This document shows, piece after piece, positions 1 through 64,000 of a DNA stretch of 64,000 nt. The stretch is from Chlamydiota bacterium (GTDB taxonomy: Bacteria; Chlamydiota; Chlamydiia; Chlamydiales; JAAKFR01), in contig JABDDZ010000001.1 of NCBI GenBank assembly GCA_013287335.1, positions 3,045-67,044 of the forward strand, written 5' to 3'. Every line of letters begins with the position of its first letter. Within the stretch, counting starts at the first letter, position 1. The notes beneath the pieces were generated by a model. It was given only the letters and a program-made list of their open reading frames with translations, searched no databases and had not been told where the DNA came from. The position numbers and the translations under genes were made by a program.

Positions 1-9246: not shown

Positions 9247-9999
9247 TTATTTAATATTTTTAATGAAAAAGCCTGAATATCCGCAAGGGGAGGAACTAGT
9301 GAATTGGAATTCTAAATTAGGGGGAACTCTCCTCGTGAGGAGCATTTTTAGTAGAGGGAGAGAGCATTTTGGAGAGAGACCTTGAAGGGAGCCGGGATAA
9401 AGGCCATTTTTTGCCCCCATCTCTTTAAGTTCGGACGGTTTAATAAAGAGATTATAAAGATGCAAATTCTTGGGGGTTTTTCTAACAAACCATTCTACTC
9501 CCTTGATTATGACAAGATAGCTCAAAAAATTGCGATTGAAGGTATGGAAGAAGAAGAGTCCGTTCGGTTTAAGAACACGGCTTGATTCCTTCACAGCTCT
9601 TTCTGGATCTTCGACATGTTCTAAGAAATCCATCGAGCAGACAATATCAAAAGTGCTATTTTCAAATGGTAATTCTAAAGCATTAGCCTCTAGATAATTA
9701 ACTCTTTTAGTGGAGTCTCTTTCTTTTGCAATCTCAAGGCTTGGGAGTGAGAGATCCACTCCTGTGACTGCATGGCCTTTTTTGATAAGTTCATTGCAAA
9801 CAAGCCCTCCGCCGCATCCGACATCGAGAATTTTTAATGGGGAGGTGCCAAAATGCTCTTCGATGATCCGATTGATCCAGGGGAGGCGGGCTCTATTCTC
9901 GGCGCGAAGTAGGGCAATGGGGTGGTCGTTTCCCTCCTCATACCATCTCTTTCCAAAGTCATCGTAGCAGGCGTTATTGATCTTTACTTTTTTTTCCAT
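9247..9999 (-). CDS. Class I SAM-dependent methyltransferase, UbiG-like
   Basis: Motif I ILDVGCGGGLVCNELIKKGHAVTGVDLS, then DIVCSMDFLEHVEDPERAV and LKPNGLFFFHTFNRN. These are collinear with the UbiG/O-methyltransferase layout. Confidence 0.8.
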   Translation of the reverse strand: MEKKVKINNACYDDFGKRWYEEGNDHPIALLRAENRARLPWINRIIEEHFGTSPLKILDVGCGGGLVCNELIKKGHAVTGVDLSLPSLEIAKERDSTKRVNYLEANALELPFENSTFDIVCSMDFLEHVEDPERAVKESSRVLKPNGLFFFHTFNRNFLSYLVIIKGVEWFVRKTPKNLHLYNLFIKPSELKEMGAKNGLYPGSLQGLSPKCSLPLLKMLLTRRVPPNLEFQFTSSSPCGYSGFFIKNIK

Positions 10000-10490
10000 A
10001 GTAGATTCCAGTAGATAATTTGATAAAAAAAGAAGAGGGCCATCAGTATAAACTGTATGGTTAAAAAGGGACTAAAGAGGGGGGAAGAGTCAAACCAGGA
10101 GGTCGCCCAATTGCTAGTAGGGAGACTATTACTTTGTCCAATTTTTGCCCACATAAGGCCAGCGCTTATTAGGGCAATAGGGTGATTTACAAAAAGCAGG
10201 GCGTGGAGCCACTGTTCTGTTGCATCGCAGTGTTTATTATGCACCCACTCATCTTTTGTCACAAAAAGGGTTGAAAAGGTGGCAAGAGCTGCATATCCAA
10301 AGCATCCAAGATAGGAGTAGGGGGCTAGGATTGCATATAAAAGGCAGGCTACTACAGAGAGGGTATCGAGGGGATGGCCGATGCGTTCCCATTTTGGGAG
10401 TCCTCTTTTCAAGTGAAAGTAAAATTCATCAAAGAAAATAGCCAATCCCTGCACGAGAAAAGGGATAAATAAAATCATCGTTATTTTCAT
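9984..10490 (-). CDS. Polytopic membrane protein with conserved His/Asp/Glu clusters, function unknown
   Basis: The track ORF 9984..10520 begins at GTG. The first ATG is at 10490 (MKITMILFIPFLV...). Hydrophobic segments alternate with DEFYFH, GHPLD, KDEWVHNKH and HALLFVNH. The 3' end overlaps the methyltransferase start by 16 nt, suggesting translational coupling. Confidence 0.6.
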   Translation of the reverse strand: MKITMILFIPFLVQGLAIFFDEFYFHLKRGLPKWERIGHPLDTLSVVACLLYAILAPYSYLGCFGYAALATFSTLFVTKDEWVHNKHCDATEQWLHALLFVNHPIALISAGLMWAKIGQSNSLPTSNWATSWFDSSPLFSPFLTIQFILMALFFFYQIIYWNLLWKKK

Positions 10491-10536
10491 AATCCACCCA
10501 TTAAGTTGAAGGATTAACACTTCATAAAAAAATTAT

Positions 10537-10606
10537 CACCACAGAGCAGAGACTCAACTTTAGAATTTTTACGTCCTCATAAGCCCTGTCTGTGGTCTCT
10601 GTGGTG
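10537..10606. repeat. Inverted repeat of the CCACAGAG-type module (module A of a dispersed repeat family)
   Basis: caccacagagcagagactc (10537-10555) pairs with gtctgtggtctctgtggtg (10588-10606). The left arm plus flank nearly matches the reverse complement of 42390-42420. Confidence 0.8.
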
Positions 10607-10630
10607 CTTTTATTCATGGTTTCCATAAGT

Positions 10631-11752
10631 TTAAGTGACAGAGAGAAGGAGGCCGCAGATTGTTAGGCCCGGTCCAAAGGCCAATGAGATGATTTCTCTT
10701 CCTTTTTCTATCTTGTCATCATTTAAAATAGCTTCCCAGATATGAGGAAGCGTCGATGAGGACATATTTCCCCGCTCAAAGAAGACCTTTTTTGTTGCAG
10801 CAATTTGCTCCTCTTTTAGTTCCAACGTCTTTGCTATCTGATCAATGATTTTAGGCCCCCCGGGATGAATTGCAAAAAGAGGGGGCTGCCTAGCGCCGCA
10901 CTCTTTTTTTATCCGCAGCGCATCCAGCCGTTCGATGAATGTCTTGACAGCTCTTGTAATATAGACCGGAATCTCTTTGGAAAGAGTCATCTGAAATCCC
11001 CAATCCTTACACTCCCATCGCATCAGCTTTTCACTATTTGGAATCATCTCATCGAGAAAGGCTTCTACAAGAAATGCTCTCTCTTGTGAGGAGTTTTTGA
11101 TGCTATATTTAACAAAACCATCTGCAAAGAGTGACTCCCCGACAAGCTGCTCCGCCGTATGTAAAGAGGGGTTAAGGTGCAATGTACAGATTTCAGTATG
11201 AACAATGTCCGTTCTTGCCTCACTATTACGAGAAAAACCACATCCCATGCGGATCGCCTTAATTGCTCCCATGCATCCCATGTGATAGGCATGGGTGACG
11301 CTGGTGCTTTTTTCCCAACCGAGATTGGCAACTCTCGTTTGGGCGCCGCTGGGGCAGTTATATCCGGTGCAGGTTACATGGATCAGGTCAGCCGGCGGCT
11401 CTTCTTCTTTAGAAGGGTAGAACTCCATAAAAAGAGTATCGACAATCTGCTTGTAGACTTCAGAGCGCCTACCCATGCCATGCCCTAAAGGGAGATCTTG
11501 AAGAGGATAAAGGGTCATCTGTTCCCAATCGGTATGAGTGAAATCTGCTAGGGCAGATCCTCTTTGGCCAATATAGGAGGGTTTGCAACAGACCTTTTCG
11601 ATTGTTCGACTTATGGCCTCTCTAATCTCAGTAGACCCTTGCGCAGAAAATAGATGGGCTTTCTCAAGCCACTTAAGGCCATATTCTTGTGAGCAAATGT
11701 ATTCAGGGAGAATAGTGTGGAAGTCAGATAAGTATAAGTGGTTAGGAGCCAT
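10631..11752 (-). CDS. Type III polyketide synthase (chalcone/stilbene synthase family)
   Basis: The Cys-His-Asn triad contexts are all present: AYHMGCMGAIKAIR, FAIHPGGPKIIDQI and FFERGNMSSSTLPHIW. The 373-aa length is typical for the family. Confidence 0.85.
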   Translation of the reverse strand: MAPNHLYLSDFHTILPEYICSQEYGLKWLEKAHLFSAQGSTEIREAISRTIEKVCCKPSYIGQRGSALADFTHTDWEQMTLYPLQDLPLGHGMGRRSEVYKQIVDTLFMEFYPSKEEEPPADLIHVTCTGYNCPSGAQTRVANLGWEKSTSVTHAYHMGCMGAIKAIRMGCGFSRNSEARTDIVHTEICTLHLNPSLHTAEQLVGESLFADGFVKYSIKNSSQERAFLVEAFLDEMIPNSEKLMRWECKDWGFQMTLSKEIPVYITRAVKTFIERLDALRIKKECGARQPPLFAIHPGGPKIIDQIAKTLELKEEQIAATKKVFFERGNMSSSTLPHIWEAILNDDKIEKGREIISLAFGPGLTICGLLLSVT

Positions 11753-11794
11753 TTGTCCTTTTTAAAAAAACACCTTACTTATATGGCAGATTTT

Positions 11795-11823
11795 TTTAAA
11801 AAAGAAAAGAGTTATCAACTCTT
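11795..11823 (-). terminator. Putative Rho-independent terminator downstream of adk
   Basis: Stem aagagtt / aactctt (11807-11813 and 11817-11823), followed on the minus strand by a T-rich run (the plus strand is A-rich at 11798-11808). Confidence 0.45.
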
Positions 11824-11825
11824 GT

Positions 11826-12548
11826 TTAAAGAGCTTGATCGATAAGAGCGGTTGTCTTCTCTTTAGATGTTGCAGCATCGATTAAAAATAGGGTTCCGCG
11901 CGCACCATAGTATTCCTTAAGAGGCTCTGATTGTTTGTGATAGATGTCGAGACGGTCTTTTACAACCTGTTCGCTATCATCTTTTCTTTGGATAAGCTTC
12001 CCGCCGCAGCGATCGCACTCTCCCTCTTTTTTGGGAGGAAGCACAGTTTTATGGTAGGGGGCTGCGCATGTATTGCAGACGATGCGCCCGGCAATGCGTT
12101 CAATAATGATTGCATCACTGACTTCGAGAGAAAAAACAAGGAGCTGGACACTTTCTCCAAGATATTTGCTAAGGGCTTCAGCCTGTGGAATGGTCCTTGG
12201 AAATCCATCTAGAATATATCCATCTTTGCAGTCAGGGCGTTCAATACGGGAGAAGAGCATCTCCAGTACAATACTATCAGGAACAAGTTCTCCTTTTTCC
12301 ATGTAAGATTTAGCTTTTTGCCCAACGGGTGTATTGGCTTTAAGGTTTTCTCTAAAAAGATCACCGGTAGAGATTTGAGGCAAAGAGAGTTTCTCTACGA
12401 GATAGAGAGCCTGAGTTCCTTTCCCGGCACCCGGCGCTCCTAACATAATGATCACCTGGGGTTTAGAGATCTCTTGGGCTTCTGCCATAAGCGAGCCTGG
12501 CAGAACAAGAGGAAGAAGAGCAAGCGTTAGAAAAGAAAGGACCTTCAT
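11826..12548 (-). CDS. adk: Adenylate kinase with a Cys4 zinc lid and an N-terminal signal-peptide-like extension
   Basis: P-loop GAPGAGKGTQA; DGFPRT; lid CNTC...CDRCGG. I chose the start at ATG 12548, preceded by aaaggtg, rather than the track start at 12647. The N-terminus reads MKVLSFLTLALLPLVLPGSLMAEAQE. Confidence 0.85.
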   Translation of the reverse strand: MKVLSFLTLALLPLVLPGSLMAEAQEISKPQVIIMLGAPGAGKGTQALYLVEKLSLPQISTGDLFRENLKANTPVGQKAKSYMEKGELVPDSIVLEMLFSRIERPDCKDGYILDGFPRTIPQAEALSKYLGESVQLLVFSLEVSDAIIIERIAGRIVCNTCAAPYHKTVLPPKKEGECDRCGGKLIQRKDDSEQVVKDRLDIYHKQSEPLKEYYGARGTLFLIDAATSKEKTTALIDQAL

Positions 12549-12764
12549 ACTACACACCTTTACAAATAGGGGTGTTAATAGTACCAAACACACCTTTTTT
12601 TGAATAGACCCTAATACCAAGAGAGCTTGAACGGAGCTAAGCCGCAATCGTAGGTCTTAGGCCTACGTTAGGCGAGCCATGTAATTCGCCTCAAAATCAG
12701 GGCGTTGCACTGATTTTTTGGGTTCAGATTTCACAAAAAGTGTTACCTACGTCCTGACAGATAA

Positions 12765-13598
12765 TTATTTTGTGACGGAATTTTGGGGAGTGGAAACTGC
12801 AAACTTCAACATCTTAAGGAAGTTTTGGCAACGATTGTCTGCCAGACGTTCGGATAAAGGTTTTAGTAGAGCTATAAGCCTATCTACTTCATTAATTGTT
12901 TTAGTAGACAATGTTTTTGCTAATTCTGGCTCTTTTGTCTCCAATAATTCTGCATAGGTATGAAAAAGTGCAGCATGAGCTATTCGGAAAGTTATGTAGT
13001 CATAAAGCTGATTCAAATCAATTTTATTTAAAATTTCTTTTGCTTCCATAAGGTTGATTGCTAATGCAGTAACTTCAACATCTCCACTGATACCAGTAAT
13101 TATTTCAATTTTTTTCTCTGTTAAACTTTCTGCAATAAGCCACTTAAAAACTGTTTGCAAGCGGATGAACTCTAATACTTCAGGTTCAGGGGCGCAGCGA
13201 TCCTTTTCTTCATAGCCTGAAAAATTACAAGCTTCCATAAAAGCTTGTTGCATGAGGGCAGTTTCCTGAGTTAGGGATGTATCTAAGTCAAACTTTTTTA
13301 AAGTTTCGGGGGTGAGAGTCTTCTCTGATAACTGGGAGTAGATACAGTAACCGAACACCGCAGAAGAGATGACAAAAATAATTAGAGAGCCAATACCCCC
13401 AGAAGAGATTAACCAGGAACCAATTAGGCCGATATGAGAGAAGATCCCTCCTCCAATGACATCATAAGCAGACAAAAAAGAGATGATTCCAAGAGCTATT
13501 CCAATAGTAGCAAAAACACCTGTAAGAGCAGCAACTCCAAAAGAGAAGTATGAAGCGTGAGGAGATTTGAATACTTGTTGATAGTTATCCGTTAACAT
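12765..13598 (-). CDS. Inc-like membrane protein (N-terminal bilobed hydrophobic domain, soluble C-terminus)
   Basis: Two long hydrophobic lobes (FGVAALTGVFATIGIALGIISFL ... LIGSWLISSGGIGSLIIFVISSAVFGYCIY) are followed by ~190 hydrophilic residues. Confidence 0.6.
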   Translation of the reverse strand: MLTDNYQQVFKSPHASYFSFGVAALTGVFATIGIALGIISFLSAYDVIGGGIFSHIGLIGSWLISSGGIGSLIIFVISSAVFGYCIYSQLSEKTLTPETLKKFDLDTSLTQETALMQQAFMEACNFSGYEEKDRCAPEPEVLEFIRLQTVFKWLIAESLTEKKIEIITGISGDVEVTALAINLMEAKEILNKIDLNQLYDYITFRIAHAALFHTYAELLETKEPELAKTLSTKTINEVDRLIALLKPLSERLADNRCQNFLKMLKFAVSTPQNSVTK

Positions 13599-13749
13599 AT
13601 CTCTTTAACTTATTTGAATTTACATCTAAAAGTCTATCATTTTAAATTTTAAGTTTCCATATATTTTTCATCTATCTTGATTCAAAGAAAATTTGCTAAA
13701 TTAATCAAATTTTAACAAAAGGCTGCTAAAATTTTAACAAAAGGAGTAA

Positions 13750-14118
13750 ATGATGTCGTTCAATGACCCACTTCATCGCGATAGGCAGAGTATTGCATAT
13801 GAAATTCGGCCCCGCCTCCCGGCTCCGCAAGGGTGCTGCTGCGGCTTTTTAGGTAAGGAATGGCTCGCTTTAGGAGGTATAGCTTTTATAGGTACCGCAA
13901 TTGTAGCAATTGGTATTTTAGGGATATCTAACACAATTCCTATGGGCTTTGTTTTTAGCACTCCAACAATACCCGCTATTACCATTTCGACTGTTATTCC
14001 GGGGGGAGTTATTACAGGCCTTGGAGGATGCGTTTTTCTTATTATGCTCTATGGAGTCTGCTTTGTTTGCCAAGCTAAAGCAAATCGATCCAGGTCAATC
14101 CCTTTAGGGCACGAATAA
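13750..14118 (+). CDS. Small membrane protein, Inc-like hydrophobic core
   Basis: 122-aa ORF preceded by aaggag 6-7 nt upstream. Hydrophobic lobes are WLALGGIAFIGTAIVAIGILGI and VITGLGGCVFLIMLYGVCFVC. Confidence 0.55.
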   Translation: MMSFNDPLHRDRQSIAYEIRPRLPAPQGCCCGFLGKEWLALGGIAFIGTAIVAIGILGISNTIPMGFVFSTPTIPAITISTVIPGGVITGLGGCVFLIMLYGVCFVCQAKANRSRSIPLGHE

Positions 14119-14119
14119 A

Positions 14120-14560
14120 TTATGTCCGCTGCACAATCTTTTTCTTATCAGCAGATAAAGTACCCCCCAAAAGAAGTATAATCGCCAGAAAGGCAAGAGC
14201 TGAGAGCATCGGAAGAGTAATAAAACCCAGACCAATTTCGACTCTTTCTGAACAGCTCGGGCCCGCCCCACACATATCTATGGGATTCCATCCGGGAATC
14301 TCCTGGATGGCTATTTGATAGATAGCAAATAAAAGGCCGATGACGACAAGAGGCAGAACATAGATCCCAATCCCTCGGAACCCACGGTAGCATGCAATCC
14401 CTAAAATAAAGATAAGAGGGAAGAGACAAATTCTCTGATACCAGCAGAGATGGCAGGGTTCATGGTGGCGAATATCGCTAAAATAGAGAGATCCAACAAA
14501 AGCTATGCAGGTGATGAGCCAAGAAAAATAGAGACCATAACGGCGAAAAAAAGTTGTCAT
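14120..14560 (-). CDS. dsbB: Disulfide bond formation protein B (BdbC/DsbB family)
   Basis: Four hydrophobic segments; CHLCWYQR CxxC motif in the first loop/TM; second Cys pair CGAGPSC. The start overlaps the stop of the upstream gene (TAATG). Confidence 0.75.
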   Translation of the reverse strand: MTTFFRRYGLYFSWLITCIAFVGSLYFSDIRHHEPCHLCWYQRICLFPLIFILGIACYRGFRGIGIYVLPLVVIGLLFAIYQIAIQEIPGWNPIDMCGAGPSCSERVEIGLGFITLPMLSALAFLAIILLLGGTLSADKKKIVQRT

Positions 14561-15252
14561 TAGTTTACTCCTTTCTGCTCTAATAGTTCATTGATGAGTT
14601 TTTGGATGGCGCTGTAAGAGAGCTCTTTCACAAGAATTCCATTTACATAGACTGTTGGAGTTGAAAGTGTTCCGCCCATTATTTTCCTTCCGTAACTATT
14701 ATTCTGTTCAATTTTTACTCTGTAGGTCTCCCTTTCGATGCATTTTCTTAATTTCTGTGTATTAATAGCCGGACTTGCTGAATGAGCCATCTGGGTGAGC
14801 TTATCCAACGTGGCCCAGTCCAGATGTTCCGGAGGCTGGTGGTCATACATATAGTCAAGATAGGTAAAGAAAAGTTCATTATTTGGGTAGAGGGGGTCTG
14901 CATAATAGACGCAGAGAAGAGAGGTTGCAGCAGGCATTGATCCGGGTAAAAAGGAGACGGGAATAACTGTGTATTTGACCTTATTCGTGTCTATGAAATC
15001 TTCTTTAATTTTCGGATAGATATTGTCATTAAACTCTTTACAATTGATACATTTCGGCTCTTTAAACACAACGACTTGAACCGGCGCTTTTGGGTATCCG
15101 ATTGTTGGCTGCCCCTTTGTAGAAATGGTTATTGCCTCGGGCAATTTTTCCCCGAAAAGAGAGAGCATCATCCCCATAATCAGAACAAAAATTGCAATTG
15201 TTACCCATATCAGTGTTTTGGGAGGTCTCTCTTCAAGAACATTTCTCTGCAT
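14560..15252 (-). CDS. Membrane-anchored DsbA/BdbD-like thiol-disulfide oxidoreductase
   Basis: N-terminal TM anchor; thioredoxin-type CxxC in FKEPKCINCKEF; C-terminal TPTVYVNG cis-Pro-loop-like motif. Confidence 0.7.
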   Translation of the reverse strand: MQRNVLEERPPKTLIWVTIAIFVLIMGMMLSLFGEKLPEAITISTKGQPTIGYPKAPVQVVVFKEPKCINCKEFNDNIYPKIKEDFIDTNKVKYTVIPVSFLPGSMPAATSLLCVYYADPLYPNNELFFTYLDYMYDHQPPEHLDWATLDKLTQMAHSASPAINTQKLRKCIERETYRVKIEQNNSYGRKIMGGTLSTPTVYVNGILVKELSYSAIQKLINELLEQKGVN

Positions 15253-15337
15253 TTTATTTCCCCCACGGACTTGTATAAAATTTAAGGAATCCTATGTATT
15301 CAGTATAAACTTTATTTTAAAAAAAGGAATTAACTTT

Positions 15338-15742
15338 TTAATCAGAATCAGCGGGAGATTTTCTAAATTCTTTTTTTTCAGAAAGTTGTCTTTTGTCTTC
15401 AATGAGTTTTTTTTGTGTTTTTCGCTTTCTTCGCTGCTTTTGGCGCCGGGTCTTCTCCTCTTCCCTCTCCTTTGCTGTCTCTATTTTAAAAATTTCTTTT
15501 TCAATTCGCTCACAAAGAGCTCGTCTTGCAAAAAAACGGTTGGCTTCTCGCGACCTCTCTTGCTGGCATTTCACCTCTATTCCTGTTGGAATATGTTTAA
15601 GATAGACGCAGGAAGAAGTCTTATTGACCTTCTGCCCTCCTTTGCCACTTCCTAAAATAAATTTTTCAATGAGGTCATCCTCTTTAATATTCACCTTCTC
15701 CATCCGTTTATGGAGTTCATCAAATTTTTCTTTTGAGATCAT
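15338..15742 (-). CDS. GGQ-domain (RF-1 family) peptidyl-tRNA hydrolase, ArfB/ICT1-like ribosome rescue factor
   Basis: SGKGGQKVNKTSS GGQ motif followed by a highly basic K/R-rich tail; 134 aa. Confidence 0.7.
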   Translation of the reverse strand: MISKEKFDELHKRMEKVNIKEDDLIEKFILGSGKGGQKVNKTSSCVYLKHIPTGIEVKCQQERSREANRFFARRALCERIEKEIFKIETAKEREEEKTRRQKQRRKRKTQKKLIEDKRQLSEKKEFRKSPADSD

Positions 15743-15907
15743 TTTTCTAACTCAGGTTGCTATAATGCTTACTTTTGCAAAAACGAGAGAATTTTACGAG
15801 TCTTTGTTCCCTATTTTTTTACATCTTAAATTTCTCTTTATTCAATGAGTTCTTTATGATATATTAATGTTTAATTTAACCTATTTTTTTACATAAAGGA
15901 GAAGAAT

Positions 15908-16366
15908 ATGACACAACCAGCAAATGCACGAGGTGGTGTACCAGCACAGCTGAAAGACCCTATGGTAATCTGTGGGACGTCTTGGGGTGGATGTGTGACT
16001 TTAGCATGCACCATTGCCCTTGTTACTATCTCATCTATGGGTCTTGCAGGAACTGTTTCCATGGCAACTGTCGCCGGGACGGCAATTGGTATTGGAGGGA
16101 CTGGTTTAGTGCTTGGTCTTTTGGGGACGGGGGGAAAGCCAATAAACATCTCAGTTTATCTTCTATTCGGAGGATGTTTTAGCCTGACATTAGTAACTCT
16201 TGGTGGATTAGGATTTGGAGGAATTTTAACCCTTCATCAATTGAGTCTTGGTGTTCTAATCACTGCGGTCATACCAACTGCTGTTGGTATCCCAATTGCT
16301 TCTTGTTGTGTTTGTTGTATCGGTTCTTCTGCATTGGGAGCATTTGGAGTTGCCACTGCGTCTTAG
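15908..16366 (+). CDS. Glycine-rich polytopic small membrane protein
   Basis: 152-aa ORF preceded by aaggag. It is almost entirely G/A/V/L/T hydrophobic segments with a C-terminal CCVCC cluster. Confidence 0.55.
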   Translation: MTQPANARGGVPAQLKDPMVICGTSWGGCVTLACTIALVTISSMGLAGTVSMATVAGTAIGIGGTGLVLGLLGTGGKPINISVYLLFGGCFSLTLVTLGGLGFGGILTLHQLSLGVLITAVIPTAVGIPIASCCVCCIGSSALGAFGVATAS

Positions 16367-16514
16367 TAGTAGATTTACTAATAAGGGGAGGCAAGCGCTT
16401 GCTTGATTGCTTCGAAAACCTCTCTTGCTGAGATTGTGTGAATTGCTGCAAGGGGCGGTCTATAAAGGTTATAGAATGCTTGTTGTTAAAATAAGGTCGC
16501 CAATATGCGCCCCA

Positions 16515-17603
16515 TTACAAATAAGAATATTCATACTTTTCGAGAAGAGGATGGTAGGCTCTTATGATTTCCTCTCTCTCCTTTTCTCTTTCTAAATAAA
16601 AATGGAGCTTTTCTTCAAGGGCATAAAAATCTCCTTCGGGGTAGAAACAGGGAGAATCTTTGCCTAGCATCTCCTCTAAAAAAGGATTTTTGGGTGTTAG
16701 AAAAAGGGATCCGGCGTTTATTGCAGGCAGTATCCAGGGATCGGCGCCATCCTTTGAGAAGGGTTTAGGGCGTATCAGGATTTTAGCACGCTTTAGCACT
16801 TCGAAATGGAGCGAATAGGGAAGGAGGTCATGCAAAAAAATGGTTCCTCTATTTTGAAGGCGTGTCAGCCAGCAGTTGCCAATATGTTCTCCAAAAAGAT
16901 GGAAATGGACATTGGGGATCGACTCTATCAAATCAAGAGTTGGTTGGATGGGGAGGGCCTCTTCTAGAGCTGTCAGCCAATGATCAATGCCTCCAGTTGG
17001 GTTCGAAAGGGGAGAGTGTTTTAATGCATCGATTAAAGATTCAAGTGTCGAGGCGGGCGGTGGATTTTCGAGAAATCCTCTTAAAAACTCCGCTTCTTGC
17101 CTCGAAAAAATCCTTTCCCAAGTTTTAAATAGGTCACCCTTTTCGACGAGGTCATTGAATAAAACAGCATCATAAGGACGCTTTGCATCCCTATCTATTG
17201 AGGAGTTTCTCCAAAGAGGGGGAGAGGGGGCAAAGTGGACCTGAGTTGACCCTTTGCTTTGAAGATAGGAGACAGTTGCTCGGCAGGGGAGGTAAATTTG
17301 GTTTAAAGGATTTTTAAGAGAAGAGAACCCTCCTCCTATATGCCCCTCTTTAATAAGAATATGCGGGAGCCTTGCGTTAGCGCTAAAGAAATGAAATGCG
17401 GGAAAAAGATTTGTAAAAGAGAGAGTTGCGCAAGGGGGATTCACCAAGAGATCTTGAAAATAGGTCCCAATATTCCCCTCATCGAGTGCAATAATCTGAG
17501 AAGTAATATCGGTTTCCCCTAGGGCTTGGTGAAGATCGCGGGCAGCCGCTGCCTCAAAGGAATAGCTATGGCTCCCTGATTTTAAGATATCAATGCGTCT
17601 CAT
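16515..17603 (-). CDS. Hypothetical protein, possibly a GT-B/CgeB-like glycosyltransferase
   Basis: The C-terminal half (ADPWILPAINAGSLFLTPKNPFLEEMLG...FYALEEKLHFYLEREKEREEI) resembles the C-lobe of GT-B glycosyltransferases. There is a 4-nt ATGA overlap with the upstream TagF-like gene. Confidence 0.35.
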   Translation of the reverse strand: MRRIDILKSGSHSYSFEAAAARDLHQALGETDITSQIIALDEGNIGTYFQDLLVNPPCATLSFTNLFPAFHFFSANARLPHILIKEGHIGGGFSSLKNPLNQIYLPCRATVSYLQSKGSTQVHFAPSPPLWRNSSIDRDAKRPYDAVLFNDLVEKGDLFKTWERIFSRQEAEFLRGFLENPPPASTLESLIDALKHSPLSNPTGGIDHWLTALEEALPIQPTLDLIESIPNVHFHLFGEHIGNCWLTRLQNRGTIFLHDLLPYSLHFEVLKRAKILIRPKPFSKDGADPWILPAINAGSLFLTPKNPFLEEMLGKDSPCFYPEGDFYALEEKLHFYLEREKEREEIIRAYHPLLEKYEYSYL

Positions 17604-18682
17604 AAAAATGCCGCGATTTCATTTTTTAGATCTTTAAGAGTTTTTTTCGCAAAGGCATATTTGTAGGTCTTTTCACGGATAGCTCTAAACTCCTCATCGT
17701 CTTTAAGATGCTTTTCAATGGTTGAATAGAGGTGGGGAAAATTTTCCGGTTCAATGGGAACTCCGCAGTTATAGAGAAAGACACCTTTATCATCTCTCCC
17801 ACGCCTCTCAGCATTTAAAAAGAAGAGGGGGCGATTGTAGGTTAAAAAATCATATCCAATAGAGGAGTAGTCGCCTAAATAAATATCGACCTCTTCTAAT
17901 AGAGGATAGATAAGAGGAAGATCATCGATAAATCGAATGTGTTGGCATCCGGAATATTTTTCACGTATGCGGGCAGACTCTTCGGGATAAAGCTGAAGGT
18001 GATAGGGGTGAGTTTTAACATAGATCTGTAAGTCTTCAGGGATTTTATCTAGAACAAAATGCGAGGCTTCAAAAAAAGAGGAGTAGTCAGTGCGCCACTC
18101 CGATTTAATATCGGGTGATGTCCAAGTGGGAGCGTAAAGGATTGTCTTCTTCCCATTCTTAGGAAAGAGGAGGGGAGCAATTTTTTTTTGAAAGAAGGAT
18201 TGATTTTCTTTGTAGTACTCTAAGCGGTAGTTTCCACAAATTACAGGATGGGGGATCCGGTCATAAACCCCTTTTTCTTTATGAAAGTCAATCATGAAAT
18301 CGCCATAGAAGAGTACGATATCCTCATTGGCTGATCTCTCTACCCAGAAGATATTTCTTTTTTTATCGGAATTTCCATGGAGCGCATAGATCGATTTGGC
18401 ACTGGAATGAAGAATGTAATCTCCAATCAAATACCCTCCCTCGCATTTCTTGTAATGGAAGACAAAAACTAAGGCGTCCACATCTTTTAAAAAAGAATCG
18501 AGGCAGTAATCCTGCGGACTAACAAGAGAGAGGCTCATGGGTGGGTAGTAGAGTTCTATGAGTTCAAAAACCCAGGGGTCTGTGCATAGAAGAGGGATAT
18601 CTAAAATCTGGCATAGCGGAACGAGATGGTCGATGAAGGAGATTGCCGAACCTCCTAAAACGCCCACAACTTTTTTATTCAT
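17600..18682 (-). CDS. CDP-glycerol glycerophosphotransferase (TagB/TagF family)
   Basis: Motifs KTILYAPTW, VKTHPY and IYLGDYSSIGYDFLTYNRPLFFL are typical of the Glyphos_transf family. The track start at 18718 is TTG; the first ATG is at 18682 (MNKKVVGVLGG). Confidence 0.7.
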   Translation of the reverse strand: MNKKVVGVLGGSAISFIDHLVPLCQILDIPLLCTDPWVFELIELYYPPMSLSLVSPQDYCLDSFLKDVDALVFVFHYKKCEGGYLIGDYILHSSAKSIYALHGNSDKKRNIFWVERSANEDIVLFYGDFMIDFHKEKGVYDRIPHPVICGNYRLEYYKENQSFFQKKIAPLLFPKNGKKTILYAPTWTSPDIKSEWRTDYSSFFEASHFVLDKIPEDLQIYVKTHPYHLQLYPEESARIREKYSGCQHIRFIDDLPLIYPLLEEVDIYLGDYSSIGYDFLTYNRPLFFLNAERRGRDDKGVFLYNCGVPIEPENFPHLYSTIEKHLKDDEEFRAIREKTYKYAFAKKTLKDLKNEIAAFL

Positions 18683-18740
18683 GCTCAAAAATATCTCATT
18701 CCCCACCAATAGAGTCAACCAAAGCCATTAACCCATTAAA

Positions 18741-18790
18741 CACAAAGCCACAAAGAAAAATTATAAATCTATCCTGCCTATCCTGTTATT
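18741..18790. repeat. Half copy of the dispersed repeat (degenerate module A followed by module B)
   Basis: cacaaagccacaaagaaaa, then atctatcctgcctatcctgttatt (18767-18790). The latter matches 42339-42362 almost exactly. Confidence 0.75.
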
Positions 18791-18821
18791 AAATTTTTTG
18801 AACGGAAACTAATAATTAATA

Positions 18822-19655
18822 CTAGGCAAAGGGTTTGTTGGAGGGGCCGAAGATCTTGTTTAGAAGAGCGAGTTCTTGTGTGTTGTTCTTTGCATAGGCA
18901 ACTTCGAGGAGGCTTTTAGCCTTTTGTTTGTCAAGAATTGACCCATACTCAAGTTTATCTTTGATGGAGAGAAGGTGTAGCATCTCCTCTTTGTCCTGGG
19001 AAGAGAGATGAGCCATTGCAATAGTCCCGCGGAAAGTTTGAGCCTTCCCCCGTGAATTTAATGAGTCATAGACTGTTGCAATAAACTGAGAGTGACCAGA
19101 GAGCTGCTGCACCTTATAGTGATCTTCAAAGTCTGTTAGAATATTCCATGCCGATTCAGGGGGAAAATATCCCTCCTTAATACCCCAGTTGATAAGTTCT
19201 TTTGTTTGGAGGGCATTCTGATGTTCCAGTTTTTCAATAGCACGGACGTAATCCTCTTTTGTTATTTCTGCTTTTCTAGCCTTTAGATCCACTTGATACA
19301 GGTGGGATCTAGAGGCGGCATTATGCATTTCAAAGAGTATAGAACGGATGAATTGGGGAATTCCCCGTCTTTTTGAGGAGTTGATGATGATCTGGCGGAT
19401 ATCATCCCGCCACATGGCATTCGCTGCATTCTCTCCTAACGGAGAAAAAGAGAGTCCAATAGGTCCCTCCTTTTCAATCTTTGCAAGGAGCTCTCTGACA
19501 GGGGGGCAGCGTAAAAGAATCTGTACGGGTTGGTTTAAAGAGGCCGGTACATGCGCAAAGTTACCTTTGGGGGTTTTTCGCATCTGGCTATGCACCATTT
19601 TAGGGATGGCTAAAAAAGCTGAGATAAGAATAAAAAGTGTAATCATTTTTTTCAT
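18822..19655 (-). CDS. Secreted hypothetical protein
   Basis: 277-aa ORF with signal-peptide-like MKKMITLFILISAFLAIPKMVHSQ; no recognisable domain. Confidence 0.6.
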   Translation of the reverse strand: MKKMITLFILISAFLAIPKMVHSQMRKTPKGNFAHVPASLNQPVQILLRCPPVRELLAKIEKEGPIGLSFSPLGENAANAMWRDDIRQIIINSSKRRGIPQFIRSILFEMHNAASRSHLYQVDLKARKAEITKEDYVRAIEKLEHQNALQTKELINWGIKEGYFPPESAWNILTDFEDHYKVQQLSGHSQFIATVYDSLNSRGKAQTFRGTIAMAHLSSQDKEEMLHLLSIKDKLEYGSILDKQKAKSLLEVAYAKNNTQELALLNKIFGPSNKPFA

Positions 19656-19709
19656 ATAGACCCCCCGAGGAGGGTCAATTATACATAAAAAACATTTATA
19701 ATTAAAGAG

Positions 19710-21800
19710 TTATATAACTAATTGCAGAAGTTCTTTTGCATGTTGAATAATATTTTCAACCGTAAAACCAAATTTTTGAAGAAGCTTTTCCAGAGGGGCC
19801 GAAGCTCCAAAGGTTGTCATCCCAATCGCGCGTCCCTCCAAGCCAATATAGCGCTCCCACCCAAAGGTAGATGCCTGTTCGACAGAGATTCTGGCAGTGA
19901 TATCGGGAGGGAGTATACTATTTCTATAGCTTTCATCCTGTTTTTCAAAGATCTCCCAGGAGGGCATGCTCACAACTCGGCACCTGATTCCCTCCTCATT
20001 CAACTTTTCATAGGCCTGCAAGCAGAGATGGACTTCACTTCCTGTTCCAATCAAAATAAGCTCTGCATTCCCATTTTTAGCTTCAGCTAGAACATAAGCT
20101 CCCTTATGCAATCCTTTCGCAGATGCGTATTTTTCCCGGTCAATTGTGGGGACGTCTTGCCTTGAGAGAATTAGCGCTACAGGTTCATGGTGGAGGGGCA
20201 TCAAATATCTCCAGGCCTCAACAACCTCATTTGCATCTCCGGGACGGATCACCGTTAGTCCGGGTATGGCGCGGAGGGAGGGGAGCTGCTCAACCGGTTG
20301 GTGGGTCGGGCCATCTTCTCCAAGGCCGATGGAATCATGGGTGAAAATATAAATAATTGGCAGCTCCATAAGAGCTCCTAGTCTAAAAGTTGGGCGCATA
20401 TAGTCGCTAAAGATTAAAAATCCGGCACCAAAGGCGCGGATCTTTGAGAGTGACAAGCCATTTAAAATAGCTCCCATAGCATGTTCGCGTATCCCAAAGT
20501 GAAAATTCGCTCCTCCGTAATTATCAGCCTCGAAATCTCCTGCCCCCTCATAGGTAAGATGCGTTTTGGTGGAGGGGGAGAGATCTGCAGCTCCGCCAAT
20601 GAGCCAGGGGAGTTTTTTAGCAACCTCATTAAGGACTTTCCCCGAGGAGACGCGTGTGGCCATCCCTTTAGTATTAGCTGGAAATTCCTTAATTTCGCTA
20701 TCCCACCCCTCTATGAGCTGCCTATGCTGCATCTGATAGAGCTCATTACCAAGCTGAGGATATTGTTGTTTATATTGATTGAAATGGTCGAACCACTCCT
20801 GTCTAAGCCAGTGGCCCCGATCGCCAATCCCATTTTTAAAGATCTTGTAGGTCTCTTCCGGTACATAGAATTTTGCGTTTTCGTCCCATCCATAATTCCG
20901 TTTTGTTAACCGGATTTCCTCTTCTCCAAGAGGCTCCCCATGAGCCCCCGCAGTGTCTTGCTTATGAGGAGAACCCCAGGCAATATGGCTATCAACAATG
21001 ATGAAAGTTGGGCGATCTTTGGTTTTTAGAAAAGTATTATAAGCCCTCTCTAGCATATGGAGATCATTTGCGTCGGTTACGCGGATCACATTCCATCCAT
21101 ACCCCATAAAACGGGTAGCAATATCTTCTGTAAAGGCAAGCTCTGTGGACCCTTCAATGGTGATATGGTTATTGTCGTAGATCCAGCAGAGGTTGGAGAG
21201 TTTTAAGTGGCCCGCAAGCGAAGCCGCTTCGCTGCTGACCCCCTCCATCATATCCCCGTCGCCGCAAATAGCGTAGACATTGTAATTAAACATCTCAAAC
21301 CCTTCGCGGTTAAAATGCTTTGCCATCCACTGGCTGGCTATAGCCATTCCAACACTATTAGAAACTCCCTGACCTAAAGGTCCCGTTGTCGTTTCAATTC
21401 CCGATGTCCAGCGGTATTCGGGGTGTCCGGGACATTTGCTATCGAGCTGCCGAAAGTTTTTAATATCCTCCAGAGTGACAGATAATGAACCAAGGCGTTC
21501 ATATTTTTCATTGACAGCGCGCGTTCCTGTAAGGTGTAAAAGAGAGTAGAGAAGCATCGAAGCATGCCCATTAGATAGAACAAAGCGGTCTCTATTGGGC
21601 CAAATGGGGTCAAGGGGGTCAAAACGTAAAAACCGGTTCCATAAGCAGTAGGCAACAGGGGCAAGAGCCATCGGAGTGCCTGGATGTCCTGAATTGGCCG
21701 CCTGGACTGCATCCATGGCCAGAGTGCGAATTGTATTAATAGCAAGTTCATCTTTTTTAAAATCAGCTTCTTGCTTTCCTGAATCTTTTATTTCGCTCAT
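19710..21800 (-). CDS. tkt: Transketolase
   Basis: AANSGHPGTPMALAP; GDGDMMEG thiamine-diphosphate motif; HDSIGLGEDGPTHQP. Confidence 0.95.
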   Translation of the reverse strand: MSEIKDSGKQEADFKKDELAINTIRTLAMDAVQAANSGHPGTPMALAPVAYCLWNRFLRFDPLDPIWPNRDRFVLSNGHASMLLYSLLHLTGTRAVNEKYERLGSLSVTLEDIKNFRQLDSKCPGHPEYRWTSGIETTTGPLGQGVSNSVGMAIASQWMAKHFNREGFEMFNYNVYAICGDGDMMEGVSSEAASLAGHLKLSNLCWIYDNNHITIEGSTELAFTEDIATRFMGYGWNVIRVTDANDLHMLERAYNTFLKTKDRPTFIIVDSHIAWGSPHKQDTAGAHGEPLGEEEIRLTKRNYGWDENAKFYVPEETYKIFKNGIGDRGHWLRQEWFDHFNQYKQQYPQLGNELYQMQHRQLIEGWDSEIKEFPANTKGMATRVSSGKVLNEVAKKLPWLIGGAADLSPSTKTHLTYEGAGDFEADNYGGANFHFGIREHAMGAILNGLSLSKIRAFGAGFLIFSDYMRPTFRLGALMELPIIYIFTHDSIGLGEDGPTHQPVEQLPSLRAIPGLTVIRPGDANEVVEAWRYLMPLHHEPVALILSRQDVPTIDREKYASAKGLHKGAYVLAEAKNGNAELILIGTGSEVHLCLQAYEKLNEEGIRCRVVSMPSWEIFEKQDESYRNSILPPDITARISVEQASTFGWERYIGLEGRAIGMTTFGASAPLEKLLQKFGFTVENIIQHAKELLQLVI

Positions 21801-21812
21801 CTTGCGACCTAC

Positions 21813-22181
21813 CTACTTTACTGTTTTGTATGTTGACCCAAATCCTAATATAAGAGCAGTGACAGCAATGACGACATTTAACCATGTTGTACCCATGTTA
21901 TTGGCGATAATGCCAAAAATGGGGAGCTGCTGGTAGACAAAGCCAAGGATTGCCCAAATAGCGTAGACAATGCCTAATATCTCAAAATAGAGACGCGTCC
22001 CTAAATAAGTGAAGAGCCCCACAACCACCCCTATCAATCCCGAAAGAAGATAAAGGAAGTTCACTGCCCAATTAATTTTAACGGCATTAAATAAAAGGTG
22101 ATTGGGAGTCACTTGAGGAATGCAACCCAAAATGCCGATAAGAATTAGGACAAGCCCGACTGTTATTGCAAAGCCTCTCAT
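21813..22181 (-). CDS. Small membrane protein, DUF4383-like
   Basis: Four hydrophobic segments. The pattern GILGCIP...LFNAVKINWAVNFLYLLSG resembles the DUF4383 pattern. Confidence 0.5.
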   Translation of the reverse strand: MRGFAITVGLVLILIGILGCIPQVTPNHLLFNAVKINWAVNFLYLLSGLIGVVVGLFTYLGTRLYFEILGIVYAIWAILGFVYQQLPIFGIIANNMGTTWLNVVIAVTALILGFGSTYKTVK

Positions 22182-22206
22182 AACTAATAATAATCTTTTT
22201 TTATAA

Positions 22207-22370
22207 TAGACTTCTTTCGAAATTCCATTTGGTCGTTAAAATTGCCATTTTTGACATATTTATCGTCAAATTTTTCGACCATATGTTTGTATATGCTCTC
22301 AAAATTTGCCAATAAGTCTGCTCAAAAATCATCAATTTTCCCAATCAAAACGAACTTCGAAAGAAGTCTA
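22207..22370. repeat. MITE-like element or long structured palindrome bounded by 15-bp perfect (25-bp imperfect) inverted repeats
   Basis: tagacttctttcgaa (22207-22221) is the exact reverse complement of ttcgaaagaagtcta (22356-22370). Pairing extends to 22/25. The interior contains further short stems (tttgac...gtcaaa). Confidence 0.7.
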
Positions 22371-22472
22371 ATGATCCTTTGTTTTTACACTGTTTGTCAA
22401 TAAATTTTTATATATTTTTTTTTCCAACAATGTTATCTTAAATATATAAAAATATATTTGTTTGAGGCATCT

Positions 22473-23561
22473 ATGGCGCAAGAAAAACAAGTTGTTGTGA
22501 TTACAGGGAGTTCCGGAAGAATCGGAACTCGTTTAATTGAAACGATTTCTAATAATTATCAGTGTGTTGGACTAGACTTTCTCGCTATTTCTCCGATTGT
22601 TCCCTCTATGGAATTTGTCTATGTTGACCTCTCATCGGATGAGAGCGTCGAAAAGGCTTTTAGTCGAATCAAGTATGCTTATGGTAATAGGATCACCTCT
22701 ATTGTGCATCTAGCAGCATTTTATAGCTTTACAGGCAAAAATCTAGAACTTTATGAGAAGATCACCGTGAAGGGGACAGAGCGTATTTTGAGATACTCTA
22801 AGGGGTTTGAGGTAGAGCAGTTTATCTTTACAAGCACCCTACTTGTCCATAATCCTACTACAAGAGGGCAGGTGATTACGGAAGACTCTCCGATCGAAGG
22901 CAAGTGGCACTACCCCGCCTCAAAAGTGAGAACTGAAAAACTGATCCGCGAGCAGCATGGAGATGTTCCAATTGTTATTATCCGTATTGCTGGCTGCTAT
23001 GATGAGGGGTGCAACTGCATTCCCATTTCGCAGCATATCGTGCGCATTTACGAAAAGCAATTTGCAAGCAAGGTTTTCCCGGGGGATGTGAACCATGGGG
23101 TGCCTTATACTCATTTTAATGATTTCTGCGAGATGGTTCAGGTTCTTATCCAAAAAAGAAAAGAGCTTCCCAAAGAGGAGATTTTTCTCTGCTGTGAGGA
23201 AGATTCGATCTCTTATTATGATCTGCAGCAGCAGATCGCCCAGCTTCTTTATGGAAAAGAGTGGCCTATGGTCCGCATTCCCAAATGGTTTGCAAAATTT
23301 GGCGCATGGGCTCAAGGGCTAGCTCCTGGACCTGCACCCTTTATCAAGCCCTGGATGGTTGATCTTGCCGATGATAACTATGAGGTCTCAATGAATAAGT
23401 CTCGGCAAGTGATAGGATGGGCTCCGAAGCGGCAGCTGCGCAATATTCTGCCAACGATCATCCAAAATATGAGGGCCGATCCAGTGGCCTGGTATAAAAG
23501 GCATAACATCCCTCTTTCAAGCTTTGTAAAGAGAAAAGGAAACGTTAAAGGTAAACTATGA
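22473..23561 (+). CDS. NAD(P)-dependent epimerase/dehydratase (extended SDR)
   Basis: VVVITGSSGRIGTRLIE Rossmann motif and YPASKVRTEK (YxxxK). I prefer ATG 22473 over the TTG at 22458. Confidence 0.75.
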   Translation: MAQEKQVVVITGSSGRIGTRLIETISNNYQCVGLDFLAISPIVPSMEFVYVDLSSDESVEKAFSRIKYAYGNRITSIVHLAAFYSFTGKNLELYEKITVKGTERILRYSKGFEVEQFIFTSTLLVHNPTTRGQVITEDSPIEGKWHYPASKVRTEKLIREQHGDVPIVIIRIAGCYDEGCNCIPISQHIVRIYEKQFASKVFPGDVNHGVPYTHFNDFCEMVQVLIQKRKELPKEEIFLCCEEDSISYYDLQQQIAQLLYGKEWPMVRIPKWFAKFGAWAQGLAPGPAPFIKPWMVDLADDNYEVSMNKSRQVIGWAPKRQLRNILPTIIQNMRADPVAWYKRHNIPLSSFVKRKGNVKGKL

Positions 23562-24898
23562 GCACGATTTTAAGTCAGGAAATGCGGGAAAAAGAGACCA
23601 GAACGCACCATGAAAAGCTGATTTGGACTCGCTTGGTCACTGTGGTTTTGGGGATTTGGCTTCTTGTTAGTCCTGAGACCTTTGGATATATGCACCAGCC
23701 ATCGACTTATAGCGACTGGATTTCGGGCGCCCTCCTGATCTTCTTTGGCTTTCTCTCTATGTCCTACAGATTTCGCTGGTGGATCTGGGGGGGAGTAGTT
23801 GTTGGGATTTGGCTTCAATTTGCCCCCTTGCTCTTCTGGGCAAAGGAGCCTGTTATCTATCTCAATGATACAATCATAGGTGTTTTGGCAATCTCTGTAG
23901 GGATCTTAGCACCCATAAGGCCGCACAGCTTGGATTTAGGGCCCGAGATTCCACTGGGATGGACCTATAATCCCTCTTCTTGGAACCAGCGGATTCCTGT
24001 CATCTTCTTTGCAATGGTGGGGTGGTTTATTGCCCGCTATCTGGCCTCTTTTCAGCTCCATTATATCAACTATGTTTGGGATCCTTTTTTTGGCATGGGA
24101 ACAGAGAAGGTGATTACATCGATGATCTCTCAGCAATTTCCAGTGCCTGATGCAGGGCTGGGGGCGATGGCTTATTCGCTTGAAGCTCTTATGGGAGCGA
24201 AAGGGAGCGCGCGGCGCTGGCATACCATGCCATGGATTGTTGTGATCTTTGGAATACTTGTTGTGCCTTTAGGTTTTGTGAGCATTCTTCTCGTGATGCT
24301 TCAACCCATAGCTGTGGGGGCATGGTGTGGACTTTGCCTGCTGATAGCTGTCTGCATGTTAGTGATGCTCGCGCTCACGGTCGATGAAGTTGTGGCTGTC
24401 TGCCAATATTTGAATCGAGTGAGAAAAGAGGGGAAGGGGTTCTGGGGGATCTTTTTGAAGGGATCCGCTTATTCCGAAAGGGGGGTCGATACACGAGATC
24501 CGGGTTTCCGCTGTTCGATCTGGAAAAATTTTAAAGCCATGGTTTGGGGGGTGACGGTGCCCTGGAATCTCCTTGCTACAACCTTAATTGGGATCTGGCT
24601 GCTTTTTTCAAACCACAAGCTTGGCTATACCGGCATTCTTGCAGATAATACAGATGTTTGCGGAGCGCTGATCGTTGTCTTTTCGGTTATTTCCTGGGCT
24701 GAGGTGATTCGGCCTTTCCGTTTTATTAATATGATTATTGCTTTGTGGTTTGGAGTGGCGCCTCTTATAATACCCGGTAATCCTGGACCTCTTATCTATT
24801 GGCATAGTGCAATCATCGCTACTATTGTGATTATTCTCTCTATTTTCAGAGGGAAGATCAGAGAGCATTATGGTCCTTGGGATAAGTGCATTTTTTAA
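23558..24898 (+). CDS. Polytopic membrane protein with a VKOR-like core (AWCGLC) flanked by SPW-like repeats
   Basis: FPVPDAGLGAMAYSLEAL ... AVGAWCGLCLLIAVCML parallels the bacterial VKOR pattern FGIPxAxxGxxAY ... AWCxxCL. The flanks have W..SP/AP-type TM pairs (LLVSPETFGY, LQFAPLLFW, FGVAPLIIPG). ATGA overlap with the epimerase gene. Confidence 0.5.
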   Translation: MSTILSQEMREKETRTHHEKLIWTRLVTVVLGIWLLVSPETFGYMHQPSTYSDWISGALLIFFGFLSMSYRFRWWIWGGVVVGIWLQFAPLLFWAKEPVIYLNDTIIGVLAISVGILAPIRPHSLDLGPEIPLGWTYNPSSWNQRIPVIFFAMVGWFIARYLASFQLHYINYVWDPFFGMGTEKVITSMISQQFPVPDAGLGAMAYSLEALMGAKGSARRWHTMPWIVVIFGILVVPLGFVSILLVMLQPIAVGAWCGLCLLIAVCMLVMLALTVDEVVAVCQYLNRVRKEGKGFWGIFLKGSAYSERGVDTRDPGFRCSIWKNFKAMVWGVTVPWNLLATTLIGIWLLFSNHKLGYTGILADNTDVCGALIVVFSVISWAEVIRPFRFINMIIALWFGVAPLIIPGNPGPLIYWHSAIIATIVIILSIFRGKIREHYGPWDKCIF

Positions 24899-25014
24899 AA
24901 GGAAGAGGTTGCCATTTTTCCTTTTGGTATGCTACTTTTCTTCCAATATTTAAGTTAAAAAAACATCTTCATGTGGCGTAAATTACTACTTCCCAGGGGT
25001 CCTTTTTTTTAGAC

Positions 25015-25848
25015 ATGCGCCATAACAGCCTAAAGACCTACATCTTTCCTGATGATCCTGTCGACGTTGTCATTCCCTGTATTGATAAAGACCTTGAGAC
25101 TTTAGAGCTATGTATTGCAGGGATTAGAAACAACTGTCCCCAAATTCGAGAGGTCATAGTTGTTTCATCTGAAAGACTTACAGAGAATGCTGCTTGGTTT
25201 GATGAGAGGCGTTATCCTTTTAGCAAATATGAGGTGGCCCTCAGCCTGTTTAATGGCGAAGATGAAAATGCCGAAAAGTACCTCTCATTACCTAACTCTC
25301 GATTGGGTTGGTACTATCAGCAGCTTCTTAAATTTTATGCTCCTTTCGTAATTCCAAATCTCTCATCTAATGCGCTGATGCTCGATTCGGATACAATATT
25401 TTTAAATCCCGTTGCGTTTTTAAACTCTTCTCAGGGAGGGTTATATAACCCAGGCTTTGAATATCACCCACCTTATTTTGTGCATGCCGCCAAACTGACT
25501 AACAATAAGATTAAGCGCCTTTATAAAATGTACTCGGGAATTTCTCACCATATGCTTTTTCAAAGAGCTGTGTTGGAAGACCTCTTTAAGCAAGTGGAAT
25601 CTTTTCATCATCAGGAGTTTTGGAGAGCTTTTTGTTCCTGTGTGAATAGAGAAGAGCTCTCTCAGATGGGGGCTTCGGAGTATGAGATCTACTTTAATTT
25701 TGTTCTCTCTCAGACAGATCAGGTCGCTATTCGCCCTATGCAGTGGAGAGATATCTCTGACATTAGAGAGCTGCCTCTTTGCAAAGAACTTGGGCTCCAC
25801 TATGTTTCTTGCCATCATTGGAAAAGAGCCGAAGCAAAAAAGCATTAA
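25015..25848 (+). CDS. Putative GT-A-type nucleotide-diphospho-sugar transferase
   Basis: VDVVIPCIDKDLETLELCI near the N-terminus, GWYYQQLLKFYA, and a DSD (DxD-like) motif in LMLDSDTIFLNP. Confidence 0.4.
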   Translation: MRHNSLKTYIFPDDPVDVVIPCIDKDLETLELCIAGIRNNCPQIREVIVVSSERLTENAAWFDERRYPFSKYEVALSLFNGEDENAEKYLSLPNSRLGWYYQQLLKFYAPFVIPNLSSNALMLDSDTIFLNPVAFLNSSQGGLYNPGFEYHPPYFVHAAKLTNNKIKRLYKMYSGISHHMLFQRAVLEDLFKQVESFHHQEFWRAFCSCVNREELSQMGASEYEIYFNFVLSQTDQVAIRPMQWRDISDIRELPLCKELGLHYVSCHHWKRAEAKKH

Positions 25849-25880
25849 AAAAGCGTGATGAATCTCTCCACCACGCTTCT
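25847..25880. terminator. Weak bidirectional hairpin between convergent genes
   Basis: Stem aagcgtg / cacgctt (25851-25857 and 25872-25878) with a 14-nt loop. It is flanked by an A-run on one side and T-rich sequence on the other. Confidence 0.3.
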
Positions 25881-25899
25881 TAAGTCTTCTAAGAATGGA

Positions 25900-26733
25900 T
25901 TAATCTTCTTTCTTTTCTTCTCCAACTCCTTGACTTTTTGCTAATGCTTCTAGCTCAGCAAAGTTTTTAATTACTCTAAGCTTTCCATCATATTCCAGGA
26001 ACTCACATTGAATTCTGGCAATCTCTCTCTCTAATTCGTTAATATTAGCTGCTTTTGTTATTTCTATATGAAATACATCTATTCCACTACTAATGTCTCT
26101 TGTACTGGCAGGTGAATATACTGTAAAACTTCTTTGCCCTTTATCATCTGCTTCGGTATGAACGTATATCATATACTGATTATACAAATGCATCAGAAAA
26201 TTCTGATTACCGAACAAATCCTTTACTTTCTTTGTTTGATCAGCATTACTAGGTATAAAAGATCTTTCTTTAATTGTTTTCCAAATCTTGCTAATTAATA
26301 TCGTGCCAACGCCTCCTCCTAAGACAACCGTATAACCAGTAATCCCAGCAGCGGTCATTGCTACGGGCAGCCAACTATAGGATTGAGTTAAAAGGGTATT
26401 AAGTTTGTCTAGATGTAGGAAGCTGAGATTTGCTTTTGCAAAGGCTGTGCCTCCAAGCCATCCTGCACCTCCTGTGGCAGCAGTAGCTAAAAGAGCTAGT
26501 GCAACAAGTGTTGCTACAATTGCTGCAATAATGGGGCCTTTGTGGTTGGAAACAAATGCCTGGAGACTAGTCTTAGTAGCAGCCTTAACAACTTCTTCAT
26601 CAGCATTCGAAACCTTATCTTTTACCTCTTTAGTCACCTCATCACTAATATGTGATTTAATCTGACTGCCATCTATTTCTACTTCTTCTATTTCTACGTC
26701 TAGTATGAATCTGTCTACTTCTGGTAAAGACAT
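25900..26733 (-). CDS. Inc-like membrane protein, paralog 1 (subfamily A)
   Basis: Acidic N-region; conserved core IIAAIVATLVALALLATAATGGAGWLGGTAFAKANLSFLHLDKLNTLLTQSYSWLP followed by a second hydrophobic lobe; ~130-aa C-terminal domain. AGGAG RBS. Confidence 0.8.
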   Translation of the reverse strand: MSLPEVDRFILDVEIEEVEIDGSQIKSHISDEVTKEVKDKVSNADEEVVKAATKTSLQAFVSNHKGPIIAAIVATLVALALLATAATGGAGWLGGTAFAKANLSFLHLDKLNTLLTQSYSWLPVAMTAAGITGYTVVLGGGVGTILISKIWKTIKERSFIPSNADQTKKVKDLFGNQNFLMHLYNQYMIYVHTEADDKGQRSFTVYSPASTRDISSGIDVFHIEITKAANINELEREIARIQCEFLEYDGKLRVIKNFAELEALAKSQGVGEEKKED

Positions 26734-26801
26734 CTTAGTTCTCCTAATTATTTTGTTTATTATTAACAGCTTGTCTCTGTTTGCTCACTATTATAACTTA
26801 A

Positions 26802-26830
26802 AATTATTTATACATAATTAAGAAGCACAA
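26802..26830 (-). promoter_or_regulatory. Sigma-70/66-like promoter of paralog 1 (TTGTGC-N17-ATAATT)
   Basis: On the plus strand, gcacaa lies at 26825-26830 and aattat at 26802-26807, with exactly 17 nt between. The same architecture occurs upstream of paralogs 2-4. Confidence 0.55.
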
Positions 26831-26930
26831 CATTTTTAAAAAATCTTATATTATATATAACTTTATCAGACCCAATTTGGCCACAGCATTGCCCTGATTG
26901 TATTGCTTCTTAAATCTTTTAAGAATGAGG

Positions 26931-34394: not shown

Positions 34395-36291
34395 TCCTGT
34401 AGCAGAGGAGGAGAGTCTCTATCTGTTAGCTTTAAAAAAATCGTTAAATACAATCTTACCGCCTGGTTTTTTTCCAAAGGAGCTCGATAAAAATCCTCAT
34501 CTTAGAGCCCAAGCGGTTGAAAGGTGGCATCAGCTTTTACCCCTTATCGAATGGACCCCTTTAAAAAAACCTCCCTTTTATCTCTCTTTTTTTCTCTGCT
34601 GCCCATTTCGTCAGAATGCCTTTCGCTTCTTTCAGGAGATGATCTGCCGTTGGCTTATTCCAGGTACAGGAATCGATGCTTTCTTGCAGTTTGCCATCAA
34701 TTTTTATATTCCAGATCTTTGCAACACGCAATATCTGGCTGGGCAAGTTGTTGTGAATATCGAAACCTTAAAAGAGCTAGAACTGGTAGAGAAAAACCTT
34801 CCTATTTTAGAGACAGAAATCCGTCTTGGAATGCAATCTGCCTACCAGGCTAACCGAATATTAGAGATTAAAGGACTCTCTTCCGATGAAAAAACGGGGA
34901 TGATTCAGGAAAATATTGCAATGCTTGTCAAGCATCGCCCCCAGGATTTTGACTATGATCTCTTCTCAGAAATGCAACATCTTTTAGTCTTCTGCAAAGA
35001 GGAGTTTAAACATCCTAGATCCTATAAACATATGAGCCGCCTCATCTGTTTTTTTTATCTCTTTAGAAAAGCCCTTATGCACTCTTCAGAGGCTTTTCCC
35101 GAGAGGCGCTTTGTGAGTGTCAAGCTTATTCGAGTGACCCTTTTGCAACACAATGTAAAGAGACGCGTTTTGGGGGTTGTGATAGGACTCAGCTTTTTAA
35201 GAGAAAATGAGATCTTCACCCAACGGCATATCTTGAAAGCTATAAAAAGCTATATTCCTAATACAAGGGTAATTAAGGGTTCCTTCTTTAAGAATGCATC
35301 ACGCCACAATCCGACCTGTTTGGCTTATTTGGAGGTAGAGAAAGAGGATGAATCTCCCTTTACCATCGATGAGACAAGCGGTTTAAAAGAGGAGCTGCCC
35401 CATGCTATTGGCGAGTGCATAGAAAAGAGTTATAACCTTATTTTTATGCCCCAAAATGAAGAGGAGGTTTTTCGAGGAATCCTGGCTTTATCAAACCAGC
35501 TTACATATATGAGAGATCTGCCTCAAGCCATGATCTCCTTTGAAAAACAGACCGAAAGCCATCTGGAATTTTTAGTGATTGTTGTGCGCATTGTGAAACC
35601 TGCTTCTATACCCATCCAGGACCTTTTTGAGACAAGGCCTACATTTTTACATTTCATTCCCGATCGTATTAAAGTTGTGGGACTTCTTCGCAAAAAATAT
35701 CGTAAAGAGGCGAATGTATTCAGGCTGCAAGCTAAAAAGGATCACTATTTAAGGCATGACCATTCCGTCGACCTATATAAAGCACGCAGCGAGGTCGCTG
35801 AGGAGCTTGCTCGCATTGTTGGCGAGTTTAGAGACTTTAATGGGGGAACAATTTCTAAAGAGAATGAGCTCTTTGCAAATCTTCGCAAGCTCGTTGGAAA
35901 AAAAGGGCAGGAGCATGCTTTTTTGTTAGAAAATTTCTTTTATTCGCTGGGCCCCGCTGTGATGCGGAGCGTCCTTAAACCTGTGCCGCTTAAAAAACTT
36001 TTTTTTATGCTCCTTGAAGCAGCGCATTTTGAGGGGAAAGAGAGGGAGGCGATAGAGATGCGTACTTTGGAAGATAGAGAGTTTTCTTATATGGTACTTC
36101 TTTCTAAAGAACCCTATTTTCGCACGGAAGTTTTGAGTGCAATTGAGCGGACTATAACAGATGGGAGCCAGGTTGCAACTTGCTTTGTAACTCATAATGG
36201 CCTATTCTGTATGGGAATTTTAGATAGAATTATAGCTCATGAGAGTGCATTAAAATTGCGCTTTGCAATTGAGAGTGTGCTCACAAACTGA
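34357..36291 (+). CDS. Hypothetical protein; stand-alone copy of a ~650-670-aa domain also found at the N-terminus of 36848..40402
   Basis: Collinear similarity to the next large ORF, e.g. QAMISFEKQTESHLEFLV vs QMMLFFEKQTDTALIFTL, VGEFRDFNGGTISKENELF vs FGEMRDYDGGLILKQQELF, and LLENFFYSLGP vs LLENFFYSITP. The start is uncertain (34270 in the track; ATG 34357 minimises overlap with lysC). Confidence 0.7.
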   Translation: MKVRGPLHLKITSPVAEEESLYLLALKKSLNTILPPGFFPKELDKNPHLRAQAVERWHQLLPLIEWTPLKKPPFYLSFFLCCPFRQNAFRFFQEMICRWLIPGTGIDAFLQFAINFYIPDLCNTQYLAGQVVVNIETLKELELVEKNLPILETEIRLGMQSAYQANRILEIKGLSSDEKTGMIQENIAMLVKHRPQDFDYDLFSEMQHLLVFCKEEFKHPRSYKHMSRLICFFYLFRKALMHSSEAFPERRFVSVKLIRVTLLQHNVKRRVLGVVIGLSFLRENEIFTQRHILKAIKSYIPNTRVIKGSFFKNASRHNPTCLAYLEVEKEDESPFTIDETSGLKEELPHAIGECIEKSYNLIFMPQNEEEVFRGILALSNQLTYMRDLPQAMISFEKQTESHLEFLVIVVRIVKPASIPIQDLFETRPTFLHFIPDRIKVVGLLRKKYRKEANVFRLQAKKDHYLRHDHSVDLYKARSEVAEELARIVGEFRDFNGGTISKENELFANLRKLVGKKGQEHAFLLENFFYSLGPAVMRSVLKPVPLKKLFFMLLEAAHFEGKEREAIEMRTLEDREFSYMVLLSKEPYFRTEVLSAIERTITDGSQVATCFVTHNGLFCMGILDRIIAHESALKLRFAIESVLTN

Positions 36292-36339
36292 ACAAGCAGC
36301 TATGGTCGATTCAGCTGAAAAGGCTATACAAGGTGCAGG

Positions 36340-36684
36340 ATGAATTGTCTTAAACAAACATGGGAGACTCTGATTTATAAACGTCAGCCAACTCCCCCTC
36401 CCGACCCGGATCCCATTATCGCAGCCAAATTGATTGGAAGGCAGTATAAGTGTCGCGTCTTTGGACTTGTAATGTTAATTGCCGCAGTTGTTGCTGCCGT
36501 TGTGGGGCTTCTTTTTATTTCGCAGACTTTTCCGGTCTCTGCATTCACTAGATATTTCTATACCGGGACTTTTTTTACCGGCTCTGTTCTATTTCTCGCC
36601 ATTGCAATCCTTGGCCTTGGAGGGAATCATGCCCAGCACCCAACGCCTGATCCGCCCAAAGCCAAAAAAAAGCAAAATCCCTAA
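36340..36684 (+). CDS. Small Inc-like membrane protein with Pro-rich termini
   Basis: Two hydrophobic lobes (VFGLVMLIAAVVAAVVGLLFI and FFTGSVLFLAIAILGLGG) are separated by ~15 aa and flanked by PTPPPDPDP and PTPDPP. Confidence 0.6.
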   Translation: MNCLKQTWETLIYKRQPTPPPDPDPIIAAKLIGRQYKCRVFGLVMLIAAVVAAVVGLLFISQTFPVSAFTRYFYTGTFFTGSVLFLAIAILGLGGNHAQHPTPDPPKAKKKQNP

Positions 36685-36847
36685 ATGTATGCTCACAAGC
36701 AGCTAATGGCAAGTTTGGAAAAATTTCCACGAGAAGTATGCATAGACTAGAATATAGTTTTTAGTCTTTATGAATATTTTATTGAATAAAATTTGTATTA
36801 AAATTTAGAATCCCTAATTTAACAAAATTTTAATTATCGTCCTTAAG

Positions 36848-39800
36848 ATGATGTACGAAAATTCTAGGAACATACTTCTCTATCCGAGCCCAAAAACCTC
36901 TGAGGGCCCTGATTTTCCCTTTGCTTTGGAAAAATACATCTCTCCGCAATTTTTTTTTCACACGGCCTCCGCTGAGCAGGAGAGAGAAGTAAAGGAGATA
37001 GCCAATCTCTTAAGGAGCATCATTTCTAAAGAAAACCTAGCTTCGCTGGAGCTATTTTCGAGCTGGATTAGATCAAGCATGCCTTTTGTTACCTGGAAGC
37101 ATCCGACCACACTCTTCAATCGCTTCTCCATTTTTATGCTCTGTTTTTCTTCTCAGGATTTTAAACAGGAGGAGTTTTTTGTAGAAATGGTGAAAAACCA
37201 GCTTATTCCGGGACAAGAAATCTCTCTCTATTCATTCCGCTGTTTGCATTTTTACCTTAAAATTTATTCTCCTCAATCTTTCTTGCTGATAGAGAGTGTT
37301 GTCGCTCTTAAAGAACACAAATCCGTTGAAATGATGCAGAAGCGCCTTCCGGCTTTTGCAGAAACCATCTCTTTGGGATGCAGATCTTCTAAAGCTGCAA
37401 AATCGATGCTTCTTAATTCGTTATACACTACTCATCAGCAGCTTCAGTTTTCCTGGCAGACAATTTTTCTTATTCAGAAAAATCTGAAACGTTGGGTTAA
37501 ACGGTTTCCTCACTATTTTGATGTTGGTTTATTTGTTGAATTGGCGCGCTTTTTGGCAATCTGCTCGCCTATCTACCTAGAGCAACGCTTGGCAAAACAC
37601 GTTTGTCGGTTAGTGATCTCAAAATTCTGGATGCAAAAAACAATACTGCGAGCGCTTCTAACAAACTCAGAAAGGCGCCACCTCTGCCTCCGTCTCCTAC
37701 CCACACAGCTTCACTCTTTTTTTGAAAAAAAGCCTGTGCTTGGAATTTTCATTACCCTCTCTCTTTTTGATAAATATGAGTCCTTTGATGAAGAGCATGT
37801 CCTTGTGGCCATCCAAAAATGGATGCCTGATGTTCTTCCCGTCAAGAGCTCTCGCTATTTATACCGTAATCCGCATGATGAGAGAGTGCTTATCCTTTAT
37901 GTTGAAGTAGATAAAAAAAGCGGCGAGCCTTTTTCGCTGCAGGAAAGAACGCTGCTTAAAAAAAGGCTTCTACAAGAGCTTAAAGAGAGTGTCCAAAAAT
38001 TGATGCCTGCTCTTTTCACTATACGCAATGAAGAGAAAGTCATGAAAAGCATTATCACTCTTAGCCAGGAGTTGAATCAGATCTCTTCCCTGCCTCAGAT
38101 GATGCTCTTTTTTGAAAAACAAACAGATACAGCACTGATCTTTACTCTTCTTCTTGTTTACTTGGCAAAGGGGCATTCGATTAAGATCGAGGAGCGCTTG
38201 CAGCAGCTCAATTCCCATTTAAAGGTCTCTCTTGAGCGGAGAGAGATTGTTGGATATTTGGAAGAGGAGGAGCCCAAAGAGGCAGCAATTTTTCATGTTC
38301 AGCTTCCTAAGACAATGGATATTCTTAGAAGAGATTTTGCAGTGAATGTCTATAAGGGCAGGCAAAAAGTTGTGGAATTTTTGCATGAGATTTTTGGGGA
38401 GATGCGAGATTATGACGGGGGTTTGATCCTCAAACAGCAGGAGCTCTTTTTTCAGCTGCAAGAGCAATTTCCTGATCTTGTTAAAGAAAAAAGCAGTCTA
38501 CTTGAAAACTTTTTCTACTCTATAACACCCATTGAAAGGCAAGCTACTCTTCCTCTTACAAAACTTAGAACCCTCTTTTCCCTCATCCTCACCTCATTGG
38601 AAGAGAATCTCAAAAAAAAGGACTCCTATGTCTTTAATCATCACGCAACCGAGAGGCATCTTTTCGTATGCATACGTGCCGAAAACCCTGCTTTAAAAAA
38701 GTATATTCTTCAGAAAACTAACGCTCTCCCTCTCTCCGCAAGGCAATTGACGACAAGCATCTTTCATTTTCAAGAGACGATTGGTTGGGGATTTATTTTA
38801 GAATCTGATGAACCCACTGTTTTCTCTCTCTGGATTGAAAGTTTGAAAGAGGCGATCAATCAGTGGAAGAAAGAGAGGGAGGAATTTCAAGTTCTCCGTC
38901 TTAATTTAGGCAGTAATCCCATCTCTCTCGACCCTCGGATGGCTGGAGACCATATTTCGAAAGTCATTCTGAGCATGCTTTTTGAGGGGTTAATGCGTTT
39001 AGTACCGGGTAATAAGGCGGAGCTTGCAATTGCTCGAAAGGTCGATATTTCTCCTGATTTAAAGAGTTATGTGTTTCATTTGCGAAACTGTCTCTGGTCC
39101 AATGGAATGCCTGTTCAAGCTCAAGATTTTGAGTATGCCTGGAAAAAAATTCTCTCCCCAGAGTTTAAAACACCCTTTGCATATTTTTTATATCCTATAA
39201 AAAATGCGCGTGCAGCAAAAAACGGGAGCATTTCTCTTGACAAGATAGGTGTTTATGCTTTGGATGACTTAACTCTACAGGTTGATTTATCACATCCCAT
39301 TCCCTATTTTTTAGAATTGACAGCACTACCTATCTTCTCTCCTGTTAATGCTTCTATAGATAAAGCAAATCCCCATTGGACCGCTTCTGAGGGAGAGGCT
39401 TTTGTCTGCAATGGTCCCTTTTTTATTAAAAAAAATCCGAAAGGAGAGAGTTACCTTTTAGAAAAAAATCCTCTCTATTGGGATGAGCGAAATATTCATC
39501 TGAACCAGGTCATATTTTCTACAACAAATGCCCGCATTTCCTTGGAAATGTTTAAGAACGACGAACTTGATTGGTTAGGACGTCCTTTACGACCTTGGGA
39601 TTCTCTTTTTGAGTTAGCAAAAAGTGAAAAGACAGAAACGGTTTTTTTAGTGAATCGTGTCTATTGGTGCTCTTTTTCCGTAAGAAAATTTCCTTTCAAT
39701 TGCGTAAAACTCAGACAAGCACTCTCTTTAGCGATTGATAGGCAAGAAATTGTTGAAATGCTATGCGACGGTGTTCCAGCATTTTCTCCACTTCCTTCCA

Positions 39801-40402
39801 ACCATGCTCAATATCCCTTTTATGGTAATACAAAGGGTGAGCCTGAGCTTGCAAAACAACTCTTTGAGGAGGCTCTAAAAGAGCTAAAGCTTACTTTGGG
39901 AACATTTCCAACATTACGATTGATCTATCCAGAAGCTGAGAGACGTCAAAAAATCGCGACCATCCTCGCTCATCAATGGAAAAAGGTCTTAGGTATTGAT
40001 GTCCACGGGCAAGATTGCGAATGGTCAACTCTTTTTCAAAAAATCACTGATGGGGATTATGAAATGGCCTGTATTGGCTGGTATCCCTCTATTGATGACC
40101 CTCTTTATACTCTAGATGTTTTTAAACAAGATGGAGATGAATTGAACTTCCCCAAATGGGAAGATAAAGAGTTTCGCGAAATAGTGGATGCAGCCTCTTA
40201 TGAAACAGATTCCGTGAAACGGAATCGCTACCTGGCACGCGCAGAAGCTATTCTGATTAAAGAAGTGCCTTTGATTCCTCTGATCTACGAACGAGATCAG
40301 GCGATTAAGAAAAATTTTTTGAATGTCAATATTATCAATGATTTTGTTGATTTCAAAAAAATTAATCTGAAGAAGATAAAACAAACCAAAAATGGAGAAT
40401 AA
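36848..40402 (+). CDS. Fusion protein: N-terminal ~690-aa unknown domain plus C-terminal family-5 solute-binding (OppA/DppA-like) domain
   Basis: The C-terminal part (LRLNLGSNPISLDPRMAGDHISKVILSMLFEGLMRL...VFHLRNCLWSNGMPVQAQDFEYAWKKILSP...) matches the SBP_bac_5 pattern. The N-terminal part is paralogous to 34357..36291. There is no signal peptide at the N-terminus. Confidence 0.8.
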   Translation: MMYENSRNILLYPSPKTSEGPDFPFALEKYISPQFFFHTASAEQEREVKEIANLLRSIISKENLASLELFSSWIRSSMPFVTWKHPTTLFNRFSIFMLCFSSQDFKQEEFFVEMVKNQLIPGQEISLYSFRCLHFYLKIYSPQSFLLIESVVALKEHKSVEMMQKRLPAFAETISLGCRSSKAAKSMLLNSLYTTHQQLQFSWQTIFLIQKNLKRWVKRFPHYFDVGLFVELARFLAICSPIYLEQRLAKHVCRLVISKFWMQKTILRALLTNSERRHLCLRLLPTQLHSFFEKKPVLGIFITLSLFDKYESFDEEHVLVAIQKWMPDVLPVKSSRYLYRNPHDERVLILYVEVDKKSGEPFSLQERTLLKKRLLQELKESVQKLMPALFTIRNEEKVMKSIITLSQELNQISSLPQMMLFFEKQTDTALIFTLLLVYLAKGHSIKIEERLQQLNSHLKVSLERREIVGYLEEEEPKEAAIFHVQLPKTMDILRRDFAVNVYKGRQKVVEFLHEIFGEMRDYDGGLILKQQELFFQLQEQFPDLVKEKSSLLENFFYSITPIERQATLPLTKLRTLFSLILTSLEENLKKKDSYVFNHHATERHLFVCIRAENPALKKYILQKTNALPLSARQLTTSIFHFQETIGWGFILESDEPTVFSLWIESLKEAINQWKKEREEFQVLRLNLGSNPISLDPRMAGDHISKVILSMLFEGLMRLVPGNKAELAIARKVDISPDLKSYVFHLRNCLWSNGMPVQAQDFEYAWKKILSPEFKTPFAYFLYPIKNARAAKNGSISLDKIGVYALDDLTLQVDLSHPIPYFLELTALPIFSPVNASIDKANPHWTASEGEAFVCNGPFFIKKNPKGESYLLEKNPLYWDERNIHLNQVIFSTTNARISLEMFKNDELDWLGRPLRPWDSLFELAKSEKTETVFLVNRVYWCSFSVRKFPFNCVKLRQALSLAIDRQEIVEMLCDGVPAFSPLPSNHAQYPFYGNTKGEPELAKQLFEEALKELKLTLGTFPTLRLIYPEAERRQKIATILAHQWKKVLGIDVHGQDCEWSTLFQKITDGDYEMACIGWYPSIDDPLYTLDVFKQDGDELNFPKWEDKEFREIVDAASYETDSVKRNRYLARAEAILIKEVPLIPLIYERDQAIKKNFLNVNIINDFVDFKKINLKKIKQTKNGE

Positions 40403-40404
40403 TA

Positions 40405-40785
40405 ATGTCTACTCAATCTAATCAAATAGTTGATGATTCAATGCAAAACGCTGACTGTTTCGTTTCAAGAAATCCTGTTGAAAGGACCTTGGAAAAAATA
40501 TTAGGTCAGAGCTGGTATGGTCTAATGGAGTCAGCGGAAGCGGAAGAACTATTACAGGGCCAAAAAAATGGAACCTATTTATTTCGCATCGATGAAATCG
40601 GAGATATTTTTCTTTCCGGAGTGAATAACGTTAACACCGTTCAACACGCAAAAATTGAAAATAGACGTAGTATCTGGTGGGCGTTCAATGGAAATGATTA
40701 TAAATCAAATGTTTTGCATGAGTTGATTCCATTAAGCCTTCATTGTGAGAAAGGAGAGTGCTCTCCCCTTATTAAAGGAAGATAA
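40405..40785 (+). CDS. Small protein with an SH2-like domain
   Basis: SWYGLMESAEAEELLQGQKNGTYLFRIDE..IFLSGV...VQHAKIE...YKSNVLHELI follows the SH2 pattern W[YF]xG...AExLL....GxFLxR.. then beta strands then alpha-B. GGAG RBS 7 nt upstream. The start lies 2 nt after the preceding stop. Confidence 0.55.
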   Translation: MSTQSNQIVDDSMQNADCFVSRNPVERTLEKILGQSWYGLMESAEAEELLQGQKNGTYLFRIDEIGDIFLSGVNNVNTVQHAKIENRRSIWWAFNGNDYKSNVLHELIPLSLHCEKGECSPLIKGR

Positions 40786-40805
40786 GCTAAAATAGAACTG
40801 ATAAA

Positions 40806-42179
40806 ATGTTCTGCTTGCAGAAAGAGCCTAGTGCTGCTTCTATTTCCAACTACCCACTAGCAAGTTTGCAAGAGCTTTGGTGGTTATCATTGCCGGCCAT
40901 CTTGATGCTCTTTTCCGGTAGCTTGATGAGCTTTTGTGACCGCCTTTTTTTGACGCATGATTCTCTGGCTAGTCTGGAGGCATGCGTTAATGCTTCATTT
41001 TTATCCCTGGCTTTTCAAATGTGTCTAATGTATTGGACGGGAATGGCTCAGGTATTTGTTGGCCAATGTATAGGGGCCGGGCAGCTGCAACGTGTGGGCT
41101 CCTATGTTTGGCAGATGGTCTGGCTATCCCTATTTAGCATGGGGATCACGCTCCCTTTAAGTTCTCTCGCTGAATATATTTTTTTTAGAGGGACTTTAAT
41201 TGAAGAGCAGGGAGGAATTTACTTTCGCTGCTTGATGGCTTGGAATTTTCTTTTTCCTTTAGGGGCTGCCCTCTCCTCATTTTATTTGGGGCGAGGCAAA
41301 GTTCTGCGGATTTTATGGGCAACAATTGCGGTTAATTTACTTAACATCATTTTAGACCCTCTTTTGATTTTTGGAATTCCGGGGTGGACTCCTCACCTGG
41401 GAATTTTAGGAGCAGCTCTTGCGACATGCATAGCGCAAGGTGCTTTTTGTGTGATGCTCTTCATTCCCTTCCTCTCTAAAAAAAATCGAGAAATCTATGG
41501 GACAGGAGCCTTTCAAATCAGGAAACAAGTCTGGTGGCAGAGTTTCAAAATTGGCCTTCCTCGCTCTTTAACTAAACTGATCATCATGAGCGCCTGGCTA
41601 GCCAATTATCGTTTAATGACTCTAAAGGGAGGGGATTTTCTGCTGGTATTGTCAGTTACAACCACTTTGAATTGTCTTTTTTCTTTTATTCACGATGGGA
41701 TGTCTAAGGGTATAACAACTATTGCTTCCTTTATTATTGGAAAAAGAGACTTTCAGATGATTGCAAGGCTTACCCGCTCTTCCTTCTTTTTTTTAATCTG
41801 TTCTGCGGCGATTATTTTTATTCCTTGTTTTATCTGTCCTCGCCTTCTTCTATCTATCTTTTTCCTGCATTCTTTAAATCCTGACCAGGTTGATCTGATT
41901 GTGCAAGCAATGCATGGGTTGTGGGTCTTTGTTGTCGTTTATGGCGTCAATCAAATTGCATTTGCCCTTCTCTTCTCTTTGGGAGATACACTTTTTACCA
42001 TGTTATACAATCTCTTTTCTTCTTGGCCATTAAGCCATTTCACTCTAATGATTGCATTGCAGTTAGGCAATTGTTCTGCTGATAAATTTTATTTTATTCT
42101 CTCTATTGGGACTATTGTGAATGCAGGAGTCTATTTCATCCGTTTCCGTACAAAAAATTGGAAATCCCTCGTCGCCTAA
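40806..42179 (+). CDS. MATE-family efflux transporter
   Basis: 457 aa with ~12 hydrophobic segments. N-terminal LWWLSLPAILMLFSGSLMSFCDRLFL is typical of MATE/NorM-like proteins. Confidence 0.7.
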   Translation: MFCLQKEPSAASISNYPLASLQELWWLSLPAILMLFSGSLMSFCDRLFLTHDSLASLEACVNASFLSLAFQMCLMYWTGMAQVFVGQCIGAGQLQRVGSYVWQMVWLSLFSMGITLPLSSLAEYIFFRGTLIEEQGGIYFRCLMAWNFLFPLGAALSSFYLGRGKVLRILWATIAVNLLNIILDPLLIFGIPGWTPHLGILGAALATCIAQGAFCVMLFIPFLSKKNREIYGTGAFQIRKQVWWQSFKIGLPRSLTKLIIMSAWLANYRLMTLKGGDFLLVLSVTTTLNCLFSFIHDGMSKGITTIASFIIGKRDFQMIARLTRSSFFFLICSAAIIFIPCFICPRLLLSIFFLHSLNPDQVDLIVQAMHGLWVFVVVYGVNQIAFALLFSLGDTLFTMLYNLFSSWPLSHFTLMIALQLGNCSADKFYFILSIGTIVNAGVYFIRFRTKNWKSLVA

Positions 42180-42184
42180 ACTAA

Positions 42185-42417
42185 CCACAGAGACCGCAGA
42201 GACCACAGAGAAAATGAATTACATTTAACGAAAGGACAACTTGTTAAAAAAATTTAATAACAAGATAGGCAGGATAAGCAGGATAAGAATAATATTTTCT
42301 AACACAAAGAGTTGGGAGTAACATTGTAAATTTATCCTGCCCATCCTGCCTATCCTGTTATTCTTTAGATTCATGATTCAAAAAATCCTAAAGTCGAGTC
42401 TCTGGTCTCTGCGGTTG
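42185..42417. repeat. Nested palindromic element: module A - module B' - module B - module A' (full copy of the dispersed repeat family)
   Basis: Outer arms are ccacagagaccgcagagaccacagag (42185-42210) and gagtctctggtctctgcggttg (42396-42417). Inner arms are taacaagataggcaggataagcaggataag (42258-42288) and ttatcctgcccatcctgcctatcctgtta (42332-42360), about 26/29 complementary. Confidence 0.85.
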
Positions 42418-42548
42418 ATTATTTTAAATGGCTTTCACCCAGTCAAGATTATCATTGAAATGAACCTAAAATCAGGCTATGATGGCTCCTTTACACTGAC
42501 ATTGAAATAGCTAATTCTTTACGGGGTGCATGGGAGATTTTAAACATA

Positions 42549-42869
42549 ATGTCTTATAATGGGGCAAATGGGCCTAAGCGCACAACGCATCATATTCGCA
42601 ACCTTCTTCCAAAAATTCTAAAAAGGATTGGAAAAGCTCATCAAGAGCGCCCTGATTTCATTATAAAAGCTTGGCCCGATGTTGTAGGACCAAAACTATC
42701 TTCAATGACTGAGGCTCTTTCTTTTGCTGAGGGGATTTTGGTTGTGAAGGTAAAAAATTCAACGCTTTACACTCTTCTTTCGCAAAACGATAAGCCGAGA
42801 TTAATCCAAAATTTAAGAGATAAATTTCCCGGGACGCAGATCAAAACCATCCATTTTCGTCTTGGATAA
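42549..42869 (+). CDS. DUF721/DciA-family protein
   Basis: 106 aa. AWPDVVGPKLSSMTEALSFAEGILVVKVKNSTLYTLL fits the DUF721 pattern. It sits immediately upstream of gyrB, as is common for this family. Confidence 0.7.
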   Translation: MSYNGANGPKRTTHHIRNLLPKILKRIGKAHQERPDFIIKAWPDVVGPKLSSMTEALSFAEGILVVKVKNSTLYTLLSQNDKPRLIQNLRDKFPGTQIKTIHFRLG

Positions 42870-45413
<2,544 letters not shown>

Positions 45414-45426
45414 GAGTTAATTAGTT

Positions 45427-47940
45427 ATGACCGATTTTCGAGAAAATGAGACAGTGATTCCAAAGAATCTCGAAGAAGAGATGAAAGAGAGTTATCTCCG
45501 CTATTCGATGTCAGTGATTATCTCTCGCGCTCTTCCCGATGTCCGTGATGGGCTTAAGCCCTCTCAGAGAAGAATCCTCTATGCGATGAGGCAGCTTAAT
45601 TTGACACCGGGAGCAAAACATAGAAAGTGTGCAAAGATCTGCGGGGATACTTCTGGAGATTATCATCCCCATGGAGAATCTGTAATTTATCCAACACTTG
45701 CCAGGATGGCTCAAGATTGGCTCATGCGTTACCGCCTGGTAGATGGGCAGGGTAACTTTGGCTCAATCGACGGCGACCCTCCAGCTGCTATGCGTTATAC
45801 TGAAGCGCGCCTCACAATAAGTTCGATGTTTCTAATGGAGGATCTCGATAAAGAGACGGTGGATATGGTCTCAAACTATGATGAGACAAAAGTCGAACCG
45901 ACAGTTTTTCCGGCAAAATTTCCAAATCTTCTATGCAATGGCTCTTCGGGTATTGCAGTGGGGATGGCAACAAATATTCCCCCTCATAACCTTAATGAAT
46001 TGATTGCCTCTACTCTGCTTGTTTTGGAAAATAAAGATGTGACAATCGATGAGATTTTGAAGGTGATGCCGGGCCCCGATTTTCCAACAGGGGGCGTTAT
46101 CTGCGGCGTCTCTGGCATTAGAGAGGCTTTTCATACCGGGCGAGGAAAGCTCCTTTTGCGAGGTAAACTCCATATTGAAGAGAATCCCACAACGCCCGGA
46201 CGCGAACGGATCGTCATTGATGAGCTCCCTTATAATGCCAATAAAGCAAGACTTGTTGAGCAGATTGCCGACCTTGTCAATAACAAGGCTATCACAGGCC
46301 TTTCAGATGTGAGAGATGAATCGGATAAAGATGGGATGCGCATTGTTTTAGAGCTTAAAAGGGCTGAACTTCCCGATGTCGTGATCAACCAGCTCTATAA
46401 GTTCACTGATCTGCAGGTGACTTTTGGCTGCAATGTGCTCGCTTTAGATAAAAACCTTCCTCGGACGATGAATATCCGGCAAATCATTACAGCCTGGATC
46501 CACCATCGTATCGATGTGATTCGTAGAAGAACACGTTTTGAGCTCAATAAAGCGGAGGCAAGAGCCCATATTTTAGAGGGGTATCTAAAGGCTGTGGCTT
46601 ATCTCGATGAGGTCGTGGCAATTGTCCGCCGCAGCCCTAATAAAGACATGGCAAGAAACACTCTTTGTGAACGCTTTGATCTCTCCGAAAGGCAGGCAAA
46701 CGCTGTTTTAGATCTCCGTCTCTACCAGTTAACAGCTTTAGAGCAGGATAAGATCAACGAGGAGTACCAGGCTCTTCTTGAAAAGATTCAGCAGTTAAAG
46801 GCGATTCTTGGATCTGAGATTCTAGTCCGTGAAATTATCCGTGATGAGCTTTTAGAGATCCAAAAAAACCACAAATCTCCGAGACTTACGCAAATAGTCC
46901 AGGCCGAAGGGGAGTTTCAGGTAGAAGATCTAATTGCCAATGAGCCTGTTATCATCACCATCTCTGAAGATGACTATGTAAAACGGATGCCGATCGACCT
47001 TTTCCGCGAGCAGAGACGTGGGGGACAGGGAGTGACGGGATTCGATATCAAGCGGGAGCATGATGCTCTTAAAGGGCTTTATGTTGCGACAACGCATGAC
47101 CATCTTCTTGTCTTCACTGATCAGGGGCGCTGTTATTGGCTCAAAGTATGGCAGCTTCCGGAAGGGGAGCGACGCTCAAAGGGACGCCCTCTTGTCAATT
47201 TATTGGAAGAGATCCAACCAGAAGAGAAGATTGCAACCATTTTGCGTACTAAAGACTTTAATGAGACGGATGCAATTTTGATGGCTACCCGTAAAGGGGT
47301 AGTGAAAAAGACTCTTCTCTCTGCATTTAGTAACCCGCGTAAAAAGGGGATTCGCGCTTTAGAGATCGATGAGGGGGATGAGATGATTGCAGCCCTGCTT
47401 GTAAAGCCGAATGAGCAGGCGATGCTCTTTACTCATCATGGGATGGCAGTCCGTTTCAATGCATCTCTTGTCCGTTCGATGGGCCGGACAGCACGCGGGG
47501 TAAAGGGAGTGACTTTAAAAGAAGCGGATGATTATGTTGTAGGATGTGCGGTTGTTAGCGGAAAAGAGGAGGAGGAGGAGACGATTCTTGTCGTCTGTGA
47601 AAAAGGCTTTGGAAAAAGGTCCTCTGTCTCTGATTTTCGACAAACAAACCGTGGGGGCAAGGGAGTCCGTTCGATTATCACCTCTTCACGCAATGGAAAT
47701 GTGATTGGCGCCATGTCAATTAAGGATAAAGATGGCCTTGTGATGATGACCTCCCAAGGACAAGCGATCCGTATCAGCATGGAAGATCTCCGTGTCATGG
47801 GACGTGCCACCCAGGGTGTTAAACTTGTAAATCTTAAAGAAGATGATCTCCTCCTTGCCATCCAAAAAATTGAGGGGATTGAAGAGAAAGAACTGGAAAG
47901 CGGAGGAGAGAAAGATGCAGCTGCGCCACAAGCCCTATGA
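45427..47940 (+). CDS. gyrA: DNA gyrase subunit A
   Basis: DGLKPSQRRILYAM, GDYHPHGESVIYPTL and AAMRYTE (active-site Tyr context), plus C-terminal beta-pinwheel repeats. Confidence 0.97.
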   Translation: MTDFRENETVIPKNLEEEMKESYLRYSMSVIISRALPDVRDGLKPSQRRILYAMRQLNLTPGAKHRKCAKICGDTSGDYHPHGESVIYPTLARMAQDWLMRYRLVDGQGNFGSIDGDPPAAMRYTEARLTISSMFLMEDLDKETVDMVSNYDETKVEPTVFPAKFPNLLCNGSSGIAVGMATNIPPHNLNELIASTLLVLENKDVTIDEILKVMPGPDFPTGGVICGVSGIREAFHTGRGKLLLRGKLHIEENPTTPGRERIVIDELPYNANKARLVEQIADLVNNKAITGLSDVRDESDKDGMRIVLELKRAELPDVVINQLYKFTDLQVTFGCNVLALDKNLPRTMNIRQIITAWIHHRIDVIRRRTRFELNKAEARAHILEGYLKAVAYLDEVVAIVRRSPNKDMARNTLCERFDLSERQANAVLDLRLYQLTALEQDKINEEYQALLEKIQQLKAILGSEILVREIIRDELLEIQKNHKSPRLTQIVQAEGEFQVEDLIANEPVIITISEDDYVKRMPIDLFREQRRGGQGVTGFDIKREHDALKGLYVATTHDHLLVFTDQGRCYWLKVWQLPEGERRSKGRPLVNLLEEIQPEEKIATILRTKDFNETDAILMATRKGVVKKTLLSAFSNPRKKGIRALEIDEGDEMIAALLVKPNEQAMLFTHHGMAVRFNASLVRSMGRTARGVKGVTLKEADDYVVGCAVVSGKEEEEETILVVCEKGFGKRSSVSDFRQTNRGGKGVRSIITSSRNGNVIGAMSIKDKDGLVMMTSQGQAIRISMEDLRVMGRATQGVKLVNLKEDDLLLAIQKIEGIEEKELESGGEKDAAAPQAL

Positions 47941-48583
47941 GGGACTGTTTATCACACTAGAGGGGGGAGATGGTTGTGGAAAATCTACACTCTCCGCGCT
48001 TCTATCAAAAGAGCTTGCAAAAAAGGGGTATCCAGTTCTCAAGACAAGAGAACCTGGAGGAACCCCTCTTTCAGAGCATCTTCGCGACGTGGTCCTTAAG
48101 CCAGATCCAAACCGGCCCGTTGGAGAGAGAGCTGAGCTGCTTCTTTTTTTAGCTGCGCGTGTGCAGCATATCGATGAGGTGATTTTACCGGCCCTAAGAG
48201 ATCGTAAACTACTTATCTGCGAGAGATTCAACGATTCAACAATCGCCTACCAGGGATGTAGAAAACACGTTGGAGTCCATGTTGCCGAGCAGATTTGCGA
48301 TCTGGCTTGCAACCATCTGGTGCCTGATCTGACCCTTTTATTAGATCTTGACCCCATCATAGGGCTTCAACGTCTGTCAAAGGAAAGAAAGAATTTGGAT
48401 CGTTTAGAGCAAGAAGAGCTCCAGTTCCATATAGAGGTGCGTACAGCTTATTTGCATTTAGCAGATAAATACCCGGAACGTATTATTATTATTGATGGCT
48501 CTGCAACTCCCGAAGAGGTGTGCGCAGCTTCTCTCAAGGCTCTGGAACCCCACTTAATGTTAAAGCCCACCTCTCTCTCATGA
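47915..48583 (+). CDS. tmk: Thymidylate kinase
   Basis: LFITLEGGDGCGKST P-loop and TREPGGTPL. I chose ATG 47915 with the ggaggagag RBS; it overlaps the gyrA end by 26 nt. Confidence 0.9.
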   Translation: MQLRHKPYEGLFITLEGGDGCGKSTLSALLSKELAKKGYPVLKTREPGGTPLSEHLRDVVLKPDPNRPVGERAELLLFLAARVQHIDEVILPALRDRKLLICERFNDSTIAYQGCRKHVGVHVAEQICDLACNHLVPDLTLLLDLDPIIGLQRLSKERKNLDRLEQEELQFHIEVRTAYLHLADKYPERIIIIDGSATPEEVCAASLKALEPHLMLKPTSLS

Positions 48584-49392
48584 GCTTGCCGCCTGTTTTA
48601 GAGAGAATGATTGAGAGCGAAACAATTCCCCATGCTCTTCTTTTTACTGGAGATGCACGCATTGCAATGGCAGATGCCTTTACACAGACCCTCCTTGGAT
48701 GCGATGACAAATGGAGAGCTGATCTCCATCGCTACCATCCAGAAAAAAAGAGTGGATTGCATCCTATTTCTCACATCCGCTCTCTTATTAATGAGGTAGC
48801 TTTTTTTCCCTACGCCGGTAAATGGAAGGTCTTTATTATCTATGATGCGGAACGGATGCTTCCACCGAGCAGCAATGCTCTTTTAAAAACTCTGGAGGAG
48901 CCTACCCCAAATACTCTGCTTCTACTATTAAGCGGGCACCCAAATAACCTGCTCCCTACCATCCGCTCGCGCTGTCAGACCTATTTTTTCCAAGGAGTGC
49001 ATAAAGAGCGCTCTCTTTCGGAGCAGCTTCTTCTCCAACTTCTCTGCTCTCCTCAAAGAGAGGATTACCTCTATTTGCGCAAAGAGATCGAGAAGATCTG
49101 CCAAGAAAAAGAAAAGGGCGAGGTTACAATTGAAATGCATGAGGAGGGAATGCTTCTTTTTGCAACTATCCTTGAGTGGGCGCGGGATCTCCTTGCCCTT
49201 CTTTGCGGTTCAAACCACTTAATTCACAAGGATTTTTGCTCCCACTACGAACAGTATTTAGCTTCAAACCCTCTTCCTGATCTCTTTCACATGGAGCAAA
49301 AAGTCAAAGATGCTAGAATATCCCTCGAACGCTCTCTAAAACTCTCCACCTGCCTCGAAGCCCTTCTCCTAAAGCACGAGTCTCTTGTGTAA
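48580..49392 (+). CDS. holB: DNA polymerase III delta-prime subunit
   Basis: IPHALLFTGD, ANALLKTLEEP-like NALLKTLEEPT, and SRCQ. The start overlaps the tmk stop in an ATGA arrangement. Confidence 0.8.
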   Translation: MSLPPVLERMIESETIPHALLFTGDARIAMADAFTQTLLGCDDKWRADLHRYHPEKKSGLHPISHIRSLINEVAFFPYAGKWKVFIIYDAERMLPPSSNALLKTLEEPTPNTLLLLLSGHPNNLLPTIRSRCQTYFFQGVHKERSLSEQLLLQLLCSPQREDYLYLRKEIEKICQEKEKGEVTIEMHEEGMLLFATILEWARDLLALLCGSNHLIHKDFCSHYEQYLASNPLPDLFHMEQKVKDARISLERSLKLSTCLEALLLKHESLV

Positions 49393-49445
49393 GGAATAAA
49401 GAGTCGGGTTTGCCCGTGTGCGTGCCCGATCTTTATTCTTATGGG

Positions 49446-50519
49446 TTAGCCAAGGGTGATCTGTTTGCAAAGGTAGATATCTTGGACAAGATGAAGCATC
49501 TTAATGCCATCTTTCATGGGCCGTTGAAAGGCCTTGCGGCCGGTGATAAGACCAATGCCGCCCGCTCGTTTATTAATGATCGCAGTTTTTGCAGCCTCGG
49601 CAAAGTCATTTTTGCCCGAAGCGCCGCCTGAGTTAATCAAACCAATTCTGCCCATGTAGCTATTAATTACCTGGTAACGGCAGAGGTCAATAGGGTGGTC
49701 GGTGCAGAGATCGGTGTACATTTTCTCCGAATACTTTCCAAATTTCACAGCTTTATATCCGCCATTTAATGTAGGAAGCTTCTGTTTGACAATATCGGCG
49801 CCAATTGTTGCTCCAATGTGATCTGCCTGACCCGTTAAGTCAGCCGAAGTGTGGTAGTCACCCGTAGCAACATCAAAGGCAGGATTGCGTAGGTAGCACC
49901 AAAGGATCGTTGCCATCCCTAGGTCGTGAGCATGGGCAAAGGCCTGACTTACTTCTGTGATCTGTCTATCGCTTTCAGGAGATCCAAAATAGATGGTAGC
50001 TCCAACTGCTACGCATCCCATATCGTAGGCTTGCTTAACAGTGGCGAAGAAAATTTGATCATATTTATTTGGATAGGAGAGGAGCTCATTGTGATTTAAC
50101 TTCAAAATAAAGGGAATCTTATGAGCGTATCGTCTCGAAACTGTCCCCAAAACTCCGAGAGTGGAGGCAATCCCATTACAGCCTCCCTCGATTGCCAACT
50201 GAACCAAATTTTCTGGGTCAAAGTAATCGGGATTAGGTGCAAAAGAGGCCCCAGCAGAGTGTTCAATTCCCTGGTCTACAGGAAGAATTGAGAGATAACC
50301 TGTCTTTTTAAGGCGGCCATGGTCAAAGAGGGCTTGCAATGATCGTAAAACCCGATTACTTCTGTCGGAACAGTTAAAGATACGGTCGACCCAATTACTA
50401 TCGGGGATATGAAGCCTCTCTTTGGGGACTTTGCAACTATAAGAAAGTAGGGAATCTGCTTCGTTCCCCAGCAAGTTTTGAATCTCATCTAATGTGCTTT
50501 GTGCCTCTGAAACGACCAT
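49446..50519 (-). CDS. fbaB: Class I fructose-bisphosphate aldolase, DhnA/FbaB type
   Basis: Collinear with DhnA-family aldolases ([30 protein letters not shown]). I prefer ATG 50519 with the acggggga RBS over the GTG at 50552. Confidence 0.8.
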
Positions 50520-50635
50520 ATTAATCCCCCGTTCTTTGGATTTACTTTGCACATCTGTGGATTTTTTTTACAAATAATTTTGTCTAGTTTATCATATTAA
50601 TACCAAATTAAGAAAGTAGTAGTAAATGGTATAAG

Positions 50636-51661
50636 ATGAATAAAAATGCTCTGATAGAGCTTGAAAAAGTCTCCAAGTGTTTTACTCCCGAAAAAGATGC
50701 TCTCCAAAGCATTGATCTTGAGATTTTTCCAGGGGATATCTTTGGAATTATAGGCCGAAGCGGCGCTGGGAAATCGACTCTTTTACGCTGTTTATGCGGT
50801 TTAGATGCTCCCACCTCCGGTAGAGTGTTTTTTGATGGAGAGGATCTCTCCTTGCAAGGCTCCAAAGAGCTGAGAAAAAAGAAGCAGTCGATGGGAATGG
50901 TCTTTCAACATTTCAATCTGCTCTCTTCCCGAACTGCCTTTGGCAATGTGAGCTTTCCTCTTGAAATTGCAAAAGTCCCTGATGAGGTCCGGAAAAAAAA
51001 AGTCCCCCATCTCCTCTCTCTTGTAGGTCTCAGCGGTAAGGAGAACTTCTATCCAGCAACCTTAAGTGGCGGAGAAAAACAGAGGGTTGCTATTGCAAGG
51101 GCAATAGCCAATGATCCCAAAGTCCTCTTCTGCGATGAAGCAACCTCGGCACTTGATCCTGCTAATGTAAAATCTCTTTTGGATCTATTAAAAGAACTCA
51201 AAGGAAAGCTCAATCTCACCATAGTGATCATTACTCATCAAATGGAGGTGATTAGAGAAATATGCACAAAAGTCGCTGTTCTTGAAGAGGGAAAAATAGT
51301 GGAGGAGGGGAGAGTCTCCGATCTTTTCGCCGCTCCCAAACACCCAACCACACGCCGTTTTTTACACCATTTGACCCATGACCTCCCCGATCATATCTTC
51401 GGAAATCCCAATCAAGAGCTCCTGCGTCTTTCTTTTAGAGGGGAAAAGGCCAAAAAACCTCTGATCTCTCGCCTGCTTCGTCATGCAAATATCGAAGTCA
51501 ATATTCTGGCAGGTTCTATAGATGCCCTTCAAAATGAGGTTGTTGGCCATCTTGTTGTAGAATTTGTGGGAGATGAGGCGGAAAAAGCCAAAGCCCATGA
51601 TTTTTTACAAAAAGAGAAGATCACCTATGAACGATTAACCCCCCGCGAGTTAAAAGAATGA
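50636..51661 (+). CDS. metN: Methionine ABC importer ATP-binding protein with C-terminal NIL domain
   Basis: GRSGAGKST, LSGGEKQRVAIARA and LFCDEATSALD; C-terminal NIL-type domain (NIEVNILAGSID). Confidence 0.9.
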   Translation: MNKNALIELEKVSKCFTPEKDALQSIDLEIFPGDIFGIIGRSGAGKSTLLRCLCGLDAPTSGRVFFDGEDLSLQGSKELRKKKQSMGMVFQHFNLLSSRTAFGNVSFPLEIAKVPDEVRKKKVPHLLSLVGLSGKENFYPATLSGGEKQRVAIARAIANDPKVLFCDEATSALDPANVKSLLDLLKELKGKLNLTIVIITHQMEVIREICTKVAVLEEGKIVEEGRVSDLFAAPKHPTTRRFLHHLTHDLPDHIFGNPNQELLRLSFRGEKAKKPLISRLLRHANIEVNILAGSIDALQNEVVGHLVVEFVGDEAEKAKAHDFLQKEKITYERLTPRELKE

Positions 51662-52338
51662 CTTTTCAAGAGAATTTAACCTTAACGCTCCGTCTTGTGC
51701 CTATTGAGTTTTTAAATACACTCTATATGGTCTTTGTTTCAGGATTTTTTGCTTTTTTAATAGGAGTTCCTTTGGGTGTGCTGCTCTACGCGAGCGATAA
51801 GTCAGGCTTATACCCCTCTCCCTGGATCTATAGGGGAATGGGGACAATTGTCAATATTGGTAGATCCATCCCCTTTGCAATTTTAATTGTTGCAATCATC
51901 CCATTCACAAGATGGATTGTTGGCACAAGCCTGGGTACAACTGCATCAATAGTTCCGCTCACAATTGCCGCCGCCCCTTTTATGGCGAGAGTCATTGAGG
52001 GGGCTCTTAAGGAAGTAGGTGGGGAGATGGTCGAAGCTGCTACCACAATGGGTGCAACCAAAGCATTTATCATCTCAAAGGTCCTATTTCCTGAAAGCCT
52101 CCCAACCATTGTTTCTGGTGTAACTCTTGCCTTAGTCACTCTGGTAGGCTACAGCGCTCTTGCAGGGCTTGTCGGAGGCGGAGGACTTGGAAAAATTGCT
52201 ATCCAATATGGGTACCAAAGGTTTAATGGTTTTTTAATGATCATCACACTAATCTTGATTGTCCTTCTAGTGGAGGGGATCGAATATATGGGTAATGCCC
52301 TTGTGCGATCCATAGAGAAAAAAAGAGGAAAAAGATGA
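51658..52338 (+). CDS. metI: Methionine ABC importer permease
   Basis: MetI-type permease with the EAA-loop region EAATTMGATKAFIISKVLFPESLP. ATGA overlap with metN. Confidence 0.85.
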   Translation: MTFQENLTLTLRLVPIEFLNTLYMVFVSGFFAFLIGVPLGVLLYASDKSGLYPSPWIYRGMGTIVNIGRSIPFAILIVAIIPFTRWIVGTSLGTTASIVPLTIAAAPFMARVIEGALKEVGGEMVEAATTMGATKAFIISKVLFPESLPTIVSGVTLALVTLVGYSALAGLVGGGGLGKIAIQYGYQRFNGFLMIITLILIVLLVEGIEYMGNALVRSIEKKRGKR

Positions 52339-53126
52339 AAATAAAAGTAGTTGTCTTATCTATTTTAATCGCTTCTCTCCTTATAGGTTGTCAAGAGCGT
52401 TCAAAGCCTTTAAAAATTGCTGCCACAAGCGTTCCTCATGCTGAGATGCTTGAAGTGGCAAAAGAGGAACTTTCTAAAAATGGGGTCGTTCTCAAGATTA
52501 TCATTGTTGATGACTATAATATTCCAAATCGGCTCTTATCCGAGGGGGAGGTCGATGCCAACTTTTTCCAACATACCCCCTTTTTAGAAGAACAAAAAAA
52601 ACAGTTCGGTTTCGATATCGAAGTATTAGAAAGAGTTCATCTTGAACCATTGGGGATTTATTCGAAATGCATTAAAGATCTTAAAGATCTAAAAGAAAAA
52701 GCCCTGGTTGCAATTCCCAATGATCCAACAAATGAGGCTAGAGCTCTCTTACTTCTGCAGAAAGAGGGTTTGATTGAACTAAGGCCCTCAGCAGGATTTA
52801 ATGCTACCCCTCTTGATATTCTCAGTAACCCCCTTAGATTGCGGTTTAAAGAGCTTGATGCATCCTTTCTAGCTAGAACCCTTGAGGATGTCGACATTGG
52901 AGTGATTCCCGCAAACTTTGCCTTATCAGTCTCTCTTTTCCCTTTAAAAGATGCCCTCGCTTTAGAGAGTGCGGAAAACTCCCCTTATGCAAACATTGTT
53001 GCTATTAGAAAAGGGTCCGGAAATGAAAGAAGGCTTCTTTTACTAAAACGAGAGCTCACTTCCAATAAAATGAGACAATTTATCCTTGAGCGCTACCAAG
53101 GGGAGATTTACCCCGCTTTCAATTGA
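52335..53126 (+). CDS. metQ: Methionine-binding lipoprotein (NlpA/MetQ family)
   Basis: Lipobox LLIGC; NlpA-family blocks (DANFFQHTPFLEEQ, IAIPNDPTNEARALLLL). Confidence 0.85.
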   Translation: MKIKVVVLSILIASLLIGCQERSKPLKIAATSVPHAEMLEVAKEELSKNGVVLKIIIVDDYNIPNRLLSEGEVDANFFQHTPFLEEQKKQFGFDIEVLERVHLEPLGIYSKCIKDLKDLKEKALVAIPNDPTNEARALLLLQKEGLIELRPSAGFNATPLDILSNPLRLRFKELDASFLARTLEDVDIGVIPANFALSVSLFPLKDALALESAENSPYANIVAIRKGSGNERRLLLLKRELTSNKMRQFILERYQGEIYPAFN

Positions 53127-53246
53127 ACTCAACTGATAGAAAAAAATTTAAATAAACTATGGCGCTTTTTCTTAATATTACATTAATAATTTTCAATTAT
53201 AATAAGCTCATATTCAAATAAAATATAGTTAAGACAAGGCATTATT

Positions 53247-56200
53247 ATGAGTGGCACATCCTCAGCTAGCAATGAGAACAGTAAGGTCTATGAGCTCAAG
53301 TATCGAATGGGAGATAACAGAAGCGTTATTTTTACCCTGGAGCATCCCAGTGGCCTGGATACTACTAAAAAAATTAAAGACTGTCTCTATTCAATTTGGG
53401 ATGCCGAAACACGCCGTTATCATGCAAAGGGAAAAACATTCGGCAATAGAGAAAACATTACCATCTGGGGTTTCGATGAAAATACCCAGCGGTATGTTTA
53501 CGAAAACAAAGAGGAAGGGTTAAACGAAGGAGATCTACCGGCTCCAAAATTGACAATGCATCCTACTTTTGATCAAGCATTTGCCGTGCATGAGTTTTCG
53601 CTAAAAACTCTTAATAAAGAAGAGCCCACAATCTACACCGTTATTTTCGATACGCTTTCAGCGGCTTTTTCACTTATTTTTTCTCCGGTTACACAACTTT
53701 ACAAAATTCTTTCGCACCAAATTTTCCCTAAAGGTCAGGAACCGCATGAGTTTGTTCAAAATCTTGGCTCGGCAAACCATAAAGAACTTCTCTCCCAGCT
53801 TCGTTTTTTGCAAAGCCTTTTTGAAAATGTAGATGCTGTGGCTGCAAAAGGTTCCCACATCTTAGATGATGGGGATGAAGAGATACCTCAAAAGGGAGGC
53901 TTTGCGCTTTCATCTTCCGATCTAACTTATAGAGAGTGGTTTGAATTAAATGGAAGATCATTTAAGGAATATTTTATTTCGCTTTTTGCTGACCTTTCCG
54001 CTCCCCAAAAATCGGGCCCCCCCTCTGCTGGAAGAGATAAGCTCACTCCTACGACAACACCATGCAAAAGAGTTGCTCAAATCTTAGAGGATGCGCATTC
54101 AATCGGAACGTTAATCGAAACAGCCCGTAACGCAAATAACCGCAAAGAGCGTCTCAAGGCTATTATCAAGATAGAGGAAAAATTCGAATGTCTTAAAAAA
54201 GGAGAGATCAATCGTTTAATAGTCCCCTTTGCTTTTGGCGATGGTAATAACTCTGTTTCTCATTTCCTAATTTTCGAAAGGGAATCGGGAGTTATCAAGC
54301 ATGTCACTTTCTCTTCTCCTACCTTGTCTAAAAGTACCCCTGCGGTAACAGAATATACAATTCCCTCTCTTCTTGATGGAAAGATGGATCAAGGTAAAAT
54401 AAAGGAGTTTTTTGAAAAACTACCTTCAAACATCTTTTATGGGAATTGGGGGGAAAAAATCAATCAGCACGTTACTCCGATCCACCGATTTATCACACAG
54501 TTAGTAGCTATTTCCTCTTGTAACGATCCGAAGTGCCCTGTCGATGACCAAACCGGCATTGATATATATCATCTATTCAAATCAGCTGATGATGATGGCC
54601 TAATCGATGAAAATAAATTCCAACAGACTCCCTATAAGATCATCGAATATTTCCTTTGTCCCGAAGAACAGAAGGGGCCTCATGAGAGGAATGATTTTAT
54701 TTCCCGTCTTCTGCTTACCTATGCAAGACAAGATGCTCCTCCCTATGTACCCGCTGGATATAAATTACCCCCTGTTGGAGCGGATATTAAAGAGGAATGT
54801 TATTATAAGCGGGGGCCTTACACCAAAGTTAGCCGTGACCCGATAAAGCTCCTTTACACTGTTATAAAAAATTTAGATAAAGAAAGGCCCTTAGATTTTT
54901 TAGCTTCTAAAGCTACTTTTTTAGAGGCCTATATGAATCATCTAGTAGCTCTCTTAGAAGAAAAATCTTCTACTTTCTCTTCTCGTGAGCTTGAAGCAAT
55001 CTACGTAAATCTTGGGAAATACCTTGATGAGCTGAAACACTTTTTAGGAAAAGAAGTAGGCAAAACGGCAGCTTCGCAGGTTGTAAAACCTTTTGCAGAC
55101 GCTATTAAGAAAAAACTTCCCGATCTCAAACTCACTCTGGTTCGCGAGGATGAGCAAAAGAAGAAGCTAGAGCAGCAGCCCCTGATTTTTACTGCTACAC
55201 TCGATTCAAAAATTGAGGAGGCTATTGATCCAGGCAATAATCAATCTGTAAATTTGGATGATGTCGACCCTTCGCGCGTGAGCCATGATGACTTTAATAA
55301 AGTTGCTGAGCTCGACAATTGTTTTTCTACGATCAATGCAGTAGCTGAGGAGAGTGAACTACCAACTACAGAAGAGCAACAGGATCAGGCAGAAGCGCAA
55401 GAGCTCTTTGACACTCATCTCAGAGCTGTAGTTGATAGAGCAGTCCTTGATGAAACAGCCTATAATGTTTCTCAGATATACCTCACTGGCAATACTCCAC
55501 CAGCAATAATTTCTCAAGGGTTTGCTCCGGTTCTGCATGAATTTATTCAAAAGTATAATCAAGCTGTAGGCGCATGTCCTACTCCCAAAGCTCTTCATCA
55601 ATTTCAAGTAGTTTTCCTCAAAGAGATGAATAGAAGCTTTGCACGCAACGTTGCCTCCAAATTTTTAACTGAAGAATTTCCCAAGTTTACTGACAATGAT
55701 AAGGCGTTTTTAGCAGCGCTTGAAAGCGCTCTTTCAAAAAATTACTTTAGTGATGTTAGGGAGGCTCTGGTAGCTTTACAAGTTGACTACCCCGAGCAAG
55801 CTCTCCTCATCGAGATCATAGTCCAATTTAACTATTGTTGCGACATACATACTACAGTATTACTAAAACCACTACTTATTGAAAAGCTTGCGGAACTACC
55901 TGAACTATTAATTATAAAAATACTAAAAAAACTACCAGAGGGAATGCTTGAAGAAATACCTGAAGGTGAGTCTGGGGAAATAATTAGGAAGGGGCTTGAA
56001 GAGATACTTCAAGACAGTACTCAAGAAACAACGGAAGTAATATTTAAACAAATTCCTGAGGGAATGCGTAGAGAGATCCTCTTAAAATTGCCTCCCAAAG
56101 AGGGGTATGCTATGGAGCTTGCCTCTATAGTTGTTCAAGCGATTGAAAGAAGAAAGGCCCATCAGCTTCTAACAGATTTAGACGAGGTTCTTGAGGGTTT

Positions 56201-64000: not shown

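Follow-up and report, generated by a model that had tools for sequence, protein, structure and literature searches.

A cluster of three genes on the minus strand of the window (the whole 64,000-nucleotide stretch of Chlamydiota DNA analyzed here) encodes a type III polyketide synthase (PKS), a small integral membrane protein and a methyltransferase, and is best explained as one operon-like unit. There is good reason to think that this operon makes a methylated lipid derived from an alkylresorcinol, with the membrane protein and the methyltransferase acting together. The fuller explanation, in which the cassette makes a membrane-resident O-methylated phenolic lipid from a long-chain 5-alkylresorcinol and the membrane protein serves as an oxygenase along the way, stands at about an even chance, and the specific assignment of the membrane protein as a ring oxygenase is tentative, falling somewhat short of even.

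All three open reading frames are present on the minus strand, spanning 9247-11752, just where the first-pass annotation had placed a same-strand cluster of PKS, membrane protein and methyltransferase. The cluster appears to be more than a chance arrangement because the same order is kept in 78 of the 80 species-representative genomes examined among those that carry the membrane gene, which occurs in at least 552 GTDB species, while the flanking genes vary; conservation of gene order in relatives, which had been proposed as a check, was thus strongly positive. On the points that sequence analysis could check, the first-pass reading of the cluster as a phenolic-lipid-type pathway is borne out. 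The association of the three genes also recurs in a distant high-GC phylum. From the PKS stop to the start of the membrane gene, the spacer (10491..10630, minus strand) measures 140 nt if that gene starts at 10490 and 152 nt if it starts at 10478, which is longer than in relatives, where tblastn matches to the two proteins mostly lie ∼15–40 nt apart (80 loci) and the called genes either overlap or have 4 nt between them. The spacer holds no terminator-like site, and scans for promoters and terminators around the cluster, including promoter-like sites within the spacer, did not rise above shuffled expectation.

The PKS (373 aa; 10631..11752, minus strand) matches both Pfam domains of its family, Chal_sti_synt_C (PF02797; 1.3e-20, 74.3 bits) and Chal_sti_synt_N (PF00195; 5.9e-8, 32.9 bits), each above the gathering cut-off of 27 bits. 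Its best match in the PDB is Azotobacter ArsC (3VS8/3VS9; E = 2e-57, 39 per cent identity over 294 aligned positions), the next best reaching 1e-24, and it scores 198 bits against ArsC 3VS9 versus at most 90 bits against all other solved type III PKSs and 69 bits against THNS 1U0M; the nearest PKS relative is 50 per cent identical. The complete Cys-His-Asn triad claimed by the first-pass annotation is indeed intact: C160 (MGCMGA, 11275-11273), H296 (IHPGG, 10867-10865) and N329 (RGNMSS, 10768-10766) align with the triad of ArsC, and the cyclization-determining W246 (11017-11015, minus strand like the triad codons) aligns both to ArsC G284 and to the tryptophan of its G284W mutant. Across 122 homologues, 120 of them chlamydial and two from high-GC loci, neither the triad nor W246 varies. 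The sequence evidence supports placing the enzyme in the ArsB/ArsC phenolic-lipid clade. The Trp281/Gly284 position switches between resorcinol and pyrone products in ArsB and ArsC (PMC6274091), and the same tryptophan has been used as a predictor of resorcinol formation for PkqA (PMC9927152). As the equivalent of ArsB Trp281, W246 predicts an alkylresorcinol formed by decarboxylative aldol closure, as in ArsB. The ars system of Azotobacter vinelandii, which contains the closest solved relatives and shares the triad and the ArsB-type tryptophan with the PKS described here, is otherwise a different arrangement: the type I fatty-acid synthase genes for ArsA and ArsD are found neither beside the cluster in the window nor among the conserved neighbors at 81 loci, and the ars operon, for its part, lacks both a methyltransferase and a membrane protein of the present kind.

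The methyltransferase (250 aa; 9247..9999, minus strand) is a class I SAM-dependent O-methyltransferase of the UbiG/Coq3 family, and the earlier description of it as UbiG-like holds on several grounds. It carries the SAM-binding motif LDVGCGGG, matches the Pfam domain Methyltransf_11 at 1.2e-28 and the NCBIfam model TIGR01983 (UbiG) at 143.1 bits (cut-off 102.95), has E. coli UbiG (4KDC, 1.4e-29) as its best PDB sequence match, and belongs to a fold for which UbiG is the top Foldseek match when the methyltransferase domain of a fused homologue is searched (TM 0.79–0.81). A role outside the ubiquinone pathway is indicated because Chlamydiae use menaquinone, not ubiquinone (PMC5826181), and neither the window cluster nor the conserved neighbors include UbiA, UbiD/X or the ring hydroxylases of that pathway. 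Databases name the homologues and fusions of the methyltransferase UbiG, in one case gamma-tocopherol methyltransferase, and name the PKS homologues naringenin-chalcone or THN synthase; the UbiG naming is flagged here as a systematic mis-annotation, which for the chlamydial genes sits badly with a menaquinone-making phylum.

The start of the methyltransferase gene and the end of the membrane gene share 16 nt (ATGGAAAAAAAAGTAA, 9984..9999, minus strand), an overlap that had been noted before and is read directly in the sequence. The ATG of the methyltransferase falls inside conserved W-N-x-x-W-K codons of the membrane gene, and in ∼70 of 78 scored related loci the two genes overlap by 13–34 nt, with a length that leaves a remainder of one on division by three and with the ATG in the same codons, a conservation of phase that fits translational coupling. 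Hundreds of natural fusions of the membrane protein to the methyltransferase occur, in loci with GC contents of 66–73 per cent from Myxococcales-labelled bacteria, with a type III PKS immediately upstream in four of five contexts; the methyltransferase of the window is 40–50 per cent identical to their C-terminal halves, and a structural model of the fusion has a pLDDT of 91.6 and a pTM of 0.75. The overlap in the window also contains the heptamer A AAA AAG right before the stop codon, where the -1 frame is that of the methyltransferase. Slippage there would yield the fusion found in other phyla. Programmed -1 frameshifting was nevertheless rejected as a conserved mechanism because the slippery heptamer is absent from most relatives and only the phase of the overlap is conserved.

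Between these two enzymes lies the least familiar component, an unannotated His/Asp/Glu-rich integral membrane protein with five helices (9984..10478, minus strand; 164 aa, or 168 aa from the ATG at 10490). The longest reading frame of this gene runs 9984-10520 (178 aa) from a GTG, and the starts at ATG 10478 or ATG 10490 are backed by homologues and by two database gene calls. The motifs on which the first-pass annotation had remarked (DEFYFH, GHPLD, KDEWVH and HALLFVNH) were all found, and the conserved polar clusters are located at DEFYFH (10430-10413), ERIGHPLD (10388-10365), KDEWVH (10256-10239) and EQWLHALLFVNH (10217-10182), all on the minus strand. These motifs are not compositional noise, since 15 polar residues (D17, E18, H22, R25, E31, H35, D38, S69, K75, D76, E77, H80, E88, H92 and H99; that is, five His, seven Asp/Glu, an Arg, a Lys and a Ser) are at least 98 per cent conserved across 151 diverse representatives of the family. 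The family itself is large, with 1321 homologue clusters at 90 per cent identity and 310 at 50 per cent. The annotation's further claim that the middle gene is not one of the known partners was confirmed: neither Pfam (queried with the single sequence and, allowing E values up to 10, with 30 members; best E 4.4) nor NCBIfam nor the sequences in the PDB yielded a meaningful match, and no fold match was found. Our literature searches for this membrane family beside type III PKSs, including those on UbiG, myxobacteria and named chlamydiae, found no description of it. The middle gene defines a large unannotated family with no Pfam family, no solved fold, a confident predicted structure and an invariant His/carboxylate site, and these features together with the fusion ("Rosetta stone") link to a UbiG-type methyltransferase make its function directly testable.

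The AlphaFold2 model of the membrane protein (pLDDT 92, pTM 0.87) has five helices, with the conserved polar residues at the ends of helices 1–4 on the side rich in lysine and arginine. There are nine Lys and Arg residues on the loops that carry the cluster and the C-terminus versus none on the opposite side, and the model thus places the polar cluster at the cytoplasmic membrane interface, on the same side as the fused cytoplasmic methyltransferase. Each of four helices bears a Glu-x2/3-His pair (E18-H22, E31-H35, E77-H80 and E88-H92), and judged by residue identity and position these pairs look like a (di)metal site. An internal repeat, as expected for a pseudo-symmetric di-metal bundle, is weakly suggested by hhalign, which sets the DE..H/E...H motifs of helices 1-2 in register with those of helices 3-4 at an E of 0.07, which is not significant. 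Foldseek comparison of the model with the PDB returned nothing at E below 1, the top rows being designed helical repeats and unrelated membrane subunits, and homology to AOX, Coq7, ICMT, PAQR, UbiA or cytochrome b is for that reason not supported. None of AOX, Coq7, the fatty-acid hydroxylases and the hemerythrins was matched, although the PDB includes them all. The Glu-x2/3-His pairs may be set beside the E...ExxH...E...ExxH ligands on the four-helix bundle of the di-iron carboxylate oxidases and hydroxylases (AOX, PTOX, Coq7), to which the protein shows no Pfam, PDB sequence or Foldseek similarity.

Comparison with known phenolic-lipid cassettes bears on what such a protein may do. The srsABC genes of Streptomyces griseus, pkqABC of Mycobacterium smegmatis and Streptomyces MNU77, hidABC of Cyanobium and the three-gene operons of planctomycetes each combine a PKS, a methyltransferase and an FAD-dependent oxidoreductase or hydroxylase, and their products are methoxylated alkyl-phenols or quinones that act as alternative electron carriers in actinobacteria. 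The chlamydial cassette resembles these compact cassettes in joining a type III PKS, here a putative alkylresorcinol synthase, to a methyltransferase and one further tailoring gene. It differs in that the third gene elsewhere encodes a soluble FAD oxidoreductase or hydroxylase, whereas here it encodes an unrelated five-helix, His-rich membrane protein, and in having a UbiG-family methyltransferase that is joined to that protein by translational coupling or fusion. The precedents cited by the first-pass annotation for pairing a PKS with a methyltransferase apply in part: the adjacency is found here, but srsABC and its relatives add an FAD oxidoreductase that is missing, since it turned up neither in the window cluster nor in 10 annotated contexts, nor among the frequent neighbor families. 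In Bacillus subtilis, BpsA and BpsB likewise pair a type III PKS with a small polytopic membrane protein of ∼170 aa that follows it. BpsB is itself a membrane methyltransferase of the ICMT family, unlike the arrangement here with its separate soluble methyltransferase, and the membrane protein of the window has no ICMT/PEMT match in Pfam at E up to 10 (30 members) or by Foldseek against the PDB.

The pathway that we propose begins with the ArsB-like PKS, which would be primed by a fatty acyl thioester, add three malonyl units and form an alkylresorcinol through ring closure by aldol condensation; the family, the triad and the cyclization determinant are seen in the enzyme, and from these the product is inferred. 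The five-helix membrane protein and the UbiG-family methyltransferase would then work as one membrane-bound unit. Their physical coupling is evident from the overlap and the fusions, and their chemistry is proposed by analogy: the membrane protein may be a metal-dependent oxygenase that hydroxylates or oxidizes the resorcinol ring, replacing the FAD hydroxylase of srsABC, pkqABC and hidABC. It is given this role because the known cassettes have an FAD oxidoreductase and none occurs among the conserved neighbors here. Genes with a redox flavor that adjoin some loci, for a thiol peroxidase, an Fe-SOD and a UbiA prenyltransferase, are also taken as favoring the pathway. The methyltransferase would presumably O-methylate a ring hydroxyl, and the product could be a methoxy-alkyl-hydroquinone or benzoquinone (of the "polyketide quinone" type) or a methoxyphenol lipid resembling hierridin. 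The sequence of steps would mirror that of Coq7 and Coq3, in which a membrane-associated metal hydroxylase is followed by an O-methyltransferase on a lipid-anchored ring. The methyltransferase is a UbiG/Coq3 family member by NCBIfam score, PDB match and fold, but the ring would come from a polyketide, not 4-hydroxybenzoate, in a phylum that has no ubiquinone pathway, and the membrane protein shares neither sequence nor fold similarity with the di-iron hydroxylase Coq7 or with AOX.

One point counts directly against an oxygenase step, namely that resorcinol already has two hydroxyls and the methyltransferase thus needs no prior hydroxylation; HidA methylates an alkylresorcinol directly. It is possible, though on balance we consider it unlikely, that the membrane protein instead anchors the methyltransferase to the membrane or presents its substrate, or that it is a subunit for handling or exporting lipids. 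The pathway would then stop at a mono- or di-O-methylated alkylresorcinol, an envelope lipid with a structural or antimicrobial role like those of Azotobacter cysts and of the planctomycete and hierridin pathways. In favor of this, physical coupling and not catalysis is what the fusions and the overlap of conserved phase attest to, the protein resembles no enzyme in sequence or fold, and two-gene planctomycete operons of methyltransferase and PKS exist with no oxidoreductase. Against an anchor, 15 near-invariant charged or His residues at the interface, held in lineages less than 50 per cent identical, are more than such a function needs. UbiG-family enzymes, moreover, bind membranes on their own, and the methyltransferase of the window aligns across the membrane-binding region of E. 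coli UbiG.

Less likely still, the membrane protein may be a metal enzyme of another chemistry, for example a hydrolase or decarboxylase whose substrate is an alkylresorcylic acid or the acyl donor, an enzyme that desaturates or hydroxylates the alkyl chain, or a transferase of alkyl or prenyl groups. Similar clusters of His, Asp, Glu, Ser, Lys and Arg at the cytoplasmic leaflet occur in membrane Zn hydrolases of the alkaline ceramidase/PAQR type and in lipid phosphatases, some type III PKSs (FtpA, ORAS) release resorcylic acids, and a UbiA prenyltransferase adjoins the cassette in two loci, which hints at further decoration of the ring. These parallels are set against the failure of the membrane protein to match Pfam PAP2, PAQR, CPBP, UbiA or FA_hydroxylase with E values as high as 10 admitted, the lack of a fold match, and the ArsB-like closure predicted from W246, which is decarboxylative. 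That the adjacency is incidental, with the methyltransferase a true UbiG of the isoprenoid-quinone pathway or the PKS product a non-resorcinol (a pyrone, phloroglucinol or THN) unrelated to the downstream genes, draws on the UbiG equivalog cut-off that the methyltransferase passes and on the database names of both enzymes, and is highly improbable, having been largely refuted by a gene order that survives variable flanks and reappears in the high-GC phylum, as well as by the menaquinone of Chlamydiae and the closer similarity of the PKS to ArsC than to THNS.

The oxygenase reading, if extended, leads to a bolder and correspondingly doubtful proposal: that the middle protein founds a new class of compact integral-membrane non-heme (di)metal oxygenases converting alkylresorcinols to hydroxyquinols, which with the coupled methyltransferase would give a polyketide-derived benzoquinone that joins menaquinone as a further quinone for respiration or antioxidant defense, in environmental chlamydiae and in the fusion-carrying high-GC bacteria labelled Myxococcales. 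To our knowledge menaquinone is the sole quinone known in Chlamydiae. Phenolic lipids made by type III PKSs are repeatedly tied to resting forms and low-oxygen respiration, the cysts of Azotobacter, the spores of Streptomyces and the biofilms of mycobacteria being examples, and Chlamydiae too have a resting stage. Were the proposal true, a polyketide benzoquinone might be tied to the dormant extracellular stage (the elementary body), in parallel with the use that other bacteria make of such lipids in spores, in cysts and in biofilms under hypoxia. Some carriers of the cassette come from anoxic sediments (the K940, KR126 and K1000 MAGs); the literature consulted did not assign these to strict anaerobes, and O2-dependent chemistry would be disfavored if they are.

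Conserved as it is in at least 552 species-level genomes, the cassette suggests that environmental chlamydiae have an unrecognized lipid with an envelope or redox role. Type III PKS clusters had been found by an antiSMASH survey to be common across Amoebachlamydiales and Sororchlamydiaceae but missing from Chlamydiaceae (PMC9666466), so that such clusters, though not their product, were already known in environmental chlamydiae, which qualifies the first-pass remark that secondary-metabolite-type lipids are unusual for Chlamydiae. Among the genes that surround the cassette, one for a thiol peroxidase (Redoxin) lies downstream of the methyltransferase on the same strand in 51 of 81 chlamydial loci, where it mostly follows directly, and an Fe-SOD gene lies divergently upstream in two high-GC loci; these redox-flavored neighbors may be plain synteny.

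Three open reading frames follow one another in tandem on the minus strand: a type III polyketide synthase (PKS) of 373 aa (10631-11752), which passes the Pfam gathering scores of both chalcone/stilbene-synthase domains, a membrane protein whose longest reading frame is 178 aa (9984-10520), and a class I SAM methyltransferase of 250 aa (9247-9999) that scores 143 bits, against 103, with the NCBI curated UbiG equivalog model. These frames coincide exactly with the coordinates in the first-pass annotation. Homologues of the membrane protein start where it has the ATG at 10478, from which its residues are numbered here, and in two database entries the gene is called at 164 and 168 aa, so that the real protein should be about 164-168 aa long. 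The end of its gene overlaps the methyltransferase ATG by 16 nt (ATGGAAAAAAAAGTAA). The genes are flanked by adenylate kinase upstream and by a giant reading frame downstream, the part of which inside the window has no Pfam match; promoter- and terminator-like matches around the cluster were no commoner than in shuffled sequence.

Among all PDB sequences the best match of the PKS is, by a wide margin, Azotobacter vinelandii ArsC, both as the G284W mutant (3VS9, 198 bits, E 2e-57) and as wild type (3VS8, 192 bits); the remaining entries, Steely1, biphenyl synthase, chalcone synthases, M. tuberculosis PKS11/18 and THNS among them, score at most 90 bits. The residue pair Trp281 in ArsB and Gly284 in ArsC is a switch between aldol closure, which leads to alkylresorcinols, and lactonisation, which leads to alkylpyrones (PMC6274091), and the same tryptophan has been used as a predictor of resorcinol formation for the polyketide-quinone synthase PkqA (PMC9927152). 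At this position the window PKS carries a tryptophan (W246) that is kept in 120 of 120 close homologues and in two PKSs adjoining fused genes in high-GC bacteria, and the triad C160/H296/N329 is likewise invariant. The ArsC match, the triad and the tryptophan thus establish the enzyme family, an intact active site and the resorcinol determinant; the product and the starter are predicted from sequence. Outside identical copies, the closest PKS homologue is 50% identical.

Whether related genomes keep the three-gene order was a question raised by the first-pass annotation, and they do. When 80 species-representative loci were fetched via the membrane protein and the three window proteins located in each, the PKS lay directly upstream of the membrane gene on the same strand in 78; in every one of the 80 the methyltransferase followed downstream on that strand, directly except in two. 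The PKS is placed otherwise in one locus, where it lies past the methyltransferase on the opposite strand (L024), and in another, where it lies 3.5 kb upstream (L067); an extra locus found by protein look-up (L001) has the PKS and the membrane gene with no methyltransferase nearby. Other neighbours are common in the chlamydial loci, including a Redoxin/AhpC-TSA thiol-peroxidase gene downstream of the methyltransferase on the same strand, usually adjacent to it (51 of 81 loci; e.g. L057:2507-3013), a TauE/SafE-family permease gene upstream of the PKS (41 of 81), a malic enzyme and a transporter. None of these four occurs anywhere in the 64-kb window; the triad alone has travelled together. Many metagenome-assembled genomes with a chlamydia-type cassette (L010, L012, L024, L047, L071 and others) are deposited as Verrucomicrobia, Bacteroidetes, Acidobacteria or even "Chlamydia trachomatis", and are likely to be taxonomically mislabeled bins of environmental Chlamydiota.

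The overlap between the membrane and methyltransferase genes is itself conserved in phase: in about 70 of the 78 related loci scored it measures 13, 16, 19 and up to 34 nt in a constant relative frame, with the methyltransferase ATG embedded in the codons for the membrane protein's conserved C-terminal W-N-x-x-W-K motif. Such an arrangement fits translational coupling.

The closest solved relative of the methyltransferase is E. coli UbiG (4KDC, E 1.4e-29), in an alignment that covers the segment past the Rossmann core, and three UbiG entries are the top Foldseek matches to the methyltransferase domain modeled in a fused homologue (TM 0.79-0.81). Menaquinone is made in Chlamydiae, through the classical pathway in environmental clades and the futalosine pathway in Chlamydiaceae (PMC5826181), and the enzyme is therefore a UbiG-family member without being a ubiquinone enzyme. 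The names that databases give its relatives ("bifunctional ... UbiG" and, for one fused relative, "gamma-tocopherol methyltransferase") are probably over-annotations.

The membrane protein belongs to a large family of 1321 clusters at 90% identity and 310 at 50%, members of which occur in at least 552 species-representative genomes. It matched no Pfam or NCBIfam family in a profile search, 30 family members matched no Pfam family even at E up to 10, and neither the sequence nor a profile, the latter with E allowed up to 10, matched any PDB sequence. An AlphaFold2 model built from a 30-sequence alignment has five long helices and is confident (mean pLDDT 92, pTM 0.87), and a Foldseek search with it against the PDB returned nothing below E = 1. 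The His/Asp/Glu motifs picked out by eye in the first-pass annotation correspond to residues that are at least 98% conserved among 151 diverse representatives (D17, E18, H22, R25, E31, H35, D38, S69, K75, D76, E77, H80, E88, H92 and H99). In the model these residues lie where helices 1 and 3 end and helices 2 and 4 begin, with one Glu-x2/3-His pair per helix across the four helices; an alignment of the two helix hairpins puts their DE..H/E...H motifs in register, although as a weak match (E 0.07). The loops and terminus carry nine Lys/Arg residues on the side of the conserved cluster and none on the opposite side, so that the cluster should lie at the membrane surface on the cytoplasmic side, in keeping with the fusion of the cytoplasmic methyltransferase to the C-terminus in other organisms. 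From its residues and their positions the His/carboxylate cluster appears metal-site-like.

Several of the 50%-identity representatives are such fusions: 400-420 aa long, they have the membrane domain first and the same methyltransferase behind it. With one of them as query, 2308 proteins passed E 1e-20, and the 120 listed were all full-length fusions (384-527 aa, 63-86% identity), one of them labeled Myxococcales. The window proteins share 37-49% (membrane protein) and 40-50% (methyltransferase) identity with the corresponding halves, and the fusion loci have 66-73% GC against 42% in the window and a median of 45% in chlamydial loci. A type III PKS with the same tryptophan lies immediately upstream of the fusion in four of five contexts, joined by a 4-nt overlap in three and a 3-nt gap in one. 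In two loci (L086 and L089) an Fe/Mn superoxide dismutase (SOD) gene stands upstream of the PKS in divergent orientation; in two others (L087 and L091) a UbiA prenyltransferase lies near the fusion, one of them without a nearby PKS. L086 and L089 also have an EVE-domain gene (L086:9214-9819 and L089:8247-8903) that overlaps the fusion gene's end. Fusion is not limited to the 66-73% GC group, since one of the 80 GTDB loci, at 53% GC, has a single in-frame membrane-methyltransferase frame with a linker of about 50 residues (L029:1520-2857). The fused protein is modeled as one confident unit (pLDDT 91.6, pTM 0.75). In the window, the overlap (9984-9999) holds A AAA AAG right before the TAA stop, the heptamer known from the -1 frameshift site of E. 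coli dnaX, and its -1 frame is that of the methyltransferase; slippage there would yield a fusion like the single gene of other phyla. A conserved -1 frameshift mechanism was rejected because the heptamer is not kept in relatives.

Taken together, gene fusion, coupling and co-inheritance indicate that membrane protein and methyltransferase work on the PKS product as one unit, and the operon probably makes an alkylresorcinol-derived methylated lipid in this way. On the simplest reading the PKS would release a 5-alkylresorcinol into the cytoplasmic leaflet, its ring would then be oxidized at the putative interfacial metal site of the membrane protein, and the attached UbiG-like enzyme would methylate a ring hydroxyl. 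The proposed order would mirror the Coq7-then-Coq3 logic of ubiquinone synthesis. That the membrane protein is a ring oxygenase is a tentative assignment, somewhat short of an even chance, and it has two main rivals. The protein could instead be a non-catalytic anchor or presenter, or a metal enzyme with a different chemistry. The thiol peroxidase and SOD neighbours fit a redox-active product, but could be synteny.

Known cassettes (srsABC, pkqABC, hidABC and planctomycete operons) combine an alkylresorcinol synthase and a methyltransferase with an FAD-dependent oxidoreductase, whereas here the third slot is taken by an unrelated membrane protein, and the oxidoreductase is missing in every cassette context examined. 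The products of the known cassettes are methoxylated alkylphenols or benzoquinones, which in actinobacteria are alternative electron carriers of dormant or hypoxic cells. The first-pass annotation called secondary-metabolite-type lipids unusual for Chlamydiae, which overstated the case: antiSMASH surveys report type III PKS clusters in environmental chlamydiae, among the most conserved in Amoebachlamydiales and Sororchlamydiaceae and absent from Chlamydiaceae (PMC9666466), and they are also listed for Endochlamydia hydrae (PMC13229535), so the presence of the PKS is not new. In the literature we found no description of the constant three-gene architecture, of the ArsB-type assignment or, above all, of the uncharacterised middle protein family and its fusion to a UbiG-type methyltransferase.

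Three further features of the window were observed. A poly-C tract on the minus strand (3752-3762) has nine C in the window and eight in a second, independent assembly of this organism (L005). The C8 form joins a 1813-aa frame (3749-9190) to one of at least 1261 aa (1-3783, running off the left end) into one protein of more than 3070 aa, for which a Logan gene call gives at least 3495 aa with PF12340 (DUF3638); the length difference reflects either an error in sequencing the homopolymer or phase variation of the tract. The longest frame of adk (11826-12647) has a 64-residue N-terminal extension with a signal-peptide-like stretch (MKVLSFLTLALLPLVLPGSLMA), and a GTG at 12455 would give a canonical Adk start (M-IIMLGAPGAGKG). 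Finally, two adjacent minus-strand frames within 14120-15252 resemble a disulfide-bond formation pair: a polytopic DsbB-like candidate of 146 aa with the C-x-x-C motif CHLCWYQR, and a DsbA/thioredoxin-like candidate of 230 aa with a membrane anchor and the C-x-x-C motif CINC.

Follow-up and report, generated by a model that had tools for sequence, protein, structure and literature searches.

The right-hand end of the DNA analysed here, a 64,000-nucleotide stretch referred to as the window, raises the question of whether a very long open frame that leaves the window without a stop codon is a genuine gene and, if so, what kind of protein it encodes. A preliminary description had reported this frame from ATG 53247 to the window edge, had noted that the open-reading-frame track lacked it, had named an in-frame stop beforehand as its refutation, and had proposed a comparison of coding statistics between frames. 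Translation of 53247..63998 with genetic codes 11 and 4 yields 3584 codons with zero stops, whereas each of the other five frames contains 161-331 stops over the same interval, and the probability of 3584 stop-free codons at the local base composition is about 1e-97. Frame 0 scores a codon log-likelihood of +0.198 per codon relative to the housekeeping genes of the window, and no other frame exceeds +0.04; frame 0 alone is coding-like by this measure, and its score stays above zero in all 1.5-kb slices, lineage-specific stretches included. The frame is missing from the track because the ORF tool skips ORFs that run off an end of the sequence.

The last in-frame stop upstream lies at 53226-53228, with ATG 53247 as the first ATG past it (a TTG also occurs at 53229) and a Shine-Dalgarno-like AAGG at 53236-53239, 7 nt 5' of the ATG; in addition, the N-terminus of the protein lines up with the N-termini of its orthologues in alignment. 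The spacer separating the gene from metQ (53127..53246, 120 nt, AT-rich) contains no plus-strand promoter above chance in a sigma-70 consensus scan. As the preliminary description had supposed, the gene extends past the window: the recorded product comprises 5681 aa (647 kDa), and its residues 1-3584 are identical to the window translation. Because the match is exact and the recorded product is full-length, the gene is predicted to end at window coordinate 70292, about 6.3 kb past the edge, so that the in-window part (53247..64000, plus strand) holds codons 1-3584 of 5681, the first 63% of the gene. The gene call is also present in an independent Logan assembly (SRR8433345_731); genome and metagenome scans returned no locus matching the C-terminal 1681 aa. 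The suspicion that such a frame is non-coding, decayed or an assembly artefact could draw on its GC3 of 0.333, which is 10 points lower than that of adjacent genes, and on about 2000 residues that have no homologue. Against it stand 5681 codons without a stop, a coding signal specific to the frame that persists through every slice, the lineage-specific stretches among them, the presence of the gene in two independent assemblies and the intact ATPase motifs described below, and this explanation retains a virtually negligible probability and is already ruled out as far as sequence analysis goes. Frame 0 is a real chromosomal gene of a Chlamydia-like bacterium.

The genomic setting of the gene identifies its lineage and gives some indication of its history. 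Upstream lie a class I fructose-bisphosphate aldolase gene (fba, 49446-50552, minus strand) and metN, metI and metQ (50636-53126, plus strand), all assigned with NCBIfam, and tblastn shows that the fba-metNIQ-giant order is kept in three Chlamydiales MAGs. Since this slot is maintained in three divergent MAGs, long vertical inheritance seems probable. The five family loci with an assignable source all come from Chlamydiales, Chlamydiae or Parachlamydiaceae MAGs, and the syntenic orthologues support the earlier suggestion of an obligately intracellular source, which follows from the Chlamydia-like lineage that they indicate. Identities to the three syntenic loci amount to 75-76% for FBA, 55-56% for MetN, 62-64% for MetI and 53-57% for MetQ, whereas the giant protein is only 24-32% identical to its orthologues, compared with 53-76% for the adjacent genes, and diverges about twice as fast as its neighbours.

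The protein is part of an unnamed family of giant proteins that evolve fast and centre on a putative helicase-type ATP motor. An exhaustive HMMER search of 1.84e9 representatives recovered 98 family proteins at E<=1e-3, the 5681-aa protein included, 30 of them at E<=1e-30; most are 3000-6087 aa long, and thousands of residues have been gained or lost between members. No NCBIfam bacterial family covers these giant proteins, and the literature search found no paper on them. The family layout is collinear and runs from an N-terminal alpha/beta block through a helical block, a central block of ~1000 aa and a helical pre-motor block to the SF2 ATPase and a C-terminal block; HMMs for the five non-motor blocks, derived from an alignment of 46 family sequences, recognise 74-93 of the sequences tested.

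Three of these blocks and the beginning of a fourth fall within the window, all on the plus strand. The N-terminal block (aa 1-712; 53247..55382), whose HMM matches 78 members, carries motifs that include P327, G329 and P338 ('LIVPFAFGDG..S.SHFLIF') and D531-P532 ('SRDPIK'); column counts reveal no conserved Cys, His or Ser triad in it, and its profile has no match among PDB sequences. A candidate catalytic triad in this block, H339, S356 and D531, was dropped because its His and Ser are variable across the 78 members. The second block (aa 966-1198; 56142..56840; 74 members matched) contains the motif 'L..LP.P...FW..L.......W' with an almost invariant P1008, and is followed by a first lineage-specific stretch (aa about 1199-2086; 56841..59504) without counterpart in family or database proteins, the phmmer coverage by the family being zero across aa 1201-2100. 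The central block (aa 2087-3095; 59505..62531) is recognized by its HMM in nearly all giant members at 220-840 bits and contains the motifs 'LP..I.....F..L.G', 'G.W' (G2523, W2525), W2650, P2697 and 'FLY.....L.GE...A..YLE'. Structural modelling with AlphaFold and Foldseek, which the preliminary description had recommended, was carried out on this block: the AlphaFold2 model (pLDDT 67) predicts helical repeats, a beta-rich region and a TPR-like helical region in that order, and the fold search in the PDB gave nothing significant, just generic helical-repeat noise. Its only sequence match is TPR-like (E 0.011), and a homologue search with its profile found none among the matches listed. A second lineage-specific stretch (aa about 3096-3498; 62532..63740; zero phmmer coverage at aa 3101-3500) brings the lineage-specific residues inside the window to about 1300 and precedes the pre-ATPase block (aa 3499-3708; HMM matching 86 members), of which the window contains just aa 3499-3584 (63741..63998).

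The 3584-aa query matched only the giant protein itself among 5.8e9 proteins, and Pfam, NCBIfam and PDB sequence searches with the window part and with 900-aa overlapping pieces of all 5681 aa were empty; no Pfam model matched the giant protein even at E<=10. No internal repeats were seen, a hydropathy scan detected no convincing membrane-like segments, and the N-terminus (MSGTSSASNENSK) is polar and Ser/Thr/Asn-rich, lacking a hydrophobic signal-peptide-like core. Overall, the searches of the window part revealed neither enzyme, toxin or defence features nor repeats, a signal peptide or membrane segments.

The catalytic portion lies outside the window. The preliminary description had recognised no catalytic domain, which is correct for the window part, where Pfam, NCBIfam, PADLOC and PDB searches are empty, and does not apply to the whole protein, as an SF2 helicase-type ATPase module occupies aa 3975-4870. 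The module has SF2 motifs I, II, III, V and VI in canonical order, among them 'RMGLGKST' (4038-4045), 'GDEDV' (4193-4197), 'SGTG' (4632-4635) and 'DTRGVDF' (4764-4770), and without exception the 46 sequences compared keep G4042, K4043, D4194, E4195, T4634, G4767, Q4796, R4800 and R4802; a strict Walker regular expression found no match apart from the SNF2-like 'MGLGKS'. The motor keeps the full set of residues that ATP binding and hydrolysis require. Some 20 residues ahead of the P-loop, an 'R..Q' element can be aligned with XPB, and an insert of ~435 aa, mostly helical, separates motifs II and III. The best PDB profile match of the motor has an E-value of 0.06, and its AlphaFold model (pLDDT 70.5) retrieves mostly SF2 proteins as best PDB matches (MDA5, Dicer-2, reverse gyrase, RECQL5, SecA), with DinG also among the top matches; the Foldseek scores are weak (best E 3.8e-3, none below 1e-3). 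SF2 helicases and translocases with a domain inserted in RecA1 include SecA (PPXD) and XPD/DinG (Arch), and in SecA and XPD the insert likewise lies between motifs II and III. However, the 5681-aa protein matches none of SecA, XPD/DinG, XPB or ResIII significantly, by sequence or in Pfam, and its insert resembles neither PPXD nor Arch by the tests run. For SecA_DEAD, PPXD and the HWD/HSD domains, Pfam and NCBIfam gave no SecA match, and the resemblance is a weak structural one of the RecA core.

A closer relationship emerges from family-level comparison. Among 13 family members scanned, PF12340 (DUF3638) scored above threshold in 10, with a best E-value of 1.3e-12, ResIII was matched weakly by 2/13 and DEAD by 2/13, and none matched PF12359 (DUF3645) directly. 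Member P0040 scores 36.5 bits against PF12340, where the cut-off is 31. The motor family profile reached seven eukaryote-type PF12340+PF12359 proteins among the matches listed, down to E 1.8e-22, and PF12359 is carried by all seven. Alignment of the family with eukaryotic DUF6606-DUF3638-DUF3645 proteins by hhalign gave a probability of 99.5% and E 2.8e-23 over 611 columns, running ~500 columns past the RecA1 part. These profile comparisons make the motor a homologue of the DUF3638/DUF3645 module found in uncharacterised giant proteins of eukaryotes, a statement that holds for the profile and not for the single 5681-aa sequence, since other members and profiles match and it does not. The DUF3638/DUF3645 pair is widespread in functionally uncharacterised eukaryotic proteins (PMC12615304).

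The eukaryotic giants (DUF6606-DUF3638-DUF3645, i.e., PF20255, PF12340 and PF12359; about 3000 aa) share with the chlamydial proteins the SF2 module together with the stretch that separates its two RecA-like halves, the P-loop context 'MGLGKS..I.P', the position of the motor in the C-terminal third and very large size without any other recognisable domain; the motif 'LP..Y.....Y.RLFG' also occurs upstream of the motor in both, at a non-significant E of 0.07-0.43. In contrast, DUF6606/PF20255 was not detected in the 13 family members or in the pieces of the 5681-aa protein (hhalign of the chlamydial N-terminal block against a eukaryotic DUF6606 fragment: E 0.23), the chlamydial N-terminal, central, pre-motor and C-terminal block HMMs give no match in the eukaryotic proteins, and the 5681-aa protein is nearly twice as long and falls below the Pfam thresholds. 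In these HMM comparisons the motor alone is common to both groups. A link between DUF3638 giants and a herpes-tegument-like deubiquitinase was considered and dropped, PMC9741609 showing no such link. The top viral structural match of the central block is the DUF3638 protein of Hokovirus HKV1, a weak match (E 0.052, probability 0.54, TM-score 0.15-0.18) that serves as a lead only, the central block itself having no DUF3638 part.

The same genome carries a further member of this type. A second giant gene at the left window edge (1-9190, minus strand; 3495 aa), broken in the window by a one-base homopolymer difference, C8 versus C9, at 3752-3760, is paralogous and contains a DUF3638-type SF2 module (PF12340, E 1.4e-21); its motor (probability 99.2%, E 3.4e-19) and its central block (probability 80%, E 1.4e-5) are collinear with the family profile. 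However, it is very divergent, phmmer finding no family member at E<=1e-3, no N-terminal block is detectable in contrast to the 5681-aa protein, and its GC3 equals that of neighbouring genes, unlike that of the 5681-codon gene.

Large SF2 helicases are common in defence systems and two family members match ResIII weakly, so an anti-phage or mobile-element helicase protein might be envisaged. Such a role is nevertheless very improbable: PADLOC returned zero matches for the window part, the motor and the relative P0034, tblastn against 72,556 plasmids and 50,697 phage records detected no relatives, the locus is fixed amid housekeeping genes, and no downstream partner genes are conserved across orthologous loci. 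The preliminary description had compared the protein in scale with toxins, and this analogy, together with size alone, is what would speak for a large cytotoxin akin to lymphostatin or the large clostridial toxins, like the chlamydial plasticity-zone cytotoxins. The comparison was not borne out, as Pfam, NCBIfam and PDB sequence searches found no toxin domain, and specifically no glycosyltransferase (DXD), cysteine-protease or other protease, or translocation domain in the 5681 aa or in 13 relatives; moreover, none of the reported family columns that are invariant or at least 90% conserved is Cys or His. A cytotoxin is accordingly extremely improbable, slightly more so than a defence protein.

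What, then, might such a protein do? The large non-enzymatic blocks would form a scaffold or substrate-binding platform, and the single SF2 motor would spend ATP on translocating along, or remodelling, a polymer. As the 'R..Q' element resembles those of ResIII and XPB, the putative substrate would be a nucleic acid or nucleoprotein complex and the reaction not a small-molecule one, although an insert between motifs II and III is equally a feature of SecA. In keeping with the host-interaction role that the preliminary description gave to proteins of this size, the protein may be delivered to the eukaryotic host or exposed to it, with type III secretion as the most plausible route, instead of acting only inside the bacterium, a proposal that we regard as quite possible but short of probable; it is suggested by the fast divergence, the eukaryote-type domain, an N-terminus that is not hydrophobic and the lack of membrane-like segments. 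Outside the family, the only relatives among the matches listed are of the eukaryote-type DUF3638/DUF3645 kind, plus the weak giant-virus structural match. On the other hand, the conserved chromosomal position and all of the blocks fit an internal bacterial function equally well. The same protein and motor could thus work exclusively within the bacterium and never be secreted, for example as a nucleoid, RNA or developmental-cycle remodeller specific to environmental chlamydiae. The fba-metNIQ adjacency kept in three divergent MAGs, the family-wide conservation of every block and the second paralogue in the same genome are compatible with this alternative, as is the lack of a demonstrable secretion signal; a mass of 647 kDa is also unusually large for a type III substrate. 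It is considered rather unlikely in view of a divergence about twice that of neighbouring genes, the gain or loss of thousands of residues among members of 3000 to 6087 aa, the lack of plasmid or phage relatives and of an NCBIfam bacterial family, and profile relatives beyond the family that are solely eukaryote-type among the matches listed. Taken as a whole, the explanation that combines family membership, collinear layout, SF2 motor, a remodelling role and a lean toward the host is held with moderate confidence.

In practical terms, the ORF at the window edge is a true gene, with its predicted catalytic part located beyond that edge. To encode 647 kDa of protein, an intracellular bacterium has to maintain about 17 kb of coding sequence and, as at least two such genes are present in this genome, a strong selective reason for keeping them is likely. 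The bacterial side of the family has no description in Pfam, NCBIfam or the literature. Because chlamydiae can be studied in amoeba and cell-culture models, the bacterial proteins could open an experimental route to DUF3638/DUF3645 function, as well as to gene exchange that may have taken place between chlamydiae, protists and giant viruses. In the boldest form of this idea, which is improbable at present, chlamydiae, their protist hosts and amoeba-infecting giant viruses would have exchanged one ancient giant design, a central beta/helical platform combined with a DUF3638/DUF3645 SF2 motor, and the chlamydial copies would be ATP-driven remodellers delivered to the host, where they and the eukaryotic proteins would share one polymer target, for instance chromatin or a ribonucleoprotein. 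If this were true, these proteins would be the largest known bacterial effectors and would offer a handle on the function of a wholly uncharacterised eukaryotic family.

Computed translation bears out the giant open frame reported in the preliminary description: frame 0 on the plus strand runs without a stop from the ATG at 53247 to the window edge (3584 codons), with the closest in-frame stop 5' of this ATG at 53226-53228. The remaining five frames show 161-331 stops over the same 10.75 kb, and the probability of 3584 stop-free codons at the observed base composition is approximately 1e-97. A codon log-likelihood score trained on the identified housekeeping genes of the window likewise indicates coding sequence, reaching +0.198 per codon in frame 0 against values of at most +0.04 in all other frames, and it is positive in every 1.5-kb slice of the giant gene. 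The spacer between metQ and the giant gene is 120 nt long and AT-rich, with an AAGG motif 7 nt 5' of the ATG. The gene is missing from the ORF track because the ORF tool omits ORFs that run off an end.

When the 3584-aa translation was searched against 5.8 billion proteins, a single match was obtained, the 5681-aa database protein P0001, whose residues 1-3584 are identical to the window translation and which is on record in NCBI, JGI and Logan and encoded on a 78,028-bp contig. As predicted earlier, the gene therefore continues past the window, by ~6.3 kb, placing its end at coordinate 70292. An independent assembly, Logan SRR8433345_731 (29,408 bp), agrees in gene neighbourhood and likewise has a gene called there whose product is 5681 aa long. 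P0001 has a mass of 646.8 kDa and a pI of 6.0, and its N-terminus is polar and Ser/Thr-rich rather than hydrophobic; a hydropathy scan for membrane-like hydrophobic segments detected none, and no internal repeats were found, in agreement with the initial impression of ordinary, non-repetitive sequence.

On sequence grounds, the giant protein is a family member, not an orphan. With residues 3937-5127 of P0001 as query, HMMER run exhaustively against 1.84 billion cluster representatives yielded 98 proteins at E<=1e-3, including P0001 itself (30 of the 98 at E<=1e-30); 75 of them are at least 2800 aa long (median of these 3677 aa), 7 exceed 5000 aa, and the longest has 6087 aa. Whole-protein phmmer comparison delineated blocks common to P0001 and the family at residues 100-700, 1000-1200, 2100-3100, 3500-3700, 3900-4400, 4600-4950 and 5100-5350, and P0001-specific stretches at residues ~1200-2086, 3096-3498, 3710-3900 and 5400-5681. 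For five blocks outside the motor, HMMs derived from a 46-sequence family alignment each recognize 74-93 of the sequences examined. The whole layout is therefore conserved, and members differ in length through insertions between these blocks. P0001 stands apart as an outlier, sharing only 26-34% identity with each of the others in its motor region. Searches of PADLOC and NCBIfam gave no match, and we found no paper describing the bacterial family.

The sole invariant residues of the 46-sequence alignment are G4042, K4043, D4194, E4195, T4634, G4767, Q4796, R4800 and R4802, which in P0001 include those of 'RMGLGKST' (G4042, K4043), 'GDEDV' (D4194, E4195), 'SGTG' (T4634) and 'DTRGVDF' (G4767) and are assignable to motifs I, II, III, V and VI of superfamily-2 (SF2) helicase-type ATPases; no Cys or His is present among the invariant or >=90% conserved columns reported. 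The earlier statement that no known catalytic domain is recognizable accordingly holds for the part inside the window, whereas the SF2 ATPase module lies past its edge. An AlphaFold2 model of residues 3975-4870 (13-sequence alignment, pLDDT 70.5) comprises two alpha/beta domains, with a mostly helical insert of ~435 aa between motifs II and III, a position likewise occupied by inserted domains in SecA (PPXD) and XPD (Arch). The PDB structures closest to this model are for the most part SF2 enzymes, including MDA5, Dicer-2, reverse gyrase, RECQL5, SecA, RIG-I and DinG, matched with probabilities up to 0.99 but weak E-values (best 3.8e-3). A weak profile alignment to PDB sequences (E 0.06) also relates the 'R..Q ... 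GxGKT' stretch to XPB.

No Pfam model matched P0001 itself; PF12340 (DUF3638) was matched by 10 of 13 relatives (best E 1.3e-12), and ResIII and DEAD by two each. A profile search with the module retrieved proteins combining PF12340 and PF12359, with E-values down to 1.8e-22, and hhalign aligned these eukaryotic proteins with the chlamydial family over 611 columns (probability 99.5%, E 2.8e-23). Judged by their loci, the matches are pieces of eukaryotic genes encoding DUF6606, DUF3638/DUF3645 and a C-terminal part, whose neighbours include MAGE, Med31 and an OTT_1508-type deaminase. At three metagenomic loci (L007 1233-10394, L009 1549-11088 and L010 95-9655), such eukaryotic giants are cut into 3-4 pieces by prokaryote-style gene calling, probably at introns. 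DUF3638 is a widespread eukaryotic domain with an undefined mechanism (PMC12615304) and occurs in a large gene family of microsporidia (PMC5423893).

Conserved Pro, Gly and Asp-Pro motifs mark the N-terminal block (residues 1-712), whose profile matched no PDB sequence; candidate His/Ser residues in this block proved not to be conserved among 78 members. The central block (residues 2087-3095; 59505-62531), the best-conserved non-motor part, scores 220-840 bits in nearly all members and is modelled by AlphaFold2 (pLDDT 67) as helical, then beta-rich, then helical. Foldseek comparison with the PDB gave generic helical-repeat noise only (best E 0.29), and the sequence profile matched only designed TPR proteins (E 0.011). 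Among predicted viral structures (BFVD), the top match to this query, which excludes the DUF3638 part, is a DUF3638 domain-containing protein of the giant virus Hokovirus HKV1, a lead only, given its weak score (E 0.052, probability 0.54). In addition, 'LP..I.....F..L.G' at residues 2402-2418 resembles 'LP..Y.....Y.RLFG', which ends a eukaryotic DUF6606 fragment. Since this profile alignment is non-significant (E 0.07-0.43) and the block HMMs matched none of the eukaryotic DUF6606/DUF3638 proteins compared, shared ancestry outside the motor is possible but unproven.

A genome scan with the clade alignment located five loci, all from MAGs that carry the label Chlamydiales, Chlamydiae or Parachlamydiaceae; three of these loci correspond exactly to family representatives; tblastn searches for relatives in plasmid and phage collections found none. 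The window order fba (minus strand), metN, metI, metQ and giant gene is kept in three MAG loci, while the genes downstream are not conserved among the orthologous loci compared. Identities between the window and these three loci are 75-76% for FBA, 55-56% for MetN, 62-64% for MetI, 53-57% for MetQ and 24-32% for the giant protein (within blocks), compared with 80-85%, 66-70%, 70-76%, 62-70% and 35-49%, respectively, among the three loci themselves. The giant gene is therefore a vertically inherited chromosomal gene at a conserved position, changing much faster than its neighbours. Its GC1 and GC2 equal those of reference genes and its GC3 is lower (0.333 at 53247-63998 vs 0.42 in reference genes, 0.432 in the neighbours at 42894-53126 and 0.432 in the second giant gene described below), a gap to neighbours that is smaller or absent in syntenic orthologues. 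Either an acceleration of AT-biased drift or the replacement of the allele could explain the low GC3 and outlier sequence.

This fast divergence, the eukaryotic nature of the only motor relatives detected outside the family (together with the weak giant-virus lead), and the polar, non-hydrophobic N-terminus of a protein in which no membrane-like segment was detected favour a host-directed role, which is plausible, if tentative. Action inside the bacterium is only somewhat less likely; the fixed chromosomal position, the conservation of all blocks and a size extreme for a type III substrate speak for it. The earlier interpretation is supported in part: this is a genuine giant gene of a chlamydial genome, but nothing pointing to a toxin emerged, and the catalytic module is located past the window edge.

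The motor HMM also matches a minus-strand ORF that extends from 3783 past the left window edge at base 1 (1261 codons or more; E 5e-35; Pfam PF12340, E 1.4e-21). The adjacent 1813-aa ORF (3749-9190, minus strand) terminates within a homopolymer at 3752-3760 (G9, or C9 as read on the coding strand), through which the left-edge ORF passes in a different frame. In Logan SRR8433345_1432, from the same run, 12,656 nt are identical to the window except for C8 in place of C9, and a single intact ORF is called (3495 aa, PF12340). Either the assembly is wrong at this homopolymer in the window or the run truly varies in length through slipped-strand phase variation. This second, DUF3638-type giant gene spans 1-9190 (minus strand) in the window, and also lies at 3467-13410 of contig L011. 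By hhalign it aligns collinearly with the family across the motor (probability 99.2%, E 3.4e-19) and the central block (80%, E 1.4e-5); this genome therefore carries two distant paralogues of the giant design.

Among other features of the window, five orphan ORFs paralogous to one another (277, 286, 289, 473 and 259 aa; 28-59% identity; no Pfam match) are arrayed in tandem at 25900-31520 (minus strand), the one of 473 aa being internally duplicated; they lie in a stretch whose GC content (0.376-0.380) is the lowest in the window. Two plus-strand OppA-like substrate-binding paralogues (34270-36291 and 36848-40402) share 31% identity over 521 aa, the longer (1184 aa) bearing an unassigned 680-aa N-terminal extension before its OppA part. 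The minus-strand segment 9247-11752 brings together a type III polyketide synthase-like gene, with chalcone/stilbene synthase domains, and a nearby SAM methyltransferase gene, separated by a 178-aa ORF, an unusual pair for a Chlamydia-like genome. On the plus strand, one ORF at 23558-24898 encodes both SPW repeats and a vitamin K epoxide reductase (VKOR) domain. No tRNA genes or Rfam families at gathering threshold were found across the 64-kb window.

At the level of sequence, these results establish a real giant gene with a conserved multi-block layout and an intact predicted SF2 ATPase of the DUF3638/DUF3645 type. The non-enzymatic blocks would serve as a platform, and the single motor would use ATP for movement along, or remodelling of, a polymer; a nucleic acid or nucleoprotein is favoured because a ResIII- and XPB-like element precedes the P-loop. 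Missed by Pfam and NCBIfam, the chlamydial family is a bacterial variant of the uncharacterized DUF3638/DUF3645 kind of giant protein.
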